A stretch of 64,000 nucleotides of DNA from an uncultured bacterium (GTDB lineage: Bacteria; Muiribacteriota; Ozemobacteria; Ozemobacterales; Ozemobacteraceae), in assembly GCA_964474705.1 (NCBI GenBank), contig CAYYUI010000007.1:15061-79060 (forward strand). The letters are read 5' to 3'. Positions within the stretch are counted from its first letter, which is position 1, and each line of letters begins with the position of its first letter. The notes below the pieces were generated by a model that made no database searches, had not been told where the DNA came from, and worked only from the letters and a program-made list of their open reading frames with translations. Shown one piece after another: positions 1 through 64,000 of the stretch. The position numbers and the translations under genes are program-made.

Positions 1-399
1 CTTTGGCAATATAAGAAACACTGCGATATCGCGACAGGTTGGAACCATCGGCTCGATGCTGATTGTTGCTCTCTTCGCTTACCAGAATCGCCTGAGCATC
101 AGGGTACTTTTTCTGCAGTTCGAGGGCCTTGGGCATAAACGCCTGCAGGTCGGCACTTTCGGTAGCCATTGCTTCCTTTTCCTGCTGTCGGGCTGTGAAG
201 CTGATGTTCTTGATGTTGTTTCGTTCGATTTCAGCACTTTCTGAACCGACCAGCAGTAGTGCTTTGTCGTTCTTGTATGTCAGAGAGTCTGCTTCCTGGG
301 TTGAACCGTCAGAAAGGGTTATTACGGCAGAGTTTCCTGGGTTTGCCAATGCAAAAAAGCAAAGGAAACACAGCAGGGATGTTTTGAGGATGTTTTTCA
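1..399 (-). CDS. Partial CDS (runs off window 5' edge) for a hypothetical secreted protein. TTG start at 397-399, preceded by GGAGG with a 6-nt spacer. N-terminus MKNILKTSLLCFLCFFALANPGNSA is signal-peptide-like.
   Basis: Manual translation of the minus strand gives an open frame from 399 to position 1 with no stop. RBS GGAGG sits upstream of TTG, and the N-terminus is hydrophobic. The supplied ORF track does not list it because the ORF runs off the window. Confidence 0.45.
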
Positions 400-522
400 A
401 AATGTGCCTCCGGCATAGTTGTATGCTGCAATTATAGTGAGAAAAGCGCCAGAATAAAAGCAAAATCTCCTGAAAATGAGCATTTTGAGAAACCATCCGG
501 CAGACACTTTTGTAATGCAGTA

Positions 523-552
523 ATAAAAAAGGCGTTGCCGGTTGGCAACGCC
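523..552 (-). terminator. Rho-independent terminator downstream of the rhodanese gene.
   Basis: Hairpin ggcgttgcc-ggtt-ggcaacgcc at 531-552. A6 on the plus strand at 525-530 gives a T-run after the hairpin on the minus strand. Confidence 0.65.
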
Positions 553-572
553 TCGGAAAGGTCGTCGGTTAT

Positions 573-1112
573 TTACTTGGCTTCGTTAACCGGGTTACCG
601 GCCTCGATCCATCCCTGAATTCCTTCGGGATATTCAATCAGGTTGGTGTAGCCAAGCGATTTGAGGTGGGTATACAGCTTGTGGCTGGCAGGGCACTTTA
701 GATTGGCACAATAAGTGATAACCAGAGTATCTTTTTTGGGCAGCACTTTGGCTATTTCTTCGGGTTTCGATTCAGAGTTCAGCGACAGAGCACCGGGCAG
801 TCTTTTGCCATCATCCCATTTGCCGCTGCGGGCATCGAGTATGGTCAGGGGCACTCCACTGCCGATCAATGTTTTCAGACCGGCTGTGTTGATGGTCGCC
901 GGTGATTCTTCCTTGACTGGTTCTGTCTCGGAGGCAGGCTTTTCTGATTTTGCTTCAGCTGCACAGACTCCGTCTGGGCAGGATTCATCAGCCTTGGGTG
1001 CAACAGCTTCTTTGTGCTCATGTGAACAGCTGCTGCAGCCTTCTTCAGCAAAAAGAACCGGGTTGAATGAACCGATCAGCAACACAGCAAACAACAAAAC
1101 TTTAAGTTTCAT
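573..1112 (-). CDS. Secreted rhodanese-like sulfurtransferase, single rhodanese domain with a C-terminal active-site Cys (YCANLKCPAS). Likely start is MKLKVLL at 1112, preceded by AGGAG; the listed ORF extends to 1148.
   Basis: Signal peptide MKLKVLLFAVLLIGSFNPVLFA. A Cys/Glu-rich linker precedes the rhodanese fold, which ends in the CxxxC(P)A motif. RBS AGGAGAAAATCAA lies upstream of the ATG at 1112. Confidence 0.7.
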   Translation of the reverse strand: MKLKVLLFAVLLIGSFNPVLFAEEGCSSCSHEHKEAVAPKADESCPDGVCAAEAKSEKPASETEPVKEESPATINTAGLKTLIGSGVPLTILDARSGKWDDGKRLPGALSLNSESKPEEIAKVLPKKDTLVITYCANLKCPASHKLYTHLKSLGYTNLIEYPEGIQGWIEAGNPVNEAK

Positions 1113-1192
1113 TTGATTTTCTCCTAATTGATATTTAATTTGTATCATCTAATTAGATATTACAACAAATTGATTTAATGTCAAACTATTTT

Positions 1193-2296
1193 TTACTTTC
1201 CCATAAGATATTTTAATGGAATCTCGAGCCGCCGTGCCCAGGCGGCTTCGCTGTGGGTTGCCTGCTCATCGAACCAGCCCAGCAGGTTTTCGCCTTCGAT
1301 AAAGCCGCGTTGTTTGAGCAGTTCGACCATTGCGAAGTAGCTTTCGGCAATCGGCGGTTCGAATTCTCCGGTATCCAGATAAATTTTGCTGTTGAAGGGA
1401 AGGCTTTTTGCATTGCGTACCTGGGCGAAAATCTTGTCACTGGTCTTTTGAAAGGCGCTTGACAGGCAGCCGGCCAGTGCAAATTCCTCACTGTATGCAA
1501 GCAGCATCTGCAGCGACATCAGACCGCCCATCGATGAACCCATTATTGCATTGTATTTACGGTCGCGCGAGACATTGAATCGCCCTTCGATAAAGGGTTT
1601 AACCTCTTCGACGACGAAGCGCCCATAAGCCTTTCCTTCACGTGTAAACATGTTGAGCTCTTTCATGCGGTCAGGTGAATTTGGAATGCCGACCACAATG
1701 CATGGTCTGATTTCGCCGGCTTCGATAAGCCTGTTGACCGTTTCGTCCACTTTCCAGTCGACTCCGGCAAACGAGGTAGCCGGTTCAAACAGGTTCTGGC
1801 TGTCGTGCATATAGATGACCCCAAATGGTTCACCCTTCTCGGAATAGGATTCTGGAAGCCATATCTGGATCGGGCGTTGATATTTGAGGTTCTGGCAGGG
1901 CAATCCGTTATAACTTAGCAGTTTGCCTTTAACCGGGTCTGATTCGAGCATCTGCTGGTCAAGCCAGTCGTAAACGGTGATATTGACAGTTTTATTTCTG
2001 GTGGCTTTGATGACAATGTTCTCTGGGGGAATCTGTTTGCGGTCGGTTATCGCCTGCGTTTTCCAGTTGCCGCGCGTCAGTTTGCATTCAATTATGCTGC
2101 CGGCCGGGGCGTTGATCTGAAGTGTATAAGAATCGTCTTCGGAAATTTCCAGAGGTTTTTTATCTGGTTGCCAGTTTCCCAGCTGGGGCAGATTGCCGGT
2201 TAAAAAAATCCGATCACCCTGAGGGACTATGGTTTTGAGTTTTACTTTGAGAAGGATTTGCACTGACGATTTTCCGGTTTTTGCGATGGTTTGCAT
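1193..2296 (-). CDS. Putative esterase (alpha/beta hydrolase of the esterase D / enterochelin-esterase-like family) with an N-terminal CBM20/48-like starch-binding beta-sandwich.
   Basis: N-terminal LTGNLPQLGNWQPDK...ECKLTRGNWKTQ resembles the CBM20/48 LGNW motif. The C-terminal region carries the GSSMGG (GxSxG) nucleophile elbow and the YMHDSQNLFEP pattern of the PF00756-type 'putative esterase' family. Confidence 0.65.
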   Translation of the reverse strand: MQTIAKTGKSSVQILLKVKLKTIVPQGDRIFLTGNLPQLGNWQPDKKPLEISEDDSYTLQINAPAGSIIECKLTRGNWKTQAITDRKQIPPENIVIKATRNKTVNITVYDWLDQQMLESDPVKGKLLSYNGLPCQNLKYQRPIQIWLPESYSEKGEPFGVIYMHDSQNLFEPATSFAGVDWKVDETVNRLIEAGEIRPCIVVGIPNSPDRMKELNMFTREGKAYGRFVVEEVKPFIEGRFNVSRDRKYNAIMGSSMGGLMSLQMLLAYSEEFALAGCLSSAFQKTSDKIFAQVRNAKSLPFNSKIYLDTGEFEPPIAESYFAMVELLKQRGFIEGENLLGWFDEQATHSEAAWARRLEIPLKYLMGK

Positions 2297-2305
2297 TGAT
2301 TTTTC

Positions 2306-2339
2306 CTTAAAAAATTAAGCCGCCCGTTGACCGGGCGGC
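2306..2339 (-). terminator. Rho-independent terminator after htpG.
   Basis: Hairpin gccgcccg-ttgac-cgggcggc at 2319-2339. A-run at 2308-2314 on the plus strand gives a T-run on the minus strand after the stem. Confidence 0.65.
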
Positions 2340-2345
2340 ATTCTT

Positions 2346-4301
2346 TTACAGAGCTCCTGCCATCAGTTCGGCAACCTTGCGGTTAAACCCGGCAGGGTCG
2401 GGGAGTTGCCCGCCTTCAGCCAGCAGAGCCTGACCGTATAACAGGTCGGCATATTCTTCGAGGCGCGGGTTCTTGCTGTCACGCGCAAAAAGTTCGTGCA
2501 TCTTGCTCAGAAGCGGGTGCCCGGGGTTGAGTTCAAGCGTGCGCTTAACCTGTGGAACATCTTTGCCGGAAGCCCGGAGAAGGGCTTCGAGATGTGGTGT
2601 CATTTCGCCTTCTTCGCTCACCAGACAGGCTGCAGAAGTGCTCATCCTTCCGGAGAGTTTCACTGCTTTGATATGCTTGTCGAGTTTGTTCTGAATCAGC
2701 TCGAGAAGAGATTTCCACTCTTCTTCCTTTTTCTTGAGGGTTTCAGTGGTCTTCTTGCGTTCTTCTTCAGAACCCAGTTCGAGGCTGCCACGGGCGGCAG
2801 ATTTGATTTTTTTCGATTTGTGTTCGGTGCAGTACTGCACCCATACTTCATCTACCGGGTCGGTCAGCAGAAGCACTTCATAGCCCTTTTCCCGGAATGC
2901 TTCAAGATGCGGGCTGTTTTCGATGACTTCGCGCGATTCACCGGTCAGATAAAAGATTTTATCCTGTTCCGGCTTCATCCGTTCCATGTATTCGGCCATC
3001 GTATACCAGTCATTGCTGGAAGCCGTACTCTGAAACAGGCAGCATTCAAAAAGCTTTTCTGAATTGCCGGGTTCTTTGAACAGCCCTTCTTTGATGACTG
3101 AACCAAACTGCTTCCAGAAGCCGATATATTTTTCGCGGTCTTCACCGAGCATTTTCTTGAGGGCGTCGAGAACCTTTCTGGTAACGGTCTTGCGAATCGT
3201 CTGAATCTGGCGATCGTGTTGCAGGATCTCGCGGGAAATGTTCAGCGACAGATCTTCTGAATCGACTACACCCTTGACGAACCGCAGATAGTCAGGAATG
3301 AGTTCTTCGCAGTCGTTCATGATGAAGACGCGCTTGACATAAAGATTGATACCACGCTTTGAATTCGGCATGAACAGATCGAAACCCGGTTTCTCAGGAA
3401 TAAAAAGCAATGAATTGAATTCGTTCGCAGTGCCCTCAGCTTTGAAAGACAGCCATTTCAGCGGATTGTTCCAGTCATGGCTGATATGCTTGTAGAATTC
3501 ACGATACTCTTCTTCGCTGACATCTTTCTCGGGGCGCAGCCAGATTGCCTTCATCGAATTCAGGGTTTCGTCTTCAATAATCGTCTGTTCTTTGGCGCCC
3601 TCTTTGGGTTTGCCGTTTTCATCGCGTTCGATGCTGGTGCGTTCAACCTGCATTCTGATCGGGTAACCGACAAAGTCAGAATACTTTTTTACGACCTGGC
3701 GCAATACCCAGTCCTGGGTGAAGTCCTGAAAGTCTTCATCGTCCTTGTCTTCGGGCTTGAGATGAAGGATGACGGTGGTTCCGCAGGTTTCCCTGCTGCT
3801 TTCGGAAATGGTATAATTGCCTTCTCCGCTTGAAGTCCACGCCCAGGCTTCGGTTTCACCTGCCTTGCGGCTGATGAGCTCGACTTTGTCTGCGACCATG
3901 AAGCTTGAATAGAAGCCAACGCCGAACTGGCCAATGAGTTCAGGGGCTCCTTCTTTCTTTTCACTTGCTTTCTTCAGCATGTCGGCAAATTCAGCAGTGC
4001 CTGATTTTGCGATGGTGCCGATATAATTGATGATCTCGTCGCGGGTCATGCCAATGCCGTTGTCGGCGATGGTCAATGTCCGATTCTTTTCGTCGGTCGA
4101 CAATCTGATGTGAAGATCTTCAGTCTGTTTGCGAAGGTTTTCGTTGGTCAACGAAGCGAATCTAAGCTTGTCGAGTGCGTCAGAAGCATTAGAAATCAGC
4201 TCGCGAAGAAAAATTTCCTTGTGCGAATAGACTGAATGAATCATCAGATCAAGTAATTGTCGGGCCTCGGTCTTGAATTCATGAGTTGTTGAGCTGGTCA
4301 T
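2346..4301 (-). CDS. htpG: Molecular chaperone HtpG (Hsp90).
   Basis: N-terminal ...EARQLLDLMIHSVYSHKEIFLRELISNASDALDKLRF... is the canonical HATPase/Hsp90 signature. Length is 651 aa. Confidence 0.95.
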   Translation of the reverse strand: MTSSTTHEFKTEARQLLDLMIHSVYSHKEIFLRELISNASDALDKLRFASLTNENLRKQTEDLHIRLSTDEKNRTLTIADNGIGMTRDEIINYIGTIAKSGTAEFADMLKKASEKKEGAPELIGQFGVGFYSSFMVADKVELISRKAGETEAWAWTSSGEGNYTISESSRETCGTTVILHLKPEDKDDEDFQDFTQDWVLRQVVKKYSDFVGYPIRMQVERTSIERDENGKPKEGAKEQTIIEDETLNSMKAIWLRPEKDVSEEEYREFYKHISHDWNNPLKWLSFKAEGTANEFNSLLFIPEKPGFDLFMPNSKRGINLYVKRVFIMNDCEELIPDYLRFVKGVVDSEDLSLNISREILQHDRQIQTIRKTVTRKVLDALKKMLGEDREKYIGFWKQFGSVIKEGLFKEPGNSEKLFECCLFQSTASSNDWYTMAEYMERMKPEQDKIFYLTGESREVIENSPHLEAFREKGYEVLLLTDPVDEVWVQYCTEHKSKKIKSAARGSLELGSEEERKKTTETLKKKEEEWKSLLELIQNKLDKHIKAVKLSGRMSTSAACLVSEEGEMTPHLEALLRASGKDVPQVKRTLELNPGHPLLSKMHELFARDSKNPRLEEYADLLYGQALLAEGGQLPDPAGFNRKVAELMAGAL

Positions 4302-4445
4302 TTAGAAACTCCTTTCGCGTGTTTGATTTTTCAGGCAGATATTTAAGCAAGAATTCCGTAAAAGTGCAATACCCCCGCATTATTGTCTGATATGACGGTT
4401 GCAGCGAGAGAAAAGGGGACTGATTGCTGGATTCTGCAGTTTAAG

Positions 4446-5957
4446 CTATCGGCGGCGCGGTCCGCGTGGCCCGCGTGAACCGCGATTCCCGGCCTGATGC
4501 TCGTGGTTTTCCGGCCGGCGGGTCGAAGCCTGAGACGACGGTTTAGGCAACGCTTCTGGTTCGATGCCGCGACCTTGCCTGATGAGCTGCTGATGAAATG
4601 AATCGATAAGCAGCAGCAGCATGTCTTCTCCGTGCTCATGACCGGTAAGTTCCTTTAGAAGACCATGATAGCGTTTCATGCGTTCTTTAACCGCAGTGGA
4701 GGCATCGCGAAGTCCGCCTTCAAGATGGGCTCCAAGCTTTTCAGATAGCCGGTTGCGAACGTGTTCTTCGGTTGGTAAAGGTCTTTCTTCCAGAGATATG
4801 CCGGCCCGGCGGGCAAACTTCTTGAGATCGACTGCCTCCAGCTGGTTGACCAGACTGATTGCTACACCGCGATTGCCGGCTCTGGCTGTTCGGCCGGCAC
4901 GATGAATATACTGGTCGGTGTCTTTGTGCATGTCATAGATAAAAACGTATTCAAGATTGCTGATGTCGATACCGCGCGCTGCAATATCAGTAGCTACGAG
5001 AAATCTGAGGGTTTTCTGTTTCAGCTTGGCCATAACCACTTCGCGGGCGTTCTGGCTGAGATCGCCGCTTATCTGATCGGCATCATAACCAAAACGCTTC
5101 AGTATTGCGGCAACATATTCGACTTCATTGCGCGTATTGCAGAATATAATGGCATTGTCAGGGTCTTCTAGCTCTATAACCCTCATCAATGCCCGGTCTT
5201 TCTGCATCGGGTCGACGACGTAAAAAATGTGATCCATTTCAGAAACGTGAACTCCGTCGCCGCTGAAAGTTAAGAACTCTGGATTGCGCAGGAATCTGAC
5301 GGCCAGCCTCTTGACACTGTCAGGCATGGTTGCAGAAAACATTGCCGAACAACGCCGCGAGGGAAGAAACTCGCCAATGCGTACCATATCCTGGTAAAAA
5401 CCCATCGAAAGCATTTCGTCAGCTTCGTCGAATACAAGATATTTAATCGTTTTGAGATTCAGAGACCCCCGAATGAGGTGGTCAAGCAGGCGCCCCGGAG
5501 TGCCGATGATAACCTGGGTGCCATTTTTGAAAGCTTCAAGCTGTGGACGATATGAGGTTCCGCCATATACAGGAACTGCTGATATGTCCATTTCTGCTGT
5601 CATCAGCTGGAATTCCCCGTAGACCTGCTGCGCCAGTTCGCGGGTCGGCACAAGAATCAAAGCCTGACAGCCCTTCTGGGTGCCCTTCAGGCGCTCACAC
5701 AGCGGCAGAAGAAATGCGGCGGTTTTCCCGCTTCCCGTTCTTGACTGGACGATGACATCACGATCGGCGAGAAGATACGGCGCTACTCCTGCCTGAACCG
5801 GCATAAGATCTTTCCAGCCTCTTTTGCTGATCGCCGCCTGAATCTCGCTGCTGAAATCCTGAATTTCTGATGGAGGAAGCACTTCGACAAAACTTCCCGG
5901 GGTCTCGTGCTGCAGCTTTTCGCTTTCTTGTTCGTGGGACATGCTGTTACCTTTCAT
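4446..5957 (-). CDS. DEAD-box ATP-dependent RNA helicase with a C-terminal Arg/Gly-rich tail (CsdA/DeaD-like).
   Basis: Motifs present: GSGKTAAF (motif I), SAT, DEAD (VFDEADEML) and HRAGRTARAG (motif VI). The C-terminus ...NRGSRGPRGPRRR is RGG-like. Confidence 0.9.
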   Translation of the reverse strand: MKGNSMSHEQESEKLQHETPGSFVEVLPPSEIQDFSSEIQAAISKRGWKDLMPVQAGVAPYLLADRDVIVQSRTGSGKTAAFLLPLCERLKGTQKGCQALILVPTRELAQQVYGEFQLMTAEMDISAVPVYGGTSYRPQLEAFKNGTQVIIGTPGRLLDHLIRGSLNLKTIKYLVFDEADEMLSMGFYQDMVRIGEFLPSRRCSAMFSATMPDSVKRLAVRFLRNPEFLTFSGDGVHVSEMDHIFYVVDPMQKDRALMRVIELEDPDNAIIFCNTRNEVEYVAAILKRFGYDADQISGDLSQNAREVVMAKLKQKTLRFLVATDIAARGIDISNLEYVFIYDMHKDTDQYIHRAGRTARAGNRGVAISLVNQLEAVDLKKFARRAGISLEERPLPTEEHVRNRLSEKLGAHLEGGLRDASTAVKERMKRYHGLLKELTGHEHGEDMLLLLIDSFHQQLIRQGRGIEPEALPKPSSQASTRRPENHEHQAGNRGSRGPRGPRRR

Positions 5958-6145
5958 TCTTCTTGCTTTTAGTTTTCGCTATTCTAAGAGTGTTTTACCT
6001 GACTGTCAAAGTTTAGTGTGTGTGGTAAATATGCCTCGTGTAAAAAATTATCAGCCCGAGGTAATTTAACCGCGTATTTGAACAACTACTGGATTACAGG
6101 AACCTGAAATCTTGATTGTACCGGTATTGTTGCCTTTACAGCAGT

Positions 6146-6161
6146 TGGCATCCAACTTGCT
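6146..6161 (+). promoter_or_regulatory. Candidate sigma-54 (RpoN) promoter TGGCAT-N5-TTGCT, with GG at 6147-6148 and GC at 6159-6160.
   Basis: Exact -24/-12 spacing (GG-N10-GC) and a near-consensus TGGCAC-N5-TTGCA. No plus-strand CDS follows. An intrinsic terminator lies about 170 nt downstream. Confidence 0.4.
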
Positions 6162-6171
6162 ATATTAATGA

Positions 6172-6352
6172 TTGAAGGTCACTGAAATATAGAAATCTGC
6201 TGAGTATAAGTTTTCGGGCCTGCATGCCGGGCGTCTCTCTAAACAGGCATGGAAGGCTCGTGTTGGGTTGCAGCAGAATTAAAAAAAGGAATTTAGCTGC
6301 CCTGGAAGGTTGGATAGTCATCACCCCCCGGTAATCCGGGGCTTTTTTTTAC
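6172..6352 (+). ncRNA. Candidate small non-coding RNA of about 180 nt between the sigma-54-like promoter and an intrinsic terminator. Only 15-36 aa ORFs lacking RBS are present.
   Basis: Promoter-like element upstream and a strong terminator downstream (6323-6352). The internal stretch tgcatgcc...ggcatgga (about 6220-6256) can form a stem. Confidence 0.3.
6323..6352 (+). terminator. Rho-independent terminator, plus orientation.
   Basis: ccccccgg-taat-ccgggg followed by T8 (gcttttttttac). It is not oriented for the minus-strand genes. Confidence 0.7.
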
Positions 6353-6576
6353 CCGTTCTTTTTATCTGATTCTGAGTTGTCGCGATCTTCGGCTTCATCG
6401 TCGTCTTCTGATACCAGCATGGCTTCGAGAGGATTGGGGCCTGCCGTTTCATCATTGTCGACGTGAGACTCATGCTCGGGATCAGGTTTTACAAAAAACA
6501 GAATCACCAGAAACGCGAGCAGAAAAAAGATATCGCCGGCGTAGCGGATCAGAAAAGGGGGTTCAATGGGGTTCAA
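6349..6576 (-). CDS. Small hypothetical membrane protein (75 aa) with one TM helix and a highly acidic C-terminus. Its start overlaps the creatininase-family stop by 4 nt.
   Basis: ORF with hydrophobic core IFFLLAFLVILFF and an ATGA-type overlap with the upstream gene, suggesting translational coupling. No recognisable family. Confidence 0.4.
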   Translation of the reverse strand: MNPIEPPFLIRYAGDIFFLLAFLVILFFVKPDPEHESHVDNDETAGPNPLEAMLVSEDDDEAEDRDNSESDKKNG

Positions 6577-7337
6577 GGTCGCAGACCTCCCTTGATGCGC
6601 TTAAATGAAGCCAGCCATTTTTCCAGGCGGGTCTGCAGATCTTTTGTGACCTGACTGGTGAACTGCTTTGCCTTTTCTCTGTCAAAATCGGGGCGACCCT
6701 GGCCCGGGTGGTCTATCAGCACCTCACCGGGCGGCGGAAAAAGCCAGATCCCATCATCGACAACGTAATCGTCGTTTTCTGGCAGATAATTGTCAGCATT
6801 CACCAGTTCAGGGAAATAGTCGAGAATCATGGCGGTTTCTTCAACTGCTGCGTGCCCGCCAGGTTTGCAGCCATATATTCTTTCGACGAAATGTTCGCTG
6901 ATCAGCCACCAGTTAACTACAGCCAGACCTGATGGTCTGATACGCGACAGACGCCTGATGACCTTTTTGAGTGCTTCACGATTGCCGCCATGCCCGTTGA
7001 TAACGATGATGGTTTTAAAGCCCTGGCTGCGAAAATTGTCGATGACTTTTTCGATGAAAGCCTCGAAAAGCTCCTCCGGAAAAAAGCTGGCAGGCGATGT
7101 CTGGGCCAGGACATTGGTTAATCCGTATTCAAAGGAAGGGGCAATCACACCGTTCAGGGCAATACTGAGCTGCTCGGCGATTTTTTCGGCACACAGAGTG
7201 TCGGTGCCGACCGGGAGATGTCTGCCATGCGCTTCCAGAGTTCCGATTGGCAGAAACAGCGGCGATTCGGTTTGCAGAATTTCTTCGACTTCGAGGGTAT
7301 TCATGCTCTTCAGAAATCGCGGTTGGCAAATTTTCAT
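6573..7337 (-). CDS. Creatininase-family amidohydrolase (creatinine amidohydrolase / ArfB / MftE-like fold).
   Basis: Metal-binding motifs PIGTLEAHGRHLPVGTD and VINGHGGN are typical of PF02633. Confidence 0.8.
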   Translation of the reverse strand: MKICQPRFLKSMNTLEVEEILQTESPLFLPIGTLEAHGRHLPVGTDTLCAEKIAEQLSIALNGVIAPSFEYGLTNVLAQTSPASFFPEELFEAFIEKVIDNFRSQGFKTIIVINGHGGNREALKKVIRRLSRIRPSGLAVVNWWLISEHFVERIYGCKPGGHAAVEETAMILDYFPELVNADNYLPENDDYVVDDGIWLFPPPGEVLIDHPGQGRPDFDREKAKQFTSQVTKDLQTRLEKWLASFKRIKGGLRP

Positions 7338-7415
7338 CTGTTTCTCCCTTGTATTTTTTCCATGTTATCACAGTGCAGCTGTAGTAAAATAGCCATATCT
7401 TCTTGTTGAGGGGAA

Positions 7416-10400
7416 ATGGCATCATTGCTTTCTGAACGACAACAAACCAAGGTCTTGCGCCTCGCTCCGTTACCCCTTTGGAAATGGATTGCCGTCATCC
7501 TCGTGCTTCTGAGCGTGCCGGTGGCAATTCTTGTCAGGCAGGCGATAGGGTCATTCAAGGCAACTGCCGCCGTTGCCAGGAGCGAGGCAGCTCACCAGGT
7601 TGAGAAACTGGCCAGCCGTTTTGTTTTTGAGGCAAGAACTGTCGTTCAGATCAGGCAATTGTTAAAAGATTATTCAGTTCATTACGTCGAACCGCTGAAG
7701 ACGGCGGCTCTGTTCAGAGCTCTCAGGCTCAACAGTCTTCCAGGTAATGTCCCCCAGTTAAATTTCTGTCTCCTGATGAACGAGCTGGCAATGCTCAAAA
7801 TCCGTGACCGCTCCGAGAGCCGTTTGCGTCGACTTATTCCAGGCCTGAAACTTGTCAGATGGGGGCTCGATCTTGTTGAATTGCCGGGCAGCGACCAGCT
7901 GTTGCCGAAATGGCCTTATCAGAAGCTCACTGAATCGGTAATCAGAAGTATTAATCCGTCTGGTGATCGCCGCGGCCGTTATTTCGACTATCTCGAGCAT
8001 GTGCCGATGCTGAACCGCTATTTCACTGACGCTCAGGGGTTGGGCACATTTCTGAAACATGGTGATGAAATGCTGGTTTGCGGGAACCCCGCCGGAAACA
8101 AGCTGATGATGTTCTGGAATGCTGAAAAAGCTCATTATCTCAGCCATGAACGTCATTGTGCCGGTGGTTTTCTTGCGGTGATTGAGGCAGACCGCATTCC
8201 CGCTTCATTCGGTCTGCAGACCCTGGTGTTGAGAAAAGCCCACGAATGGGAAAACTCCGGAGTTTCGGCGGGCTGGATCGTTGAAAATGAACCGACGAAA
8301 AGGTTTCTTCCCTACCCATTTCCGGCTGCTGATCAGGAAAAATGGGTAAGATGGCTGGTAAATCAACCTGATGGCATTAATGAACGCGATGGGGTTCTTT
8401 TTGCTCTGCGCCGTTCATCTGAGGGGCTTATTATGCTGGCTGCCGCCAGTACTCTTGAGATAAATCTGAATTTTGAGCGTCACGTCTTTTTTGCCGGCCT
8501 GCTGATAACCGTTTCGGGCTTGCTGCCACTGCTTTTAATTGTCAGCCAGCGCCGCAACGATGGTATGGCTGTCAGCCTGAGACTTCAGATTGCCGGATTG
8601 TTCATCATTGCCATGCTTCTGCCGGCTGCTGCTATCTATCAGCTCGGCAGTGAACTTCTTCTCGACCGTCAGAAGGCATTTGAAAATGATGCGTACAAAG
8701 AAATAGAGCGAATCAAAAAAGATCTCGATGAAAACATGGGTTTTGCCTTCAGACACCTCGAAGGCCTGAGCAATGAAGCCGGCAGGCAGCTTATGCGGCT
8801 GCAGTTCAAACCCGACGGCCAATTTGTCACACCTGATCGGGCAAGCGAAATAATCAAAAAAACATCGAGTCAGGCCAGTATTCTCCATTCCTATCTGCTG
8901 AACTCATATTCTGAAGTGGTTTTCTCCTATTCACCCGATGAGGACGATTCTGAAGGTAAGAACCTTTTACCCCTCATTCAATCGCTGGCGAAAATCAAGT
9001 TGCGGTCTTCGGGCAAACTGAAAACCAGGGGAAAAGTTCTCGATGTCAGCTTTATCGATCTTGTCGTCGAAGCCACCGGCGGAGCGAATCTCGAAGATAT
9101 CAAAGCCATTATGAGTAACCGCGAAAACCGCGCGTTTGAGATGAAATTCAGCGGCCGTCGCAGTATCTTTTTTATCGGGCAATTCTCGACAGGCCAGTTA
9201 CCTGAAGAGACCTTCAGTCTGATACTTTTGATGCGCGACAGTCATTTCGAGCGGATGTACCTGCGGCTGATGATTGACCGTATCTGTAATCAGCCTGCAT
9301 ATGACGGCAGAATTCAGTTGTATTTTGGCTCGAACAATTGCGGTTCCGATGGCTATTTCCTGCATGCGCCGCTGAATAACCCCTGGTTTGACTATATCAA
9401 CAATACGCCTGATTCAATCAGAATCGGCCGGATCTCTGACCCCACGCGCTTTACAGGAGTTGGAATCAGGGAAAGCGTCACTCTCGAAACAGGCGGACGT
9501 AAATGTCTGTTTTACAGTTTCAGACCTGCCGGTCTTGAGCAAAGTTCAGTTGTTGCCCTTTTCAACTATGAGGAAATCCTTGCCGGGCTGCGTCGTCTCC
9601 AGGGTTTCATAGTAGTTTCACTTCTGGTGTCCATCATCATTGTTTTTATTCTGGCCAGAATTATGGCCAGATCGCTGATCGAACCGGTGCTTCTTCTGAA
9701 GCACGGGGTCGAAGAGATTGAAGGCGGCAACTTCCGCACCTCGGTGCTTTTGCCGGGGAGCGATGAGATAGTCGAGCTGGCAACCGCCTTCAATAAAATG
9801 AGTCAGGGGCTTGACGAACGTGAAAGAATGACCAGATATCTGTCCAGGTCGGCTGTTGACGCGGTTGTGAGCGGCGACGACAGCCGGATGGGCGGCCGCA
9901 AGGTTCCTGCAACTATTCTCTTTTCCGATATCAGAAGCTTTACAACCATCTCGGAATCTAATACTCCTGAAGATGTCGTTAATCTGCTCAATGAATACTT
10001 TGCAGCCATGAACGTCGTGGTCGAGAAGTTCGGTGGTGATATCGACAAGTTCATTGGTGATGCAATCATGGCTCAGTTCATTACCGGGCCGGGTATGAAT
10101 CCAGCATCACTTGCCCTGAATGCGGTTAAATGCGCTCTTGGCATGATGGATGCCCTGGCTGAATTCAACCGCCACAGGAGTAATGCCGGCCTTTTTCCAA
10201 TCAAAATCGGGGTTGGCATCAATTCCGGCGATGTCATCGCCGGCAATATCGGCTCTCCCGGGCGCATGGACCGAACGGTCATCGGTGACACGGTCAATGT
10301 TGCATCGCGTCTTGAAGGTATGAGTAAACTTGGCAAACATACCTGTGTCATCATCAGCCGTTCAACTTTAGATCTGGTGCAGGAGCATGTCGATGTGGAA

Positions 10401-10472
10401 CGACTGGCTGAAACAGCTGTTAAAGGCAAGACTGCTGCCGTCGAAATGTTTGAAGTTACGGGCCTCAAATAG
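7416..10472 (+). CDS. Sensor adenylate/guanylate cyclase: N-terminal TM, large periplasmic/extracytoplasmic region, second TM, HAMP domain, and a C-terminal class III cyclase (CHD).
   Basis: HAMP region LIEPVLLLKHGVEEIEGGNFRTSV...ELATAFNKMSQGL. CHD region ATILFSDIRSFTTISE...FGGDIDKFIGDAIMAQF...GINSGDVIAGNIG. Confidence 0.85.
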   Translation: MASLLSERQQTKVLRLAPLPLWKWIAVILVLLSVPVAILVRQAIGSFKATAAVARSEAAHQVEKLASRFVFEARTVVQIRQLLKDYSVHYVEPLKTAALFRALRLNSLPGNVPQLNFCLLMNELAMLKIRDRSESRLRRLIPGLKLVRWGLDLVELPGSDQLLPKWPYQKLTESVIRSINPSGDRRGRYFDYLEHVPMLNRYFTDAQGLGTFLKHGDEMLVCGNPAGNKLMMFWNAEKAHYLSHERHCAGGFLAVIEADRIPASFGLQTLVLRKAHEWENSGVSAGWIVENEPTKRFLPYPFPAADQEKWVRWLVNQPDGINERDGVLFALRRSSEGLIMLAAASTLEINLNFERHVFFAGLLITVSGLLPLLLIVSQRRNDGMAVSLRLQIAGLFIIAMLLPAAAIYQLGSELLLDRQKAFENDAYKEIERIKKDLDENMGFAFRHLEGLSNEAGRQLMRLQFKPDGQFVTPDRASEIIKKTSSQASILHSYLLNSYSEVVFSYSPDEDDSEGKNLLPLIQSLAKIKLRSSGKLKTRGKVLDVSFIDLVVEATGGANLEDIKAIMSNRENRAFEMKFSGRRSIFFIGQFSTGQLPEETFSLILLMRDSHFERMYLRLMIDRICNQPAYDGRIQLYFGSNNCGSDGYFLHAPLNNPWFDYINNTPDSIRIGRISDPTRFTGVGIRESVTLETGGRKCLFYSFRPAGLEQSSVVALFNYEEILAGLRRLQGFIVVSLLVSIIIVFILARIMARSLIEPVLLLKHGVEEIEGGNFRTSVLLPGSDEIVELATAFNKMSQGLDERERMTRYLSRSAVDAVVSGDDSRMGGRKVPATILFSDIRSFTTISESNTPEDVVNLLNEYFAAMNVVVEKFGGDIDKFIGDAIMAQFITGPGMNPASLALNAVKCALGMMDALAEFNRHRSNAGLFPIKIGVGINSGDVIAGNIGSPGRMDRTVIGDTVNVASRLEGMSKLGKHTCVIISRSTLDLVQEHVDVERLAETAVKGKTAAVEMFEVTGLK

Positions 10473-10514
10473 TATAATTAGCAGCCTGATTTTACACACT
10501 ACTGGAGAAACATT

Positions 10515-13511
10515 ATGGCAGTCGATGCCGGGAAGACACACTCCGCTCATTTTCAGGGCCTGACATCCCTGCAGGTTATAGAAAATCGCGAAAAATTTGG
10601 TGCGAATCTGCTGACGCCACCAGAACGAGAGCCATGGTGGCGCCTGCTTATAGAAAAGTTCGACGATCCGATCATAAGAATTCTCATGATTGCTGCCGTA
10701 ATTGCGATTCTTGTCGGGTTCATCAACGGCGAATATTTCGAGGGAATCGGGATTATCATTGCAATTCTTCTGGCAACTACCCTGGCGTTTCTGAACGAAT
10801 ACAAAGCCGGCAAAGAATTCGATATTCTCAATCAGGTATCTGATGAAGCCCCGGTGAATGTCGTAAGAGACGGCGCTTTTACTACCGTTCCGATCCGGGA
10901 TATCGTCGTTGGCGATCTGGTACTGCTTGAACCTGGTGAAGAAATTCCAGCCGATGGCAAAGTTGTCGAATCTATCTCACTACAGGTAGATGAAGCGAAA
11001 CTAACCGGTGAGTCCATGCCGGTCGCCAAACATACCTCAGACTCGGAACTCGCACAGGAAGGCCATGATACAGCGTATCCGGCAGATGTTCTCCTGCGCA
11101 GCACCATGGTCAACGATGGCCATGGCAAGATGGTCGTCACTGCCGTCGGCGATGCAACTGAAATCGGCAAAGCTGCCCGGGCAGCCGGCGAAGAAAACGA
11201 GGAAGAAACCCCTCTCAACAGGCAGCTCGACAAATTGAGCAAGCTTATCGGGGTGGTAGGATTTTCTATCGCTTTTTTAACTTTCAGCTCTCTGATCATG
11301 CGGGATTACTTTTCAGGCGAACTGGTTCTCGAAGCCTCGCAATGGGGTTTTGCCCTGATCGTGCTCTTCAGCGCCATGATTTCGCTTTCGAAGATCTGGC
11401 TGCCGATTCTGGCCGACGGTTTTGAATTTGCCGGTCGAGAACTGCCTCTGCCGCGCATTATCGAACGCTCAGACTTCAAATCCTGGGTCAAGGTGGTATC
11501 TTCAGGAATAATTTTTGGAGCTTTGTGCACTTTGACCGGTATTTTAACCGGTTTTTTGCCGGAGCATCCGGCGATGTGGCTTACAGGTGAAGCAGTCAGT
11601 GAGTTTCTCAAGTTTTTTATGATTGCCGTTACCATTATAGTCGTTGCGGTGCCTGAAGGCCTGCCGATGAGCGTTACTCTCAGCCTGGCCTACAGCATGC
11701 GCAAGATGACAGCCGCCAACAACCTGGTTCGCAGAATGCACGCCTGTGAGACAATAGGCGCCGCGACGGTAATATGCTCAGATAAGACCGGCACGTTGAC
11801 TCAGAATCGCATGGTCATGAACTCGGTGCATTTTCCTGCTATCAAAAATGGCCGGCTTTCCCGTGAACTGACAACCGATACCGAAAAAATAATCGCTGAA
11901 GCCATGGCTGCAAACAGCACCGCTAACCTTTCCAGAAAACCTGGCGAGCCGGTGACCACTCTGGGTAATCCTACCGAAGGCGCTACTCTGCTCTGGCTTG
12001 AAGAGTCCGGCATCGATTATCTTGCTTTACGTGAAGCTTTTTCTCTTGAAAAACAATGGACTTTTTCGACCGAACGCAAAATGATGGCTTCCTGCGGTAT
12101 TTCAGGAGCCGGCAAAGAAAAGATCATGTATTTCAAGGGAGCCCCTGAACTGATTTTGTCAAAGTGCGGTGAAATTCTTACTGATAAAGGCCTGCAGACA
12201 GTCGGACCATTTGCCGGGAAAATTGCTGAAGAGTTGAGAGTGCAGCAGGGCCGCGGTATGCGAACTCTCGGGTTTGCGTTTCTTCGTGGTTTCGCCTGTT
12301 CACCGGACGGAGACCTGGATACTATCGCCAGAAATCTTGTCTGGCTGGGATTTGTCGCGATTGCCGATCCGATAAGACCGGATGTGCCGATGGCACTGAA
12401 TGTCTGCCGCAGCGCCGGAGTTCTGGTTAAAATGATCACTGGTGACAATTCCAACACTGCCTGGGAAATCGCCAGTCAGATCGGTCTTCTTGACCAGGGT
12501 GATGCGCCAAATCGGGTTCACATAACCGGTTCTGAATTCCAGGCAATGAACGACAAAGATGCTCTGGCAATTGTCGATCGCATCAAGATCATGTCACGTG
12601 CCCGCCCGGCTGATAAAATGAAAATGGTAAAACTTCTGCAGCAGCGTGGCCACGTGGTGGCGGTCACCGGCGATGGTACCAACGATGCGCCGGCGCTAAA
12701 TCATGCTAATGTCGGCTTGGCAATGGGCAAAACCGGAACCTCCGTTGCCAAGGAAGCCAGTGATATAATTCTGCTCGATGATTCATTTCCAAGTGTTGTC
12801 AAAGGCATTATGTGGGGCCGCTCGCTGTATGACAATATTCAGCGCTTTGTCATGTTTCAGCTGACGATAAATTTTGTCGCCCTGGCGGTCGCTCTGACCG
12901 GCCCGTTTATCGGGGTTAAAATGCCGCTGACCGTCATTCAGATGCTGTGGGTAAACCTGATAATGGATACATTTGCCGCCCTGGCACTGGCCACGGAGCC
13001 GCCGCATTGGAAAGTCATGGCTCGTGCACCCAGACGTTCCGAAGACTTCATCGTTTCAAAACCCATGTATATGCACATATTTGGCGTCGGTGCCGCTTTT
13101 TACTGCCTGCTGATCGGTCTGCTCAAATATTTCCAGCAGGACGGCCTGGTCAGCGTCAGAGAGTTGTCGATTTTCTTCACGGTTTTCGTTCTGCTTCAGG
13201 TCTGGAATATGTTCAATGCCAGAGCACTGGGATGGAAAAAATCCGCATTCAGCCGTTTAAGCGAAAACTCGGGTTTCATTCTCATTTTGCCAACCATCCT
13301 GATTGGTCAGTTTCTGATCGTTCAGTTCGGCAAAACCATGTTCAGAACCGAGCCGCTCGATCTGGTCACCTGGCTGGTAATTATTATCGGCACTTCGGCA
13401 GTGCTCTGGGCTGGCGAAATTTTCCGGTTCTTCTCCATTGAAAAAGGTATTTCAGCCGGCAACCAGGATCAGAACCCCTTTGAACAGGTTCCTGACAATC
13501 GGGAAAATTGA
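10515..13511 (+). CDS. P-type ATPase, PMCA/SERCA-like (type IIA/IIB) calcium-translocating.
   Basis: Motifs CSDKTGTLTQN (phosphorylation site), TGDN, VTGDGTNDAPAL and PEGLP in the TM4 region. Ten predicted TM segments. Length 998 aa. Confidence 0.85.
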   Translation: MAVDAGKTHSAHFQGLTSLQVIENREKFGANLLTPPEREPWWRLLIEKFDDPIIRILMIAAVIAILVGFINGEYFEGIGIIIAILLATTLAFLNEYKAGKEFDILNQVSDEAPVNVVRDGAFTTVPIRDIVVGDLVLLEPGEEIPADGKVVESISLQVDEAKLTGESMPVAKHTSDSELAQEGHDTAYPADVLLRSTMVNDGHGKMVVTAVGDATEIGKAARAAGEENEEETPLNRQLDKLSKLIGVVGFSIAFLTFSSLIMRDYFSGELVLEASQWGFALIVLFSAMISLSKIWLPILADGFEFAGRELPLPRIIERSDFKSWVKVVSSGIIFGALCTLTGILTGFLPEHPAMWLTGEAVSEFLKFFMIAVTIIVVAVPEGLPMSVTLSLAYSMRKMTAANNLVRRMHACETIGAATVICSDKTGTLTQNRMVMNSVHFPAIKNGRLSRELTTDTEKIIAEAMAANSTANLSRKPGEPVTTLGNPTEGATLLWLEESGIDYLALREAFSLEKQWTFSTERKMMASCGISGAGKEKIMYFKGAPELILSKCGEILTDKGLQTVGPFAGKIAEELRVQQGRGMRTLGFAFLRGFACSPDGDLDTIARNLVWLGFVAIADPIRPDVPMALNVCRSAGVLVKMITGDNSNTAWEIASQIGLLDQGDAPNRVHITGSEFQAMNDKDALAIVDRIKIMSRARPADKMKMVKLLQQRGHVVAVTGDGTNDAPALNHANVGLAMGKTGTSVAKEASDIILLDDSFPSVVKGIMWGRSLYDNIQRFVMFQLTINFVALAVALTGPFIGVKMPLTVIQMLWVNLIMDTFAALALATEPPHWKVMARAPRRSEDFIVSKPMYMHIFGVGAAFYCLLIGLLKYFQQDGLVSVRELSIFFTVFVLLQVWNMFNARALGWKKSAFSRLSENSGFILILPTILIGQFLIVQFGKTMFRTEPLDLVTWLVIIIGTSAVLWAGEIFRFFSIEKGISAGNQDQNPFEQVPDNREN

Positions 13512-13515
13512 AAAA

Positions 13516-13536
13516 TCCCGGAGCGATGCTCCGGGA
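13516..13536. terminator. Bidirectional hairpin terminator between the convergent P-type ATPase gene and the small minus-strand gene.
   Basis: tcccggagc-gatg-ctccggga. A5 upstream on the plus strand gives a T-run on the minus strand, so it is a stronger terminator in the minus orientation. Confidence 0.6.
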
Positions 13537-13566
13537 ATAATCTGTAACAGGGGGAAAAATGCGCCG

Positions 13567-13806
13567 TCAGGCTGCGAGCTGTTCGCGTCTTTCTTCGTCT
13601 CTGAAGAGATTGATTTCGCCGTTGCTCATATCGTAGAGCCGCTGCTGAATCTTTGCCTGGACGATTTCCAGACCGTTGGGCAGATCGAGAAGATTTGCAT
13701 CTTTGCCAAGAATGTCCTTGTAGGCAGATTTGATGTGCTGGATCATTCTGATGCGGAATTCAGCATCGGTCTTGGCCTGATAGAGCGGGGTATTCGGAAG
13801 AATCAT
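13567..13806 (-). CDS. Small hypothetical protein (79 aa). Start reassigned to the ATG at 13806 (MILPNTPLYQ...), which has a GGAGG RBS 8 nt upstream; the listed ORF extends to 13872.
   Basis: Strong SD (aaaGGAGGcacacaacATG). No family recognised. Confidence 0.5.
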   Translation of the reverse strand: MILPNTPLYQAKTDAEFRIRMIQHIKSAYKDILGKDANLLDLPNGLEIVQAKIQQRLYDMSNGEINLFRDEERREQLAA

Positions 13807-13888
13807 GTTGTGTGCCTCCTTTGAACTTCTTATGTGTTCCTGAGGAACTATCGACATGATTCCATAGCTCAATTAACATTTTTTTCGT

Positions 13889-14638
13889 TCAAATCTCAAG
13901 GCCGATTCTGAGGCCGGTAAAGGTGTGAATCTGACTCAGAGCCAGCCCGATACCCGGCATGAATGAATCACGATTCAGCGAATCGTGCCTGATAGAGAGA
14001 GTTTGCCCTATGTCGCCGAAAATGACTTCCTGGTGTGCCACCAGACCGGGAAGACGCACTGAATGAATCGGCACCTGTTCCGGCATCGATTCGTCATTGA
14101 TGCCAAGTTCTTCAAGAATGCCCTGGCGGGTTCTTATAGCCGTTCCTGAGGGTTTGTCGAGTTTCTGCGGATGGTGCAGTTCGATGATTTCAACATTCTT
14201 CATATAGCGGGCGGCCTTGCGGGCGAAGTCCATCATGAGAATTGCGCCGATCGCGAAATTCGGGACGATCATTACCCCTGAATTCATCTTCTGGGCGAGA
14301 TTATCAAGTTTGACCTGGTCTTCCTGACTGATTCCAGTTGTGCCGATCAGAACCGGTACCTTTGCCTGCAGGCAGACTGCAGCATTGGCAACCACAGATT
14401 CAGGAGTGGTGAAATCGATCGCGGCGTCGATATGAGATTCAGAAATTGTTGTCTGAAGGTTCTGCGAGATAATTATGCCGGTGTTGCCAAGACCGAGCAT
14501 GTTGCCCAGGTCATCACCGGCACGGCTGACATCGATTCCGGCAGCCAGTTCGTAACTGCTGTGCGAAAGCAGGTATCTGCAGACCACCTGTCCCATTTTT
14601 CCGGCGCAACCTATTATCGCTATTTTTTTCCGCTTCAT
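13889..14638 (-). CDS. dapB: 4-hydroxy-tetrahydrodipicolinate reductase.
   Basis: N-terminal Rossmann MKRKKIAIIGCAGKMGQ and a DapB C-terminal domain. Length 249 aa. Confidence 0.9.
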   Translation of the reverse strand: MKRKKIAIIGCAGKMGQVVCRYLLSHSSYELAAGIDVSRAGDDLGNMLGLGNTGIIISQNLQTTISESHIDAAIDFTTPESVVANAAVCLQAKVPVLIGTTGISQEDQVKLDNLAQKMNSGVMIVPNFAIGAILMMDFARKAARYMKNVEIIELHHPQKLDKPSGTAIRTRQGILEELGINDESMPEQVPIHSVRLPGLVAHQEVIFGDIGQTLSIRHDSLNRDSFMPGIGLALSQIHTFTGLRIGLEI

Positions 14639-14656
14639 TTTTACCTCATGATAAGA

Positions 14657-15100
14657 TTATCTGACGCCCGTCGAGCCGAAACCGCCCTCACCCCGGCAGG
14701 AACCGTCGAGTTGCTTCCGTAATATGAATTCAACCTCAGTCACTCGCGAAAACACCATCTGAGCAACGCGCATGCCAGGTTCGATTACGAACTCATTCTC
14801 ACCGTGGTTGATCAGAATTACACAGATTTCACCCCGATAGTCGCTGTCTATGGTGCCGGGTGAGTTTAAAACCGTAACTGCGTGCCTTGCGGCAAGGCCT
14901 GAACGCGGACGTATCTGCGCTTCCAGCCCGTGGGGCATGGAAATTTTCAACCCGGTCGGCACCATTGCGTGCTTTCCGGGAGCGATAACCACATGCCTGC
15001 TTGCGCAGAGATCGTAACCGGCAGACCCCGAAGTGGCCATGGTCGGCATGGCAACTCCGAAACTGTTTTCGAGCAGTATCTCTATTTCTGGTCTGCTGGT
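14657..15100 (-). CDS. dut: dUTP diphosphatase (dUTPase). The true start is probably a non-ATG codon near 15085-15100; the listed ORF start at 15190 overlaps the upstream gene.
   Basis: Motifs AMPTMATSGSAGYDL, RSGLA and GTIDSDYRGEI are the conserved dUTPase motifs. Confidence 0.85.
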   Translation of the reverse strand, partial: TSRPEIEILLENSFGVAMPTMATSGSAGYDLCASRHVVIAPGKHAMVPTGLKISMPHGLEAQIRPRSGLAARHAVTVLNSPGTIDSDYRGEICVILINHGENEFVIEPGMRVAQMVFSRVTEVEFILRKQLDGSCRGEGGFGSTGVR

Positions 15101-15104
15101 ATTG

Positions 15105-16343
15105 TCAGGCGTTGGCAGAGGCGGCTTTCTCCTTTTTGTTTCCTGCGTTTTCGAAGCGATGATACTGTTTAACAGCTTCGGCAAGCACATCCATGGCCTT
15201 TTCTAGCTTGCTGACTTCAAGAACATAGCTGATGCGGATTTCATTGAGCCCGAGGCCGGGGTTTACGTAGAACCCGGCAGCAGGAGCTACCAGAACCGAA
15301 TTGCCCTGATGTTCGAAATCAGTCAGCAGCCAGGATGCAAATTTATCCGCATTCTTTATCGGCAGTTTTGCAATAACATAAAAGGCCCCTGTGGGAGTTT
15401 TACATACAACGTCGGGAATCTTTGCCAGACCGGCCATTACCGCATCACGACGGCGCTGGTATTCTTCGAGAATCGGCTGAAAATATGATGGGTCCATGAG
15501 GATGCCGGCACGGGCGCCCCACTGTTCAATCGTAGGTGAGCTGAGTCGGGCCTGAGCGAATTTCATGGAAACGGCCATTATCTCGCGGTTCTTGCTGGCG
15601 ATCAGTCCTATTCTGGCGCCACAGGCAGAATAACGCTTGGAAATGCTGTCGATGAGGATTGCGTGCTGACTCATACCTGATATCTGCAGAATGGAAGTGT
15701 GCTGCAGCCCATCATAGGTGAATTCACGATAGACTTCGTCTGAAATCACATAGACATTATGCTTTTTGGCAACTGCTGCAAGCTCCTCGAGAGTCTTTCG
15801 GGAATAAACCGTTCCGGTCGGGTTGTTGGGATTGCAGATCAGAATGGCACGGGTGCGGTCGGTAATCGCTTTTTCAATAGTGGCGGCAGCAGGCAGCTGA
15901 AAACCATCTTCGGCATAGGTAGTGAGTGCTTTGAGCTTCACACCGGTTTCGTAGGCTATGCCGTTGTAATTGGTGTAGAAGGGTTCGAAAACTATGACTT
16001 CATCGCCCGCATCACAGATGGAAAGAAAAGCGAAGAAAATTGCTTCGCTTCCGCCGGTAGTGACGATAATGTCTTCGGCTGCCAGATCGATATTGTTCTG
16101 TTTGTAATAACCGGCAAAGGCTTCGACGAGAAAATCTTCGCCCTGTGACGGGCTGTAGGCAAGAACTTCCTGGTCAAAATTGCGTATGGCATCGCGGATT
16201 GGCTTCGGTGTGGCTATATCTGGTTGCCCGATATTGAGCGGAAAGACGTTGACGCCTCTTTTGCGTGCTGCTACAGCGAGCGGGATCAGTTTGCGAATGG
16301 GTGATGCCTGCATTTCTTGAGCTCTGACAGAGATTTTCTTCAT
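15105..16343 (-). CDS. Class I/II PLP-dependent aminotransferase (aspartate or LL-diaminopimelate aminotransferase-like). Start set at MKKISVRAQEM, aa 61 of the listed ORF.
   Basis: PLP-Lys region SKRYSACGARIG and an overall AAT-like fold. The location next to dapB suggests lysine-pathway involvement. The N-terminal 60 aa of the listed ORF are low-complexity and overlap the divergent gene. Confidence 0.8.
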   Translation of the reverse strand: MKKISVRAQEMQASPIRKLIPLAVAARKRGVNVFPLNIGQPDIATPKPIRDAIRNFDQEVLAYSPSQGEDFLVEAFAGYYKQNNIDLAAEDIIVTTGGSEAIFFAFLSICDAGDEVIVFEPFYTNYNGIAYETGVKLKALTTYAEDGFQLPAAATIEKAITDRTRAILICNPNNPTGTVYSRKTLEELAAVAKKHNVYVISDEVYREFTYDGLQHTSILQISGMSQHAILIDSISKRYSACGARIGLIASKNREIMAVSMKFAQARLSSPTIEQWGARAGILMDPSYFQPILEEYQRRRDAVMAGLAKIPDVVCKTPTGAFYVIAKLPIKNADKFASWLLTDFEHQGNSVLVAPAAGFYVNPGLGLNEIRISYVLEVSKLEKAMDVLAEAVKQYHRFENAGNKKEKAASANA

Positions 16344-16479
16344 AACCAGTTTCCTTTCCGGAATTCCATTGTTGTTAAGAACAAGCTTGTTTATCTGTTG
16401 AATGTAACTCCAACTGCCTGCTTCTTTCAATCTTTTGTTTCTAAGGTTTAGTGCAAAATATACCGAAAAGTATGTCTGA

Positions 16480-18495
16480 ATGAAAAAAATTAGATTTATC
16501 GCTACAATATTGTTAATTTTCACTCTGACCTTTCATGCCGGCTGCATGGATTCTGAAAAACCATCTCCCGGCGGCCTGAGTGGTTCTGTCACTGATTCGG
16601 CAGGTAAACCGCTCAGTGCTGTGAGGGTGGCAACGGCTGACGCCAGCACCTTCTCCGATATATATGGAAAATGGTCGCTTGAATCGCTGGTGCCGCAAGT
16701 TACCCAGGTTACCGCTTCACGTGATAATTATCAGACCCAGGCGCTCAATATCGAAGTTATCAGCGGCGAAACGACGACAGGTGTAAATTTTTCTCTGCCG
16801 GCTGACACTGAAATTTACAATATCCAGGTGAGCGGCATCACCTCGGGTCGTGCTCAAATCAACTTCTACACGAAGTTTCAGGCCCGTGCCCACGTCAGTT
16901 ATGGTGCCAATGCTCTTATGGATAAAACTTCCGTAACCGATTCAGAACTGATCTTTGCGCACCAGTACAGCCTCGAAGGGTTGTCCGCCGCTACTACATA
17001 TCGTTTTAAGTGTGTTGCCATCGATAAAGCCGGTCGAACGATCGAATCAGATATTCAGACTTTCAATACCCCGGTGACCGTGCGCGGTGAAGCGCCCACC
17101 GGGTTGAAGCTTGCTAAAACAGCAAACAGCAATGCAATCGAACTGTCATGGAACTCCGATGCCGGAAGTGATTTTGCCGGTTTCCTCGTTTACCGGGCAA
17201 CTTCGGCGCAGGGCCCGTTCACAAAACTTGGCAGCGGCGTGGTTAATCAGAACGCCTGGACAGATATCGATGTTAAATCCGGGGTAAAATATTACTACCG
17301 CGTTACCAGAACTTCAGGCTCGGGAGATGAATCATCTCCTTCAAACGTCGTCTCGTTTCTGATGCCCGGAATGATAAGCGAAAACGTTGTCTGGACGCTC
17401 CAGGAATCCCCATATCAGCTGACCGGGGATCTTACGATTGCTGCCAACGCCAGTCTGATTATCAACAAGGGTGTCAGCGTTGCAGTTTCACGTGGTGACC
17501 AGTGGGATGCCGATTCGGCTGCGGATCTGATCGATCTGGTGGTCCAGGGCACCCTGATGATTCAGGGAACCTCAGCATCACCGGTGACGATGACCTCGGC
17601 CGCCGCTTCGCCTCAGCCCGGCGACTGGAACGGCATTACTTTCGAGAACTCCTCTGACCTCGGTGCCAGCTACATCAAGGGTTTGCAGCTGGCGTTCGCA
17701 GAAAACGGCCTGATTGGAGTTGCCGGTCTGCCGGAAACTCGCGACTCGAAATTTTCCAGCTGCCGCCAGGCGGCAATTAAAGCGACCGCAGCCCGTCGCG
17801 ATCAACTTTTCAGCACTCTGACCATCGAGACCTGTGCAACCGGGTTCGACATGCAGAAGAACCTGGTGACGGTTCAGATTCTGGATAGCTCGATTAGACG
17901 CTGCATTACCGGAGTGGTGTGCCGCGACAATACTCTGGTCGAGGTAGAGCGCAACCACATCAGTCTCGCCGGCGCGTGCGGAATAGATCTTGGTAACACT
18001 GCAGTCGCTTCCAGAACGAGATTTAATATCGTTGGTTTCGGCAGTAACGGCACCGGCATTATCTGCCGCGGTAACGACGAAGTGCGCCGCAATACAGTGC
18101 AGGCTGGAATTGGTATCGAGATTAAAGAGACAGCCAGAGCAGTGATAAGAAGCAATCTGGTTCTGGCCGATGCTGCCAGAAATGGCATCGGCATTCTCTA
18201 TACGGGAACCGTTGCCTATAACCCCTCGACGGCGACTAATACACAATTCATTCAGAATAACGGCATCTGGAACGTTGCTGCCGGTCGCAAATACCTGAAC
18301 TCCAATGGAACGGCTCTGACTGGATATGCTTCAGACCTGAGCTTCACCGATCTGGCCGGGCCGGGCCTGCAGGGTGGCGATCCATTTGCATCGACTCTGA
18401 ATGAAAATTTTAATTATGTTCCTTCTTCGGGAAGCCCGCTGAAAGGCGCAGGATATGACTACGAAACGGTAGGAGCCGAAGATGTTCCTGACTGA
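16480..18495 (+). CDS. Lipoprotein paralog 1 of 3: CarboxypepD_reg-like domain + two FN3-like domains + right-handed parallel beta-helix (PbH1/NosD/pectate-lyase-like).
   Basis: Lipobox LTFHAGC. Regulatory-like region GSVTDSAGKPLSAVRVA...YGKWSLESL, an FN3-like module (LSWNSDAGSDFAGFLVYR), and repeated beta-helix rungs (DWNGITFEN...). Confidence 0.8.
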   Translation: MKKIRFIATILLIFTLTFHAGCMDSEKPSPGGLSGSVTDSAGKPLSAVRVATADASTFSDIYGKWSLESLVPQVTQVTASRDNYQTQALNIEVISGETTTGVNFSLPADTEIYNIQVSGITSGRAQINFYTKFQARAHVSYGANALMDKTSVTDSELIFAHQYSLEGLSAATTYRFKCVAIDKAGRTIESDIQTFNTPVTVRGEAPTGLKLAKTANSNAIELSWNSDAGSDFAGFLVYRATSAQGPFTKLGSGVVNQNAWTDIDVKSGVKYYYRVTRTSGSGDESSPSNVVSFLMPGMISENVVWTLQESPYQLTGDLTIAANASLIINKGVSVAVSRGDQWDADSAADLIDLVVQGTLMIQGTSASPVTMTSAAASPQPGDWNGITFENSSDLGASYIKGLQLAFAENGLIGVAGLPETRDSKFSSCRQAAIKATAARRDQLFSTLTIETCATGFDMQKNLVTVQILDSSIRRCITGVVCRDNTLVEVERNHISLAGACGIDLGNTAVASRTRFNIVGFGSNGTGIICRGNDEVRRNTVQAGIGIEIKETARAVIRSNLVLADAARNGIGILYTGTVAYNPSTATNTQFIQNNGIWNVAAGRKYLNSNGTALTGYASDLSFTDLAGPGLQGGDPFASTLNENFNYVPSSGSPLKGAGYDYETVGAEDVPD

Positions 18496-20452
18496 TCGAA
18501 GATTCTTACTGCCGACTTTACTTGTATCGCTCATCTTTATGGCTCTGATGACCGGATGCGGATTACGCCAGTCGCAAACCGGCAGCCTTAGCGGTCGGGT
18601 AGTCGATGCCGATGGTAATGCCGTGGTCAACGCCCAGATATATTCTCTTTTCGCCGAAAAGGAAAAAGTAATGAGCGGCCTCGATGGCGGCTTCTATCTT
18701 TCTGAGCTTCCTGCAGGGCTTAATAACATCGTTATTCTTCATGACGATTTTCAGACCGAAACACATCAGATTGAAATCAAATCCGATGATACGACGGTTG
18801 TCGATTTGATCAAACTGGATCAGGCCGGCAAGACCAGCCGCATCAGCAATGTCAGAGTTGTCGGCGTTGCATCGACGAGTGCGGTTGTTGCATGGCAGAC
18901 TCTCCGCAGTGTTGCCTGCAACGTTGATTATGGCACCAGCGTTTATTATGGATCTCTGTTGCGCGAACAGAGGCCGGCTACCGAGCATACCGCTGTGTTA
19001 AGCGGTCTGCTGCCCGAAACGCTTTATCATTTTCGTGTCCAGTATCTCGATGAAAGTGCCGCAAGCTATTTTTCCTATGATTACTCATTCAGGACTGCCG
19101 ACGCAGATCGGCCACAGAAACCGGCTGCCATCCGTATTCTTCCATTCACATCTGCTTCAATCGTTGAACTTGAATGGGATGCAGCAACTTCAGGTCTTCC
19201 TGCCAGCGGCTTCATTATTTATCGTCAACTCAAGAACGGTGTCTGGACAAGGTTGAATGAAACGCCTGTCGATGCAGCCGCACGTGCGTATGCCGATCAG
19301 GCCGCTGTAAGCGGTGGATTCTGCCGCTATGCTGTCGCGGCGGTTAACAGTCTCGGCGCCGAGTCAGAATTGACAGTTTCTGAAATGGTGCTTGTTCCCG
19401 GTGTCATTGCCAGTCATATGGTGATCGAAACAACCGATTCCCCTGTCAGATTGAACTCTGATCTAATAGTTGCCGCCGGAACCAGTTTGACGATTCAGTC
19501 TGGAACTGAAATACAGATTGGCGACAGCGACAGTCTGCAAACCGGTTCGGATGAAGAAAAGATAGAAATCATCGTCCAGGGTCGGCTCGAAGTTCAAGGA
19601 ACTGCAGAAGCTCCGGTTGTGTTTTCGCCCATGAACGGTTCAGGTAAACGTGACCACTGGGCCGGAATCCGCATTCTCTCTTCTCTTGGTGGCGTGTCTG
19701 ACCTGAATCATGTCAAATTGTTCGGCTGTAAAGGTTACGCGCTGGAAGTCAATGCCGAAAGTGTCAGAATCAGCAATATTTCGGTAGCCTATTCCAATTT
19801 TGGTCTGCTCCTCGATGGAGTTCGCGAAGTAATGAGTCTTGACAACTGCAGTTTTTCTGAAATCGCCTCGGTAGCACTCGATATTCGCAACTGTCGTCGC
19901 ATGATCGTCGACAACAGCCTCTTTTCAACTGTTCATACCGGAATTTCCGTAAAGACTCTCAAAACCGATGACCAGACAATAATCCGCAACACCGACATTT
20001 ATGCCTCCAATACTGGCATCAAAGGCCTGTTCGGTCGCAGCCGTATTCTCAATACGCTGGTCGTGTGCCCTGAAGGTGCCGGGATCGTTTGCGAAAACAC
20101 CTTGAGTACTTTCGACAATTATATCGATCATGTAACAGTCGACGCTTTGAATGGTATTGCCATCTACAATGGCGTTTTCAATATTCAGAACAGCATTGTT
20201 GCCAACCACAACCAGAAAGGGCTTGTTGGCATCAGTTGCGGCACAGGACTTATCCCTGAATACACCTATAACGATGTTTTCGGCTTTTCGACAGCCTATC
20301 AGGGTTGCAGCGGTGGGACCGGATCGATTGCAATCGATCCAAAGTTTGCCGCCGGTAATCCTTATGATTACAGTCTTATGGCCGATTCTACTCTGAAACT
20401 TCAGGATAGTTATGGTTCAGAGATAGGTAGATACGGAGTTTCAAGACTATGA
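18482..20452 (+). CDS. Lipoprotein paralog 2 of 3 (same architecture). Start overlaps the stop of paralog 1.
   Basis: Lipobox LMTGC. Regulatory-like region GRVVDADGNAVVNAQIYS...GGFYLSELPAG, FN3 modules and beta-helix repeats (HWAGIRI...). Confidence 0.8.
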   Translation: MFLTDRRFLLPTLLVSLIFMALMTGCGLRQSQTGSLSGRVVDADGNAVVNAQIYSLFAEKEKVMSGLDGGFYLSELPAGLNNIVILHDDFQTETHQIEIKSDDTTVVDLIKLDQAGKTSRISNVRVVGVASTSAVVAWQTLRSVACNVDYGTSVYYGSLLREQRPATEHTAVLSGLLPETLYHFRVQYLDESAASYFSYDYSFRTADADRPQKPAAIRILPFTSASIVELEWDAATSGLPASGFIIYRQLKNGVWTRLNETPVDAAARAYADQAAVSGGFCRYAVAAVNSLGAESELTVSEMVLVPGVIASHMVIETTDSPVRLNSDLIVAAGTSLTIQSGTEIQIGDSDSLQTGSDEEKIEIIVQGRLEVQGTAEAPVVFSPMNGSGKRDHWAGIRILSSLGGVSDLNHVKLFGCKGYALEVNAESVRISNISVAYSNFGLLLDGVREVMSLDNCSFSEIASVALDIRNCRRMIVDNSLFSTVHTGISVKTLKTDDQTIIRNTDIYASNTGIKGLFGRSRILNTLVVCPEGAGIVCENTLSTFDNYIDHVTVDALNGIAIYNGVFNIQNSIVANHNQKGLVGISCGTGLIPEYTYNDVFGFSTAYQGCSGGTGSIAIDPKFAAGNPYDYSLMADSTLKLQDSYGSEIGRYGVSRL

Positions 20453-22419
20453 AGCAGACATTTTTGCTTCGAGCAACCAGAATGCGTTTGCTGGCTGTAT
20501 TGGCCTTGTTTGTCGTCATGCTGCTCGCCCAGGGCTGCGAAAATCAGGTGCAGACAAAACGCGGTTCTGTTAACGGCAGCGTTCGCGACACTCTCAACAA
20601 TGCAATCGCAGGGGCGACCTTAACTTCACATCGTTCGTTGTTCAAGGCTGAAACTGACGAAAACGGCCGGTTTGAATTCACCTCTCTCGATGTTGGAACA
20701 CACCGGTTATCTGTTGAGCGTAACGGCTACTATCTTGCTTCAAAAACTGTTGAAATAGCTTATGGTGAAGTTCTTGAAGGCATAGAGATCAGAGTTGAAC
20801 CCCTCGATAATATGATCACCCACTCTGTAGCACGTCGAGAAGGCAGTCAGGTGTTGATAGATGTGAACTGCAAAGAGGCAATGTCGGTAGTCATCGGCTG
20901 GAGAGAGGTAACCGGAGCGAGAATTCAGCTGCCGCCAACTGAATGCAGAAAGAGCCACCAGCTGCTGTTGACAAATCTTTTCCAGGGTTCTCAATACATC
21001 TATGACCTGACCGGAACAACAGCGGATGGCCGCCGTTATGTGGCTGAAACCGGTTCATTCAAGGCTGTTCCTTATGGTGACCTTGCCGGATCACCAGATA
21101 CTGTTGCCAGTTTTAAGGTTGACCAGGGAACAGAAGGCCCGGTTTTGAGCTGGAACTATGAAGGTGCTGATCCTCTGCAGGGCTTCAGAATTCATCGCGG
21201 TGAAAACGACGGTGCTCTTGTCCTGATTCAAAATGAAAACAATGTTTTTGCCGTTCAGACGACCGTAGTCGATGATACGGCGATTCCCGGCAGAATCTAT
21301 CGCTATGGTATGCAGAGTGTAGATCTTGACGGGAATGTATCATCGATGAGTGCGCTTGTAAGCATAATGCCCGGAGGCAGTATCAGCGAAAACCTCGTCT
21401 GGAAAAAAGCATGGAGTCCAATTGATGTCAATGGTGACCTGATAATACCGGCTGGTAGAACTTTAACGATCGAAGCCGGCTGTGTTGTCAGATTTGCAGC
21501 TGCCGATAATGGAAAATCTGGATTCAGGCCCGCTGTCTGCGAAATGATAGTTGACGGAACCCTTCTTGCCGAGGGGACCTCGATCAATCCGGTCCGGCTG
21601 ATATCGGCTTCTGCAGTTCCAACGCGCAGTGGCTGGGATGGCATTCGATTGACTGCTGCCGCTAACCAGGAAGAAAGCGTCTTGAAGAATATCGAGATTT
21701 CCGGAGCGGAACGCGGTCTGAGTCTTTATAGCTCTAATGCTGTTATCAGCAGTTTCACAGCCAGATATTGTCAGACTGGATTCTCGCTTCAGGGGGCCAG
21801 CGGCACGATTCTGACCGGTTTTTTGTTTGAAGACTGCGAAACTGCATTTATTTCTGAGAATTCATGGAACTGCAGCGTCGACGATCTGAAAATCCGAAAC
21901 AGCAGTGTTGGCGTCAGACTGGCCGGAAACGGAAACTTTTCCATGCGTCATTTTGATCTGCGGGGTATAAGGGAAACAGCTCTGGTCGCGGCTGATAAAG
22001 ACAGGACGATTCTTCGCAACGGCCTGATAAAATCTTTGCGAACTGGTATAGCCGTTGGCGCTGCCGGGGGAGATTTTCAATATCTGACCATCGATGCGGG
22101 TAACGGTGTTATTGTCGAAGGGGTATCTCTGCCGATTATCAGGAACTGCATCATGGTAAATCTCGGTACCTCTGGAACTGGCTATGGAATTGAGGACAGA
22201 AATCCCGGGAGCGCGCGCTCATACCCTTATAACAACATTTTTGGCTTCAAACAGGCTACTGTGGGCTGTGACCAGCTTGGAGCTCCGGTTATCAACCTCG
22301 ACCCCATTTTTGTCGGCGGTAGGGCAGATGAGTATGATTATCGTCTGCGTGCCTCATCACCAATAATAACAGCTTCAGACAAAAATGCCGAGCCCGGTGC
22401 TTACGGCAGCAGCTATTGA
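20449..22419 (+). CDS. Lipoprotein paralog 3 of 3 (same architecture). Start overlaps the stop of paralog 2.
   Basis: Lipobox LLAQGC. Regulatory-like region GSVRDTLNNAIAGATLTS...ENGRFEFTSLDVGTHRL, an FN3 module and beta-helix repeats (GWDGIRL...). Confidence 0.8.
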   Translation: MKQTFLLRATRMRLLAVLALFVVMLLAQGCENQVQTKRGSVNGSVRDTLNNAIAGATLTSHRSLFKAETDENGRFEFTSLDVGTHRLSVERNGYYLASKTVEIAYGEVLEGIEIRVEPLDNMITHSVARREGSQVLIDVNCKEAMSVVIGWREVTGARIQLPPTECRKSHQLLLTNLFQGSQYIYDLTGTTADGRRYVAETGSFKAVPYGDLAGSPDTVASFKVDQGTEGPVLSWNYEGADPLQGFRIHRGENDGALVLIQNENNVFAVQTTVVDDTAIPGRIYRYGMQSVDLDGNVSSMSALVSIMPGGSISENLVWKKAWSPIDVNGDLIIPAGRTLTIEAGCVVRFAAADNGKSGFRPAVCEMIVDGTLLAEGTSINPVRLISASAVPTRSGWDGIRLTAAANQEESVLKNIEISGAERGLSLYSSNAVISSFTARYCQTGFSLQGASGTILTGFLFEDCETAFISENSWNCSVDDLKIRNSSVGVRLAGNGNFSMRHFDLRGIRETALVAADKDRTILRNGLIKSLRTGIAVGAAGGDFQYLTIDAGNGVIVEGVSLPIIRNCIMVNLGTSGTGYGIEDRNPGSARSYPYNNIFGFKQATVGCDQLGAPVINLDPIFVGGRADEYDYRLRASSPIITASDKNAEPGAYGSSY

Positions 22420-22488
22420 AAGTACTCAGATTCCGTGCGTGAACTGTCGATAACCTAATCAGAAAAACAGCTTTTCTGGAGGTTTGCA

Positions 22489-23067
22489 ATGCGAAGGTTC
22501 GTTGGCGGAATACTGGCGGCAGGAGTATTCTTCTTTTGCGGTTCATCACAGGTAATGGCACAGCGGGTGCCTGCGGGCAAGGAGCTGAATCAGAGAATTC
22601 AGGCTCTGCGAGAACGACTTCAGAATTATCAGAACCAGCGTAATCCCTTGAAACAGCAGAATCAGGTGAATCCTGGCGAAAGTCTGATTATCGAGCCTGA
22701 TGAGACGAAAGGTGAAGTCATTGTTGAAGAGCTTGAGAACCGCAAGGATGTTGCGGTAACGGTTCTTTTCCATGATTCCGGAAATTCAACTGCCGACCTG
22801 GATTTTGAAAATGCTCAGGCGCTGGATGCCGACCAGAACGAAACTGACTCCGGAAAAGATGCTTCGATGAAAATCGTTTCGGTTAAAGCTGCAAAAAATG
22901 ACCCTGGCAGCGAAATGCGTGCGTCTGTAAAAAAATCAGATGACAAACCGACGAAAGATTCCCGGCTTGCGCGATATGAAGAGCTGCGACAAAGGGTTTA
23001 TCTCGCAACAAGAAGTGCCAGAGCTCAGGCAGTTGATATTAACCGTCAGATTGCCAGAATCAACTGA
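22489..23067 (+). CDS. Hypothetical secreted low-complexity protein (signal peptide; Q/N/D/E-rich).
   Basis: N-terminal MRRFVGGILAAGVFFFCGSSQVMAQ is a signal peptide. No recognisable domain. Confidence 0.55.
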   Translation: MRRFVGGILAAGVFFFCGSSQVMAQRVPAGKELNQRIQALRERLQNYQNQRNPLKQQNQVNPGESLIIEPDETKGEVIVEELENRKDVAVTVLFHDSGNSTADLDFENAQALDADQNETDSGKDASMKIVSVKAAKNDPGSEMRASVKKSDDKPTKDSRLARYEELRQRVYLATRSARAQAVDINRQIARIN

Positions 23068-23095
23068 AAAAAAATGAGCTGTTTTTCAACAGCTC
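23066..23095. terminator. Hairpin terminator in the convergent intergenic region, stronger in the minus orientation.
   Basis: gagctgtt-tttc-aacagctc at 23076-23095, with A8 on the plus strand upstream (a T-run on the minus strand). Confidence 0.5.
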
Positions 23096-23284
23096 TAAAA
23101 GGGATATTGTTGGGTTATAAGACCTTTTACAAGGTCGAACTGAAAAGTTGCTTTTCAGTAAGGGCCTGAATTGATGATTTTAAGTGACTCCCCGAATTTA
23201 TTAAGTGTCGAATGACCAGCTTTGCACGTTCAATCAAAAGAAAACTTCTTATCTATGTTTCTATTATAACAGATAAAAATCAAT

Positions 23285-25333
23285 TCACAAGAGATTTGCC
23301 GGAATATTTTTATTGAGCTCCTGAAGCCAGATTTCGGCTGACGCGTCACTCGGAGCCCGCCAGTCGCCTCTTGGAGAAAGAGAACCGCCAGAACCTATCT
23401 TCGGAGAGTCTGGAACACAGCTTCTTTTGAACTGTGATGAGCCGAAAAATCTCCTGATGAAAACTTCCAGCCATTTTTTGATGTCAATGAACCGGTATTT
23501 ACCGGTGCTTTGCCAGGCCATGAAGGCCAGATATGCGATTTTTGACGGTTTAAAACCATAGCGGCTCAGATAGTAAAGGTTGAAATCCTGAAGTTCATAC
23601 GGACCAACGGTCGCTTCTGTCTGTTGCGGCTCTCTGTCAGCGCTGGGAATAAGTTCTGGCGATATGGTCGTGTCGAGAACATCTTTTAGTGTTTCTGCAA
23701 TCGCTTTGTCGGTTTGCTGAGCAGCTGCGTGGCCGATCAGAAAACGCACCAGAGTTTTCGGGACCGACGCATTGACATTGTAATGCGACATATGGTCGCC
23801 GACACCGTATGTGCACCACCCCAGAGCAAGTTCGCTGAGGTCGCCGGTGCCAACTACCAGAGCTCCTGACTGATTTGCAAGCCTGAACAGATGCGAAGTC
23901 CGTTCCCCGGCCTGAACATTCTCGAATGTTATATCGTACAGCTTCTGACCGTCGGCGTATGGGTGTTTCAGGTCTCGTAGCATCTGCAGGCATGATGGTC
24001 GGATATCGATTTCGCGGGCGGTAACGCCGGCTGCCTTCATCAGGGCCAATGCACTGGTGAGCGTTTTTTCTGAGGTGGCGAAGCCTGGCATGGTGACGGC
24101 GATTATGTTCTCGCGGCTGTAATTCAGTTTGTCAAATGCTCTGCATGCAACAAGCAATGCCAGAGTCGAATCGAGCCCGCCGGAGATCCCGATCACTAAC
24201 TTTTTGATGCCGGTAGATTGCAATCTGGTGCACAGAGCCTGGGTCTGAATGTTGAAAACTTCCTCGCAGCGCTCGTTAAGTTCGCTGTTGTTTTCCGGGA
24301 CGTAGGGAAAACGTGAAATATTGCGGATGATCGGCAGATCAGCAGTACATATTTCCGGCAGTTCGAAAACAATGTTTCTGAATGCGGTAACCCTGGTGGC
24401 GAAGTTGCTGGAACAGTCTCTGAATGAATTGTTACGGATTCTTTCGAGCTGCATTCGTTCAAGGTCAAGATCACAGATGCATGATGAGCCTTCCTGAGAA
24501 AACCTTGTTGATTCAGTAATAACTGAGCCGTTTTCCGCGATTATCAGGTGGCCGTCCCAGGCCAGGTCGGTGGTCGATTCGCCATGCCCTGCTGAACTGT
24601 AGATGTAGCCGCAGATATTGCGGCCCGATGATGCCTTGACGAGCAGGCGCCGGTAATCAGCTTTTCCGATAACGATATTGCTCGCTGAAAGATTGCAGAT
24701 CAGGGTAGCACCGGCCATGGCAGCCCATGTTGATGGCTGAACCGGAGCCCAGAGGTCTTCACATATTTCGACCCCGACAGTGACATGCGGGAGCTGTTTG
24801 CAGCTGAAGATCAGGTCGGTTCCGATCGGTACAGCCCTGTTGTCGATGAATATTTCTTTACAATCAAGTTCTGAACTGCTGCAAAATTGCCGTTTTTCGT
24901 AGAATTCACGGTGGTCGGGCAGCCAGGTTTTGGGCACGATACCAAGAAGTCTGCCCCTCTGAATGACTGCAGCACAGTTGAACAGCCTGCTGCCGATCAT
25001 CAGGGGCAAGCCGGTTATTATAAGCGGGTCGAGTTGTTTGCTCGCTTCAATCAGCTCGATCAATGCGTCGATGCAGGCATCTAAAATGGTGTGCTGCTGA
25101 AAAAGGTCACCCATGGTGTAGCCGCAAAGACTGAGTTCAGGAAACACAACGACGCCGGCCTTGCGGGCTTGGAAGTCACGAGTCATTTCTATCTGGCGTT
25201 TGACATTGATATCAGGTCTTGATAACGCAATGACCGGGCTGGCAGCCGCGCAGCGGAAAAAACCTTGCGAATACGGATTATTATATGCTCTGGTCATCAA
25301 AGATATATTAATCGCATCATCAATTGCAGGCAA
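23285..25333 (-). CDS. nadE: Glutamine-dependent NAD+ synthetase: an N-terminal carbon-nitrogen hydrolase domain plus a C-terminal NAD synthase domain.
   Basis: CN-hydrolase region VVVFPELSLCGYTMGDLF. PP-loop LVIGISGGLDSTLALLVA. Length 682 aa. Confidence 0.9.
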   Translation of the reverse strand: MPAIDDAINISLMTRAYNNPYSQGFFRCAAASPVIALSRPDINVKRQIEMTRDFQARKAGVVVFPELSLCGYTMGDLFQQHTILDACIDALIELIEASKQLDPLIITGLPLMIGSRLFNCAAVIQRGRLLGIVPKTWLPDHREFYEKRQFCSSSELDCKEIFIDNRAVPIGTDLIFSCKQLPHVTVGVEICEDLWAPVQPSTWAAMAGATLICNLSASNIVIGKADYRRLLVKASSGRNICGYIYSSAGHGESTTDLAWDGHLIIAENGSVITESTRFSQEGSSCICDLDLERMQLERIRNNSFRDCSSNFATRVTAFRNIVFELPEICTADLPIIRNISRFPYVPENNSELNERCEEVFNIQTQALCTRLQSTGIKKLVIGISGGLDSTLALLVACRAFDKLNYSRENIIAVTMPGFATSEKTLTSALALMKAAGVTAREIDIRPSCLQMLRDLKHPYADGQKLYDITFENVQAGERTSHLFRLANQSGALVVGTGDLSELALGWCTYGVGDHMSHYNVNASVPKTLVRFLIGHAAAQQTDKAIAETLKDVLDTTISPELIPSADREPQQTEATVGPYELQDFNLYYLSRYGFKPSKIAYLAFMAWQSTGKYRFIDIKKWLEVFIRRFFGSSQFKRSCVPDSPKIGSGGSLSPRGDWRAPSDASAEIWLQELNKNIPANLL

Positions 25334-25367
25334 GTTTAATCAGCTGAAGACTGCAAAATTATCTGCT

Positions 25368-26285
25368 TCAGCGCAGGTTGGCCTGAGTATCGTCTATCAG
25401 ATTCTGAAGACTGGGCGGAATATAGGTGCGCGATGGACCGGGTGCCGGCAGAGTCGTTGGTATCTGCCCAAGTTTAAGAATTCGTCCGGCCTTTTCCGGG
25501 TCCATGCCTCCAAGAACCTTGGCGGCATGTGAAGGCTGCAGGCCTGCCATGATGTCGTAGATCAGCTGGTCATCAGGAACGTCGTCGAAAACTCTTGCCA
25601 GAGCCTTTGCTTCCATCTGGGCAGCAATACCGCGAACCTGATCGAGGCGGTTTTCCTTTTCCATGAAGCGAATAAGACTTGATTCTATGTTCAGGGTTTC
25701 AGAGGCCAGCCTCTGAGAGAGTTCGTCAATGGCAACTTTGCGATTCTCGAGATCCTGGCGTTCGTCGACAAGTTTCTTCTTTTCAACTTCAATAGCTTCC
25801 CGCTGTTTTCTCAATTCTTCGAGTTCCCGATGAGTCTGCTCTTTTTGCGTGCGAATCAGGGAACGGTATGAGTCTTCGAGCGACTGGGCACGGCGTTCAA
25901 GGTCACGACTGCCTTCGGTGATGATGCGATTGAAGCGTTCCTGTTCCTGAAGCATAAGCTGCTGGTAGCGCTCTTCTTCTGGTAACTGGTGCAGCTGCAC
26001 GAAATTGTAATATGGAGCAAGCGGCCAGTATTTGCGGTATTCTTCCGGTATTCGGTAACGAAATGGGTAAATCTCGAGGAAATCGAGCGTCAATACACTC
26101 AGAAAAATTGCAACACCAAGCGATGCCAGGAGAAAGAGAAATACAATGCGGCTGAGAGCAAGGAAAAATTTCGAGGGTGGTCTGACCTCGGGTTGACCGC
26201 TGTCAGCGGGCGGTTTCGCCGGCTGCGGGGCGGGCTGTGCCTGTTGCTCGTTTTTTGTGGCCTGGTTTTGGGTATTTTCAGGCAT
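25368..26285 (-). CDS. Flagellar operon protein of the FlbB/YlxF type: N-terminal Pro/Gln-rich region, one TM, a coiled coil and a C-terminal MgtE_N-like domain.
   Basis: Position is immediately after fliJ, as for Borrelia flbB and B. subtilis ylxF. The motif VFDDVPDDQLIYDIMAGLQPSHAAKVLGGMDPEKAGRILKLG is MgtE_N/FliG-like. Confidence 0.6.
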   Translation of the reverse strand: MPENTQNQATKNEQQAQPAPQPAKPPADSGQPEVRPPSKFFLALSRIVFLFLLASLGVAIFLSVLTLDFLEIYPFRYRIPEEYRKYWPLAPYYNFVQLHQLPEEERYQQLMLQEQERFNRIITEGSRDLERRAQSLEDSYRSLIRTQKEQTHRELEELRKQREAIEVEKKKLVDERQDLENRKVAIDELSQRLASETLNIESSLIRFMEKENRLDQVRGIAAQMEAKALARVFDDVPDDQLIYDIMAGLQPSHAAKVLGGMDPEKAGRILKLGQIPTTLPAPGPSRTYIPPSLQNLIDDTQANLR

Positions 26286-26302
26286 TCTTGCTTTCCTTTA
26301 GG

Positions 26303-26875
26303 TTATTTTTCGGTCTTGCCCAGCCCTGTGAGAATCTGTCCGACAAAGCTTTGCGTATCTGCGAACGGTGGAACGCCGCCAAACCGCTTGACGGTGGCAT
26401 GGTCGGTATTGTATGCCGCCAGTGCCAGCGGCAGACTGCCGCCGTTACGTTGCAGCATGTTGGAAAGGTGCTGGGTGCCGGCCATGATGTTCTGTTCAGG
26501 GTCGAACGGGTCGTCATATCCCGACTCGCGAAAAACCTGAGGCTGCAGCTGCATCAGGCCAAGATTGCCGTTGGCACCAACTGCCTGAGGATTGTTTTTC
26601 GAGGCGACAATGATCAATTGTCTGACCACATCAGGTTGCAGTCCGTGCTGCATCGAATATTTTTCAATGAGCGAGTTGACGTCGGTTTTAATATTGCCGG
26701 CCAGATCGGCAGCAGGCACACTTGCTGCTCCAACCGACACATCCTGCTTGGTTGCCGCGTTCATGGCGTTGGCAAAAGTCTGTTGCTGTCGGTGCCCTTT
26801 TCTGGGCGCCATGGCGCTGAAGCTTTTGTTGAGACTGTCGATTTTTTCAAGAAGCCGATGCATGTTATCAAGCAT
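26303..26875 (-). CDS. Lytic transglycosylase (SLT/GH23) domain protein embedded in the flagellar operon (SltF/FlgJ-muramidase-like role). Start probably at an internal Met near 26863-26875; the listed ORF start at 26920 overlaps fliJ.
   Basis: Motifs NGNLGLMQLQP and ALAAYNTD are SLT catalytic-region motifs (E...GLMQ...AYN). Confidence 0.7.
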   Translation of the reverse strand: MLDNMHRLLEKIDSLNKSFSAMAPRKGHRQQQTFANAMNAATKQDVSVGAASVPAADLAGNIKTDVNSLIEKYSMQHGLQPDVVRQLIIVASKNNPQAVGANGNLGLMQLQPQVFRESGYDDPFDPEQNIMAGTQHLSNMLQRNGGSLPLALAAYNTDHATVKRFGGVPPFADTQSFVGQILTGLGKTEK

Positions 26876-27320
26876 TTTCAGTCTCTCCGGGGGCTTTTCT
26901 CTGCCGGTTGCCAAACTCATCGAGTCGTTTCTGTTCTTTTATCAGCAATTCCTTTTTGTAATGGGCTTCATCATTTTCCCGCATCTTTTCAAAGGTTTTG
27001 CGGCTGCGCTGTTTTTCGAGAAGCTCTTCGACAATTTTCTGTCGCTGTTTTTCAAGACGCTCCAGCTCTTCTTCCTGGTATTCCCATGAGCGCTGCAGTG
27101 ATTTCAGATAAGGGGGATACATCTGAACCTTGGCGATCTCCCCGGCTTGAAGATCCCGCGACTGCTGTTCAAGTGCTTCGTCATATTCAAGTCGGTATTT
27201 TTTTATCAGCATGTGCGCCTCTGCAATCTGACCGTCTTTTTTTGCCAGTCGGTTTTTGACTTCGTTTTCTTCATGAATGCTGATTTGCAGGAGCTGCTGC
27301 AGTCTGAATACAAATGCCAT
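26868..27320 (-). CDS. fliJ: Flagellar export protein FliJ.
   Basis: Coiled-coil protein of 150 aa immediately downstream of fliI, with a typical FliJ heptad pattern. Confidence 0.75.
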   Translation of the reverse strand: MAFVFRLQQLLQISIHEENEVKNRLAKKDGQIAEAHMLIKKYRLEYDEALEQQSRDLQAGEIAKVQMYPPYLKSLQRSWEYQEEELERLEKQRQKIVEELLEKQRSRKTFEKMRENDEAHYKKELLIKEQKRLDEFGNRQRKAPGETENA

Positions 27321-27322
27321 GA

Positions 27323-28633
27323 TCAGCTGCTCACTATTTTGCCAAGCTCGGCGATGCTGGCTTCATAACTGATGGCTTCTTTGATGCCCTGCTTGATAAA
27401 ATTCTCGATCATCGAGTGCTTTTTGATTGCTTCGTCAATTTTGGGGTCTGAACCTGCTTTGTAAGCGCCGAGGCTGATGGCATCGGCATTTTTGGTGAAA
27501 GTGGCATAAATGTTTCTGAGCTTGCCGGCCAGTTCAAAATGGCTTTTTTCAGTGATTTCCGGCATCAGACGTGAAATGCTTGCAAGTATGTCTACGGCCG
27601 GATAGACATTCTGGTGGGCAAGGTCACGGCTTAGAACCAGATGTCCGTCAAGAATACCTCTGACCGCATCGGCAACCGGCTCATCCATGTCGCCGCCTTC
27701 TACCAGCACAGTGTAAATGCCGGTAATTGAACCTTTACGGCCGGTGCCAGCTCTTTCAAGAAGCTTCGGCAGCAGCGAAAATACCGAAGGCGTATAACCA
27801 CGGGTCGTCGGTGGCTCGCCTACAGCCAGGCCAATTTCACGTTGTGCGAGTGCAAACCTGGTAACTGAATCCATCATCAGCATGACGTTTTTGTCTTTAT
27901 CACGAAAATACTCGGCAATGGCGGTGGCGGTAAATGCGGCCTTGACTCTCACGAGAGCAGGCTGCTCAGAGGTTGCTACAACAATAATGGAACGTCGGAT
28001 ACCTTCGGGCCCCAGGTCTTTTTCGAGAAACTCGCGAACTTCGCGGTTTCGTTCGCCGACCAGAGCGATAACGTTGATATCGGCCTGGGAAGATCGACAT
28101 ATCATACCCATCAGCGTACTTTTTCCAACGCCTGAACCGGCAAAAATACCCATGCGTTGCCCGCCGCCTATGGTCAGAAGACCGTCCAGAACCTTGACTC
28201 CAGTTGGCAATGGCTTTTGAATGCGCTTGCGGGTAAGCGGGTTTGGCGGTTCACGGTTGATCGGAACCCTGGTGACGCTTGCCGGTATTTCGCCGCGGTC
28301 GTCGATAGGTTTGCCGAGGCCGTCGAGAATTCGGCTCAGCAGTTCTTCACCGGCTGGAGCCGTCAGCGGCATGCCGGTCGGGATGACTTCGGCACCCTGG
28401 CGAATGCCTTCGGTATGCACCAGCGGCATCAGCAGCACGCAGCCTCGTCTAAAACCTACAATTTCACAGGGCAGGGGGCCCTGGGGGGTTATGATATGGC
28501 AGACATCACCCACCGGGTTCTGCGGGCCTGTTGCTTCGATAAGCAGACCGACGACCTGGGTGACCCGGCCGTTAACCCTTATCGGATCAGTGTTTGAAAG
28601 CACCGATGTGTATTCCGAAAATGGAAAGTTCAT
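27323..28633 (-). CDS. fliI: Flagellum-specific ATP synthase FliI.
   Basis: Walker A GIFAGSGVGKSTLMGMI. T3SS ATPase family, in flagellar context. Confidence 0.9.
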   Translation of the reverse strand: MNFPFSEYTSVLSNTDPIRVNGRVTQVVGLLIEATGPQNPVGDVCHIITPQGPLPCEIVGFRRGCVLLMPLVHTEGIRQGAEVIPTGMPLTAPAGEELLSRILDGLGKPIDDRGEIPASVTRVPINREPPNPLTRKRIQKPLPTGVKVLDGLLTIGGGQRMGIFAGSGVGKSTLMGMICRSSQADINVIALVGERNREVREFLEKDLGPEGIRRSIIVVATSEQPALVRVKAAFTATAIAEYFRDKDKNVMLMMDSVTRFALAQREIGLAVGEPPTTRGYTPSVFSLLPKLLERAGTGRKGSITGIYTVLVEGGDMDEPVADAVRGILDGHLVLSRDLAHQNVYPAVDILASISRLMPEITEKSHFELAGKLRNIYATFTKNADAISLGAYKAGSDPKIDEAIKKHSMIENFIKQGIKEAISYEASIAELGKIVSS

Positions 28634-29752
28634 TTACAGACCAGCCTGTGATTTTCTGAATTTTTCAAGCAGCGCTTTTTCGAGTTCACGCGCCTGGCTT
28701 TCAATGGTTGCGTCGATGGTTCCGACGCCGGTTTCGATCTTGATACCACCCGGTGACAGGGTGCTGTCTTCAACGATTCGCAGTTCGGTAACAGAACCAA
28801 GGCGGGCAAGAAACTGGTCTTTATGTGCCTGACACATGCTTTTGTCGCGCAGGTTGATGCGCATGACGATCTTATCGACTTCTGCAACGCGGTTAAGTGC
28901 CTGATCGATGTTGTTGAGAATGATTTCCGGCTGGGCAACCGGTTCAACCTTGATGACTGATTTGGCGAATTCAATCACCAGTTTCAGCATTTCTTCTTCT
29001 GAAGCTTTGAGAATGCCCATGCGGCTGGTCTGCAGTTCATTGACCAGAGCTTCCGATTCGAGCATGAGATTTTTCCAGTCAAGCTCGATTTCATGCAGTC
29101 CTTCAGCTTCTCCGGCAGATCTGCCTTTGTCTTCTCCGGCTGTATAACCTTCTTTGTAAGCCTTTTCACGCAAAGAATCTACCTCGAGTCTGGCTGCTTT
29201 CTTGATTGCTTCTGCTTCAGCTTTTGCGGCATCTGAGATCGAAGCAGCTGCTTCCTTGGCCATTTTCAGAGTCTTGGCAGCCTCAGCTTCAACCTCCTGA
29301 CGCCGTTTGATCATTGCCTGGCTCAATTCCTGTTCTTTCGCAGTTTGTTCGCGCTCTTTCTGCTGCAACGAAGCCTCCCAGCCTTTCAGCTCGTCTTCAA
29401 GCGCTTCGAGCTCGAGCTCCTTGACCTTGATTGCTTCGAGAACTGCTGCATGTCTTGATTTTCTGGCCGCCTGCGACAGGAATGATTCCGGCCTGGCCGG
29501 CTGAGCAAGTTTGGGAACTTCTTCCCCGGTTTCGTCTTCTTCCTGTTCTGGTTCGGGCTTGGCCTTGGTGGTTATCTTTTCTCCGCTTCCGGCAAGATGC
29601 TCGGGCGACAGGGCACGAAATGCCTCTTCGGCAAAGGCATCTTCTGCTGGATCTATAGGCGGTTCAGGTTTTACTATCTTCTGATGATGTTGAACGAAGA
29701 CAGGCTTATCAGAATTGATCTTGATCTGACTCGCCTTGAAAATTTTTGCCAT
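28634..29752 (-). CDS. fliH: Flagellar assembly protein FliH, with a long charged/coiled-coil N-terminal extension.
   Basis: Position between fliG and fliI. The C-terminus carries a FliH-like region. The N-terminal half is E/A/K-rich. Confidence 0.65.
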   Translation of the reverse strand: MAKIFKASQIKINSDKPVFVQHHQKIVKPEPPIDPAEDAFAEEAFRALSPEHLAGSGEKITTKAKPEPEQEEDETGEEVPKLAQPARPESFLSQAARKSRHAAVLEAIKVKELELEALEDELKGWEASLQQKEREQTAKEQELSQAMIKRRQEVEAEAAKTLKMAKEAAASISDAAKAEAEAIKKAARLEVDSLREKAYKEGYTAGEDKGRSAGEAEGLHEIELDWKNLMLESEALVNELQTSRMGILKASEEEMLKLVIEFAKSVIKVEPVAQPEIILNNIDQALNRVAEVDKIVMRINLRDKSMCQAHKDQFLARLGSVTELRIVEDSTLSPGGIKIETGVGTIDATIESQARELEKALLEKFRKSQAGL

Positions 29753-29762
29753 TCAGGTTTCC

Positions 29763-30209
29763 TCAGCTTATCATGCCGTCATTTGGCCGGTTGATGAAGA
29801 GTTCTTTACTGTTTATCAGTTCTGAAACGACGTTCATGATGCGTTCGCGGGCTGCTTCTACATCTGATTCGCGTGCCGGGCCGATCAGAGTGATTTCACT
29901 CTTGAGATCACTCAATCCTCGCTGCGACATATTGTTGGCAAGGTTCTTGAGAACCGCCGGCGGAGCACCCTTGAGAGAAACAGCCAGGTCTCTGGGTCTG
30001 ATAATCTTGAGAAGGCGCTGAACCCCACGCGGATCGGCGAAGGCAAGATCTTCGAACATCAGTATCTTTTTGCGCAGCTCGAGAACGACCTGAGGTATGT
30101 CTTTGGCTAACCCGGCCATAATGTTGCGATTGGTTTTAGCATCGCAGTGCCGCATGATATTTGCAAGTATTTCCAGGCCAGTGCTGGCCCCAAGTTGAGT
30201 CTTAGCCAA
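29763..30209 (-). CDS. Stand-alone FliG C-terminal (torque-helix) domain protein of 148 aa. TTG start with an AGGAGG RBS; the start overlaps the fliG stop.
   Basis: Paralogous to the C-domain of the adjacent FliG. Compare LMFEDLAFADPRGVQRLLKIIRPRDLAVSLKGAPPAVLKNLANNMSQRGLSDLKSE with FVFEDVVLIDDRSLQRLFKEIDMKDLSVALKGVTDEVKEKFYKNMSKRAAEMLKEE. Confidence 0.7.
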   Translation of the reverse strand: MAKTQLGASTGLEILANIMRHCDAKTNRNIMAGLAKDIPQVVLELRKKILMFEDLAFADPRGVQRLLKIIRPRDLAVSLKGAPPAVLKNLANNMSQRGLSDLKSEITLIGPARESDVEAARERIMNVVSELINSKELFINRPNDGMIS

Positions 30210-31251
30210 TCAGTTCCTCCTCGCCCGGGCGTGAAATTACGATTTCGCCCCTTGCTTCCAGTTTCTTGACTACGGCGACGATACGCTGTTGTGCCTGATC
30301 TACGTCGCGCATACGAACCGGACCCATGTATGCCATTTCTTCTTTGAGCATTTCGGCGGCGCGTTTCGACATGTTCTTGTAGAACTTTTCCTTGACTTCG
30401 TCGGTTACGCCCTTGAGTGCGACCGAGAGATCCTTCATGTCGATTTCTTTGAACAGGCGCTGCAGACTGCGGTCGTCGATAAGAACCACATCTTCGAAAA
30501 CGAACAGGCGTTTCTTGACTTCTTCGGCAAGGCTCGGTTCCTGAACTTCCATGGTTTCGATGATGTTCTTTTCAGTGGCACGTTCAACTGCATTCAAGAC
30601 ACCGATAAGGGAATCGATACCGCCGACACTTGTGAAATCCTGGCCGATGATCGAAGACAGGCGCTCTTCGAGATAATTTTCGACTTCGCGGGTGATTTCC
30701 GGGCTGGTTCTGTCCATCAAGGCCAGACGCTTGGCAATTTCAACCTGAGTGTCAGGAGTCATCGACTGAAGAATGACTGCCGACTTTTCAGGTTGCAGAT
30801 AGGCAAGAATCAACGCTACTGTCTGCGGGTGCTCATTCTGAATCAGAGTTGCCAGCTGGGTCGGGTCGGCAGTACGGGCAGCTTCGAAGGGCTGAACCTG
30901 CAGAGAAGTGCCCATCTTTGCGAGAATCTCGAGAGCCCGGCCCGGGCCGATGGTTTTTTCGAGGAGATGCTTGGCATATTCAAGGCCACCTTCAGAAAAG
31001 AACTTCCTTGCCATCATCAGCTGCTCGAATTCAAACAGCACCGAAAGCTTTTCTTCGGTAGTCACTTTTCGGGCTTTTGCAATTTCGATGGTCAGAACTT
31101 CTATTTCCGAGTCGGTCAAGGACTGAAGAATGTAACCGCTGGTTTCCGGCCCGAGAAAGATCAGCAGAATGGCTGCTTTGGCCCGACCGGGTATGTCGAG
31201 AATCGGTAAATCTTCAGGCTTGATAGTTATGGGAATCTTGTCGGCTGCCAA
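30202..31251 (-). CDS. fliG: Flagellar motor switch protein FliG (full length: N, M and C domains).
   Basis: 349 aa. The C-terminal MotA-interaction helix region is conserved. Located downstream of fliF. Confidence 0.9.
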   Translation of the reverse strand: MAADKIPITIKPEDLPILDIPGRAKAAILLIFLGPETSGYILQSLTDSEIEVLTIEIAKARKVTTEEKLSVLFEFEQLMMARKFFSEGGLEYAKHLLEKTIGPGRALEILAKMGTSLQVQPFEAARTADPTQLATLIQNEHPQTVALILAYLQPEKSAVILQSMTPDTQVEIAKRLALMDRTSPEITREVENYLEERLSSIIGQDFTSVGGIDSLIGVLNAVERATEKNIIETMEVQEPSLAEEVKKRLFVFEDVVLIDDRSLQRLFKEIDMKDLSVALKGVTDEVKEKFYKNMSKRAAEMLKEEMAYMGPVRMRDVDQAQQRIVAVVKKLEARGEIVISRPGEEELIG

Positions 31252-31269
31252 GGTAGCTGTTCTCCTTCG

Positions 31270-33168
31270 TTACTTCGTTAACCACAGGCGAACAACCTGT
31301 ACGGCATCATCAGGCTTGGTTTCAATGAGGGTTCTAACACGTTCTTCGAGGAATTCGCGGGCGTTGGCCTGCTGATTGAGCCTGGCCAGTTCTTCTTCGC
31401 GCTCGCGGTCACGCTCGGCAATAATGGACGAGAGTCGATCGAGACCTTCAGTGAGAGTGCCGTCAGCCTTTTTCTGAAAGGCTTCACGGTAAATAAACTG
31501 CTCTTCAGGGGTCATTTCTTCAAAATCAGGTGGCAGAGCATCATTTTCAGAGGCAAATTGATAAGCGGCCAGGCGCAGATCCTGAACTTTGCGTTTCTTT
31601 TCTTCGACATCGGTGAGTTCCGGGAAGAAATTTTTGACATCCTTGAAACGGCGTTCCCAGTCTTTCCATTGCTGTTCGTTCTGCTGGAAAAGCTGCTGCT
31701 CGCGTCTCTGGCGCAGCGCTTCGGCTTCGGAGGCCGCTTCCTGCAGACGTTGCTGCTCTCTGGCCAGAGCTCTGGCTCTCGATACTCTGACAAAAATATA
31801 GATCACACCCAGGAAAACCGGGAATGACATGAGGAGGCCAACAACGATCATGAACATCTGTTTCTCCTGCTCTTTCTTCAGGGCAATTGCGGCTTTGGCT
31901 GCCTCTGCGTCGTCGTTCTTGAATGGCATTACCATCAGCGAAATCTTGTCGCCCCGACCCTTGTCAAACCCAACTGTCTGTTTGGCAATTTCGGTGATCT
32001 GATCGGTCAGGGTGTTCAGGCGTTCGGGGTCGTCGTTCAATACTACAGAAACGGTCAGACGCCTGATCGTGCCCTGTTCCTTGACGAACTTTTCTTTCGA
32101 TCTGGTGACTTCATAATTGCGGATCGTGCCGTCGCGTTCATATTTGTTGATCGTGGTATTCTCGGTGCCCGGGTAGCTGGGAGCACCAGGAGGCAAATTT
32201 GAATTGACGCCGGGCTCACCATCTTCTACAAGATCGCGGCCTTCGTATTTTTCGTTCTCAAGCTTCTCGGAAAGAATGATGCCGGTGTTCGAACCTTCAA
32301 CTGGCGGAATGACCACGTCACTGACCGCTTCCTTCTGGTCGAAATCCATGTCGAGGCGAACGCTTACCAGAGCGCGGCCGTAACCGAACATGCCCTCGAA
32401 AATCTGGGTCAATTCGGTGCGCAGATGCTTTTCGCGGTCGCGGGTGATTTTAAGCTGTGTGGTCTGTGACTTGTCAAGGGTCATCAGTTCCTCGTCTTCA
32501 ATGACCCTGGTCAGATCCCGGGCTTCGGTGTCGGCAATACGCACTTTGTCCGGCTGAAGACCTTCGACTGCCGAGCATACCCAGTCTCTGATCGCACGAA
32601 TCTGTTCCTGGTTAATTTCAGCTCCTGGCTTCAGTTGAAGCAGAATGGCGGCTGAAGGCTCTTTTTGATCTTCCTTGAATACTTCTTTTTTGGGCTTGGT
32701 TATACTGACGTTCGCTTCTTCAATTGGCTCCATGCGCTTGAGTGTGGTTTCAAGTTCGTTCTGCAGACCTCGAACATAATTCAGGTCGAATTCCTGCTGC
32801 GTCGTCCCGACAAAAATGGAACGTTCGTCGATGAGCTTCTGCCAGCCCGGTTTTGCCTGTGGCAGAGACTTTTCCTGGGCCAGCTGCAGCAGAATGTATG
32901 ATTTGTCGGTAAGGGGCACAAGAATGTCGGTAGAATCTTTGCCCAGTTTGTAATCTACGCTGAGCTCAGTAAGTTTGGCAGTGATTTTTCCAGCATCTTC
33001 AATTTTCAGCTGTTCTTCGAACAGGGCAATGTATTCTTTTTGTGTGCCCCACATCGATACGCTTATGACCCCAACCGTAATCAGAATTACAAAAGCCGCC
33101 AGACCTATCTGCTGGGCACGGGGTAATTTGGCGATTGGTTCCCATAACTGCCGAAGAAATTCTGTCAT
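31270..33168 (-). CDS. fliF: Flagellar MS-ring protein FliF, with an extended charged C-terminal region.
   Basis: N-terminal TM IGLAAFVILITVGVISVSMWG and a second TM near the C-terminus. Typical FliF domain order. Length 632 aa. Confidence 0.9.
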   Translation of the reverse strand: MTEFLRQLWEPIAKLPRAQQIGLAAFVILITVGVISVSMWGTQKEYIALFEEQLKIEDAGKITAKLTELSVDYKLGKDSTDILVPLTDKSYILLQLAQEKSLPQAKPGWQKLIDERSIFVGTTQQEFDLNYVRGLQNELETTLKRMEPIEEANVSITKPKKEVFKEDQKEPSAAILLQLKPGAEINQEQIRAIRDWVCSAVEGLQPDKVRIADTEARDLTRVIEDEELMTLDKSQTTQLKITRDREKHLRTELTQIFEGMFGYGRALVSVRLDMDFDQKEAVSDVVIPPVEGSNTGIILSEKLENEKYEGRDLVEDGEPGVNSNLPPGAPSYPGTENTTINKYERDGTIRNYEVTRSKEKFVKEQGTIRRLTVSVVLNDDPERLNTLTDQITEIAKQTVGFDKGRGDKISLMVMPFKNDDAEAAKAAIALKKEQEKQMFMIVVGLLMSFPVFLGVIYIFVRVSRARALAREQQRLQEAASEAEALRQRREQQLFQQNEQQWKDWERRFKDVKNFFPELTDVEEKKRKVQDLRLAAYQFASENDALPPDFEEMTPEEQFIYREAFQKKADGTLTEGLDRLSSIIAERDREREEELARLNQQANAREFLEERVRTLIETKPDDAVQVVRLWLTK

Positions 33169-33265
33169 TGCCTGCTACTCCCTACTCTGTCGTGCACTTC
33201 ATTCTTTTTGGCGCGGTTGGATATTTATTTATAGTACGGCCGCGCTAATCTGTAAAGACTAAAAA

Positions 33266-33565
33266 TTAAAAATTCATTCTCATTATTTCCTTGTAGGCTT
33301 CAATCGCTTTACCCCTGACTTCAAGGGTAAGATTCATTGCTGTTTTTGCCTTTTCTGCTGCGATCATCACGTCATGCAGATTTTCGACCCGGCCAAGAAC
33401 CGCGTCCTGAGTCAGTTTTTCCGATTCTTTGCCAAGCTGGTCTACTTCGCTGATCGCTGTCTGCAACTGGTTAAGAAAAGAATTCCATTGTTCCTTGGCA
33501 TTGGTCTGTGGACGTTCAGGTTTTGATCTGACGCCGTGCAACGGGTGGTTAGTATCTATTTTCAT
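33266..33565 (-). CDS. fliE: Flagellar hook-basal body protein FliE.
   Basis: 99 aa. C-terminal ...AYKEIMRMNF is the FliE signature. Confidence 0.85.
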   Translation of the reverse strand: MKIDTNHPLHGVRSKPERPQTNAKEQWNSFLNQLQTAISEVDQLGKESEKLTQDAVLGRVENLHDVMIAAEKAKTAMNLTLEVRGKAIEAYKEIMRMNF

Positions 33566-33568
33566 TCA

Positions 33569-34012
33569 TTAACCTCGCGAACTGATGTTCAGGGCTGAAT
33601 TGGTCATGTCTTTGGCCGAATTGATGCAGGTAACGTTCGCTTCGTAGGCACGGGTTGCCGTTATCATGTCCACCATTTCGTGCACAATGTTGATGTTGGG
33701 CCGTCTGACATAACCTTCCGAGTCGGCATCCGGGTGATTGGGTTCGTATTCCATTTTGAATGGAGTCATGTCTTCCATGATCGCTGTAACCCTGACCCCT
33801 TTGCCGGGTTCCTGAGGATTGATGCGATCGAGATATGGGCGCTGGCCATAGGCATGGCGGGCCTGAAAAATTGCCATCTTTCTTCTGAATGGCTCACCAT
33901 CTTCAGTTCGGGTAGTGTTGACGTTGGCAATGTTGTTGGATATGACGTCCATGCGCAGGCGTTCTGCTGTCAGACCTGAAGCTGAAATATCAATGCCTCT
34001 GAAGATACCCAT
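33569..34012 (-). CDS. flgC: Flagellar basal-body rod protein FlgC.
   Basis: N-terminal GLTAERLRMDVISNNIANVNTT rod-protein motif. Length 147 aa. Confidence 0.9.
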   Translation of the reverse strand: MGIFRGIDISASGLTAERLRMDVISNNIANVNTTRTEDGEPFRRKMAIFQARHAYGQRPYLDRINPQEPGKGVRVTAIMEDMTPFKMEYEPNHPDADSEGYVRRPNINIVHEMVDMITATRAYEANVTCINSAKDMTNSALNISSRG

Positions 34013-34434
34013 CAGGATTTACCTCCTCGTGAAATCACGTCATTGAGCTGGGCAAACATCGAAGCCAGGCGTGTTGAGTGAATCTGGTAGGTCATGGTGT
34101 TTTTCGCCAGATCGCTCATTTCAACGTCGATGTCGACATTGTTCTTGTCGTTGCGCATTACATGAATTCTATCTTTGATGGTAACCGGGTCGACATCCAT
34201 ATAGTTGCACTCCCCGATCGGAATATGCCGGTCATCTTCGCGGCGTCCGACGATGTCGACCTTGCCGTCGAAAACCTTTGCCATCTGATCTTCAAAAGTA
34301 ACGATCTGGCGTTTGAAAAGAGGAGTGTTGACGTTGGCGATATTGTTGGAAATAACCGCATGTCGTTTTGACGAAACATCCAACCCCTTGCCGAGAAGAT
34401 TAAAGGTTGCGGTGCCGGTCAGTCGTTCAAACAT
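34012..34434 (-). CDS. flgB: Flagellar basal-body rod protein FlgB.
   Basis: Motif HAVISNNIANVNTPLFKR. Length 140 aa. First gene of the rod/MS-ring block. Confidence 0.9.
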   Translation of the reverse strand: MFERLTGTATFNLLGKGLDVSSKRHAVISNNIANVNTPLFKRQIVTFEDQMAKVFDGKVDIVGRREDDRHIPIGECNYMDVDPVTIKDRIHVMRNDKNNVDIDVEMSDLAKNTMTYQIHSTRLASMFAQLNDVISRGGKS

Positions 34435-34461
34435 CAGGATTTCCCCCTTCAGGCTTCAATT

Positions 34462-35883
34462 TCAGAGAATAAATCTTGCCAGGTCACGGTCTTTCATCAA
34501 CGGAGCGATTACGCGGTCCACTGTTTCACGTGAAATTTCATACCGACCACTCAGGCTCTGAGGAGCAGAAAATGAGGCTTCGTCCATCAGTTGTTCCATT
34601 ATGGTGTGCAACCTTCTCGCGCCAATATTTTCGTGCATTTCATTAGCTTCGCAGGCGTAGTGGGCAATACGCTCGATGGCTTCGTCGGTGAATATTACGT
34701 CGAGGTTGTCAATCGCGAGCATTGCCTGATACTGCCTGACCAGCGAATTTTTGGGTTCGGTCAGGATACGTTTGAAATCATCACTGCTGAGCTTGTCAAA
34801 TTCAACGCGCACCGGAAATCTGCCCTGAAGCTCCGGAATCAGGTCGGAAGGTTTGCTGACGTTAAAAGCGCCGGCCGCAAAGAACAGAATGTGGTCGGTT
34901 TTGATCATGCCATACTTTGTCATGACGCTGGTGCCTTCCACGAGAGGAAGAAGATCGCGCTGCACTCCTTCGCGGGATACGTCCGGGCCGGTTTTGCTGA
35001 CGAAAGAAGAGGCGACTTTGTCGATTTCGTCGATAAAGATGACGCCGCTTTCCTGGGCCAGTGTCAAAGCTTCCTTCTGCAGATCTTCATGTTCCATGAG
35101 CTGGTTCATCGCTTCCGTGAAAAATATTTCGCGGGCCTGGGCTACAGTCACGCGTTTGCGGCGGCTGCGACCTGGCAGGATATTGCCAATCATGCTTTGA
35201 ATACTCTGCATGTTGATTCCCATTTCCTCAAAACCGCCCTGGGAGGAGAAAACTTCAACTACCGGAGTCTGCTGTTCGTTCACTTCGATTTCTACCTCCT
35301 TTTCATTGAGTCGGCCTGATTTGAGTTCTTCAGAAATTCTTTCCCTGGCTGATACGTTTGCATCAGTCTCTTCAATACCTATCGACAGTTTGCCAGGTTT
35401 TTCTGAGTGATTTTCGAAGCCACTGAGAGGATGGCTTCTTCGGCTCTCCGGCAGCAGGATGTCGAGAAGCTTTTCCTGTGATTTCTCGCGGGCCTTCGGT
35501 TCCAGCTCGGCCAGTTTCTGTGATCTGAGAAGATTCATGCTGACTTCGACAAGGTCGCGCACCATCGAATCTACGTCACGGCCGACATAACCGACTTCGG
35601 TGAACTTGGTCGCCTCAACCTTGACGAACGGAATGCCGGCAATTCCTGCTATTCTTCTGGCGATTTCTGTTTTGCCTACTCCGGTAGGTCCAATCAGGAG
35701 AAGATTTTTCGGTCTGATATCTTCGCGCATCGAATCATGCAGTTGTCTTCGTCTGAAGCGGTTGCGCAAGGCAATTGCAACCGCCCGCTTCGCTTTGTGT
35801 TGACCGACTACGTATCTGTCAAGCTCGGCAACTGTTTCCTGGGGGGTAAGTTCAGCGCCTGGAAGTATGATAACTTTTTTCAT
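34462..35883 (-). CDS. hslU: ATP-dependent protease ATPase subunit HslU.
   Basis: N-terminal LTPQETVAELDRYVVGQHKAKRAVAIALRNRFRR and Walker A GPTGVGKTEIARRIA are canonical HslU. Confidence 0.95.
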   Translation of the reverse strand: MKKVIILPGAELTPQETVAELDRYVVGQHKAKRAVAIALRNRFRRRQLHDSMREDIRPKNLLLIGPTGVGKTEIARRIAGIAGIPFVKVEATKFTEVGYVGRDVDSMVRDLVEVSMNLLRSQKLAELEPKAREKSQEKLLDILLPESRRSHPLSGFENHSEKPGKLSIGIEETDANVSARERISEELKSGRLNEKEVEIEVNEQQTPVVEVFSSQGGFEEMGINMQSIQSMIGNILPGRSRRKRVTVAQAREIFFTEAMNQLMEHEDLQKEALTLAQESGVIFIDEIDKVASSFVSKTGPDVSREGVQRDLLPLVEGTSVMTKYGMIKTDHILFFAAGAFNVSKPSDLIPELQGRFPVRVEFDKLSSDDFKRILTEPKNSLVRQYQAMLAIDNLDVIFTDEAIERIAHYACEANEMHENIGARRLHTIMEQLMDEASFSAPQSLSGRYEISRETVDRVIAPLMKDRDLARFIL

Positions 35884-36416
35884 GCCGGTAAAACCTCGAC
35901 GACTATCTGATCATTTGTGTAAATGCATTGCTCAGACGCAATGAGAAGGGCATTTTTTACGATGTCGGCAGCCGGCAGACTGGTATGGCGCATTAGTGCC
36001 CGGGCGGCGGCAAGTGCTGCCGGTGCACCTGATCCGATGGCTGCTATTGGTTCATCTGGTTCAAGAACGTCGCCCTGGCCGGAAAGAATGAGGATCTTGT
36101 CGATATTGCCGACCAGCAGCATTGCCTGCAGTTGCCTGAGAGCTTTATCCATTCGCCATTCGCGAGCCAGTTCGACTGCTGCCTTGGTCATGTTGCCCGA
36201 CATAGAATCAAGTCTGGTTTCAAAACGCTCGAACAGAGTGAAGGCATCGGCAGTGGCCCCTGCAAAACCACCAATGATCGGGTATGCTGAAATCCGTCTG
36301 ATTTTCTGGGCGCGGGCCTTTACGATCTGCTCGCCGAGTGTGACCTGACCATCGCCGCCAAAGGCGAGTTTGCCGTCTCTTATAACTGCGAGAATGGTCG
36401 TGCCTCGATAAGTCAT
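35880..36416 (-). CDS. hslV: ATP-dependent protease subunit HslV.
   Basis: N-terminal Thr nucleophile (TTILAVIRDG...) and the GFAGATADAFTLFE motif. Confidence 0.95.
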   Translation of the reverse strand: MTYRGTTILAVIRDGKLAFGGDGQVTLGEQIVKARAQKIRRISAYPIIGGFAGATADAFTLFERFETRLDSMSGNMTKAAVELAREWRMDKALRQLQAMLLVGNIDKILILSGQGDVLEPDEPIAAIGSGAPAALAAARALMRHTSLPAADIVKNALLIASEQCIYTNDQIVVEVLPA

Positions 36417-37327
36417 GGTTTTTCTCCTGATCGCGGATGGCTCAGACGATAAGTTTGCATGAGCTTTTCCTTGCTGATCCGTGTGTAAATCTGAGTTGTG
36501 GACAGGCTGGCGTGCCCGAGCATTTCCTGGACGGCTCTGATATCGGCACCATTGTTCAGCAGGTGGGTCGCAAAGCTGTGCCTGAACTGGTGCGGCGTGA
36601 TGTTTTTCACCATCGCAAGCTGCCGTGCATACTTTTCGATTACCCTGGCGATGCTGCGTGTTGATAGAGGCGTGCCCAGATGGTTGAGAAAGACATGCTG
36701 CTCGCCTTTCTGCTCGGGCATCTGAGCGTTGCGGGCACAGAACCAGGCCCTGATTGCAGTACAGGAAGCCGGAGTCAGGGGTGTGATTCGGTCTTTGCTG
36801 CCTTTGCCGGTAACCTTCACCATCCGGTTGTCAAAGTCAATGTTTTGAACGAGCATGTCTGCAAGTTCTGAGACGCGCAGGCCGCTGCCATATAGAGTTT
36901 CAAGGATAGCCCGATCGCGTAGACCAAGAAGAGTATTGAGATCTGGAGCATTCAGCATCAGGCTGACGTCTTCCTGACTCAGGGCTTTGGGAAGAGGGCG
37001 AAGCGTCTTCGGTGAATCCATATTTTCAGCTGGATTTTTATCCAGGACATGGTGCCGCATGGCAAATTTCAGTAATCCTCTTAACGCTGACTGGCCGCGC
37101 CGCATGCTTTGCGCTGCGAGGCCGCCCATGCGTCTTTCGGCCCAGAAGGCTCTGATTCTGGCATGCGAAAGGCCGGCCAGGTCGGCAGCATTGCTGATTC
37201 CCTGTTGCTGCAGCCAGTCGAGAAAAAACTGCAGGTCGTTCCGGTAGCCCCGCACTGTGTTTGCTGACAGCCGGCGTTCCTTGGCAATGCTTTCAAGGTA
37301 GCGTGAAATCAGCTCTGAAATTGACAA
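36413..37327 (-). CDS. xerC: Tyrosine recombinase XerC/XerD family (CodV-like, in the codV-hslVU arrangement).
   Basis: C-terminal catalytic region HQFRHSFATHLLNNGADIRAVQEMLGHASLSTTQIYT (R-H-R-Y). 4-nt overlap with hslV. Confidence 0.85.
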   Translation of the reverse strand: MSISELISRYLESIAKERRLSANTVRGYRNDLQFFLDWLQQQGISNAADLAGLSHARIRAFWAERRMGGLAAQSMRRGQSALRGLLKFAMRHHVLDKNPAENMDSPKTLRPLPKALSQEDVSLMLNAPDLNTLLGLRDRAILETLYGSGLRVSELADMLVQNIDFDNRMVKVTGKGSKDRITPLTPASCTAIRAWFCARNAQMPEQKGEQHVFLNHLGTPLSTRSIARVIEKYARQLAMVKNITPHQFRHSFATHLLNNGADIRAVQEMLGHASLSTTQIYTRISKEKLMQTYRLSHPRSGEKP

Positions 37328-37479
37328 ATGAGGGCTCCATATCGATCTGGATAGTTTGGCTCGCCAAGAATATCACATCATAAAGTATGGTACAAGTGGC
37401 AAAAGGGGAAATTTTAAGTGCTCGATCCGGCAAAATTCAGCTTGCAAATCGCCAGATTTTGAGCAGACTTTTTCATCAT

Positions 37480-39336
37480 CAGATGATGCGCAAATTGACG
37501 AAAATATTGCTGGCTGCGTTGTTTGCCGGTGGCCCGGTTATGGCTGCCGAGATTCTTTTGCCTGCCGATCTCCGTCAGGAACGTATCTATTCGGTAATCA
37601 CCAGCAGATTTTTTGACAGCGACTCTGATAATAATTTTTATAACCGCGAGCGTATTGAAAAAGGTGACCCGCATTATCGCGGCGATTTCAAGGGTCTGGC
37701 CGCGAAGTTGCCTTACATTAAGGAACTTGGCTTTACGGCCGTATGTGTTACCCCGCCCGTAGAAAATCGTGGCGGGCTGGATTTTATGGGTTTCAACGCC
37801 TATGATTTTGCGGCTTTCGATCCGCGTCTGAGCTCGAGCGATTTTAAATGGCAGGATTTGATCAGAGCGGCAAAAGGGCAGGGGATCAAGATTTTTCAGA
37901 CCATCGTTGTCAATCACATCTGCAATTACGGAATTCGCAATCATTATTTCATTCCCCGTCTGCCATTGAAATATTATCGCGGCAGTATTCAGGCAAAATG
38001 GCCATATATCTTTAATCTTGGCAATTACCGTGATGAATTCAGAATGGACAACGATAATCCCTGTGCTCCTGAATGGTTCAAAGACCTGCGCTATCGAGAC
38101 CCGTGGGGTGCCGGTCCTCTCAAAGATCCTGTAACCGGCGCTGTTTTTCCAGGTCAGGGTCTGCACCCGGAAAGATTCTTCGGCACCGATGAATCTACCC
38201 TGGATGCAGAATGGTTTCATCGCGAAGGCTGGTTGACTGCAGATGAGAATCTTTCTATCAATCGGGTTCAGCGGGCACATCTCGACGAAAACAGCATCGA
38301 TCTGGCTACTGACAACTGGAAAGTCAGAAATTTCTTCATAGAAGCAGGTAACCGGTATATCGACAGTGGCATTGACGGTATAAGAATTCAATTCGCCCGC
38401 AATGTCCCTCGCTCAGATCTGCTCATTATGGTTGAGCAATGGCGACACAGAAAGCCTGATCTGATGATTTTTGCTGATGTCGAACCGGCACTCGATGGTT
38501 TTGGCACTCTCGTTTCGGGAGGTAAAGAACCGGCCGAACTTTGCCCCTGGTGGTATACCCGGAGGGAAAACAACCCTCATGACCCGGGAATACAGGATTC
38601 CGGCATGGCTGTGCTCGACTATCCGCTGTTTAAAACCTTTGCAACCTCTCTTTGCAACGGGCATTTTATGGGTATTGGCAATCTGCTCAAATACGATGGG
38701 GCCTATGCCGACCCTCTGAGACTTGTCACTTTCTTTCACAATTTCGACAGCGGCCCTGAAGCGGGAAATCTGACCAGGTTTTCGGGTGATACCTGGAAGG
38801 CAGCCTGCGCCTATAACCTGATGTGGACCATTCGCGGTGTGCCGATGTTGCTGATGGGCGAAGAGATCGAGTTCATGAAAGGGATGCCTCAGAGGTTCGT
38901 TTTGCCGGAAGATCTGCTTTCATCGACAGGAAAGGCTTATTTTGGCGATAATCTCAATGATGCAGAAATGGCTGCGACTATGCAGCAGCCATTGTTTCTA
39001 CATATCAGACGATTGAACCAGATCAGAAACGCTGTTCCGGCGCTGAGTCTTGGCAGTCTCGACAATGGCTCAGAATTTGTTTCGGGTATCAGCTTCATTC
39101 GCAACTATAACAATGCCGAAAGCTATGCTGTAGTTGGTCTAAGCGCTTTTATCGACCAGGAAATAACCGTGAATCGTGTTCTGCCAGGTGATTATACTGA
39201 TGCCGTGACTGGGCAGACACAGAATATCGCAACTTCCACCCGATCTATAACGTTCAGCGTCAAGGGAAACTCAGCCGGGATCTGGGTGCGTAATGGCCCG
39301 GGAAAAATCGGCGAAGATGGAACCTATCTGCGCTGA
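37480..39336 (+). CDS. Secreted glycoside hydrolase family 13 (alpha-amylase family) protein. Start placed at MMRKLTK, the signal peptide; the listed ORF begins at 37387.
   Basis: Signal peptide KILLAALFAGGPVMAA. Region I-like GFTAVCVTPPVEN. GIDGIRIQFARNV is region II-like with the catalytic Asp. Length about 620 aa. Confidence 0.75.
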   Translation, partial: QMMRKLTKILLAALFAGGPVMAAEILLPADLRQERIYSVITSRFFDSDSDNNFYNRERIEKGDPHYRGDFKGLAAKLPYIKELGFTAVCVTPPVENRGGLDFMGFNAYDFAAFDPRLSSSDFKWQDLIRAAKGQGIKIFQTIVVNHICNYGIRNHYFIPRLPLKYYRGSIQAKWPYIFNLGNYRDEFRMDNDNPCAPEWFKDLRYRDPWGAGPLKDPVTGAVFPGQGLHPERFFGTDESTLDAEWFHREGWLTADENLSINRVQRAHLDENSIDLATDNWKVRNFFIEAGNRYIDSGIDGIRIQFARNVPRSDLLIMVEQWRHRKPDLMIFADVEPALDGFGTLVSGGKEPAELCPWWYTRRENNPHDPGIQDSGMAVLDYPLFKTFATSLCNGHFMGIGNLLKYDGAYADPLRLVTFFHNFDSGPEAGNLTRFSGDTWKAACAYNLMWTIRGVPMLLMGEEIEFMKGMPQRFVLPEDLLSSTGKAYFGDNLNDAEMAATMQQPLFLHIRRLNQIRNAVPALSLGSLDNGSEFVSGISFIRNYNNAESYAVVGLSAFIDQEITVNRVLPGDYTDAVTGQTQNIATSTRSITFSVKGNSAGIWVRNGPGKIGEDGTYLR

Positions 39337-40190
39337 AAAAGCATTATCAGCTCACTTTGCCCGGTGTGCGGGTCTTTCTGTGATTGCATTACCGCAAAGC
39401 CGCGCCGGGTGAAAAAATTGACTCCGGTGCCATTTTTTTCATAAACAGCCAGAGAAAGACTTTCATGGTTGGATTTGGCATGGTCAAGCAGTTTGGTGCC
39501 GATTCCGCGTCCATGTACTTCCGGTTCTACGAACAGGGCAGTTAGATTGTTCTTCTGCAGTGACATGAACCCAAGTATTTGCGAATCTTCGCAATATACC
39601 CAGTTTTCTGATGCCGGAAAAAACGTCTTCTGCATGCGGTCGGTGTTCTGATGCCAGAAATCACTGCTGACAAAGTCGTGGGCCTCCAGAGATGCCTGCA
39701 GCCAGATTTTTGTCATTCGGGAAAAGTCATCAGACGTAGCTTTTCTGATAATGCCTGTCAGGGCTGCCGGAGAACATCTGGCGCAAATCCGGCCGGTTTG
39801 ACTCAGGACTTTTTCCAGCTGGCGACGCTGGTTTTCATCGAGCCATTCAAGTGCCAGTCTGGTTGGTTTGCCGGGTTTGCACCGATAAAAGCGGTAATAG
39901 AATGGGTTGACTGCCAGGATTTGTCTGACCAGCTCTTCGTTATCGAAAATTCCGACGACTCTACCGTCGCCAAGGGCATCCCAGACTACATAAAGGTCTT
40001 GCCCGTCAACTGACGAAGGCTGGGGTGTGGTGATGAAAATCGACTGCGCTTCAGCCTTTTCCGGTTGGGGTGGTTTGCATGCTTTAACCGGCAAGACCGT
40101 TCGGCGGATAAATTCAAATAGCCGTCTCAATACCGGTTTTGCTGTCGTTCTGTCTGGCATTTTCTCCCCGCCTCGATTCGCTGAATGCAA
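39324..40190 (-). CDS. GNAT family N-acetyltransferase with an N-terminal domain of unknown function of about 140 aa.
   Basis: C-terminal LFVEPEVHGRGIGTKLLDHA...YEKNGTGVNFFTRRGF is GNAT motif A/B. Confidence 0.7.
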   Translation of the reverse strand: MHSANRGGEKMPDRTTAKPVLRRLFEFIRRTVLPVKACKPPQPEKAEAQSIFITTPQPSSVDGQDLYVVWDALGDGRVVGIFDNEELVRQILAVNPFYYRFYRCKPGKPTRLALEWLDENQRRQLEKVLSQTGRICARCSPAALTGIIRKATSDDFSRMTKIWLQASLEAHDFVSSDFWHQNTDRMQKTFFPASENWVYCEDSQILGFMSLQKNNLTALFVEPEVHGRGIGTKLLDHAKSNHESLSLAVYEKNGTGVNFFTRRGFAVMQSQKDPHTGQSELIMLFQRR

Positions 40191-40496
40191 CAGACTCAGG
40201 CCATTCCGGCGTTAATGGTCAGATCGCCAGATTCTGTTGGCAGCATGATTTTATCATAAACATCCGGTTGCTGAATACACATTATCGTTTGCCCTGATCG
40301 ATTGCATGCGCCATTTTCAATCAAATCTCTGAAAAAAATTGAGCAGAATCTGACTTCTTGCCGGGCTGTCGAACAGTTGCAATTCTGCTTTTGCTGGATT
40401 CAAAAATTTTGCAGCCCCGGTTGCCGACGGCGACCCATTTTAAACCTGCAGACCGATTCAGTAATGAAGACTGCCATTGACATGGAACTTATTCAC

Positions 40497-40525
40497 TTGC
40501 ATTTTTCATATCCGCTTACCATAAT
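40497..40525 (+). promoter_or_regulatory. Candidate sigma-70 promoter for the MATE gene: -35 TTGCAT, 17-bp spacer, -10 CATAAT.
   Basis: Sequence match. It lies about 105 nt upstream of the MATE start, in a 440-bp intergenic region. Confidence 0.4.
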
Positions 40526-40630
40526 GAACCCGCTGTTAAAATTGAACTTCAGACAGGGAACAATCTTAATGGAAACAGTTCGCCGAAATGCCATGACATT
40601 AATTCTTGACTCTTTTCCGGGTCGATTGAT

Positions 40631-41941
40631 ATGAAAAGCCTGACAAGGTTTTCGTGGCCGATTCTTGTCGAGCTCCTGCTTTCCTTTGCTGTGAACATGC
40701 TGCTGTTTTCTCTGCTCGGGCGTATCGCCGATGCGGCGTCTGGTGCAGTAGGAGCCATGAACAGTCTTTTCGGACTCATTGGCATGATGTTCCTGGGTTT
40801 GTCTCAGGCGGGCGGCATAATGATCGCCCATCTGGCAGGCAGTGGCAGCGAAGAAAGGGCCGCACGCCTCAGGGGTACACTGCTGGGAATATTTCTGCTG
40901 AGCATTGGCGCTGTTTCTTTGTCGATCTTTATGGGGCGCAATCTGTTGATTGCCGGTGTTCTCGGACTTAATGAACAGACTGGTGTTTATGCCGCTGAAT
41001 ATTGCCGGGTGGCACAGTGGACACTGGCGATCAATGCTCTTGGTCAGTATTTTACTGCGGTTTTTCGCAGTGCCGGAAACAGCCTTGCGCCACTTCTTGT
41101 TGCACTCGTCAATCACGCATTCTGTTTCATCTGTCTCTGGCTCCTGCCGGGAAAACTTGCCGGAATTCAGTTCTCGGGCGTGCAGCGGATTGCGTTTTCT
41201 CAGCTCTGCGGTGGCACGTTAGCACTTTTTTCCGCGGCGTTCATATTTATCCGCTGGTTGAAACTGTCTGTCAAATTGCCTGACCGCAAAATCGCCTTTT
41301 CTTCCGAAATCAGGCCGGTTCTGGGTTTGGCGGCAATGGTCGTTCTCGAACCTTTCTCTTACAATCTTGCTCAGGTATTCATCAGCAGGATGTTTGCTGA
41401 ACTCGGGCCGGTCGCCCTGGCCGCCCGTGCTTACGCCGGAACTCTGTCTTCAGTTCCGTCGTTGCCCGGTATCGCACTTGGCTGGGGGGCACAGGTTCAG
41501 GTCAGCTATCTGAATGGTGCCGGCAAAGCAGCCGAAGCAAGAAGAATGGTTCTCAGAAGCAGTTTTATAACCCTGCTCATCGGTCCGGCAGGGGCCGCTC
41601 TGGTTTACTTTTTTGCCGCAAGGCTTGCCGGGTTTTTTACGGCCGAGCCGGCCGTAATTGAAACCGTTAAAACCATTCTGGGTGTCTATGTTCTGCTTGA
41701 AGCCGGAAGAAGTCTGAACACCAATCTCGCTCCTTCGCTCAAAGCACGGGGTGAGGCAAAATATGTCGCTCAAACCTCATTTGTTGTCATGCTTTTGGTC
41801 TGCGTTCCGCTTGCCTGGTTTCTAGGTTTCCCGATGCAATACGGGGTAGCAGGCCTGGTTACAGCTCTTGCTCTCGATGAGGTGTTGCGCGGTCTGATTA
41901 ATCTCAGGCGCTGGTGCCTGCCTGTTAAAAATCAATCTTGA
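40631..41941 (+). CDS. MATE family efflux transporter.
   Basis: 12 predicted TM segments. The N-terminus WPILVELLLSFAVNMLL is typical of MatE (PF01554). Length 436 aa. Confidence 0.8.
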   Translation: MKSLTRFSWPILVELLLSFAVNMLLFSLLGRIADAASGAVGAMNSLFGLIGMMFLGLSQAGGIMIAHLAGSGSEERAARLRGTLLGIFLLSIGAVSLSIFMGRNLLIAGVLGLNEQTGVYAAEYCRVAQWTLAINALGQYFTAVFRSAGNSLAPLLVALVNHAFCFICLWLLPGKLAGIQFSGVQRIAFSQLCGGTLALFSAAFIFIRWLKLSVKLPDRKIAFSSEIRPVLGLAAMVVLEPFSYNLAQVFISRMFAELGPVALAARAYAGTLSSVPSLPGIALGWGAQVQVSYLNGAGKAAEARRMVLRSSFITLLIGPAGAALVYFFAARLAGFFTAEPAVIETVKTILGVYVLLEAGRSLNTNLAPSLKARGEAKYVAQTSFVVMLLVCVPLAWFLGFPMQYGVAGLVTALALDEVLRGLINLRRWCLPVKNQS

Positions 41942-42308
41942 ATGGAGCGAGGGTCATTACCAGCCCCAAAACTATCGTGGCCGTCAGATCGCTGATGAAA
42001 AAGGGAAAAACCATCAGCCCGACACCGCAGATCAGAAAAGTGAAACGTGACTGCTTTTTTCCGTAGATAAAATAGCCGGTTCCCAGGGCGCCCCAGATCA
42101 TGGTCAGGAAAAGTGAAGTGCCGCTAGAGTCGTCTTTGCTTTCTGAGGCCGGTGTTGCCTGGCCTGCCAATTTTTCTGCCATTTTGAGCTGTCCCTCATA
42201 TGTCAGTTCAGAAGCCTTATCCATGAAGTCGCGATCTTTTTGCGTGCCAGCCATTGCAGACGGCCCGAACAGGATGACCAGCATCAGGATGCCAATAATT
42301 ATTCTCAT
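41925..42308 (-). CDS. Hypothetical small membrane protein (signal peptide plus two or three TM segments).
   Basis: ORF with N-terminal MRIIIGILMLVILFGPSAMA and a hydrophobic C-terminal half. No family recognised. Confidence 0.5.
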   Translation of the reverse strand: MRIIIGILMLVILFGPSAMAGTQKDRDFMDKASELTYEGQLKMAEKLAGQATPASESKDDSSGTSLFLTMIWGALGTGYFIYGKKQSRFTFLICGVGLMVFPFFISDLTATIVLGLVMTLAPFKIDF

Positions 42309-42514
42309 GTTGCTCGGACCGCCTTGTTGAAAATTCTGCAGGAATAACCCGTTGAAACTTTCGTTTCAGGATAACCCCTCTTCAGATACTTAACAATGAC
42401 GAAAATCAGGAACAGGAATTATAAAAGCAGAAGAAATGCAGAAATAATGCTGCATTTCGACTTCTGGCGCTGTGAATCTTCGCTGGTCTGATATTTGCGA
42501 TCAAAGCCTGCCTG

Positions 42515-42550
42515 AAAAAATGGCACACTCCCCGAAGAGGGAATGTGCCA
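42515..42550 (-). terminator. Rho-independent terminator after the bacterioferritin gene.
   Basis: Minus-strand hairpin tggcacattccctcttcggggagtgtgcca followed by T6. Confidence 0.65.
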
Positions 42551-42567
42551 TCTTGAATATCTATTTC

Positions 42568-43107
42568 TCAGGCTGCGTTGTTCTGGGTTACAAAGCCCTT
42601 TGAAGCCGCGCCTGTGTCTGCCGGAGTGCCGGCAATGCGGGCCAGATATGATTCGCCCAGATTGGTAAGATGCTCATTGACATTATCGAAATAGTTGAAA
42701 TGTGCCTGTTCTTCATCGATGATGGTTTCAAACAGCTTCACCGAGATGCTGTCGCCGTTTTCCCGGCAGATAAGCAGAAACTGGTTGTAGTTGTCGAGGG
42801 TATCGTCTTCGAGTTTGGCGTCGAACGGAAAAACCTGTTTAACCTTCTGCCCTTTGGTAACTTTGTCGGCGAGCTCGGCTGTCGGTTCGCCGCCAAGTTC
42901 TTTAATACGTTCGGCAAAAGCTTCGGCATGACGCATTTCGTCGATGGCGATCAGTTTGACGTTAGCTGCGAGTTCGCCGTAATCAGAATTGTCGAGACCG
43001 TAGTGCTGGTTCATATACTGGTGAATTGCGTGCAATTCCATCGAGCGGGCCTTATTCAAAACTTCGATGACTTTCGCTTTGCGTTCCTTCTGCATTGTTT
43101 CCTCCAA
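42568..43107 (-). CDS. bfr: Bacterioferritin / ferritin-like diiron protein.
   Basis: KVIEVLNKARSMELHAIHQYMNQHY...AIDEMRHAEAFAERIKELGG matches the Bfr helix A/B ferroxidase pattern (E...ExxH). A second E...ExxH lies at EEQAHF. Confidence 0.75.
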   Translation of the reverse strand: MEETMQKERKAKVIEVLNKARSMELHAIHQYMNQHYGLDNSDYGELAANVKLIAIDEMRHAEAFAERIKELGGEPTAELADKVTKGQKVKQVFPFDAKLEDDTLDNYNQFLLICRENGDSISVKLFETIIDEEQAHFNYFDNVNEHLTNLGESYLARIAGTPADTGAASKGFVTQNNAA

Positions 43108-43163
43108 TATTTGATTTTGCCGGAAACCATATTACTTCATTTGCGCCTGATTTGGAAACAGAT

Positions 43164-44408
43164 TTATGATCTCGCAGCACTGGAACCGGCAAGCATGCCG
43201 CTGGCGAAACACCAGTGCAGATTGAAGCCTCCGCATGGTCCATCGAGATTGAGCATTTCGCCGCAAAAGAACAGCCCTTGAATCAGTCTGCTTGCAAGGG
43301 TTTCGGGCCTGACTTCTTTCAGTGACACGCCGCCTCTGGTCACCATGGCTGAATTCCAGCCATCGTGGCCGGTAACGGTCAGAGGTGTCCAGGTGAGAAC
43401 TTTCAGCAGCGCATCTCTTTTTGCAGCAGGCTGCTTTTTCAGCGGTTCCTGAGGTTCAATGCCGACAAGAAGGCATAATTCAACAGCAAGCGGCGAGGGA
43501 ATAAAGGTTGCCAGGGTTGAAGCGGCATTTTGCAGCTGCACTTTTCTCTGTTCCATTTCCAGGCGTTGTCGCAGTTCTTCCTCGTTCATTCCTCTGGTAA
43601 GGTTGACCAGCAGAGGTACTTCGCCATATTTTTCAAGCAGCGGGGTTATTTCACGGGCAAAATCAAGAATCACCGGGCCGCGAATGCCGTCGGCGGTGAA
43701 AATAAGGTCACCACGCGCCTGAAGCTTCGCCGCTTCCGGCAGGTTAATGCGAATGGTTGCCTTACCAATCGTGTCGGCTCTGCAGTTCTTCACCCAGCTT
43801 TCTTTAATTTTCAACGGCAGCATGGCTGGAAACAGTGGTGTGACTGAATGACCGGCTCTGCTGACCATATCGAAAACCTCGCCATCAGAACCCAGCGCCG
43901 GATAACCTTTGCCGCCGGTTGCCAGGATTAGTCTGTTGCTGGAAAGCCGGCTGCCGTTGACTTCCAGGCCGACAATTCCCGAATCTTTTATGATGATACC
44001 GGTAACTTTTTGCGAACATCGCAATTCTACTTTGAGATGCTGCAATTCTCGTTGCAGGGCATCGGTTACGGTTGTGGCATTGTGATCTGCGGGAAAAATC
44101 CGCATGCCGTCTGCAGCGTGACATTTGACGCCTATCTCTTCGAAAAACTTCTTCAGCGCTTCAACGTCAAAATTTTTCAGGGCCGGAATCATGAATCGAC
44201 CTTCGCGGCCGAATCGTTTGATTATTTCATCATTGTTGAGGTTGCTGGCAAGATTGCAGCGCCCGCCGCCGGTGGCAAGCAATTTGGTGCCCGGTCGTGA
44301 CATTTTTTCGAGCAGCAGCACCTGCCTGCCAGATCTTGCCGCGGCGATTGCCGCCAGCATTCCTGCCGGCCCGGCCCCACATATCACAATATCGAACTGT
44401 TTCACCAT
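43164..44408 (-). CDS. HI0933-like (BaiN/aminoacetone oxidase family) NAD(P)/FAD-dependent flavoprotein.
   Basis: N-terminal FDIVICGAGPAGMLAAIAAARSGRQVLLLEK...GGGRCN is the family signature. Confidence 0.85.
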   Translation of the reverse strand: MVKQFDIVICGAGPAGMLAAIAAARSGRQVLLLEKMSRPGTKLLATGGGRCNLASNLNNDEIIKRFGREGRFMIPALKNFDVEALKKFFEEIGVKCHAADGMRIFPADHNATTVTDALQRELQHLKVELRCSQKVTGIIIKDSGIVGLEVNGSRLSSNRLILATGGKGYPALGSDGEVFDMVSRAGHSVTPLFPAMLPLKIKESWVKNCRADTIGKATIRINLPEAAKLQARGDLIFTADGIRGPVILDFAREITPLLEKYGEVPLLVNLTRGMNEEELRQRLEMEQRKVQLQNAASTLATFIPSPLAVELCLLVGIEPQEPLKKQPAAKRDALLKVLTWTPLTVTGHDGWNSAMVTRGGVSLKEVRPETLASRLIQGLFFCGEMLNLDGPCGGFNLHWCFASGMLAGSSAARS

Positions 44409-44618
44409 GCTGTCGATTTTAACACACTCCCCGCGTATGCCATACTGCCGATTCTACCAAACCACAGATGATGAATATGGTGGCAGAAGCGTAGGCAATG
44501 GCTGACCTGCTTAATACGTTTCACAAAATGGCTAAGTAATCGATTGCTCTGATGAATGAAAAAGGTAATTGACTATTTAAACTGCATGGTTTAGATTTCT
44601 GGACTTACGAGTCTAATT

Positions 44619-45290
44619 TTGTCGGATGAAAGAATGAGTACAAAATTACAGAAAGAACGCCTTGAACGGATGCTCAATGCTGCATTGGCCGAATTTTCCG
44701 AACATGGTTTCGAACAGGCCAATGTTAACGCAATAGCTGCACGGGCTGAAGTTAGCAAAGCAACTATTTACAGTCACTTTAATACCAAAGAAAATCTTTT
44801 CCTGGAAGTGTTCGATCACTTTCTCGATGTGAAAATGATTTCAGGGCCGTGTGAATGGAAAGCCGCCACATTTGAAAATGAGCTGAAAAAAGAGACCAGG
44901 CGCTTTTTCAGCCAGGCTTCGGAAAGCCCAGAAGCCAGGTTCTTTTTTCGCTGTATGACTGCTGACGATGGCATTCTCTGTGATGAGTTGCGCAATGAAC
45001 TGTCAGGACGTTTCATTGCTGCCGCTTTTGGGAAAATGAATGATCTCTTTGAAGCGGGCCGGCAGGGACTATTTAACCAAAATCTGGATATCGAGTTCGT
45101 GAAACATGCGATGATCGGGGTCATACTTCAGTCGCTTCGCTACCACTGGGATTGTGAAAGAAAGGTTTCTCTGACAAAGATTGCTGATCAGGTGTCTGAA
45201 TTCATTCTTTTTGGTATGTCAGCAAAAAGAAAGTGTGCTGATGTAAAACATGCCCGTAAAGAAAAGATTTCCAGGGGGAACAATCTGTGA
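44619..45290 (+). CDS. TetR/AcrR family transcriptional regulator (likely repressor of the downstream RND efflux operon).
   Basis: HTH NVNAIAARAEVSKATIYSHFNTKENLF. Located upstream of the tolC-MFP-RND genes. Confidence 0.85.
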   Translation: MSDERMSTKLQKERLERMLNAALAEFSEHGFEQANVNAIAARAEVSKATIYSHFNTKENLFLEVFDHFLDVKMISGPCEWKAATFENELKKETRRFFSQASESPEARFFFRCMTADDGILCDELRNELSGRFIAAAFGKMNDLFEAGRQGLFNQNLDIEFVKHAMIGVILQSLRYHWDCERKVSLTKIADQVSEFILFGMSAKRKCADVKHARKEKISRGNNL

Positions 45291-46639
45291 ATTTTCTCAA
45301 TAAAAGAGGTTCGGAAAGCAGATTTTATCTGACAGTCATTGTGTTCTGTCTGTTGCCATTTACTCTAGTGGCTGATAGTAGCAGGGATGATGCCGCAGTT
45401 TCGAATTTTACCCTGCAGCAGTGCGTTGATGCAGCCCTTAAGACAAATCCTGCGGTTCTGGGGGCCGAAGACGCGGTAGAAATTTCGAGGCAGAAACTAA
45501 AATTTGCATCAAGCCAGAACCTGCCCAGGTTGAAAGCAGAAGAAACCTATACCGGCATGCGCCATATTCCGCAGATTGAGATGCCGGGTGCCGGGGCGAT
45601 CAGTATGGGGCAGGATGAATTTCAGGTCGATACCCTAAGATTTTCGCAACCGCTTTATACGGGTGGTGCGATCAGAAATAGCATCAAAGCTGCCAGATCG
45701 GCCGTGAATCTGCAGTCTCATCTTGCAAAAAGTCGGCGTGAAGACATTGCTCAAGCAGTAGCGGAAGCATGGTTTGGTTTTCTCGGTGCCCGGGCCATGG
45801 AAGAAGTTGCGTCGCAGGCTTTGCATAACCATCTTGGCCATGAAAAGAATGTCGAGAACATGATGGAAGCGGGGGTTGCAGTCAGAGACGATCTGCTGAA
45901 AGTTCAGGTGGCAATTCTCGAGCGGCGCGAAAATATCGTTATGGCTGCGAATGGCGTTGATCTCGCTCTTTCGCGTCTGGAAATGCTTTCCGGGTTGCAG
46001 CTGGAACCTGCGATGCTTTCAGAGTCCGATACAATAATTCCGCAGATTAATGAAGAAGAAGCTCAGACAATCGCTTCCCGTAGTCACCCGCTACTTTCTT
46101 CATTTAAAGAAGCGGTAAAGATTCATGCCTCTTCAGAAAAAGCCGCCAAAGGGGAACTTCTTCCCTCTGTTGCCGTGCAATGGAACTGGAATTCAGGCAC
46201 ACAGAGCAATGACGCTCAGGATAACTGGGATGCAACGCTTTATGTCGGCCTCAATCTGTTTGACGGGGGGCAGACGCGCAGCAAAATACGCGAGGCAGGT
46301 GCAGCCCGCAGTAAAGCCTCCCATGATCTTGAAGACATGCAGCGCAATATAAGTCTGGCCATTCATCAGGCGGCTCTGCGAATTGAAGAAGCCGAAGCCA
46401 GGCTTGCTCTTTCAGGTCAGGCCGAAAAGCAGGCGGCTGAGTCGCTGCGCCTGACCGAGGAACGCTTCAAGGCTGGAGCAGTAACTTCTCAGCATCTTCT
46501 CGATGCCGAGTCAGCTCTGGTTTCTGCGCGTCAGAGGAGAGTTTCGGCAAATTTGGATCGTGAACTTGCCCGCGTGGCATTACTGCATGCCTGCGGCAAC
46601 CTTGAACAGGCAATAGTAACAGCAAAGGAAGACAAATGA
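45287..46639 (+). CDS. TolC-family outer membrane efflux protein.
   Basis: Signal peptide plus two OEP repeats with coiled-coil alpha-barrel segments. 450 aa, with overlapping start/stop codons in an operon. Confidence 0.8.
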   Translation: MNFLNKRGSESRFYLTVIVFCLLPFTLVADSSRDDAAVSNFTLQQCVDAALKTNPAVLGAEDAVEISRQKLKFASSQNLPRLKAEETYTGMRHIPQIEMPGAGAISMGQDEFQVDTLRFSQPLYTGGAIRNSIKAARSAVNLQSHLAKSRREDIAQAVAEAWFGFLGARAMEEVASQALHNHLGHEKNVENMMEAGVAVRDDLLKVQVAILERRENIVMAANGVDLALSRLEMLSGLQLEPAMLSESDTIIPQINEEEAQTIASRSHPLLSSFKEAVKIHASSEKAAKGELLPSVAVQWNWNSGTQSNDAQDNWDATLYVGLNLFDGGQTRSKIREAGAARSKASHDLEDMQRNISLAIHQAALRIEEAEARLALSGQAEKQAAESLRLTEERFKAGAVTSQHLLDAESALVSARQRRVSANLDRELARVALLHACGNLEQAIVTAKEDK

Positions 46640-47949
46640 TCGCCTTTACCGCCAGAGAAAAAAGTATTTCATCATCCGTTCAATTTCAGCCTCACTTTGC
46701 ATCCGGAAAATCTGAAAAAATGAGGCTTAAGCCTGTTCTGGCAGTTATTCAGAGCTTTCTGCTGCTCTGCGTTTTTTCAATCACGGGATCGATTCTTTCT
46801 GCAGCCGGCAACGACCCGGTTCCGGTAACTCTCATCGCCCCGATTCAAGGCACTACCGAATGGATCGAAAAAACTACCGGACAGCTGGTGGCACCGAGGC
46901 GCGCGATTCTGAAAATCAGAAACAGCGGTTATGTCGGCAAGGTTATGGTTAGAGAGGGTGACCGGGTTAAAAAGGGCCAGCCCCTTGCCGTTCTTGATCT
47001 TGAAGATGCTGAGATCAATCTTCAGAGTGCCTGCATGAGTGCAAAGTCTGCAGAAACTCAGATAGAAGCAGCCAAAGCCGCGCTTGAAACCGCTAATGTC
47101 GCCCGGCAGCAGGCATCGATACGCCTCGAAACCACGACTCTTGATTTCGAGAGAGCGAAAGCACTGCGGGCAAAAGACACTATTCCGCAACAGCAGCTCG
47201 ATCACATGGAAGGCGAATATAAACTTGCCATGAATGCGATCCAGGTCGCCGACAGCCAGATCAAGCAGGCAAGAGCGGCTCAGACGGCCGCAGAATCTAT
47301 GCATGCACTGGCCAGGGTCGGGGTTCGCAACGCTGAAAAGCGTCTCAAAGATTCTTCTCTGTTTGCACCTTTTGACGGGCTGATTGTGGCGAAAACCCTT
47401 ATGGAGGAAGAACACAGCGAGGGTCAGTCGATATCGATCGTCGATGATTCGGTTCTTGAATTGAAGGCGCGTCTGCCTGAACGTATTCTGCCATTCATCC
47501 GCCTCGGTGCCAGAGTGATGCTTCATTCGCCGTTACTGTCGAAACCCGTTGAATCAGGTGTAAACACTGTCATTCCCGCGATAGATCCACAGACCCTCAC
47601 ATTTGAAATTATTACTTTGGTTTCTAACGATGAGCATAAGCTCAGTCACGGCGGTTATGCCGATGTTGATGTCGTTATCCGCGAAGAAAAGGGCTATCCG
47701 GTAGTCCCAAACAGTATAGTCCAGATTGCCAGCACAACCGATGCGCTGCCGGGCGAGCCTCGTTCCGCCTGGGTTTATACCGTCAATGATGGAAAAGCCT
47801 GTCGGACTCCTGTTACAGTCGGTCTGACAAGGAATAGTATGGTTTCGATTCTTGCAGGTCTTGCCTCGGGTACTATGATTGTCGACAAGGGCTTCAATCT
47901 TCTGTCTGACGGTGTTCAGGTCAGAGTCGACAGTGAGGCAAATCAATGA
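46636..47949 (+). CDS. RND efflux periplasmic adaptor (HlyD/AcrA-family membrane fusion protein). Start possibly at MRLKPVLAVIQ, about 46720.
   Basis: Order is lipoyl/biotinyl hairpin, then coiled coil, then beta-barrel. Lies between the OMP gene and the RND pump gene. Confidence 0.8.
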   Translation: MIAFTAREKSISSSVQFQPHFASGKSEKMRLKPVLAVIQSFLLLCVFSITGSILSAAGNDPVPVTLIAPIQGTTEWIEKTTGQLVAPRRAILKIRNSGYVGKVMVREGDRVKKGQPLAVLDLEDAEINLQSACMSAKSAETQIEAAKAALETANVARQQASIRLETTTLDFERAKALRAKDTIPQQQLDHMEGEYKLAMNAIQVADSQIKQARAAQTAAESMHALARVGVRNAEKRLKDSSLFAPFDGLIVAKTLMEEEHSEGQSISIVDDSVLELKARLPERILPFIRLGARVMLHSPLLSKPVESGVNTVIPAIDPQTLTFEIITLVSNDEHKLSHGGYADVDVVIREEKGYPVVPNSIVQIASTTDALPGEPRSAWVYTVNDGKACRTPVTVGLTRNSMVSILAGLASGTMIVDKGFNLLSDGVQVRVDSEANQ

Positions 47950-50900
47950 TTCTTGCCGATTCATCGATCAGGAGACCAGTAACCACGATCATGGCTTATC
48001 TGGCCATCGCTCTTTTCGGCATACTCTGTTACCTGGGGCTGGGGGTCGATGAATTTCCCGAAGTCGATATGCCAACCGTCACCGTAACCTGTGTTTATCG
48101 CGGGGCCAGCCCCGAAACCATGGAATCGAAAGTTGCCGATAAACTTGAAGAACAGCTGAATTCCATCAATGGCATAGAAAGCGTCAGGTCGGTCTGTTCA
48201 GAAAATATTGCCCGGGTTATTGCCGAGTTCAAGCTTGAGCGTAACATCGATGTCGCAGTTCAGGATGTTCGCGACAAGGTCGCCGGAATCAGAAGCATTC
48301 TGCCTGACGCAATGGATGATCCGGTAGTTGAAAAGTTCGATACCGGTGCCATCCCCATCATGACTCTGGCAATTTCTGGAAATCTGTCGGTGGCAGAGCT
48401 TTCCAGACACGTCAAGGATGTAGTCAAATCTCGTCTGCAAAGTATTCCGGGTGTTGGTTCGATCAGGGAACTCGGGGTTCGTGATCGCGAAATCAAGATA
48501 TGGATCGATAATAATCGATTGAACGCTCATCAACTGTCGGTGGCCGAAGTTGTCATGGCTGTTAAATCCAAGAACATCGAGATTCCTGCCGGCAAGATCG
48601 AGAACGACCGTAACGAGTTCGTGGTTAAAACCATGGGCGAACTGACCGACGTCGAAGCGTTCAGGCGTCTGACAATTGCAACCGTGAATCAGACTCCGAT
48701 TCATCTTGGCGAAATCGCCGACGTTGAAGACACTGTCGAAGATGAAACTTCGGTTGCCATGACCGACGGTAGGCCAATAGTCAGTCTTCAGGTTCAGAAA
48801 CAGTCAGGTGCAAATGCGGTCAAAGCGGCCCGGATGCTGAAAGAGGCTATTGCTGAGCTCAATCTCAATGCCCCACAGGGAGTAAAAATCCGGATTATCA
48901 TAGATACGACTCCATTTGCAGAAGAGTCGGTGCATTCAACGATGGTGGATATCGTAGTCGGCGGGGTACTGGCAGTTCTGGTAATTCTGTTTTTTCTGCG
49001 CAATGTCAGGTCTACCCTTATCTCGGCCCTGGCAATTCCATCATCGCTTCTGGCTGCCTTCATATTTATGCGGGTACTCGGTCTGACACTGAATACCATG
49101 ACTACCATGGCTCTGTCGTTGTCGGTAGGTCTGCTTATCGATGATGCGATTGTCGTTATCGAAAATATCTTCAGGCATCTGCGCCTGGGAAAACCACCGG
49201 CTCAGGCCGCCGGGGACGCTACCGAGGAAATCGGTCAGGCAGTTACTGCAACGACTTTTTCTCTGGTTGCCGTGTTTCTGCCGGTTGCTCTTATGAGCGG
49301 GATCGTGGGCCGTTTCCTCTATCATTTCGGCATTACGGTAACCGGAACGGTTCTGGTGTCACTGGTCGTCAGTTTTACACTTACCCCGATGCTGGCGGCG
49401 CGCTACCTTGAAAAGGAAGAGCACGAGAACGCGGTGGCAAGGTTTTTCGGCAGCATTCTCGATATGGTCGACGAGACTTATCGACGCATTCTTGCTTATG
49501 TTCTTGAACACCGCAATCTCATTCTGGTTTCCGGCGCTGCAATTCTGCTGCTGATCTGGGCATTGAGCGGCTTTATAGCATATGAATTCAAACCGCAGGT
49601 TGATAAAAGCCTGTTTCTGGTAAATTTCCGCACACCGGCAGGCACCTCTCTTGAGGGCTCCCGCAACATTGCCAGGGAGGCAGAAGGAAAAATTATCGCG
49701 CCGATAAAGGAATGGGTAACTTCTTCTTTGCTGACAGTCGCTGCTGACCCGCTTGAAGACCCGACCAAATGCACTATCACCCTTAATCTCAAACCGCGCA
49801 GCGAACGCCCTGGCCTGTCTCAACTGCAGCTTATGGATATGGTCAGAAAGACCTTGAGCGCAATTCCGGGTATTGAACGTGGCTCTGTTGAAGAGCATGA
49901 TCCGATGGCTGCCGGTATCGGGGCTGCCAACCAGCAGATGACTTATTCCCTGCTCGGGCCTGATTTTAAAGTTCTGGATGATTTGGCCGACCGCATAACG
50001 GCCTGGATGAAGCAGACTGGCGGTTTTGTCGATATAGTCGACACCCGCGAACCTGGCAAGCCTGAATTGCGGGTACGCCTGCTGCGCGAGCGTATGGATA
50101 CTCTTGGTGTCAATGTCGGGGCTCTGGCAACGACTCTGAATCTTCTGGTTGGCGGCCAGCAGGCAATTACACAGTTCAAAGCCGACGGGCGTCAATACGA
50201 CGTCAAAATGCGCCTGCAGAAAACTTTTCGTGAAAACACTGAGTATCTGCCAAATCTGATGGTGCGAACCAATGATGGCGGACGCACTGTGCCTCTCGCC
50301 AATCTTACCGAGTTTTCGGTCGAACCGGGTGCTGCCGCAATCAACCGTTTTAACCGGGCGCGCGAAATCCGGATTGGCTGTAATCTCGAGGGCAAAGTGC
50401 AGAGTTCCGCAAGTAGAGAATTTGAGGCTGAAATGAAGAAACTGCTGCCCCCGGGTTATCGAATCCAGCCGCAGGGATTGTCGAAAGTGCAGAAAGAAGC
50501 TGCGGAAGGTATGATTTTTGCCGCGCTCATAGCGGCTCTGCTGGTATACATGCTTCTGGCCTCACAGTTCGAAAACTACCTGCACCCTCTGACGATCATG
50601 ACTTCGGTGCCTCTGGGCGTAATCGGTGCTATCTTCGCTCTGATTATAACCCAGGCAAGAGTTGACGTCATGACCATGATTGGCTTTCTGATGCTGATGG
50701 GCCTGGTTGTTAAAAATGGTATTCTGCTCGTCGAGTTCATCAATCAGCAGCGCGAGCATGGCCTCAGTCGTCGCGAAGCGATTCTGGCCGCCGGTCCGAT
50801 CAGATTGCGGCCGATTATAATGACCAGCGCCTGCATGATCGGCGGAATGATTCCGCCGGCCATTTCGACCGGTCCGGGCTCCGAAATGCGTGTCGGCATG

Positions 50901-51032
50901 GCTATTGCCGTTATAGGAGGCCTGATCACCTCGACTCTGTTGACGCTGCTTTTTGTGCCGGTTATTTACGAGCTTCTCGAAGATATCTGCACTTATTTTG
51001 GTTTTCAGACATTTCGTGAAAAGCGGTCATGA
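47946..51032 (+). CDS. RND family efflux transporter permease (AcrB/HAE1-like).
   Basis: 1028 aa with 12 TM segments and two large periplasmic loops. Conserved TM4 Asp region (LLIDDAIVVIENI). Confidence 0.9.
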   Translation: MILADSSIRRPVTTIMAYLAIALFGILCYLGLGVDEFPEVDMPTVTVTCVYRGASPETMESKVADKLEEQLNSINGIESVRSVCSENIARVIAEFKLERNIDVAVQDVRDKVAGIRSILPDAMDDPVVEKFDTGAIPIMTLAISGNLSVAELSRHVKDVVKSRLQSIPGVGSIRELGVRDREIKIWIDNNRLNAHQLSVAEVVMAVKSKNIEIPAGKIENDRNEFVVKTMGELTDVEAFRRLTIATVNQTPIHLGEIADVEDTVEDETSVAMTDGRPIVSLQVQKQSGANAVKAARMLKEAIAELNLNAPQGVKIRIIIDTTPFAEESVHSTMVDIVVGGVLAVLVILFFLRNVRSTLISALAIPSSLLAAFIFMRVLGLTLNTMTTMALSLSVGLLIDDAIVVIENIFRHLRLGKPPAQAAGDATEEIGQAVTATTFSLVAVFLPVALMSGIVGRFLYHFGITVTGTVLVSLVVSFTLTPMLAARYLEKEEHENAVARFFGSILDMVDETYRRILAYVLEHRNLILVSGAAILLLIWALSGFIAYEFKPQVDKSLFLVNFRTPAGTSLEGSRNIAREAEGKIIAPIKEWVTSSLLTVAADPLEDPTKCTITLNLKPRSERPGLSQLQLMDMVRKTLSAIPGIERGSVEEHDPMAAGIGAANQQMTYSLLGPDFKVLDDLADRITAWMKQTGGFVDIVDTREPGKPELRVRLLRERMDTLGVNVGALATTLNLLVGGQQAITQFKADGRQYDVKMRLQKTFRENTEYLPNLMVRTNDGGRTVPLANLTEFSVEPGAAAINRFNRAREIRIGCNLEGKVQSSASREFEAEMKKLLPPGYRIQPQGLSKVQKEAAEGMIFAALIAALLVYMLLASQFENYLHPLTIMTSVPLGVIGAIFALIITQARVDVMTMIGFLMLMGLVVKNGILLVEFINQQREHGLSRREAILAAGPIRLRPIIMTSACMIGGMIPPAISTGPGSEMRVGMAIAVIGGLITSTLLTLLFVPVIYELLEDICTYFGFQTFREKRS

Positions 51033-51164
51033 GTATTGTATCTGGCTCCACATCTCCGCCAGTTCCCTGCAGATGCCTTTCGGAACCCTTTGTTTTGGCA
51101 GGGTATATTGACGTAAAGTAGAATTGCCGGTTATACTGACCTTGCAGACACTGTTAGTGAGATC

Positions 51165-52370
51165 GTGTTTGAAAGGGGAGTCTTGATGCCGCTCGTTCTG
51201 AACGACAAACGTGTTGTCGTGTTTCAGCCTGCGTCGAAAGATGATATCAGCGCGATCATCGACCTTTACATCAAGGTTTATAAAGGCAAATACACCCTCC
51301 CGGAAGTCGCAGACCCTGCTATTATTGCCAAAAAGGTAGAAGATCCTGCCTATTTCTGGACAGTTGCCAAAATAGAAGGCCGCCTCATCGGGTCAGTGAT
51401 TTTTGCCATCGACCCGGTCAACAAGATTGGCAAATCATACGCTGCTTCAGTGCTTAATGAATTTCGCGGTCAGGACGTCATGCGCACCATGGTCAGGCAC
51501 GGTCTGCAGCTGCTCACAGAAAAGACCCGCACCTGCGACATCATTTATGCAACCACCAGAACAGTCAGTTTTGCTCCTCAGGTGGTTCTTGAACATCTTG
51601 GTTTCATGTCTACCGGCATTTTTCCGAATGTGCGCAAAGTTGAATCCTTCGAGACACATGGGCTCGAGGTTTTTATGGGGCCTAAATGCCTTGAATACCG
51701 CCGCAAATGCCCGAAGCTGATTCCGGAAATGCTTGATTTCTATAATATCATCAGAGGCGATCTGAATCTTGAAGAGCCTGAGACTGTGGTTCTAGAGAGT
51801 GAAGACCCTCGCAGGATGGGCCCGGCCATCACCTTTGACGTTTTGACTGATGAAGATGCCGTCATCGAAAGGTTTTATCGCTATCAGGACAAAGACCTCA
51901 TGAAGAAGGTTTTCTTTCCTTTTACCGACCCTAATATGCTGTTTTCAGCCAAAGATGGCACTTCTGACATTTTCGTCAATTTCAATCCACTCGATGGCAA
52001 CGGAGTTATGGTCGGCTATCGGCATGCCGGTAAAGACCTGCGCAATACTCTGATGTGGTTCTGCGAAGAGGCTGCCAAATCAGGGATGCGTTATATTGAA
52101 ATGCTGGTGAGTGCTTTTTTGCCAAAGAAACAGCGGCTGGCTCTCGATGCAAAATTTCTTCCCTGCGCCTATTTCCCGGCCATGAAGATGTGCGATGACG
52201 GGCTGCGTGAAGACTTTCTCGTATTTTCCAGGTCGTTTGAAAGCCTCGATTTTATGGATATGCACCTGGTCGACAATAACAGGCGTTTTCTCGATGCGTT
52301 CATGAAATGCTGGTATGACCTTCTGGTCAGATGCCAGCCTGATTTTGACGAGGAGTGGAGAATTGGCTGA
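51165..52370 (+). CDS. Hypothetical protein, possibly a tandem GNAT-like acyltransferase fold (uncertain). First gene of the LuxE/LuxC-like cassette.
   Basis: N-terminal half shows a GNAT-like pattern (beta strand VVFQPAS, GRLIGSVIFAID, FRGQDVMRTMVRHGL...LEHLGF). The C-terminal half is a second, degenerate repeat. No confident family assignment. Confidence 0.55.
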   Translation: MFERGVLMPLVLNDKRVVVFQPASKDDISAIIDLYIKVYKGKYTLPEVADPAIIAKKVEDPAYFWTVAKIEGRLIGSVIFAIDPVNKIGKSYAASVLNEFRGQDVMRTMVRHGLQLLTEKTRTCDIIYATTRTVSFAPQVVLEHLGFMSTGIFPNVRKVESFETHGLEVFMGPKCLEYRRKCPKLIPEMLDFYNIIRGDLNLEEPETVVLESEDPRRMGPAITFDVLTDEDAVIERFYRYQDKDLMKKVFFPFTDPNMLFSAKDGTSDIFVNFNPLDGNGVMVGYRHAGKDLRNTLMWFCEEAAKSGMRYIEMLVSAFLPKKQRLALDAKFLPCAYFPAMKMCDDGLREDFLVFSRSFESLDFMDMHLVDNNRRFLDAFMKCWYDLLVRCQPDFDEEWRIG

Positions 52371-53490
52371 AGCAAAACCATTTGCCGCGTGTGGCGAACT
52401 TTTTGACGTTTCTGACGCTTTCGATCACAACCCTTATACCGGCCAGCTTTTTGACCGGGCCATGAACGAGGCACTGCGCTGGCATGCAGCCCGGTGCCCT
52501 GAATTCCGGGCATTTCTTTCCTGTGCCGGTCTGGGTGATTTCGACCAGGACTGCGCCCCTGAACAGATACCACCTCTACTGGTCACCATCTTCAAAGAAT
52601 TCAGGCTGATATCAGTGCCTGAAAAACAGGTCAAGATCGAATTGACCTCGTCCGGTACCGGTGGCCGCAAAAGCGCTATTGTGCTTGACCACCGCTCTTA
52701 TCGCCGTATTCTGAAGATCGTAAACAGTATTTTTGCTTCTCTGGGCATGGTCGATCACTCGCAAAAGGTTAATTATCTCTGTTTTACTTACGATCCGAAA
52801 GTTGCCGGAAATGTCGGCACCGCATTTTCAGATAAAATGCTCACTGGCCTGACTGCCAGACGCTCAGTCTTTTATGCCATCCGCTGGAACCATAACGCCA
52901 ATGATTTTGAATTCGATCTAGAAGCTACGGTTAAAAAGCTGATCGAGTTCAGTCGCCGTCCCGAACCAGTTAGAATTCTGGGGTTTCCAGCCTACCTCTG
53001 GCAGGTATGCAATCGCCTTGATGAGAAGGGCATGCGTCTGAATCTCGGTAAAAATTCATATATCATTACCGGTGGCGGCTGGAAGATGCACAAAGACCTC
53101 GAGGTGACCAAAGATATATTCAAGGATCGCATTGAGAAAGTTCTTGGCATGCCACGTCAGAATCTGCGTGACCTGTTTGGCATGGTTGAACACGGGATTC
53201 CCTACGTAGACTGCGAAGCCGGGCGGCTGCATGTCCCGGTGTTTGCCCGCGCGCTGGCGGTCGACCCCGAGACTCTGCAACCGGTCAAAGATGGCGAAGA
53301 AGGCCTGCTCTATCTCATGACCCCATATCTTTCCAGCTACCCTTCGATAGCCTTGCTGACTACCGACAAAGCGATCATCGAGGGCGACTGCCCCTGTGGC
53401 CGCCCCGGAAAAACCTTTCGCATAAGCGGCAGAGCCGGACTGGCCAAGCACAAGGGCTGCGCCATCACCGCGCTCGATCTGCTTAAATAA
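52315..53490 (+). CDS. LuxE-family acyl-protein synthetase (long-chain fatty acid-luciferin-component ligase homolog). An alternative TTG start at 52363 has an AGGAG RBS and overlaps the upstream stop.
   Basis: Direct motif matches to Vibrio LuxE: TSSGTGG (vs TSSGTNG), YIITGGGWK (identical), HVPVFARALAVDPETLQPVKDG (vs [22 protein letters not shown]), and C-terminal KHKGCAI (vs TQKGCAL). Confidence 0.85.
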   Translation: MTFWSDASLILTRSGELAEAKPFAACGELFDVSDAFDHNPYTGQLFDRAMNEALRWHAARCPEFRAFLSCAGLGDFDQDCAPEQIPPLLVTIFKEFRLISVPEKQVKIELTSSGTGGRKSAIVLDHRSYRRILKIVNSIFASLGMVDHSQKVNYLCFTYDPKVAGNVGTAFSDKMLTGLTARRSVFYAIRWNHNANDFEFDLEATVKKLIEFSRRPEPVRILGFPAYLWQVCNRLDEKGMRLNLGKNSYIITGGGWKMHKDLEVTKDIFKDRIEKVLGMPRQNLRDLFGMVEHGIPYVDCEAGRLHVPVFARALAVDPETLQPVKDGEEGLLYLMTPYLSSYPSIALLTTDKAIIEGDCPCGRPGKTFRISGRAGLAKHKGCAITALDLLK

Positions 53491-53493
53491 CGG

Positions 53494-56106
53494 ATGAACA
53501 ATATGAAAAAGCAAAAATGTATGGTTTTTGGCCGGCAGGTCGATGCGGAATGGCTGAACCAGGAAACCATCGGCGAAGTTCTTGCCGATGCGGCAGAAAA
53601 AGCTACCCTGGCAGCCGAACCAGATATTGAATGTATAATCGCTATTCTTGACCAGGTCGGGAAATCCTGGGCTGATCCTGAATATCATCTGAGGAGGCAG
53701 GCAGCAAAGATTTTGCCGGGCCTGACCCTTTTCAGCCCGGCAATGATCGAAGAAGGGTTTGCGGTTGTCAGCGCCATCTGCAGCCGACAGAATCTGGAAA
53801 AAAGACTCCGGGGAGAGCTCGGCGATCCTGCGGTTCTCGATCGCGGTATCGCGATGCCGCACCATGGTTACAGACTTCGTGCCGTTCCGCGCGGAATTCT
53901 TCTGCATCTTACCGCCGGTAATGTCTTTGTGGGTGCTGTTGACAGTCTTGTTTCCGGCATCATCACCAAGAATGCCAACATTCTCAAAATGTCGCGTGTC
54001 GATCCGGTATTTCCGCTGCTTTTCATCGAAAGTATCAAGGAACATGATCCGGCCGGCATTATCTGGCCCAACCAGGCGGCATTACTCTGGAAAGGCGGCG
54101 ATGCAGCCGTCGAGAATACCCTCTTGCAGGCTCCGATTACCGTCGTTTTCTGGGGTGGTCATGATGCTCTTCTGTCTTTGAAAGGTCGTATCGGCGCATC
54201 TACCAGACTGATCGAGAACGGGCCGCGCTACTCTTTTGCGGTAGTCGATGGCCGGCGCATCAGAAAAGGGCCCGCAGCTTCGATGATCAGAGGTCTGGCA
54301 CTCGATCTCTGTCGCTGGGATCAGCAGGCCTGCTCATCGCCGCATGTGGTCTACGTAATTGACCATGATATCAAGACAACGCATCTGCTTGCCGAAGCGC
54401 TTTATGATGAGCTTGTTCAGCTGCGTGAAGAGCTTCCGACTGGAGAACTGAGCTTCGACGAAAAAGTCGAGATTCGCAAGGTTCGCGAACTGGCACGCAT
54501 GTCGCAGGCCCGTGGCGAAGGCCGACTGATCTGCCCGGAAGATTTCAGCTTCACGCTGGTGATCGAGCATGACAGCGCCTTTAAGGTATCCTGTCTCAAC
54601 CGGACGCTTTTTTTCAAACAGACCCGGGACCTCGATACGATGCTGGAACAGGTCAGGCCGCTGGCAGCGTATCTGCAGACCGCCGGAATATATTGTGACA
54701 ACGAAATGGCAACCATGCTCGAGAATGAACTTTTCGCCACCGGCGTGAAACGCATCACCGAAATCGGTGGAATGAGCGAAGGGCATGATGGGGCACCGCA
54801 TGAGGGCAGTTTTCTGCTGCGCGGACTGGTTGAATGGGTCGATGTCGAATATCTCGGCAACTCAGCCAGTCGTGTTGAACTGCTTCTCAAGCAGATTCAA
54901 GCCTCCCCCTACTATCGGAATGCTGTTGAAAAAGCCGGCGGATGCGGTTTTGAGTATTTCCATAAGTTGCCGCTACTTGACCGCGAAACTTTTTACCGAA
55001 ATTCGCCCCCTGAATCTGAAGCGATTCTTACCGGGCCGATGACCGACAGTTACGTTTATGCCTCCGGGGGCACCACGGGCAGTCCGAAGTTCACTTTTTA
55101 TTCCAACGACGAATATCGCTACGTGACTGATGTACTGACAGATATTTACCGGAATGCCGGCATCTGCAGCAGGGATCGGGTAGCCAACCTTTTTATCGCC
55201 GGCAATCTCTGGACAAGTTTCAATGTTGCCGGCCGTGCCCTCGAGAACCTCGGTTGCCTGAATCTGCCGGTTGGCGGGGCTTCCGATCTCGAAAATATTC
55301 TCAAGTATCTGCAGATTTTTTCGGTCAATGCGGTGGTCGGCCTGCCGTCGATCATCATCAACCTTGCTGAAGAAATCAGCAGACGTGGTCTTCCGATCAA
55401 AATCGAAAAGATTCTTTATGGCGGCGAACATCTGCGTCCGCAAACCTGTGACTTTCTTCGTGAGGCTGTCGGTGCACAGCTGATCCGTTCGGCCGGCTAT
55501 GCCTGTGTCGATACCGGCCCGATCGGCTGGCAGTGTCTGCATCTCGATGGTTCGATACATCATGTTCTCGAAGAATACTGTTATGCCGAGATTCTCGATA
55601 CGGTTAATCATCAGCCTGTCGGTGGCAACACCGCGGGCGAAATTGTTGCAACCAATCTGAACCGGATATTGATGCCGGTGGTTCGCTATCGAACCGGCGA
55701 TCTGGGGCGCTGGGTCGAGACTGGGGTCTGCACCTGCGGTTTCAGAGGTCGGTCTTTTGAACTGCTTGGCCGATGCGATGATCTGCTGGTAATCGGCGGA
55801 ATCAATCTTATGCCTGTTGACATCGCAGCCGGTCTTGCCGGTTTACCGGTCAGTCAGTCATTTCAGATTGCCGCTCAGACAGCTGAAGGTCGCGACAGGC
55901 TGTGCCTCAGGCTCGAGGCTGAAAAGCCGGTTCCAGACAGCAGAGTCGTCGAGGCTTTGCGCCGGGGTTCATACAAAATTGCCGAATCTCTCGCCGAAAA
56001 CTGGATGACTATTGTAATTGAGTGGCATAAACCGGGCGCTATCAAACGTAACCCCCGCACCGGCAAACTCAAACCCGTGGTCGACGAAAGATTCAGTTCA
56101 GATTGA
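53494..56106 (+). CDS. Fusion protein: an N-terminal LuxC-family acyl-CoA/acyl-protein reductase domain (about aa 1-460) and a C-terminal PaaK/coenzyme F390 synthetase-like adenylate-forming domain (about aa 470-870).
   Basis: The LuxC-like segment is LHLTAGNVFVGAVDSLVSGIITKNANILKMS, with a putative catalytic Cys at QQACSSPH. The C-terminal half carries ASGGTTGSPKFTF (AMP-binding P-loop, as in PaaK) and a PaaK-like C-terminal subdomain. Confidence 0.75.
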   Translation: MNNMKKQKCMVFGRQVDAEWLNQETIGEVLADAAEKATLAAEPDIECIIAILDQVGKSWADPEYHLRRQAAKILPGLTLFSPAMIEEGFAVVSAICSRQNLEKRLRGELGDPAVLDRGIAMPHHGYRLRAVPRGILLHLTAGNVFVGAVDSLVSGIITKNANILKMSRVDPVFPLLFIESIKEHDPAGIIWPNQAALLWKGGDAAVENTLLQAPITVVFWGGHDALLSLKGRIGASTRLIENGPRYSFAVVDGRRIRKGPAASMIRGLALDLCRWDQQACSSPHVVYVIDHDIKTTHLLAEALYDELVQLREELPTGELSFDEKVEIRKVRELARMSQARGEGRLICPEDFSFTLVIEHDSAFKVSCLNRTLFFKQTRDLDTMLEQVRPLAAYLQTAGIYCDNEMATMLENELFATGVKRITEIGGMSEGHDGAPHEGSFLLRGLVEWVDVEYLGNSASRVELLLKQIQASPYYRNAVEKAGGCGFEYFHKLPLLDRETFYRNSPPESEAILTGPMTDSYVYASGGTTGSPKFTFYSNDEYRYVTDVLTDIYRNAGICSRDRVANLFIAGNLWTSFNVAGRALENLGCLNLPVGGASDLENILKYLQIFSVNAVVGLPSIIINLAEEISRRGLPIKIEKILYGGEHLRPQTCDFLREAVGAQLIRSAGYACVDTGPIGWQCLHLDGSIHHVLEEYCYAEILDTVNHQPVGGNTAGEIVATNLNRILMPVVRYRTGDLGRWVETGVCTCGFRGRSFELLGRCDDLLVIGGINLMPVDIAAGLAGLPVSQSFQIAAQTAEGRDRLCLRLEAEKPVPDSRVVEALRRGSYKIAESLAENWMTIVIEWHKPGAIKRNPRTGKLKPVVDERFSSD

Positions 56107-56401
56107 ACTGCTGAAATTCGCTGCTTATATAATGACAGTTTGCAGGGTGTGAAGAATTTGCCTTAGCAACGACTGCCGCGTTGATTTGCTCGCGAAGGCC
56201 AGAGATGGCCAGGTGTCGGTGAGTCGCCGGAGTGCGAACGAGCCGACCAGTGACAGTTTGTGACTGGTGTCATTGGCTCAGAGCGCTTTGATTGCTCATT
56301 CGCTCTGACGCTCGCGCATCCGTGCGCTTCGCGAGGAGTGAAACGACGAAGCAATCGCATGCTAAGGGCTGGGATTGTTTCGCTGTGCCCGCAACGGGAT
56401 G

Positions 56402-56701
56402 CTACATTCCGAATTTGGCACTCAACAGCAGTTTGGCGCCGCGGCTGAGTCTTTTTATCTGCATTTCGCGTTTTGAAGCAGTTGACCGGTCTGGCTGGCG
56501 CTCCTGATAACGCAAGATGACCGGCCCTCTGCCTCTGGTAAATCTGGCACCGGTGCCGTCATTGTGTGCGGCCAGCCGTTTCTCCAGATTGTTTGTTATT
56601 CCGGTGTACAGCCTGCCATCGCGGCATTCGACTATATAGACCGTCCAGGCTTCATCTTCGGCTGCATGGCTGATATCTGGGTTGTCAGGCCGGTTTGACA
56701 T
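56402..56701 (-). CDS. GIY-YIG nuclease-superfamily small protein (UPF0213/YhbQ-like). The start is uncertain among 56701, 56728 and 56758.
   Basis: WTVYIVECRDGRLYTGITNNLEKRLAAHN is the GIY-YIG core. About 100 aa. Confidence 0.7.
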   Translation of the reverse strand: MSNRPDNPDISHAAEDEAWTVYIVECRDGRLYTGITNNLEKRLAAHNDGTGARFTRGRGPVILRYQERQPDRSTASKREMQIKRLSRGAKLLLSAKFGM

Positions 56702-58277
56702 GGTAATAGACCAGCGGTTTTTCGACATTTTTGACCGGTGCCGATTCCGGGCCGGCAAACTGCCAGCGGCCTGATTCTAAAGCAACTTCTCTGATCTTTT
56801 CGGTGGCGAGAACCTGCCCTGCCTTGGCCAGCCCCTGCAGGCGGGCGGTGATATTCATGCCGGAGCTGAATGCCGTGAGATCGTCGTTTGGTCCTATCAG
56901 ACCTACTACAGCAGGGCAGAAGTTAGTGCCGATCGCAACTCCGAACTTTTCGAAATCAGGGTGCTTCTGAATGTCGTCATTCTCAGGCAGGCGCAGATAC
57001 TCGTTGGTGTAATCGATGATTATTTTAGCGCATTCAAGAACCTTCTGCACGATCGCTTTCGAATCTAGTTCGTAGAAAGGTGGGCCGAACAGCAGAATCA
57101 GGCAGTCGCCGACAATCTTGTCAAGACAGGCCCCGTGCGGAAAAACTCTGGTGACGATGCCATTCGACCATTTGTCGACGAAATTGGTGATTCGTTCAGG
57201 AGTTTTGAGAATCTGTTCGCTCATTTTGGTGAAACCTGAAATATCGGCGAAGATTATGCCAATCTGTTCGGCGCGGGGTGTCAGATAAACCTTTTCGTAG
57301 CCTGGCTCGGCGGTAAGTCTCGCAATAACCGGGTCAGGGAAAAATTTGCGCAGCATGTTACGTTCGCGGTTGAAGTCGACCAGTCGCTGGCGCAGGCTCT
57401 CGGCAAAAACCTGGACGATTTCGCGGGCGAAAATCGAGAAATTGCGGCCATCTTCAGGCACAAAGATGACCTTGCCGATCAGATTTTCTTCAATCAGGCC
57501 GTCAAGCAGATAAGTGATCGTCAGGTTTTCACAGCCGATTGCCTTTTTCAGCGCTTCACTGTCTGCAGACAGGCTATTGCCGTTTGCTTTGATAAAACTT
57601 TCAAGCCCAGGATGGACGTTTTCGCCGGAACCATAAACCCGCTGGTCATTCTCATATACCAGATAATTGATGTTCTCGACCCCGGTTAGTTCGTGATCTG
57701 AATAGAGAATTATCAGTTTGCTGAAGGGAACTTCCTTGCGCAGAACATACACGGCTCCGTCGATCGAGTCGACGATCGAATGGTTCTTGAGTGCAGACTG
57801 AATGCCCATGATCAGGCTGTGCTTCAGACTGCTGGTGTGAATTCCGAAAAAAAAGTTATCGAGCAGTTCACTGACTGTGTCGAGCATGGCAGTGCCAAGG
57901 TTTTTCTCGGGCGCTGTTTCGTGCGGAAAAGCAAGGGCGATTGCCCCGGTGATTTTACCGGCCATCTCGATCGGCTGAGCAAACCAGTGAATATTGTTGA
58001 AATTGAAGTTGATGGCCCGGGTTATCTGATGCAGCTGTGGGACGAGTCTCTTGATGTTGTTGTCGCAGCTGCCATAACAGAATACCTGATGGTTGAGGTT
58101 TTCGTCCTGGGTTTCGACAAACATTGCCGTGGTTTTGCAATGCTCCGCAAGAAACAGAAAGACCTTGCCCAGCGAACCATCAAGGTCATAATGTGCGGAC
58201 TCGAGCTCTTCTACTAACTTGTCAAGTTTCAGGTTCAAGTCACGCAGCTGCTGAAGTTCCTGAAAATTAAAATCCAT
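56685..58277 (-). CDS. Adenylate/guanylate cyclase (class III CHD) with N-terminal GAF-like sensor domain(s).
   Basis: C-terminal IGIIFADISGFTKMSE...KIVGDCLILLFG...GIAIGTNFCPAVVGLIG is CHD. The N-terminal ~330 aa have a GAF/PAS-like alpha/beta pattern. Confidence 0.8.
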   Translation of the reverse strand: MDFNFQELQQLRDLNLKLDKLVEELESAHYDLDGSLGKVFLFLAEHCKTTAMFVETQDENLNHQVFCYGSCDNNIKRLVPQLHQITRAINFNFNNIHWFAQPIEMAGKITGAIALAFPHETAPEKNLGTAMLDTVSELLDNFFFGIHTSSLKHSLIMGIQSALKNHSIVDSIDGAVYVLRKEVPFSKLIILYSDHELTGVENINYLVYENDQRVYGSGENVHPGLESFIKANGNSLSADSEALKKAIGCENLTITYLLDGLIEENLIGKVIFVPEDGRNFSIFAREIVQVFAESLRQRLVDFNRERNMLRKFFPDPVIARLTAEPGYEKVYLTPRAEQIGIIFADISGFTKMSEQILKTPERITNFVDKWSNGIVTRVFPHGACLDKIVGDCLILLFGPPFYELDSKAIVQKVLECAKIIIDYTNEYLRLPENDDIQKHPDFEKFGVAIGTNFCPAVVGLIGPNDDLTAFSSGMNITARLQGLAKAGQVLATEKIREVALESGRWQFAGPESAPVKNVEKPLVYYHVKPA

Positions 58278-58304
58278 GCTACACCTCGGTGTTGAGATTA
58301 GGGC

Positions 58305-58979
58305 TCATTCCTTGAGACTGAAGGACAGAACATGCCAGGTCACATAACCGGCAATGGCCAGCCAGACCAGACCAACCAGCCAGCCTGGCATGAACAGCAT
58401 TTCGCCAATTTTGGAAGCATCAGAGCAGGCTATCGATCGGTCGATCAGATCTTCTTTGATGTCGATAAGCACATAAAGACATGAGGTCAGGCCAAGAAAT
58501 TTCAGGAACTGGTCGCAGACTTTCTCGCTTGTATAAGCTGCGAGAGCCAGCAAACCCATCCCGGTCAACGAACAGATGATGATGCCTTCAAGATTTCTGA
58601 CCCAGATAGCAGTCACTGCCAGAAGCAGTATGCCTAACCCGGCGGTGATCTGTTGATCGAACCTGGTTTTGACTGCTCCAAGCAGAATCAGGCATCCCCA
58701 GAACAGACTGCCCAGATAGCCGGCACTGGTTACGATAAAACGTATACCCCCGGCTGTCCAGCAGACACCGCCGAGATTGGCGTTGATCTCTATTTTGACA
58801 ATTTCACCGCCGGTAAAAACGGCCGCCAGACCGTGCGACAGCTCGTGAAAGAATACAGTAAGATACTTGATCGGCAGCACCAGCATCGAGTCCCAGAAAA
58901 AGATGGCCAGCAGCACAGCCGCCATTGGCAGCATCATTCCTGCGGCATTTCCAGAAGGTTTCAGTTCCGTCTGTTCATT
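58305..58979 (-). CDS. Peptidase M50B-like membrane metalloprotease (HExxH inside a TM helix). Start probably MNEQTELK; the listed ORF extends to 59135 and overlaps the upstream gene end.
   Basis: FFHELSHGLAA is a zinc-binding motif of the M50B type (PF13398), in a polytopic membrane protein of about 6 TM segments. Confidence 0.7.
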   Translation of the reverse strand, partial: NEQTELKPSGNAAGMMLPMAAVLLAIFFWDSMLVLPIKYLTVFFHELSHGLAAVFTGGEIVKIEINANLGGVCWTAGGIRFIVTSAGYLGSLFWGCLILLGAVKTRFDQQITAGLGILLLAVTAIWVRNLEGIIICSLTGMGLLALAAYTSEKVCDQFLKFLGLTSCLYVLIDIKEDLIDRSIACSDASKIGEMLFMPGWLVGLVWLAIAGYVTWHVLSFSLKE

Positions 58980-59010
58980 CATCGAATCGATTTCCAAGCT
59001 GACTCCTTCT

Positions 59011-62000
59011 TCAGGCTGCAGTGGCCGGCTTAAAGGTGAAAAACCGGAACAGCAGATAAAGGGCAAGGGTTGCCGAGAACCCGAGCTGCACAAAATGATC
59101 GGCCTGATAAAGCTTGAGATAAACGGCAATCGCAAGAATCATTCCCTGCACGGCAGTTACCATGAACCATTTGTAATGGTTGGCTGAGGTGAACATCTTG
59201 ATCACGCCGACAGCAGCCAGAATACCGACCACAATCATGATGAACTGAAACAGGAAACCGCGCCCCTTTCTCGGGTTGATCAGCATGCCTTCGATGTAGG
59301 GCGCTTTGCCGGTCGGTTCGATCTGCAGCATCGAGAAAGATATCGGCCAGCTGGTCGTTGGAATCTTGAATTTGACAGGCAACAGACCGGTCTGGTCAAA
59401 AACCTTGTCGCTCTGTTTCTGCTGAGAAGCCATCTGCGACTGAGCAGGTGCTTTCTGCCGTTTCTGAATATTCGAGTAGGAGCTCAGCGAAGAGAAATAG
59501 GAACTGTTGTCGAGAAATCTGGTTTCGGCAATTTTCAGCAGCCGGTCGACGTTCCCTTTTTCACGCATCAGCTCGTAGCCTTCCGGCAGGTAGACGACCC
59601 AGCTCAATTCGCTGATCGGCAGATGGGCAGATGGCAACTCCATGTAAGTCTGGTTGAAAGCGCTCAATTCTTTTCCAAGCTTGATCGCATAGACTATTTC
59701 CACCGGGAAAGACTTGGATTCGCCGCCTTCCAGCGCTGATCTGACGATCGGCAGATTGTATACTCCCAGCTCGGCATTGAGCCCGGATCTTACCGACAGG
59801 CCGGCAACCTGAGTGCTCCAGAGTTCGGTAGTCGCCGCGCCAAACTGTGGCAGCTTGACTTTCAGGAATTGTTCCGAGTTGTTTCGTACTTCATAGACAA
59901 CCCTGGTCAGCAGGTAACCGTCTTCGTTGAGCAGGGTCATTGCTTCGGCGCGATCGATGACTGCTGTCTGCTGCTCGATGTCTTCAGGCCGAGCAACCGT
60001 TATAGTCAGATTATTCGGATGTTTGAGAAATTTGAAGGCGTAAGGAGTCTTTTCAGGCCGCTCACGGTTCCAGTCTTTGAGAAATTCAGCAGCGACAGTC
60101 GGTGTGTAGCCTTCCCGGTTGCCATTTTCCGATATCTCGAGGGCCTGAATACAGCCGATGCCAAGCAGGCCCCAGGATTGTTCTACATCGAGCGGAATTA
60201 TTTCCGGCACGTTGTAATTTCCATCCTTGAGGTTTTGAATGTCTTCTTCGAATTCGATCGTCAGCTGTGTGTTCCCACGGATTTTCGATTTGAATACCAC
60301 ATCGATGTGGCGGCTGTTACCGGCTTCAACCTGGCGCCAGTCCTCGATCAGCTTGTTTTCGACTTTCAGCACTCTTATTTTGTCGGGAATCTGGAAGGCG
60401 ATGCTGGCAATCCCGCTGCCGCCCATGATTTTGAGGTCGAAAATGTTGATGCCGGTGACGAAGCCCTCTTTGAAGTGGAGCAAATTCTGTTGTCGCACGG
60501 TTATTCTGGTCTTTTCTTCGATTATAACCGGTTCTTCCTCTGTTTCAGATGGTTGATCGGCAGATTTGACCTCCTCGGGCGGGGCACTTTCGACGTTGCG
60601 GTAAAGTTCGAAGTTGACAGTCTGAGTCGGGGGTAGAATGGCAAAAAATACGGTCTTTTCAGGAGTTTTTTCGCTGTTGCGCAGCACGCCCGGGTCGATC
60701 CAGGCTTCGCAATCTTTTTCGTTCACCGTAATCTGCAGAGTCGAAATGCAGACTGGAACCATGTTGAGGCTGAAACGGCTGGAATGCTTGTATTCGCTGG
60801 ATGCCATCGGAATAAAAAATTCAACGGTGACCATTGCCGGACCAGAAGCATTGGTCATGAAGCCGTAGGAGGTTTCACCCTGGTCTTCGATCAAGGTCAT
60901 GGCAAGAGGCTCGTCGTTAAGAGAAGCGGAAGAAGGAATGGCTTCGGTTGAAAGAAGACCGACTTTTTTCCAGCCCGAGTTGAAGAGGTTCAGCTTGAAT
61001 TCAGCATTGAATCTGACGCCGCGCTCTTCAATCGTGCCACGGTATTTGACCCCGTCAAAACTGAAGGCGGCCGGGGCGATTACTTCCTTGACCGGTGGAA
61101 TTTCGATGTCTTTGAGAAAGCGATAATCGGCTTCTGGAATGATTACGGCCCGATCACCCGAAGGCATTACCTTCGAGAGATCCTGGAACGGTGCCATGAC
61201 CCGGATTTCGCGGTAATCGGCGGCAAAAACCGGCATGCCGGCAAGAATGATGATGGTCATGATGAGCATGAGCAGTATTGCCGTCATACTGCGGCCGGAA
61301 GTTGGTGGAACATCGGTTTTGATTTCGACAACCGGAGTCTGGTTTTCGATTTTTACCTGACTCAGAAGCAGGATAGCTTTCCAGATCACTGCGCCGATCA
61401 TGGCCAGCCAGAACCCGGCATTGGCGGCATCGCCAACACTCTTCAGTTTCAGGTCGACAATTGACAGAAAAACGATGATCAGGGCGGCGAAGGTGATTTT
61501 GGACGGGATGCCCTGGAAAGCGCCGGCAACGAAATACAGGGCGCTAAAAAGGGCCAGGATGAAGGCAACGATTTCGGTGGTTCGGAGAATTGAAGCCCAG
61601 ACATAGCTCAACCTGACGCTCGGGCAGGTCGAATTGGGCAGCAGGGCTCCATCGGTTGCGACTTCAGCCATTACCAGATCACGTTCAAGGGTATAAAAAT
61701 TCTTGGTCATGACAAATTTGGATTTGATTGGCAGCATGCCACGGTTTTTGGCAGCTCCGAACCCCGCTTTGCCGCCTTTGCCAGGAGCTTCCTGCTGAAG
61801 GTCAGCCATCTGCTCGTTCATTGCCTGAGGTGCGGCCAGCATGCTTTTGCCGCTGACATCGGCACGCTTGTATTCAATGCTTTCATTTTCCATTCTGCGT
61901 GCAACGTTGACCTGATTGAGATCACCTTCAACCGGCCCATGCAGCTGGCAATAAATGACGCCTGTTTCTGCCAGATTGCCTGAAGACAGGTAGTGACATC

Positions 62001-64000
62001 TCGTTTCGGGTAGATTTGGCCTGCTTTTTAGATATTTGCTGTTGAGCAGAGCATCGATGTCGAGCGACGTCATGCCATTTTCCTTGTCCATGTTGTACAT
62101 TTCGACAGCCCCGAGCAATACCCGCTGATTGGCGTAACAGGCTTTGTCTCTTGCCTGTTCTCTTGCTTTTCGGAAATTGGGTATTGCCATGGCCGCCAGG
62201 ACGCCGATGATCATGATCACAATCATCAGTTCGATAAGGCGAAAACCCTTGCCGCCGAACACGAAACCGAAAATGGCGCAGACAGCATTCCACAGCCAGC
62301 CGAGAATCGACAGCAGCAGGCTGCGTGATACCACCGCCAGGACGATGACAGCCATGAAGAGCAGGAAAATCACTGTGTCAGGATGTCTGACCAGCGACCA
62401 GGCAGCGCTCAAAATATGCATGAAACCACGAAAGAAGAATGGATCTTTTCTGGCCTGTGGGTCTTTTACCGTTCCGGTGAAGCTGTAGAGATGGTAATCG
62501 TCAGGGGCATACAGATACCATGAAAAATGAGAAACGGGTATGTCGACGAGTGGTGGCGCAAAGGCCATGCTGCCATACCAGGCGACGTCATCAACCGGTT
62601 CCTTGATGAGAATCTGCAGATTGATTTCGACCGGTTCGCCAATTTTCTGGCTCATCTCGAGGGGAATCTGAACCATTCCGGGAAGTTTGCTGTTGACGGG
62701 CTTGATAGAAACGCCGCTGCGGAAAGTCGACAGCACTTCGGCCCCTGAGGCCAGCTGTAATTGCAGATACTGCTTGTTGTTGTTGCGGATGTTCATGCTC
62801 ACCAGCGTATTGCTTGATTTGTTGGTGGTGAAGGTAGTTTTTACATCCATGCTGTCGGCGACGACGGTCTGCTGCGGCACGTCAAGATAGCGCTTGATTG
62901 CCACCTCGATATTTGTCGGGCTGACGTTATGTCTCCAGGCGAGCAACAGCGGTCTTGTCGCTCTGTCTTTGAGTGGTTGAGGAATTTCAAGATGATCTAT
63001 CGGATAAATGCCTTTGGCAAGCGGATTTGTGTCGAGGTTGCCCGGTTGTACTTCAACTGAGGTCAGCGCTTCGACAGCTATCACCCCGAGTTCTCTTTCG
63101 ACTCCGACTGGTGACAGTTCGGGAAGACTGATCATTTTGCTGGTGAGGTCGATCGGAGCTTCGTAATCTATCTCGATCTGGCAGACATCTTCGCGGCCCG
63201 GAGAAAATTCGATGCGCAGCCGTTTATGATTGCCTTCACGGAGCATTTTCTGGTTCTGAGGGCGGTCGGCATTGACCGCGACGATTTCGATTCCTTCAGG
63301 GATATTGAAGGAAAAGCTGGAAACGGGTGCCTTGCTTATCGTGTAGTCAAAAGTTTTATGCACGTAGATCGATGTTTCGCCAAGGCTGACCAGAGTGTGG
63401 GAACGTGCATACACCAGTGGCTGAATCTGCGGACGCGGGGCGGTAACCGGCAAGGAAACTTCAGCAGTTGTACTTGCCGTGCCGCTGGCAGTCGTGGGAA
63501 CCGGTTCGACCGCCGGTGGTTTCTGGATGTCGGCTGCCGGTTGTCTGGCAAATTTGCGCCGCCATTTGAGGTTGACGTCACTGTTGGCGCCAAGCCAGCC
63601 GATGAATTCACAGCCTTTTCCTTCTGATGTTTCGGCAACATTGAAATCTTTGAAAGTTGTGCTGTCAATTGAGAGGATGAAATCGGCGGCATTCAGCTGC
63701 AGAAAAGTGAGCGGAATGCGGGTTATGCTGAACTGCAGAGTGAAAAGATCGTCGAAATTCTGTATCGGCACGACGAGAGCGACCCGACAGACATGCGCAC
63801 CCCGGCCGGCAATCGGCAGGATGAACATGGCGTCTTTCCAGTTGTTCTGGCTGAGGGTGTCGTTGTTTGAAGTCATTGTGTTATAGACATTCTGCAGCAT
63901 GTTCTGACGGTTCATTTTGCCGAACTGAACCTGGCGGGTCTGCCCGGCAAACCAGTTGGTGCGCAGCGTTGTCGGCCGGTCGTCGAGGGTAACTGATTCT
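59011..64000 (-). CDS. Giant multi-domain membrane protein of more than 1,660 aa. It is N-terminally truncated by the window edge, and the frame stays open through position 64000. It contains two homologous halves of about 600-700 aa; each has a beta-rich ectodomain followed by a TM cluster. The first TM cluster contains a class-III (type IV pilin/pseudopilin) signal-like segment plus a GspG-like pseudopilin globular region.
   Basis: Uninterrupted ORF of 4.9 kb. Internal pilin motif GKG|FRLIELMIVIMIIGVLAAMAIPNFRKAREQARDKACYANQRVLLGAVEMYNMD. The second half begins with a signal-peptide-like MTAILLMLIMTIIILAGMPVFAADY. Internal repeats match, e.g. FNIPEGIEIVAV...SHFSWYLYAPDDY vs FQIPDKIRVLKV...SELSWVVYLPEGY. 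A degenerate pilin-like segment lies near the C-terminus (GRGFLFQFIMIVVGILAAVGVI). Confidence 0.75.
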   Translation of the reverse strand, partial: ESVTLDDRPTTLRTNWFAGQTRQVQFGKMNRQNMLQNVYNTMTSNNDTLSQNNWKDAMFILPIAGRGAHVCRVALVVPIQNFDDLFTLQFSITRIPLTFLQLNAADFILSIDSTTFKDFNVAETSEGKGCEFIGWLGANSDVNLKWRRKFARQPAADIQKPPAVEPVPTTASGTASTTAEVSLPVTAPRPQIQPLVYARSHTLVSLGETSIYVHKTFDYTISKAPVSSFSFNIPEGIEIVAVNADRPQNQKMLREGNHKRLRIEFSPGREDVCQIEIDYEAPIDLTSKMISLPELSPVGVERELGVIAVEALTSVEVQPGNLDTNPLAKGIYPIDHLEIPQPLKDRATRPLLLAWRHNVSPTNIEVAIKRYLDVPQQTVVADSMDVKTTFTTNKSSNTLVSMNIRNNNKQYLQLQLASGAEVLSTFRSGVSIKPVNSKLPGMVQIPLEMSQKIGEPVEINLQILIKEPVDDVAWYGSMAFAPPLVDIPVSHFSWYLYAPDDYHLYSFTGTVKDPQARKDPFFFRGFMHILSAAWSLVRHPDTVIFLLFMAVIVLAVVSRSLLLSILGWLWNAVCAIFGFVFGGKGFRLIELMIVIMIIGVLAAMAIPNFRKAREQARDKACYANQRVLLGAVEMYNMDKENGMTSLDIDALLNSKYLKSRPNLPETRCHYLSSGNLAETGVIYCQLHGPVEGDLNQVNVARRMENESIEYKRADVSGKSMLAAPQAMNEQMADLQQEAPGKGGKAGFGAAKNRGMLPIKSKFVMTKNFYTLERDLVMAEVATDGALLPNSTCPSVRLSYVWASILRTTEIVAFILALFSALYFVAGAFQGIPSKITFAALIIVFLSIVDLKLKSVGDAANAGFWLAMIGAVIWKAILLLSQVKIENQTPVVEIKTDVPPTSGRSMTAILLMLIMTIIILAGMPVFAADYREIRVMAPFQDLSKVMPSGDRAVIIPEADYRFLKDIEIPPVKEVIAPAAFSFDGVKYRGTIEERGVRFNAEFKLNLFNSGWKKVGLLSTEAIPSSASLNDEPLAMTLIEDQGETSYGFMTNASGPAMVTVEFFIPMASSEYKHSSRFSLNMVPVCISTLQITVNEKDCEAWIDPGVLRNSEKTPEKTVFFAILPPTQTVNFELYRNVESAPPEEVKSADQPSETEEEPVIIEEKTRITVRQQNLLHFKEGFVTGINIFDLKIMGGSGIASIAFQIPDKIRVLKVENKLIEDWRQVEAGNSRHIDVVFKSKIRGNTQLTIEFEEDIQNLKDGNYNVPEIIPLDVEQSWGLLGIGCIQALEISENGNREGYTPTVAAEFLKDWNRERPEKTPYAFKFLKHPNNLTITVARPEDIEQQTAVIDRAEAMTLLNEDGYLLTRVVYEVRNNSEQFLKVKLPQFGAATTELWSTQVAGLSVRSGLNAELGVYNLPIVRSALEGGESKSFPVEIVYAIKLGKELSAFNQTYMELPSAHLPISELSWVVYLPEGYELMREKGNVDRLLKIAETRFLDNSSYFSSLSSYSNIQKRQKAPAQSQMASQQKQSDKVFDQTGLLPVKFKIPTTSWPISFSMLQIEPTGKAPYIEGMLINPRKGRGFLFQFIMIVVGILAAVGVIKMFTSANHYKWFMVTAVQGMILAIAVYLKLYQADHFVQLGFSATLALYLLFRFFTFKPATAA

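What the first reader, a model, noticed from the sequence alone, without database searches (positions are those of the whole stretch)
16480..22419. Three tandem, translationally coupled paralogous lipoproteins (CarboxypepD_reg - FN3 - parallel beta-helix)
Three consecutive genes of about 660 aa, each with a lipobox Cys (FHAGC, LMTGC, LLAQGC). Each has a carboxypeptidase-regulatory-like beta-sandwich, FN3-like domain(s), and a right-handed parallel beta-helix of the pectate-lyase/NosD type with W-[ND]-G-I rungs. Stops and starts overlap (18482/18495; 20449/20452). The sequences are clearly homologous but strongly diverged, which is consistent with an old triplication followed by functional diversification. 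Possible roles include surface polysaccharide lyases/hydrolases with different specificities, or adhesins. A fourth secreted low-complexity gene follows.
Basis: seen in the sequence. Interest (0 to 1): 0.6.

Follow-up and report, generated by a model that had tools for sequence, protein, structure and literature searches.

The report
Conserved lipoprotein triad with flagellar-type promoter
Three ancient sister genes for membrane-anchored "stalk plus beta-helix head" proteins, kept side by side in every sampled member of the uncultured phylum Riflebacteria, appear to be switched on by a flagellar-type (sigma-28) promoter, so they look like an unstudied cell-envelope assembly of motile cells, not food-digesting enzymes.

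Summary
Genes A (16480-18495), B (18482-20452) and C (20449-22419) encode 671, 656 and 656 aa paralogs that are 24-26% identical. Each has a conserved lipobox Cys, three beta-sandwich domains and a right-handed beta-helix. The stops and starts overlap. Gene D (22489-23067) encodes a small secreted protein.

One detail is wrong: W-x-G-I occurs once per protein and is not a rung repeat.

What the follow-up added:
- The window comes from a Riflebacteria (Ozemobacteraceae-like) genome.
- The A-B-C order is kept, with one-to-one orthologs, in every sufficiently long locus among 38 Riflebacteria loci. The full architecture was found in no other phylum.
- The beta-helix is a generic NosD/CASH-type module with no close solved or characterised relative. 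No known catalytic motif set is present.
- The neighbours are housekeeping and flagellar genes, not a polysaccharide-utilisation locus.
- A phylum-wide invariant TAA-N19-CGA motif (TCTAAGG...ACCGAAAA) ends about 11 nt before A's ATG. It matches the sigma-28/FliA promoter consensus.
- The same motif type recurs before C and D where they are uncoupled from the upstream gene, and before a nearby conserved 79-aa gene.

Best reading: a sigma-28-controlled envelope module specific to this lineage, probably a hetero-complex. Its biochemical function is untested.

The parts
16440..16469 (+). Sigma-28/FliA-type promoter of gene A. The -35-like element is TCTAAGG (16440-16446) and the -10-like element is ACCGAAAA (16462-16469). 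The predicted transcription start is about 16477, which makes the mRNA nearly leaderless.
   Evidence: TAA-N19-CGA is invariant (2.0 bits per position) in 27 of 27 distinct upstream sequences from across the phylum, at a fixed 16-21 nt from the ATG. The published consensus is TCTAAAG / GCCGATAA (PMC12784957). There is no Shine-Dalgarno sequence before A and no sigma-70-like match upstream of A on the + strand.
16480..18495 (+). Gene A: a 671-aa lipoprotein (Cys22) with CarboxypepD_reg, two FN3-like domains and a beta-helix.
   Evidence: Orthologs are 36-76% identical in 29 loci.
18482..20452 (+). Gene B: a 656-aa lipoprotein (Cys26) with the same architecture. Its beta-helix is the most degenerate of the three.
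   Evidence: Only 23 of 75 ortholog clusters carry a precomputed Beta_helix hit (my count from the table). The 14-nt overlap with A includes an internal GGAG.
20449..22419 (+). Gene C: a 656-aa lipoprotein (Cys30) with the same architecture. It gives the best beta-helix and NosD matches.
   Evidence: ATGA overlap with B.
22425..22453 (+). Internal sigma-28-type promoter of gene D. The -10 element GTCGATAA (22446-22453) is canonical. The -35 element CTCAGATT (22425-22432) is weak.
   Evidence: A G[TC]CGATA[AG] element lies in the C-D spacer of every locus whose D start was placed reliably. A full TAA-N18/19-CGA motif precedes D in 11 loci that have longer spacers.
22489..23067 (+). Gene D: a 192-aa Sec-secreted protein that is not a lipoprotein. 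Its conserved blocks are an N-terminal helix (ELNQRIQALRERL), EELENRKDVAVTVLFHD and a C-terminal helix, around a variable low-complexity middle.
   Evidence: GGAGG lies before the ATG. D is present after C in most loci but not all.
23076..23095 (.). Terminator-like hairpin between the convergent genes D and nadE.
   Evidence: It was scored on the minus strand.
13567..13806 (-). Conserved 79-aa cytoplasmic protein of unknown function. It may be a fifth member of the same regulon.
   Evidence: It is highly conserved and has no Pfam hit. In locus L023 it sits directly upstream of A on the same strand.
13848..13876 (-). Sigma-28-type promoter of the 79-aa gene (TTAA...N...GTCGATAG, i.e. TAA-N19-CGA).
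   Evidence: The motif is conserved upstream of this gene in 15 loci.

Best explanation
The locus is a four-gene module found only in Riflebacteria. The promoter motif suggests it is produced together with the late motility genes.

Transcription and translation. A sigma-28 (FliA)-type promoter is predicted to start a nearly leaderless mRNA at gene A. B and C are then translated by coupling, through overlapping stop and start codons with internal GGAG sites. D has its own sigma-28-type promoter.

The proteins. A, B and C are exported, lipid-anchored at a conserved Cys, and have short conserved tethers. Each carries a stalk of three beta-sandwich domains and a NosD/CASH-type right-handed beta-helix head. 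D is a soluble periplasmic helical protein.

Proposed mechanism. Because all three paralogs have been kept one-to-one, in fixed order and in single copy since before the phylum diversified, I propose they work together as a hetero-oligomeric, membrane-anchored envelope assembly. Its beta-helix heads would bind, and possibly remodel, an envelope glycan or partner structure in motile cells. They are not independent nutrient-scavenging enzymes.

Shown here: the gene structure, homology, domain folds, phylum-wide synteny, Cys conservation and motif conservation.
Inferred: the identity of the sigma factor, lipidation, complex formation, the ligand, and the location (periplasm or cell surface).
For: Gene structure, paralogy and domains.

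Taxonomy: all full-length homologs are from Riflebacteria, Rifleibacteriota or Ozemobacteraceae. In an exhaustive profile search, every single-stretch hit of about 650 aa that I checked is an A, B or C ortholog.

Synteny: A-B-C occur in the same order with one-to-one orthologs in every locus long enough to judge. No sequence has its nearest neighbour in another family. The A-to-B junction is tight in most loci.

Anchoring: the lipobox Cys and the tether sequences are conserved.

Envelope type: diderm. TolC-like OEP, HlyD-family and AcrB genes are in the window, and OmpM has been reported for Riflebacteria.

Promoter: the invariant TAA-N19-CGA lies at a fixed distance from the ATG and matches the published sigma-28 elements. 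An unbiased scan of 660 kb found this motif recurrently upstream of only four gene families. These are A (26 loci), C where it is uncoupled from B (L026, L027, L030), D (11 loci) and the 79-aa gene (15 loci).

Flagellar neighbourhood: the fliF-G-H-I-J operon lies just downstream in 15 loci, and directly after D in L023.

Possible shared function: the region most conserved between the paralogs is the N-terminal part of the helix, at 30-34% against 14-23% for the rungs.
Against: - No late flagellar gene (flagellin, motA, cheY) lies in any DNA I could fetch. The motif could therefore not be compared with bona fide FliA targets of this phylum.
- A's -10 element (CCGAAAA) deviates from GCCGATAA, and the spacing is 1 nt longer than canonical.
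- Complex formation is only inferred. Distance-matrix correlations among A, B and C (partial r 0.70-0.82) barely exceed those with the unrelated NadE (0.60-0.66).
- B/C coupling is lost in Ozemobacter-type lineages, and D was not detected in several loci.
- The beta-helix fold is typical of carbohydrate-active enzymes, so enzymatic activity remains possible.
- Each paralog conserves a different polar cluster on the same rungs. That fits either diversified active sites or interfaces.
Confidence: 0.4

Rival explanations
1. A, B and C are three independent surface or secreted polysaccharide lyases or hydrolases with different substrate specificities, used to degrade environmental or dietary glycans.
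For: The right-handed beta-helix fold is shared with PL, GH and epimerase families. The best structural matches include AlgG (TM 0.57), PL6, GH136, GH87, GH91 and phage depolymerases. There is a marginal profile hit to a GH55 glucanase (E 7e-4). Each paralog has distinct conserved polar clusters.
Against: - No CAZyme Pfam family is above threshold, and no known catalytic motif set is present.
- All structure matches are at about 10% identity with E no better than 1e-3 against PDB.
- There is no transporter, regulator or CAZyme neighbourhood.
- The triad is strictly single-copy with a fixed order and no gain or loss across aquifer, sludge and rumen lineages.
- B's helix is too degenerate for Pfam in about two thirds of its orthologs.
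- The genes carry a flagellar-type promoter.
Confidence: 0.12
2. A non-enzymatic surface coat or adhesin. The three lipoproteins are displayed on the outer membrane as an S-layer-like or adhesive array. The sigma-28-like motif is either another sigma factor's site or has no bearing on function.
For: Stalks of Ig-like domains with beta-helix heads are common in adhesins and S-layer proteins. The CarboxypepD_reg domain of C weakly matches an anammox S-layer glycoprotein model. The same helix module is repeated up to 25 times in giant secreted proteins. A, B and C evolve faster than the neighbouring housekeeping proteins (mean distances 0.66-0.76 against 0.21-0.53).
Against: The tethers after the lipid-modified Cys are short (9-11 residues) and conserved, with no long disordered linker. 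Whether this diderm lineage exports lipoproteins to the surface is unknown. This reading does not explain why the promoter motif is shared with a cytoplasmic 79-aa protein and with periplasmic D.
Confidence: 0.2
3. A flagellar accessory structure. A, B, C and possibly D build a lineage-specific periplasmic ring, disk or collar around the flagellar motor, or a sheath around the filament. This would be analogous to the FlgP, FlgT, MotX/Y or PflA/B scaffolds of other phyla.
For: Sigma-28-type promoters precede A, C, D and the 79-aa gene. The locus lies next to the fliF-fliJ operon in many lineages, and directly abuts it in L023. Stoichiometric coupling and strict co-retention of the paralogs suit a structural assembly.
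Against: No homology to any known flagellar accessory protein was found. The flagellar operon is not nearby in Ozemobacter-type loci. In other bacteria sigma-28 regulons also include non-flagellar envelope proteins such as autolysins (my own knowledge). No imaging data exist.
Confidence: 0.15
4. A NosD-like periplasmic metallochaperone or ABC-transporter partner.
For: C passes the Pfam NosD gathering score (27.9 against 23.6 bits).
Against: The match covers only generic PbH1 rungs (profile positions 41-143 of 212). A and B do not match. No nosZ, nosF, nosY or nosL, nor any ABC transporter, lies in the locus in any lineage. NosD is absent from the top 50 structural matches.
Confidence: 0.03

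Closest known systems
NosD/CASH-type right-handed parallel beta-helix modules (Pfam Beta_helix PF13229, NosD PF05048, Beta_helix_4 PF28492)
   Same: The fold and the PbH1-like rungs are the same. So are the N-terminal motif (PG-x-I...VW...SP...GDL-x-I...G-x-L...G-T...PV...W-x-G-I) and the C-terminal DP-x-F...DY-x-L...S tail. A profile of the A/B/C helix finds 43,359 representative proteins at E<=1e-3. They include myxobacterial 'right-handed parallel beta-helix repeat-containing proteins'.
   Different: Those relatives have other architectures and are often giant proteins with 5-25 tandem modules. None that I examined has the architecture lipobox, CarboxypepD_reg, two FN3 domains and a single helix, and none occurs as a conserved triad. 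NosD's defining nosDFY-nosZ context is absent here.
AlgG mannuronan C5-epimerase (PDB 4nk8)
   Same: It is the best global structural superposition of the C helix domain (TM 0.57 over 352 columns). It is also a periplasmic beta-helix protein that acts on an envelope polysaccharide.
   Different: Identity is 10% and the E-value 2.7e-3. The DPHD catalytic motif is absent. There are no alginate genes nearby.
Phage tailspike and depolymerase beta-helices (HK620, P22, Sf6; BFVD tailspikes)
   Same: They are right-handed beta-helix heads mounted on a stalk or adaptor, and many of them work as trimers.
   Different: They are homotrimers of a single gene product. Similarity is only at fold level (TM 0.2-0.5, 8-14% identity). 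There are no phage genes nearby.
Envelope proteins under sigma-28/sigma-D control in other bacteria, such as B. subtilis sigma-D autolysins and Vibrio MotX/MotY (my own knowledge, not tested here)
   Same: They are secreted or envelope proteins co-expressed with late flagellar genes from TAAA-N15-GCCGATAA-type promoters.
   Different: There is no sequence or fold relationship. Here the regulatory link rests on a conserved motif only.

Membership tests
Bacterial lipoproteins (Lgt/LspA substrates) | N-terminal signal peptide ending in a lipobox [LVI][ASTVI][GAS]-C | tested here: met
   B (ALMTGC) and C (LLAQGC) fit a PROSITE PS51257-like pattern. A (TFHAGC) fails only at -3 (His). The Cys is conserved in all orthologs, and deeper-branching A orthologs have canonical L[IQ]GC.
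Bacterial lipoproteins (Lgt/LspA substrates) | Actual lipid modification and membrane anchoring | not testable with these tools
   This needs mass spectrometry or globomycin experiments.
Right-handed parallel beta-helix (pectate-lyase-like / CASH superfamily) | Stack of three-stranded rungs forming a right-handed helix, with PbH1-type repeats | tested here: met
   Pfam Beta_helix scores are A 30.3 and C 34.9 bits (cut-off 25.9) and B 25.5. The AF2 helix-domain model has pLDDT 91.8 and about 10 rungs of 21-23 residues. The top 50 PDB Foldseek matches are all beta-helix proteins.
CAZy polysaccharide lyase / glycoside hydrolase beta-helix families (PL1/3/6/9, GH28, GH55, GH91 and others) | Family-level sequence match and conserved catalytic residues | tested here: not met
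   No such Pfam family is above threshold. Pect-lyase_RHGA_epim reaches only E 0.0026 and 18 bits against a cut-off of 27. The profile search against PDB gives GH55 at E 7e-4 at best. The motif sets DPHD, NTD/DD/HG/RIK and WiDH are absent. dbCAN was not available.
NosD | Full-length NosD match plus nosDFY/nosZ gene context | tested here: not met
   Only C matches, and only over positions 41-143 of 212. No nos or ABC-transporter genes occur in any locus.
Sigma-28 (FliA/SigD)-dependent promoters | -35 TCTAAAG/TAAA and -10 GCCGATAA, separated so that TAA and CGA are about 18 nt apart | tested here: met
   The window has TCTAAGG (6 of 7), ACCGAAAA (6 of 8) and TAA-N19-CGA. The motif is invariant across the phylum. 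D and the 79-aa gene carry the canonical G[TC]CGATA[AG].
Sigma-28 (FliA/SigD)-dependent promoters | The same motif upstream of late flagellar genes of the same organism, and dependence on FliA | not testable with these tools
   No flagellin, motA or cheY gene lies in the window or in the 38 fetched loci.
Translationally coupled operon | Overlapping or abutting stop and start codons, with a ribosome-binding site inside the upstream gene | tested here: met
   A/B overlap by 14 nt and B/C by ATGA, each with GGAG 8-11 nt upstream. A/B tightness is conserved in most loci. B/C tightness holds only in the Rifleibacterium-like clade.
Hetero-oligomeric complex of paralogs | Physical association of A, B and C | tested here: inconclusive
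   The evidence is indirect only: strict co-retention and fixed order, and a slightly higher residual co-variation of distances among A, B and C (0.70-0.82) than with NadE (0.60-0.66). No multimer prediction was available.

The most novel reading that the evidence does not exclude
A, B and C form a heterotrimeric (1:1:1) lipid-anchored beta-helix assembly. With D and the 79-aa protein it would be a previously unknown, Riflebacteria-specific accessory structure of the flagellar apparatus, such as a periplasmic ring or collar, or a sheath. The whole set would be switched on by FliA together with the late flagellar genes.
Probability: 0.15. Interest if true: 0.75.

Novelty: new variant of a known kind. 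Interest (0 to 1): 0.45.

Why it matters
Riflebacteria are an uncultured diderm phylum. One study reports that they carry among the highest numbers of novel gene families of unknown function per genome of any phylum (PMC10849945).

This locus is a clean synapomorphy-like module. It has four or five genes, is present in every sufficiently long sampled locus, and carries a readable regulatory signal that ties it to the motility programme. If the link holds, it offers three things:
- a concrete entry point to the envelope and flagellar biology of this phylum;
- an example of an ancient paralog triad kept as a probable hetero-complex;
- a first functional context for one branch of a very large, uncharacterised beta-helix module family (more than 43,000 cluster representatives).

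If the link does not hold, the proteins remain ordinary hypothetical beta-helix lipoproteins.

Tried and rejected
- Foldseek of the full-length C model against PDB returned only tandem FN3 proteins. I therefore remodelled the helix domain alone.
- No model coordinates are exposed. Surface-conservation and active-site mapping could not be done, so I used rung-wise sequence conservation instead. It showed family-specific polar clusters but no shared catalytic set.
- NCBIfam gave nothing useful, apart from a domain-level hit to an anammox S-layer model. Sequence searches against PDB gave only marginal hits.
- The genomic contexts of two distant helix relatives, P0133 and P0172, were uninformative.
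- A mirror-tree test for co-evolution was inconclusive.
- To test the sigma-28 regulon I searched all fetched DNA with tblastn for flagellin, CheY and MotA and found none. Attempts to extend the window through its end genes failed or added only 1.5 kb.
- Within the single window the promoter pattern is not statistically distinguishable from chance once mismatches are allowed. The case for it rests on conservation across loci.
- Rfam and tRNA scans of the window found nothing.
- NosD-like function was rejected for lack of the defining gene context.

Full report
**Observation**

A fourth ORF, D, follows at 22489..23067 (192 aa).

Pairwise BLASTP gives 24-26% identity with E-values from 2e-31 to 1e-36. 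The three are true, deeply diverged paralogs and not an assembly artefact.

Pfam finds CarboxypepD_reg, fn3/Pur_ac_phosph_N and Beta_helix in all three. B is marginally below the Beta_helix cut-off, and NosD is above its cut-off only in C.

An AlphaFold2 model of C, built with 38 orthologs, has pLDDT 88.7. It shows a signal helix, three beta-sandwich domains (about 39-116, 123-205 and 220-311) and a beta-helix running to the C-terminus. The helix domain modelled alone reaches pLDDT 91.8 and pTM 0.90, with about ten rungs of 21-23 residues.

The A/B junction is a 14-nt overlap and the B/C junction is ATGA. Each has a GGAG 8-11 nt before the downstream start. D follows after 69 nt and has a GGAGG.

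B and C have canonical lipoboxes. A has His at -3. The Cys is nevertheless conserved in every ortholog, and deeper-branching A orthologs carry canonical L[IQ]GC.

The one wrong detail is the 'W-[ND]-G-I rungs'. The motif occurs once per protein (WNGI, WAGI, WDGI), at the start of the helix.

**Organism and distribution**

All full-length homologs of A, B and C come from Candidatus Riflebacteria / Rifleibacteriota / Ozemobacteraceae genomes or unlabelled metagenomes. A scan of one genome per species returned 38 loci, all from this phylum apart from a few records under other names (Erysipelotrichia, Methylomirabilis).

In every locus long enough to judge, the order A-B-C is kept with one-to-one orthologs:
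- A orthologs are 36-76% identical to the window protein.
- B orthologs are 36-71% identical.
- C orthologs are 33-84% identical.

Within-family identity is 28-98% and between-family identity 18-27%. None of 96 sequences has its nearest neighbour in another family. The triplication therefore predates the radiation of the sampled phylum, and each copy has been kept since.

An exhaustive profile search with the helix domain found 43,359 cluster representatives at E<=1e-3. The top hits are giant proteins (2,000-7,600 aa) that carry up to 25 tandem copies of the N-terminal two thirds of the module. The eight I scanned have Beta_helix and/or NosD hits, some with DUF4215, PKD or FlgD_ig domains. Named examples are myxobacterial 'right-handed parallel beta-helix repeat-containing proteins'. 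All 15 single-stretch hits of roughly 450-730 aa that I checked are A, B or C orthologs or fragments of them.

So the helix module is common and uncharacterised. The architecture and the triad are specific to Riflebacteria.

**What the helix is not**

- Foldseek of the helix domain against PDB gives only fold-level matches (best E 1.3e-3, about 10% identity). The best superposition is AlgG (TM 0.57). Phage tailspikes, AlgE4, adenovirus LH3, PL6, GH136, GH87 and GH91 follow.
- The viral structure library gives the same picture (best E 3.4e-5).
- A sequence profile against PDB reaches only GH55 at E 7e-4.
- The catalytic motif sets I know for AlgG/AlgE, GH28 and PL1 are absent.
- The three families share almost no polar residues in the rungs. 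Each conserves its own cluster on the same two rungs: DExRRNT and RSNLxLxD in A, NxxDHxT in B, and TxD plus E582 and D516 in C.
- The part best conserved between the paralogs is the N-terminal part of the helix, at 30-34% against 14-23% for the rungs.
- B's helix is degenerate enough that only 23 of 75 ortholog clusters carry a Beta_helix hit (my count from the table).

**Context**

Upstream and divergent lie an aminotransferase, dut and dapB. Downstream and convergent lie nadE and then a flagellar operon: an unknown 305-aa gene, SLT, fliJ, fliI, fliH, fliG and fliF.

There is no transporter, regulator or carbohydrate-active enzyme around the triad in any lineage examined. The window also encodes a TolC-like OEP with HlyD-family and AcrB partners. 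A published survey lists OmpM-type outer-membrane tethering for Riflebacteria. The cell is therefore diderm, and the lipoproteins face the periplasm or the surface.

**The promoter**

Aligning the 170 nt upstream of A from 28 loci plus the window revealed two blocks conserved across the whole phylum. They persist even where the rest of the spacer cannot be aligned because of a GC shift.

Anchored on the second block, the consensus is TTTCTAAnGTTT-N-(T)CCGAAAA. TAA and CGA are invariant (2.0 bits at each of the six positions) in 27 of 27 distinct sequences, and they are exactly 19 nt apart. The CCGA starts 16-21 nt before the ATG.

In the window the elements are TCTAAGG (16440-16446) and ACCGAAAA (16462-16469). 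A recent structural paper gives the sigma-28 elements as -35 TCTAAAG (-36..-30) and -10 GCCGATAA (-15..-8) (PMC12784957). The match is 6 of 7 and 6 of 8, with a spacer one nucleotide longer.

With that geometry transcription would start 2-7 nt before the ATG. This explains why A, unlike B, C and D, has no Shine-Dalgarno sequence. The simple sigma-70 scan finds no plus-strand promoter upstream of A. It does find a minus-strand TTGAAA-18-TACATT match for the divergent aminotransferase gene.

Within the single window the pattern is not distinguishable from chance once mismatches are allowed. The evidence is comparative.

To test specificity I scanned the window plus 38 loci (660 kb, both strands) for TAA-N18/19-CGA within 70 nt upstream of any ORF, and clustered the downstream ORFs. 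The recurrent families with a site in an intergenic spacer were:
- A, in 26 loci;
- C, in three loci where it is separated from B (L026, L027, L030), again 9-11 nt before an ATG;
- D, in 11 loci;
- a highly conserved 79-aa cytoplasmic protein, in 15 loci.

Two further three-locus clusters came up. One is an internal stretch of fliG, where the site is conserved as coding sequence. The other is a 70-aa ORF near dut that I did not follow up.

In the window the 79-aa gene is at 13567..13806 on the minus strand, and its promoter is at 13848..13876. The C-D spacer carries a canonical G[TC]CGATA[AG] in every locus whose D start was placed reliably. In the window it is GTCGATAA at 22446-22453.

A motif that follows gene starts when the operon breaks up is behaving as a promoter. 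It also marks A, C, D and the 79-aa gene as one regulon. In L023 the 79-aa gene lies directly upstream of A on the same strand. In that locus the flagellar operon directly abuts D.

I could not compare the motif with true late flagellar promoters of this phylum.

**Interpretation**

The following are shown:
- four co-oriented genes, with two tight junctions;
- three ancient paralogs that share an architecture of lipid anchor, stalk and beta-helix head;
- phylum-wide one-to-one retention in fixed order;
- a conserved two-block promoter motif of sigma-28 type shared with D and with a nearby small gene.

The following are inferred:
- FliA is the sigma factor that reads the motif (I estimate about 0.7).
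- The proteins are lipidated.
- A, B and C act as a stoichiometric hetero-complex (about 0.45). This rests on co-retention, coupling and the shared conserved helix N-terminus. The mirror-tree signal is only marginally above the control.
- The heads bind or remodel an envelope glycan or partner in motile cells.

A surface coat or adhesin, and a dedicated flagellar accessory structure, remain live alternatives. The flagellar accessory is the most novel reading (about 0.15).

**Novelty and score**

The domain families are known, and public records call these proteins hypothetical or 'carboxypeptidase regulatory-like domain-containing'. Three things are new: the phylum-specific conserved triad, the accompanying D and 79-aa genes, and the sigma-28-type leaderless promoter that links them to motility.

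I rate this a new variant of a known kind, with interest 0.45. It is a well-defined, testable lead in an uncultured phylum, but its biochemical function is unresolved.

Noticed in passing
window 13567-13806 (-), promoter 13848-13876 (-): A very conserved 79-aa protein (MILPNTPLYQAKTDAEFRIRMIQHIK...) has no signal peptide and no Pfam hit. A canonical sigma-28-type promoter precedes it in 15 loci. In L023 it lies immediately upstream of gene A on the same strand.
   Followed up: partly
L026:2104-2300, L027:1702-1900, L030:8964-9200: In Ozemobacter-type lineages, C is separated from B and has its own sigma-28-like promoter 9-11 nt before an ATG. That ATG adds a 45-75-residue Arg-rich N-terminal extension ahead of the signal peptide and lipobox. 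This is unusual for a lipoprotein precursor.
   Followed up: partly
window 16531-16545 (A residues 18-22) and A orthologs: A His at position -3 of the lipobox (AH[AVL]GC) is conserved in most A orthologs, although it violates the usual lipobox pattern. The 9-11-residue tethers after the Cys are also strongly conserved in each family, for example GCGLRQSQTGS in B.
   Followed up: partly
proteins P0268-P0409: The N-terminal two thirds of the helix module is repeated up to 25 times in giant proteins of 2,000-7,600 aa from many bacteria, including the myxobacteria Hyalangium and Chondromyces. This is a very large family that appears uncharacterised.
   Followed up: partly
window 25368-26285 (-): A 305-aa protein with no Pfam hit above threshold sits at the distal end of the fliF-fliJ-SLT operon. 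It is conserved in that position in 15 loci (62-94% identity).
   Followed up: no
window 59011-63915 (-): A 1,634-aa ORF with no Pfam match at E<=0.01.
   Followed up: no
window 52315-56106 (+): Adjacent LuxE-like acyl-protein synthetase and LuxC-like acyl-CoA reductase genes. The reductase is fused to an AMP-binding domain.
   Followed up: no
window 16401-16430 (-): A sigma-70-like promoter (TTGAAA-18-TACATT) for the divergent aminotransferase-dut-dapB genes. Both hexamers fall in conserved blocks of the same 136-nt spacer, so the spacer holds two back-to-back promoters of different sigma classes.
   Followed up: partly
L010, L018; protein P0220: Records that carry this Riflebacteria-specific locus are labelled Erysipelotrichia, Candidatus Methylomirabilis and Clostridiales. 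These are probably binning or labelling errors in public MAGs.
   Followed up: no
window 7416-10472 (+) and 56685-58277 (-): Two adenylate/guanylate cyclase-domain proteins. The first is a 1,018-aa HAMP-containing receptor-like protein.
   Followed up: no

Follow-up and report, generated by a model that had tools for sequence, protein, structure and literature searches.

The window, as we call the whole 64-kb stretch of DNA that was analysed, carries a cassette of three abutting genes on the plus strand (51186-56106), whose open reading frames were all found at the following coordinates. Gene 1 (51186..52370) encodes a 394-aa protein with an N-terminal GNAT domain homologous to LeupD and a second GNAT-like domain (residues ~215-385). 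Gene 2 (52363..53490) encodes, when read from a TTG codon, a LuxE/LeupA-type acyl-protein synthetase of 375 aa. Gene 3 encodes a LuxC/LeupB-N-type thioester reductase domain (residues 1-455, 53494..54858) fused to a PaaK-like adenylate-forming (ligase) domain (residues 456-870, 54859..56106).

The open reading frame list starts gene 1 at GTG 51165; translation more likely begins at ATG 51186, since GAAAGGGGAG stands upstream of it and the resulting 394 aa is the length of nearly all homologues. The in-frame TTG of gene 2 (52363) lies 7 nt after GAGGAG and overlaps the stop codon of gene 1 (52368-52370); the alternative start, ATG 52315, would give a protein of 391 aa. Gene 3 begins with ATG 53494, 3 nt past the stop of gene 2. 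This overlap and this gap bear out the operon-like packing described in the first-pass annotation. Two overlapping sigma-70-like promoter matches (TTGGCA-18-TAGAAT and TTGACG-18-TATACT, 10/12 each) are located at 51095..51137 on the plus strand, within the 153-nt gap between the RND pump gene and the ATG of gene 1. They are no more than matches to the consensus, which were no more frequent in the region than in shuffles. The cassette probably has a promoter of its own.

Domain assignment and conserved residues

In Pfam searches, gene 1 matched the GNAT family (PF00583, E 7.6e-6, residues 37-127), gene 2 the LuxE family (PF04443, E 8.6e-50) and gene 3 the LuxC family (PF05893, E 4.6e-82, residues 41-448), while the C-terminal half of gene 3 was recognised by two NCBIfam PaaK models (NF041878, E 4.6e-36, residues 469-866, and a second model, E 1.6e-31). 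By their E-values, these matches are far beyond chance. The domains originally read from the letters (LuxE, a LuxC N-terminus, a PaaK-like C-terminus and a GNAT partner) were thus recovered by the HMM check proposed for the three proteins, and the motifs quoted for genes 2 and 3 are all present.

Numbered from TTG 52363, gene 2 has the motifs TSSGT-95, GGGWK-237 and KGC-364. Alignment with the LuxE chain of P. phosphoreum (7XC6_E) showed that it keeps Lys238 (in GGGWK), Arg355 and the KGC acylation cysteine: the G-R of SGRAG aligns with R355, and KGC aligns with C364. The cysteine lies ten residues from the C-terminus, and the lux-type signature there is TRxxKGCxLS. Gene 2 is 35% identical to LeupA of K. 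michiganensis over 354 aa (E 7e-72), and it matched LeupA with 217 bits versus 140 bits for luminous LuxE. Its score with the NCBIfam LuxE equivalog was 143.8 bits, below the cut-off of 550 bits.

Gene 3, numbered from ATG 53494, contains AGNV-141, ACSSP-279, SGGTTGSPK-524, RYRTGD-731, GRCDD-759 and TGKLK-856. The catalytic cysteine of the reductase is kept: DQQACSSP aligns with DQQACFST of 7XC6_A, so that Cys280 corresponds to Cys296 of PpLuxC, and it is invariant across 13 diverse homologues. Like gene 2, gene 3 stayed below the lux equivalog cut-off of NCBIfam (131.2 vs 750 bits). The alignment with 7XC6_A ends at chain residue 447 (458 in the numbering of the paper), and the C-terminal oligomerisation/cleft element of LuxC (P460-P488) is absent from gene 3 in this alignment, being replaced by a linker and the PaaK-like domain. 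The residues of the distal hydrophobic cleft of PpLuxC, L107, W111, M114 and A121, align to E, V, A and N, a weak observation that depends on the alignment. The whole of gene 3 is 27% identical to LeupB, and its residues 77-866 are collinear with LeupB 55-800 (E 1e-66). The LuxC domain itself is no nearer LeupB (101 bits) than luminous LuxC (~110 bits). The PaaK-like domain is collinear with the C-terminus of LeupB and 32% identical to LeupC; it also matched the PDB structure of PaaK (4R1L, E 1.4e-29) but, with 124 and 109 bits, stayed far under the cut-offs of the PaaK equivalogs (700 and 646 bits, respectively).

For gene 1, Pfam gave no domain match over the remaining ~250 aa. The N-terminal domain of the gene 1 family corresponds to LeupD (hhalign 95.7%, E 8.8e-9). 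The two proteins nevertheless differ: LeupD has 305 aa and the canonical CoA motif R-N-R-G-V-A, whereas the window protein has 394 aa, the extra GNAT-like domain and the non-canonical motif R/Q-G-x-D/N-x-M. Because of this motif and the extra domain, an acyl-CoA is not assured as the donor. Other organisms have the module and an MFS exporter joined in one protein, which points to a secreted small molecule.

Genomic context and distribution

A Pfam scan of nearly all open reading frames of at least 150 aa in the window found no luciferase-like or LuxD-like protein, in agreement with the absence of luxAB and luxD noted earlier, and neither recurs beside the cassette in related loci. The window holds no second PaaK-like open reading frame, no MFS exporter and no paa catabolic genes, and the ~10-kb flanks of other three-gene (type A) loci likewise contain neither a further PaaK-like gene nor an MFS exporter. 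The cassette is preceded by a TetR-OEP-MFP-RND operon, which is common only to its closest relative (L005), and followed by genes for GIY-YIG, cyclase-like, M50B-like and giant unknown proteins. The flagellar genes fliF, fliG, fliH and fliI lie ~20 kb upstream; flagellar genes show no linkage to the cassette in other loci.

A survey of neighbourhoods, as had been proposed for LuxC-PaaK fusions, revealed that the unit is not a lone one: at least 161 species representatives have such a fusion, and the three-gene linkage recurs in loci of ~40 species, mostly Riflebacteria. In one locus (L039), LuxE appears to be fused to LuxC-PaaK in a single open reading frame of 1314 aa, according to our own ORF call. 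More distant relatives of the cassette have an MFS exporter, adjacent or fused. A six-gene (type B) form is spread over many other phyla; its carriers include Desulfobacterota, Bacteroidota, Acidobacteriota, Geobacter and one Rhodopseudomonas palustris strain that is in culture.

Type B cassettes (Desulfofustis limnaeus, R. palustris JSC-3b, Ottowia, Geobacter, Bacteroidales and others) are uncharacterised; by sequence, no relatives outside Riflebacteria are nearer (258-289 bits). They share with the window the LuxE protein, the LuxC-PaaK fusion and a homologous GNAT-plus-second-domain module (hhalign 96.7% between the gene 1 module and their GNAT partner). They differ in that their GNAT protein begins with an RsbW-like HATPase_c_2 domain and that they also encode an MFS_3 exporter and two more PaaK-like ligases, which brings the adenylating units to four; STAS and SpoIIE genes are found nearby.

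Comparison with characterised systems

The first-pass annotation had treated the architecture as an orphan one with an unexplained pathway. This view cannot be upheld, since the leup cluster accounts for the genes in kind; nor is the LuxC-PaaK fusion unprecedented, as LeupB is the same fusion. This cluster, leupABCD plus an MFS gene, is present in Klebsiella michiganensis/oxytoca, Photorhabdus and Xenorhabdus (MIBiG entry cited in PMC10548850). The published leupA primer served to retrieve the K. michiganensis locus, whose identity was then confirmed by looking up exact protein matches. The locus encodes the LuxE-like LeupA, the fusion LeupB (801 aa, LuxC plus AMP-binding in Pfam), the PaaK-like ligase LeupC, the GNAT LeupD and an MFS exporter. 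Proteins at least 55% identical to LeupB, which make up the leup clade proper, are found in Gamma- and Betaproteobacteria. The product, leupeptin, is acetyl-Leu-Leu-argininal, and Li et al. in 2020 reportedly described the pathway as built by "discretely expressed ligases".

Both systems combine a LuxE-like synthetase, a LuxC-like reductase joined to a PaaK-like domain in one polypeptide, and a GNAT, and both lack an NRPS, an ACP and a luciferase; the homology is collinear and full-length. The window cassette differs from leup in starting with the GNAT gene and in lacking the stand-alone LeupC ligase and the MFS exporter, so it has two adenylating units versus three. Among all loci, the best matches of LeupC were the fused PaaK domains of three-gene-type cassettes. 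The window proteins are only 26-35% identical to the Leup proteins. This, together with the LuxC domain being no nearer LeupB, implies that the chemical logic can be transferred from leup but the product cannot.

With the lux reductase (cryo-EM structure 7XC6, PMC9157457) the cassette shares the Pfam families at ~28% identity. Since the Lys/Arg pair and the C-terminal KGC acyl-cysteine of LuxE and the catalytic cysteine of LuxC are all conserved, both systems probably follow the same route from carboxylate via acyl-AMP and thioester to aldehyde. In contrast to lux, the cassette has no luxAB or luxD, falls short of the equivalog thresholds, and has a GNAT partner and a PaaK-like domain in place of the C-terminal element of LuxC. 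This domain has the fold and adenylation motifs of PaaK and PaaK-like natural-product ligases (4R1L, 2Y4O, 6SIW, 6WUQ), but differs from PaaK in its fusion to a reductase, its setting without paa genes and its low equivalog scores. Orphan luxC/luxE genes outside luminous bacteria also occur in flagellin glycosylation islands of Aeromonas and Enterobacteriaceae, together with ACP, FabG, AMP-ligase, pse and glycosyltransferase genes; a LuxC-PaaK fusion or dedicated GNAT partner is not described there (PMC7874193, PMC4875605).

Discussion

We propose, with a probability of roughly 0.6, that the cassette is a three-gene operon on a Riflebacteria (Rifleibacterium/Ozemobacteraceae-like) chromosome and a minimal relative of leup, making a small N-acylated peptide aldehyde independently of an NRPS. 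The substrates, the order of steps and the product are inferred, and the enzymes are assigned to steps by the chemistry of their domains. The GNAT module of gene 1 would N-acylate an amino acid; the PaaK-like domain of gene 3 would then adenylate the N-acyl amino acid and couple a second amino acid to it, or, alternatively, would provide the acyl-CoA for the GNAT. The LuxE-like enzyme would adenylate the terminal carboxylate and hold it as a thioester on the cysteine of the C-terminal KGC, and the LuxC-like domain would accept the acyl group on Cys280 and release a free aldehyde by NAD(P)H reduction. As leup has three adenylating units and the window cassette two, we predict a product with one residue less than leupeptin: a dipeptide aldehyde or an amino aldehyde, N-acylated in either case. 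It would probably act as a protease inhibitor, as a pyrazinone precursor, or as both.

The strong LuxE and LuxC matches, the preserved catalytic residues and the name "long-chain-fatty-acyl-CoA reductase" that databases give to homologues would also suit a lux-type reductase, in which LuxE and LuxC turn a medium- or long-chain fatty acid into an aldehyde or alcohol and PaaK and the GNAT lead to an N-acyl lipid or wax-type product. We consider this improbable, because both lux equivalog cut-offs were missed widely (144 vs 550 and 131 vs 750 bits), none of the ~70 loci has a linked gene for LuxD, luxAB, an alcohol dehydrogenase, a wax synthase or any further enzyme that would consume the aldehyde, and the nearest characterised system of exactly this architecture makes a peptide aldehyde; the changed cleft residues and the replaced 460-488 element point the same way, weakly and depending on the alignment. 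The "fatty" substrate assumed at first is likewise disfavoured by these cut-offs and by the closer match of gene 2 to LeupA, while the alternative offered with it, an N-acylated small molecule, went in the right direction.

An unlikely, though somewhat more attractive, reading is that PaaK supplies an acyl-CoA, as PaaK-family enzymes classically do as CoA ligases, the GNAT transfers the acyl group to one amino acid, and LuxE and LuxC reduce it, with no peptide bond made by a ligase; the resulting single-residue aldehyde would cyclise or condense and work mainly in signalling, as a pyrazine-type compound, instead of inhibiting proteases. In Klebsiella, leup-derived aldehydes indeed give pyrazinone autoinducers, and the GNAT-HATPase_c_2 fusion of the six-gene relatives with nearby STAS/SpoIIE genes hints at a link to signalling. 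However, LeupC and the C-terminal domain of LeupB belong to the same PaaK-like family within a pathway described as ligase-built, which favours amide ligation, and the window cassette has no regulatory domain. That the genes modify a surface glycan or protein instead of making a free metabolite, as proposed for luxC/luxE of the flagellin islands, might be suggested by those orphan genes and by the flagellar genes of the window; we regard it as highly improbable, since ACP, FabG, pse and glycosyltransferase genes adjoin the cassette neither in the window nor in related loci, and the flagellar genes are unlinked to it elsewhere.

The proposed peptide-aldehyde pathway has consequences beyond this locus. 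So far, the ligase/LuxCE route to peptide aldehydes is on record from just a few Gamma- and Betaproteobacteria, and its distribution is considered narrow; its enzymatic logic is now seen pared down to three genes in Riflebacteria, where homology and a shared architecture go together with catalytic residues that are intact and with conserved linkage of the three genes. The name "long-chain-fatty-acyl-CoA reductase" is misleading for LuxC-PaaK fusion proteins. More tentatively, and on balance doubtfully, the three-gene and six-gene units could form a large, hitherto undescribed and phylum-spanning superfamily of NRPS-independent aldehyde pathways with a non-canonical role of the GNAT, of which leup would be one derived proteobacterial branch. 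The conserved tandem-GNAT module, from which the canonical CoA pyrophosphate motif is lost, may be something other than a simple acetyl-CoA transferase: its acyl source could be an enzyme-bound thioester or adenylate, or the module could couple synthesis to export or partner-switching signalling. If true, either role would mean that uncultured anaerobes make a new class of signals, which would be short acyl-peptide aldehydes or pyrazinones. Leupeptin and other peptide aldehydes potently inhibit proteases and give rise to pyrazinone signals, and if the number of ligases sets the length of the peptide, these cassettes would be a compact, easily expressed source of new acyl-amino or peptide aldehydes and a simple system for studying the recruitment of LuxE and LuxC from, or to, light production.

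Gene and domain organization of the cassette

ORF calling placed the three genes of the cassette at 51165-56106 on the plus strand. The likeliest start of gene 1 is ATG 51186, with the Shine-Dalgarno sequence GAAAGGGGAG, and its homologues are 394-396 aa long. For gene 2 the probable start is TTG 52363, 7 nt 3' of GAGGAG and overlapping the stop codon of gene 1 (alternative start: ATG 52315); gene 3 starts 3 nt past the gene 2 stop. The first-pass annotation had assigned GNAT, LuxE, LuxC and PaaK-like domains to these genes, and profile searches bore this out. Pfam detected GNAT in gene 1 (residues 37-127 only, E 7.6e-6), LuxE in gene 2 (E 8.6e-50) and LuxC in residues 41-448 of gene 3 (E 4.6e-82), and NCBIfam detected a PaaK-like adenylating domain in residues ~469-866 of gene 3 (E 4.6e-36). 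Luciferase and LuxD, which had been reported as missing, were indeed both absent among the window ORFs scanned with Pfam.

The NCBIfam equivalog cut-offs were far from reached for LuxE (144 versus 550 bits), LuxC (131 versus 750 bits) and PaaK (124 versus 700 bits), and genes 2 and 3 were therefore classified as family members, not as orthologues. Alignment to the Photobacterium phosphoreum LuxC-LuxE structure 7XC6 showed that gene 2 keeps the Lys/Arg pair and the C-terminal KGC acyl-cysteine of LuxE and that gene 3 keeps the catalytic cysteine of LuxC. The adenylation motifs SGGTTGSPK, RYRTGD, GRCDD and TGKLK of gene 3 are all intact. An exact sequence look-up of the gene 3 product returned no record.

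Two promoter-like sites are present in the 153-nt gap upstream of gene 1 (up to ATG 51186). Promoter and terminator scans gave counts no higher than in shuffled sequences, so that it is solely the position of the two sites that is suggestive of a promoter role. An Rfam scan of 50900-56800 detected no riboswitch and no other RNA.

Relationship to the leupeptin cluster

As a starting point we used the leupeptin (leup) cluster of gammaproteobacteria, which we took to employ enzymes of this kind, and then checked this assumption against sequence. Searching the metagenome collection with the leupA primer, published along with the leupABCD coordinates by Cosic et al., yielded eight contigs. One of them, L087, carries genes for an MFS protein, a 378-aa LuxE-family protein, an 801-aa protein, a 446-aa PaaK-like protein and a 305-aa GNAT; by exact look-up, the 801-aa protein is the 'acyl-CoA reductase' and the 305-aa protein the 'GNAT family N-acetyltransferase' of Klebsiella michiganensis.

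The architecture of the cassette had been regarded as unexplained, which does not hold: LeupB, like gene 3, is a fusion of LuxC with an AMP-binding domain (Pfam), and each of the three cassette proteins has a Leup counterpart. Residues 77-866 of gene 3 align with residues 55-800 of LeupB (27% identity, E 1e-66), gene 2 aligns with LeupA (35% identity, E 7e-72), and the N-terminal domain of the gene 1 family matches the GNAT LeupD (hhalign 95.7%, E 8.8e-9). Among all fetched loci, the top matches of the PaaK-like ligase LeupC were the fused PaaK domains of three-gene loci like that of the window (type A). In an all-against-all comparison, gene 2 scored 217 bits with LeupA, 278-289 bits with the LuxE proteins of six-gene relatives (type B) and 140 bits with P. 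phosphoreum LuxE; the LuxC domain of gene 3 is roughly equidistant from LeupB and luminous LuxC. We conclude that the window cassette very likely belongs to one family of homologous cassettes with the leup relatives.

The leup clade proper, defined at >=55% identity to LeupB, comprises Klebsiella, Mixta, Erwinia, Yersinia, Morganella, Providencia, Pseudomonas, Chitinimonas, Burkholderia, Janthinobacterium and Chromobacterium. The clade of the window cassette is a separate, deeper branch, and the cassette differs from leup in its low identity to the Leup proteins and in missing LeupC and the MFS exporter. In public databases, LeupB-type fusions (P0403-P0520) are annotated as 'long-chain-fatty-acyl-CoA reductase' or 'acyl-CoA reductase' and in one case as 'preprotein translocase subunit Tim44', names that conceal both the fused ligase domain and the leupeptin connection. 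Literature searches on LuxE-like and LuxC-like systems turned up only lux reporters, flagellin islands and TabE.

Distribution and architecture of related loci

Candidatus Riflebacteria, Rifleibacterium and Ozemobacteraceae MAGs supplied the nearest homologues of gene 3 (identity up to 99%). When one genome per GTDB species was scanned, 161 species proved to have a relative of the fusion protein. The neighbourhood survey of LuxC-PaaK fusions that the first-pass annotation had called for was carried out with home-made profiles on the best 80 loci of these 161 species and four more, and it revealed two architectures.

Type A (about 40 of the surveyed loci) has exactly the gene content of the window, i.e., a protein with GNAT plus a second domain, LuxE and LuxC-PaaK. 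Its hosts are Riflebacteria, and further loci are labelled Xenobia, Armatimonadota, Chloroflexota, Wallbacteria, UBP16 and Elusimicrobia. On the Armatimonadota-labelled contig L039, a home-made ORF call gave a single 1314-aa ORF (7069-11013) that apparently consists of LuxE, LuxC and a PaaK-like domain; if real, it joins synthetase to reductase.

Type B (about 27 of the surveyed loci) was found in Desulfofustis limnaeus, Rhodopseudomonas palustris JSC-3b, Ottowia, Geobacter, Bacteroidales, Acidobacteria and others. It encodes a ~497-aa protein with HATPase_c_2 and GNAT-like domains, an MFS_3 exporter, LuxE, LuxC-PaaK and two additional PaaK-like ligases of 429 aa and 454 aa, as in L001 (3397-12697), L003 (2608-12766) and L047 from R. 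palustris JSC-3b (4645-14202). The 454-aa protein was considered as a gene 1 homologue and rejected; it is a divergent PaaK-like ligase (hhalign 99.2% to the PaaK domain). The HATPase_c_2 domain is RsbW-like, and small HATPase_c_2, STAS and SpoIIE genes are frequently close by, which suggests that the type B cassette is coupled to partner-switching signalling. Literature searches gave no account of this six-gene cassette. The last 340 aa of the type B GNAT protein are homologous to the full length of the gene 1 family (hhalign 96.7%, E 3e-10), and thus the core conserved everywhere consists of the GNAT module, LuxE and LuxC-PaaK.

Properties of the gene 1 protein

An AlphaFold2 model of gene 1 built from a 41-sequence alignment (pLDDT 89.7, pTM 0.87) shows two alpha/beta domains in succession. 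Since no internal repeat between the two halves was detectable by sequence (hhalign probability 0.2%), it is the structure model that supports a second GNAT-like domain. At the beta4-alpha3 position (residues 94-99; alignment A2), type A proteins have R/Q-G-x-D/N-x-M and the type B GNAT module has R-G-x-N/G-L-F/M. Canonical GNATs have Q/R-x-x-G-x-G/A, a form that LeupD keeps as R-N-R-G-V-A, whereas gene 1 does not. The invariant residues of gene 1 (Y28/Y32/Y36, R125, T126, N148, E156, H158 and R172) are located away from this motif. The acyl donor may therefore be bound in an unusual manner, and its identity is uncertain because of the non-canonical motif. The family is small, with 737 50%-identity clusters (E<=1e-3) among 1.84 billion representatives. 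Some members are fused to an N-terminal MFS transporter (P0306, 803 aa; P0328, 799 aa); the only contig retrieved for such fusions, L093, carries P0306 and terminates at the fusion gene (8001-10412).

Genomic surroundings of the cassette

Directly upstream of the cassette is a TetR-OEP-MFP-RND (AcrB-type) efflux operon (44619-51032, plus strand). Only the window and the 89%-identical relative L005 have this operon, which separates an HI0933-like flavoprotein gene from the cassette and looks like an insertion. This confinement led us to reject it as a conserved cassette exporter; it may have been co-opted as an exporter or be unrelated. Convergent to the cassette, the minus strand at 56402-63915 encodes a GIY-YIG protein, a 530-aa cyclase-like protein, an M50B-like peptidase and a giant protein (at least 1634 aa) without any Pfam match. 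These downstream genes are syntenic with the cassette in 12-19 Riflebacteria loci; type A loci outside Riflebacteria lack them, so the cyclase-like, M50B-like and giant proteins were rejected as cassette partners and the arrangement was judged to be lineage synteny.

A second, unrelated GNAT gene (288 aa, minus strand) adjoins a MatE efflux gene (436 aa) at 39324-41941; this pair, ~10 kb upstream, was not linked to the cassette in the other loci examined. At 16480-22419, three tandem paralogues of 671, 656 and 656 aa have overlapping start and stop codons; each contains CarboxypepD_reg and a right-handed beta-helix, the first two also fn3, and a secreted or surface location is probable for all three. 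The remaining window is ordinary chromosome with htpG, a DEAD-box helicase gene, dapB, dut, nadE, fliFGHI, hslUV and xerC-like genes.

Predicted product of the cassette

PaaK-like enzymes activate carboxylates by adenylation and pass them on either to CoA or to an amine, GNATs acylate amines with CoA-bound acyl groups, and leupeptin is acetyl-Leu-Leu-argininal. LuxE adenylates a carboxylate and moves the acyl group onto its own C-terminal cysteine, from which it passes to the cysteine of LuxC, where reduction with NADPH yields the aldehyde (PMC9157457). The leup cluster encodes a single GNAT, three adenylating units and a single reductase. This inventory is consistent with a single N-acylation, two amide ligations and an ATP-dependent reduction, a mapping that we infer. 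The window cassette has two adenylating units alongside its single GNAT module and single reductase, and the simplest prediction for its product is an N-acyl dipeptide aldehyde. The product would instead be an N-acyl amino aldehyde if the PaaK domain of gene 3 makes only the acyl-CoA donor. The four adenylating units of type B would lead to a longer product.

A fatty product had also been proposed. The residues of the distal hydrophobic cleft of P. phosphoreum LuxC align to E, V, A and N in gene 3, and the PaaK domain stands in place of the C-terminal cleft element of LuxC; these changes weakly disfavour a long fatty substrate. Judging from homology and domain content, we consider the probable product to be an amino or peptide aldehyde that is N-acylated and formed by the steps above (probability about 0.6). 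The occurrence in relatives of linked MFS genes and of MFS fusions argues for a secreted metabolite. As read from its sequence, the cassette represents, in an uncultured phylum, a new and minimal form of a pathway type already known from leup, the NRPS-independent synthesis of peptide aldehydes; it also belongs to a far wider uncharacterised family.

Follow-up and report, generated by a model that had tools for sequence, protein, structure and literature searches.

Comparison of gene order across Candidatus Riflebacteria indicates that the conserved unit of this region is a pair of genes only, one coding for a giant envelope protein and the other for an M50B-like protease (hereafter M50B), and that the cyclase and GIY-YIG genes following them are later, clade-specific additions. 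The region lies at the end of the 64,000-nucleotide stretch that was analysed (the window) and is best explained as the 3′ part of a Candidatus Riflebacteria operon. The reading that we favour, to which we give roughly an even chance, is that of a lineage-specific polytopic envelope protein with an embedded type IV pilin and a dedicated M50B protease, the cyclase and the GIY-YIG protein being passengers.

Table 1. Features of the region. Positions are those of the window; fragment residues are numbered on the 1,662-aa part of the giant protein that the window encodes; a slash within a motif marks a predicted cleavage point.
Feature	Position	Strand	Basis or remark
Giant envelope protein gene	59011..64000	-	ORF list and translation; 5′ end beyond the window
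Ectodomain Module A, partial, fragment residues 1-509	62473..63999	-	Paralog of Module B
Hydrophobic membrane segments, fragment residues 535-583, directly before the pilin	62251..62397	-	Hydropathy scan
Embedded type IV pilin domain, fragment residues 585-693, G/FRLIELMIV to HGPVEGD	61921..62247	-	NCBIfam
First tail motif GMLPIKSKF... and three membrane helices, fragment residues 754-884	61348..61740	-	Hydropathy
Internal signal-peptide-like segment (SGRS, hydrophobic core, VFA/AD), abutting Module B	61225..61299	-	
Ectodomain Module B, fragment residues 927-1482, tandem beta-sandwiches	59554..61221	-	AlphaFold model
Second tail motif GLLPVKFKIP... and three C-terminal membrane helices	59014..59388	-	Model and hydropathy agree
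M50B-like intramembrane zinc metalloprotease	58305..58997	-	230 aa from TTG 58997; 225 aa from ATG 58982
Cyclase gene	56685..58277	-	
Cyclase N-terminal region, residues 1-310: two alpha/beta sensor-like (GAF/PAS-like) domains, long helices	57348..58277	-	
Class III nucleotidyl cyclase catalytic domain, residues 335-530 and stop codon	56685..57275	-	PF00211
Small GIY-YIG protein, 99 aa	56402..56701	-	PF01541 at 60 bits; length as called in GCA_020047475.1

The giant reading frame was still open at the edge of the window, which holds 1,662 of its about 1,834 codons; since full-length orthologs measure 1,830-1,900 aa, about 172 N-terminal residues should lie outside. For the M50B gene, the TTG codon is a likelier start than that of the database gene call (58305-58982, 225 aa; exact match, P0186), because it is preceded, at a distance of 5 nt, by AAGGAG and gives a protein of the length usual among orthologs (about 230 aa). 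As the earlier note had described, the four minus-strand genes are tightly packed. The gap between the giant and M50B genes is 13-28 nt, that between the M50B and cyclase genes is 27 nt and contains GAGGTG, and the last 17 nt of the cyclase gene are shared with the start of the GIY-YIG gene. A sequence scan returned no promoter or terminator match in any of the junctions; promoter-like matches were as frequent as in shuffled sequence. An Rfam search of the whole window gave no match. Spacing, Shine-Dalgarno-like sequences and signal-free junctions make co-transcription of the four genes plausible, and none of the four is a chance reading frame, since each has many orthologs.

The M50B gene lay directly downstream of the giant gene at 29 of 31 Riflebacteria loci, over a range of 37-93% giant-protein identity, the two loci without this adjacency being L021 and L044. 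The stop codon of the giant gene and the start codon of the M50B gene often overlapped by 4 nt, which suggests that the two are translationally coupled. On either side of the pair the neighbours differed among clades. The 530-aa cyclase adjoined M50B only where giant-protein identity was at least 55% (15 loci) and at none of the 13 loci where it was 44% or lower, and the GIY-YIG gene was seen only behind this cyclase, at 12 loci. A second clade carried FecR and CHASE2-cyclase genes after M50B, with the 530-aa cyclase about 8 kb away behind genes of the opposite strand; a third clade had HTH-type and unknown genes at this position, and in Ozemobacter-like loci CRISPR-Cas or radical-SAM genes were found downstream of the pair. 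The four-gene neighbourhood put forward in the earlier note is conserved only as far as the giant and M50B genes are concerned; its cyclase and GIY-YIG genes are absent from this position at those 13 loci.

The pairing could also be adjacency by inheritance, with M50B a general membrane housekeeping protease, the operon a mixed transcription unit and no functional link between the products. Unrelated housekeeping genes upstream (lspA, lgt and rluD) were syntenic across two clades, and because their order is kept as well, part of the synteny may be simple inheritance. The two loci without the pair point in the same direction, as do relatives of M50B, about 50% identical, that are solitary in other large genomes with no Module protein nearby, and the giant Module-family genes outside Riflebacteria, which had no adjacent M50B in the loci examined; from the latter two observations it follows that neither partner strictly needs the other. 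Against simple inheritance, the pair survived the replacement of both flanks at loci L029 and L037 and the arrival of CRISPR-Cas or radical-SAM neighbours in the Ozemobacter-like loci, many loci share the 4-nt overlap, and the pairing spans the full range of identity given above. We regard this explanation as rather unlikely, although it is the likeliest of the alternatives to the reading that we favour.

At about 1,840 aa (~200 kDa) and with ~10 membrane helices, the giant protein itself appears to be a polytopic protein of the envelope. Its 54 orthologs in Riflebacteria share 35-93% identity and are mostly full-length, at 1,775-1,906 aa. The chain begins with a signal peptide, seen before Module A in the full-length ortholog P0001 (starting MKLRFLLPALCFVLTCFSVHA), and continues with ectodomain A, one or more membrane segments, the pilin, and then the first tail motif with its three helices. 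After these, an internal helix resembling a signal peptide leads into ectodomain B, which is again followed by the tail motif and three helices. Modules A and B are paralogs (24% identity, E 1e-24), and the tail motif recurs in single-module family members as well as after Module B. The hydrophobic stretch before the pilin may cross the membrane once or three times, and three crossings would leave the pilin head in the cytoplasm. The signal-peptide-like element inside the chain was present in all 45 aligned orthologs, most of which had small residues at positions -3/-1. In the AlphaFold model of Module B (pLDDT about 85-93 in the ectodomain region) tandem beta-sandwiches precede three helices, the second tail being formed by a beta-hairpin (680-703) and helices (709-784); Foldseek matched this model to ribophorin I/Ost1, integrin legs and the M1 peptidase N-domain. 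Pfam and NCBIfam searches with the giant protein and its halves matched the pilin segment only, and many orthologs carry the precomputed label PF26697.

The pilin segment opens with the prepilin motif G585/F586-R-L-I-E590; here GKG/FRLIELMIVIMIIGVLAAMAIP provides G-1/F+1...E+5, followed by a hydrophobic alpha1-N helix. In isolation the segment scored 24.2 bits with TIGR02532 (cut-off 16.3) and 20.8 with Pfam N_methyl, slightly under the cut-off of 21.2, and the NCBIfam models for ComGC, PilA and GspG matched it partially, under their full-length cut-offs. The matches to TIGR02532 and to ComGC/GspG-type models confirm the internal prepilin-like cleavage motif noticed earlier. Free-standing Riflebacteria pilins (112-137 aa) were 60-66% identical to the embedded domain over ~110 residues; they have a normal MNKRRG/FTLIEL leader and adjoin a PilT-like and a prepilin-peptidase-like gene, both putative as read from sequence. 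The pilin core, PNFRKAREQARDKACYAN..., was kept in nearly all of the 45 orthologs. By these comparisons, the embedded domain reproduces the organism's major type IV pilin in full.

The position of the motif is far from N-terminal (residue 585 of the fragment, ~757 of about 1,834 in the full-length protein), and in place of a short basic leader it is preceded by membrane segments and, before these, by an ectodomain of ~650 aa with its signal peptide. G-1, F+1 and E+5 were lost in about 10 of the 45 orthologs, among them P0047 and P0048, from loci L037 and L029 respectively, where M50B is still adjacent. With the motif degraded in these proteins, cleavage by a prepilin peptidase cannot be required of all orthologs. 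The enzymes that cut prepilin sites are A24 aspartic peptidases and not M50 enzymes. This assignment, together with the loss of the motif from deep orthologs that have M50B, argues against processing by M50B at the prepilin motif, as had been suggested. Because membrane helices lie on both flanks, the embedded pilin cannot exit the membrane unless the chain is cut twice.

M50B matched PF13398 (Peptidase_M50B) at 155.2 bits (cut-off 26; E 2e-45), over profile positions 3-199 of 201. Its HELSH sequence is encoded at 58833-58847; HExxH was invariant in 18 M50B orthologs, as were D174, D178 and D181 (DIKxDLxD), and the NPDG motif was absent from the same alignment. Hydropathy gave about 5-6 hydrophobic segments in about 230 aa, with no extra domain. 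Members of the M50B-like family have HExxH in a hydrophobic segment and a conserved downstream Asp, and lack NPDG (PMC5249076). The profile match and the invariant HExxH bear out the label of an M50B-like intramembrane metalloprotease, whose active site is, as judged from the alignment, intact. A PDB sequence-profile search with M50B returned nothing meaningful, and literature and structure searches found no characterised PF13398 member, substrate or solved structure. A 276-aa protein encoded upstream has invariant SGHA and NCCDS motifs, and our guess is that it could be a clan-CD-like cysteine protease and a candidate site-1 enzyme; databases gave no support for a protease identity, and a PDB sequence-profile search with it had no meaningful match.

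The C-terminal part of the cyclase matched PF00211 (Guanylate_cyc) at 39 bits (cut-off 21.9; E 8e-10), and PDB profile matches were to CyaC (E 4.5e-17) and CyaB. Target-normalised TM-scores of the modelled catalytic domain to CyaC, CyaB and Cya2 were 0.82-0.90. Among 63 cyclase homologs D345, K387, D391 and R479 were invariant and N475 at least 90% conserved; we take these to be the two metal-binding Asp, the substrate Lys and the transition-state Asn and Arg of the class III motifs FxDxxGFT, K..GD and N...R. Sequence and model agree that fold and catalytic residues are intact. Of the specificity positions, the one that could be assigned securely carries the Lys typical of adenylate cyclases. 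The N-terminal region (AlphaFold pLDDT 90) folds in the model into two alpha/beta domains with 5-stranded sheets. Compared as a whole, at which level GAF and PAS are not told apart, the model had as its best PDB match 6fht, a GAF-PHY-cyclase fusion of phytochrome type (query TM-score 0.41, E 6e-19). PF01590, PF13185 and PF13492 did not match residues 1-326 even at E up to 10, none of 120 listed homologs had a GAF match, and before residue 291 the one PDB sequence-profile match, to a de novo designed protein, was at chance level (E 0.38). Of the name GAF-adenylate cyclase, the cyclase domain stands, and GAF would hold at most at the level of the fold and not of the sequence. The GIY-YIG protein was correctly named: PF01541 scored 60.4 bits (cut-off 22.6; E 2e-16), both motif elements are visible (WTVYIVEC...RLYTGIT), and it is a predicted member of this nuclease superfamily.

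The four genes had been interpreted as a single signalling system, in which M50B cuts near the prepilin-like site and the cyclase delivers a cAMP or cGMP output. The tight packing of all four genes and the intact catalytic residues of both enzymes would fit such a system, and two types of cyclase, the GAF-like one and that of the FecR/CHASE2 arrangement, have come to stand behind M50B in two clades. We nevertheless consider it improbable. Neither the cyclase nor the GIY-YIG gene occupies its position at the 13 loci with an identity of 44% or lower, deep orthologs with M50B have lost the prepilin motif, and such motifs are the sites of A24 aspartic peptidases. Moreover, hydropathy revealed no membrane segment in the cyclase, whose family adjoins a PP2C phosphatase in a Sandaracinaceae genome, and the GIY-YIG protein has no evident role. 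A functional link from the cyclase to the giant-M50B membrane pair is possible. As the earlier note supposed, the literature that could be searched on pilins of Riflebacteria, on PF13398/M50B-like proteins, on DUF1559 with pilins and on Rifleibacterium/Ozemobacter contained no account of this gene set.

The Module family extends beyond Riflebacteria, with 2,213 cluster representatives, and its commonest members are single-module proteins of 600-800 aa. Pfam, in a set searched without PF26697, matched none of 39 diverse family proteins. The same Module-helices-pilin-Module layout was found in P0057 (2,785 aa), a planctomycete-type protein whose phylum was deduced from its DUF1559 domain alone, and at least 19 of 156 family representatives, all of 1,540 aa or longer, have an internal pilin-like segment. 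In Sandaracinus and two other distant loci, Module-family genes come after ECF sigma factor genes. The Modules were also considered as parts of Bat/aerotolerance-like operons (MoxR, DUF58, vWA, BatD) and as DUF4139-type proteins; permissive Pfam thresholds yielded no such matches in either case. Parts that resemble independent proteins, such as the free pilins and the abundant single-module proteins, and locus L046, where the giant protein is encoded by two overlapping genes split exactly at the internal signal-peptide-like element, might suggest that the giant frame is an assembly or annotation artefact fusing Module A, pilin and Module B genes, an idea effectively refuted by a frame that is unbroken in the window and in over 40 assemblies obtained independently from different samples (35-93% identity, 100% coverage).

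Under the reading that we favour, that of an envelope protein with an embedded pilin and a dedicated protease, the giant protein would be inserted so that the two ectodomains and the head of the pilin lie in the periplasm, and would probably mature as a polyprotein. A likely step is cleavage by signal peptidase at the conserved VFA/AD-type site ahead of ectodomain B and, in the clade of this organism, perhaps cleavage by a prepilin peptidase at G/F. M50B would then act on membrane-embedded segments of the giant protein, either clearing leftover signal anchors or helices or cutting in a regulated manner. The embedded pilin most likely docks the giant protein to, or into the base of, a type IV pilus or pseudopilus machinery, a function that would be independent of the cleavage motif. 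The soluble class III cyclase, probably an adenylate cyclase with tandem GAF-like domains, and the GIY-YIG protein would be co-transcribed passengers, adjacent only in the clade of at least 55% identity. A bolder version, in which we place little confidence, has a prepilin peptidase free the pilin at its N-terminal side and M50B at its C-terminal side or, alternatively, a pilin that stays tethered and anchors or terminates the base of the type IV pilus. If true, either form would tie pilus assembly physically to a large scaffold in the envelope. Type IV filaments would then be controlled or anchored in a way that is new, and the M50B-like protease family would have its first identified substrate.

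The phylum-wide, apparently translationally coupled gene pair offers a concrete candidate substrate for a PF13398 protease. Current views of type IV pilins start from a leader at the N-terminus and from pilins that are extracted from the membrane; a complete pilin in the middle of a polytopic chain of ~200 kDa, as found in Riflebacteria, in the planctomycete-type protein and in other, unplaced lineages, is not something that they predict. The Module family, with its more than 2,200 sequence clusters, represents a sizeable share of bacterial envelope biology that is still uncharacterised. For the idea of four genes coupled through cAMP, the value of the analysis is mainly corrective, as the conserved unit comprises two of the four.

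Several known systems resemble parts of this region. The cyclase shares the class III catalytic domain, with its metal, Lys, Asn and Arg residues, with the cyanobacterial GAF-cyclases CyaB1/CyaB2, Spirulina CyaC and Pseudomonas CyaB, and, as in GAF/PHY-cyclase fusions, its tandem sensor-like domains are joined to the catalytic part by long helices; unlike those of CyaB1/CyaB2, its sensor domains match no GAF or PAS sequence model. Ribophorin I/Ost1, the best fold match to Module B (E 2e-10), has a similar layout of beta-sandwiches followed by a membrane anchor, but TM-scores of just 0.17-0.33 and identities of 8-11% make the resemblance generic, and a functional inference from it is unjustified. 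Site-2 (M50) proteases act in regulated intramembrane proteolysis in systems such as RseP/RseA and SpoIVFB/pro-sigma-K. As in these, an HExxH intramembrane metalloprotease is encoded here beside a plausible membrane substrate. Unlike them, M50B-like proteins have neither the NPDG motif nor PDZ domains, and the giant protein, in contrast to site-2 substrates, has no recognisable cytoplasmic effector or anti-sigma domain; the releasable effector, site-1 cut and PDZ-type gating of a site-2 module were not seen at this locus. The giant protein itself has a parallel in modular type IV pilins, in which a pilin module is fused to a functional module, for example Streptococcus sanguinis PilB and PilC. 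Both combine, in one covalent chain, large non-pilin domains and a genuine pilin module that has a hydrophobic alpha1-N helix, a G/F...E5 motif and a head containing cysteine. Unlike modular pilins, the giant protein carries its pilin mid-protein, with membrane helices on both flanks and a motif that is dispensable in deep orthologs.

The earlier note described four tightly packed minus-strand genes, encoding a giant pilin-containing protein, an M50B-like intramembrane metalloprotease (M50B), a GAF-adenylate cyclase and a GIY-YIG protein. This arrangement was borne out by the ORFs, the 17-nt overlap of the last two genes, Pfam matches (Peptidase_M50B, E 2e-45; Guanylate_cyc, E 8e-10; GIY-YIG, E 2e-16) and the absence of junction signals: a consensus scan, in which promoter-like matches were no commoner than in shuffled sequence, found no promoter- or terminator-like sites in any of the gene junctions. 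Because orthologs of the giant protein are 1,830-1,900 aa long, about 172 of its N-terminal residues lie outside the window. For M50B, a TTG at 58997, giving 230 aa, appears to be a better start than the one called in public data, since AAGGAG lies 5 nt upstream and the orthologs are 230 aa. Assembly GCA_020047475.1 encodes proteins identical to this M50B and this cyclase, and most of the MAGs that supplied orthologs carry the names Candidatus Riflebacteria, Rifleibacterium or Ozemobacteraceae.

Features of the four-gene region, its surroundings and two kinds of relative locus (L numbers)
Feature	Position	Strand	Remarks
Giant ORF	59011 to window edge	minus	ORF list; still open at 63999
M50B	58305-58982	minus	225 aa; start as called in public data; P0186 identical
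Cyclase	56685-58277	minus	ORF list; GAGGTG precedes start
GIY-YIG	56402-56701	minus	99 aa; PF01541-type match; start overlaps cyclase gene end
GNAT protein, LuxE (acyl-protein synthetase), 870-aa LuxC/AMP-binding enzyme fusion	51165-56106	plus	converge on the operon
RND efflux operon: TetR regulator, outer-membrane factor, HlyD-type adaptor, AcrB-type pump	44619-51032	plus	
L046 first gene	2695-5571		958 aa: Module A-helices-pilin-like-tail-helices
L046 second gene	5568-7883		771 aa: signal peptide-Module B-tail-helices
Upstream block (276-aa protein/K+ channel)	L002:~300-930, L004:8826-9656, L009:5747-6580, L009:8478-9482		a counterpart here would lie beyond window position 64000

Conservation of the neighbourhood was analyzed in 75 loci, found by searching a single genome for each species, with gene content compared by tblastn and ORF clustering. 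Of the 31 loci with enough DNA behind the giant gene, 29 had M50B immediately downstream of it (the exceptions being L021 and L044), at giant-protein identities from 93% down to 37% and often with a 4-nt overlap. The 530-aa cyclase was adjacent in 15 loci, all with at least 55% giant-protein identity, and in none of the 13 loci with 44% identity or less; GIY-YIG followed it in 12. A second clade showed the order giant, M50B, FecR, CHASE2-cyclase, with the 530-aa cyclase about 8 kb further on, beyond opposite-strand genes. HTH-type and unknown genes followed M50B in a third clade, and CRISPR-Cas I-C, radical-SAM or unknown genes were found downstream in Ozemobacter-like genomes. In one of the latter (L036:5362-11219), a type I-C cassette (Cas3, Csd1/Cas8c, Cas7) stood directly behind M50B. 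Part of the synteny would reflect simple inheritance, because unrelated upstream genes (lspA, two lgt and rluD) likewise hold their order across two clades. The giant-M50B pair persisted where both flanks had been replaced. Deeper relatives of the giant protein, at 30% and 23% identity, had no M50B beside them, and in other large genomes the genes for M50B homologs of about 50% identity stood alone. On this comparison of gene content, the giant-M50B pair is the conserved unit, and this pairing is specific to Riflebacteria. Conservation held for the pair but not for the cyclase and GIY-YIG genes, which stand behind it only in the clade of at least 55% identity.

The architecture of the giant protein was read with the help of P0001, a full-length ortholog of 93% identity. 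The chain opens with a signal peptide and Module A; a hydrophobic region some 48 residues long then precedes the pilin segment, which a low-complexity linker separates from a tail motif (GMLPIK...) and three membrane helices. Between these and Module B lies an internal signal-peptide-like helix ending VFA|AD, at residues 925/926 of the part within the window; after Module B the tail motif recurs (GLLPVKF...), and three helices form the C-terminus. The two modules are paralogs (24% identity, E 1e-24). In an AlphaFold model covering Module B and the C-terminal region, which was confident in its domains, tandem beta-sandwiches were followed by a beta-hairpin tail and three helices; in the PDB, Module B resembled ribophorin I/Ost1, integrin legs and M1 peptidase N-domains, a generic likeness. 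An exhaustive search returned 2,213 cluster representatives of the Module B family at E <=1e-3 and 964 at E <=1e-10, most members being single-module proteins of 600-800 aa. No Pfam match was found for 39 diverse members with our local Pfam copy. Because many of the orthologs P0001-P0054 bear a precomputed Pfam label, PF26697, absent from that copy, the family may already be catalogued.

The internal prepilin-like motif reported previously is real: GKG|FRLIELMIV, at residue 585 of the 1,662-aa part within the window, was matched by TIGR02532 and by ComGC, PilA and GspG models. The embedded segment is a whole pilin, 60-66% identical to free-standing pilins of 112-137 aa from the same phylum, which have a normal short leader. 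Judged by sequence, their neighbours are PilT-like in one case and resemble a prepilin peptidase in the other. One close relative lies beside the PilT-like ATPase (L060:8752-10324), and another (L071:9947-11191) beside a 241-aa membrane protein with CxxC...CxxC that looks like a candidate prepilin peptidase. The pilin core PNFRKAREQARDKACYAN...GA.EMY.MD was kept in nearly all of 45 orthologs. G-1, F+1 and E+5 were retained only in orthologs of at least about 43% identity and were degraded in P0041 and P0043-P0053. This degraded group includes the proteins of L029 and L037, loci that still have M50B, which speaks against the proposal that M50B processes the protein at the prepilin-like motif. 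P0057 (2,785 aa; probably of planctomycete type, given its DUF1559 domain) shares this layout, its internal pilin segment being of DUF1559 type. An internal pilin-like helix occurred in at least 19 of 156 family representatives, every one of at least 1,540 aa, and most of them lack the canonical cleavage motif. These observations argue that the embedded pilin is an old, recurrent feature of multi-module proteins and that these proteins do not generally need to be cut at the motif. A protein of about 125 aa, encoded upstream in the syntenic block (L009:2323-2700; counterparts in L008, L011, L014 and L016), has one hydrophobic helix and a cysteine-containing pilin-like head (YL...CPE.G.Y...I.C..H) without the G|F...E motif.

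The signal-peptide-like element preceding Module B was present in 45 of 45 orthologs, with mostly small residues at -3 and -1. Because L046, the locus of a distant relative, carries the same architecture split over two genes overlapping by 4 nt, with the break exactly at this element, the giant gene looks like a fusion of a Module A-pilin-tail-helices unit with a signal peptide-Module B-tail-helices unit. Signal peptidase could plausibly cut the giant protein at this junction. M50B was absent behind the two L046 genes. In 18 M50B orthologs, HExxH and a DIKxDLxD block were invariant; the M50B-like family has HExxH and lacks the NPDG motif, and no characterised member is described (PMC5249076). 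A sequence-profile search of the PDB found no solved M50B-like structure. The coupled pair would be explained most simply if M50B cleaves the giant protein.

As for the cyclase, the catalytic part of its label stood, whereas GAF is a fold-level description only, since no GAF sequence model matched the protein or its 120 listed homologs. In a confident AlphaFold model (pLDDT 90), the catalytic domain superposed on CyaC, CyaB and Cya2 (target-normalised TM-score 0.82-0.90), and the best structural match of the whole chain was a phytochrome GAF-PHY-cyclase fusion. D345, K387, D391 and R479 were invariant and N475 nearly so. A hydropathy scan detected no membrane segment. The same family occurs beside a PP2C phosphatase in Myxococcota-type genomes. 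The small GIY-YIG protein is a domain on its own, and nothing evident connects it with the other operon genes.

Relatives encode, 60-200 nt ahead of the giant gene, a 276-aa protein that is highly conserved and either secreted or anchored. Pfam and the PDB gave no match for it; a His/Cys dyad is suggested by the SGHARYGGG and LNCCDS motifs, both invariant. At many loci the two genes are separated by one for a K+ channel that has RCK domains (Ion_trans_2, TrkA_N, TrkA_C); given these upstream genes, the operon may begin outside the window. On the other side, the convergent GNAT-LuxE-LuxC-fusion cluster was present together with the cyclase and GIY-YIG genes at 13 of 15 cyclase-adjacent loci, the other two running off contigs. 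The 295-nt spacer between GIY-YIG and the LuxC-fusion gene (56107-56401) contains inverted repeats, has a more stable fold than shuffled sequence (z = -3.1) and matched nothing in Rfam; in relatives it is mostly much shorter, from an overlap to about 50 nt. Tandem Module-family genes were seen in L077:4199-16358 (planctomycete-type), L079:5022-11090 (Sandaracinus) and L080:3614-14882, directly after an ECF sigma factor gene in the last two, with a vWA/YfbK-like protein some 1,240 aa long in between in L080. This hints that in these lineages the genes are linked to envelope signalling.

All in all, the observation in the earlier note was confirmed and its interpretation supported only in part, the pair being conserved and the four-gene system not. 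At this locus a lineage-specific envelope protein, unusual for its embedded pilin, is paired with a protease, and the known kinds nearest to it are modular pilins and pairs of a membrane protein with an intramembrane protease.
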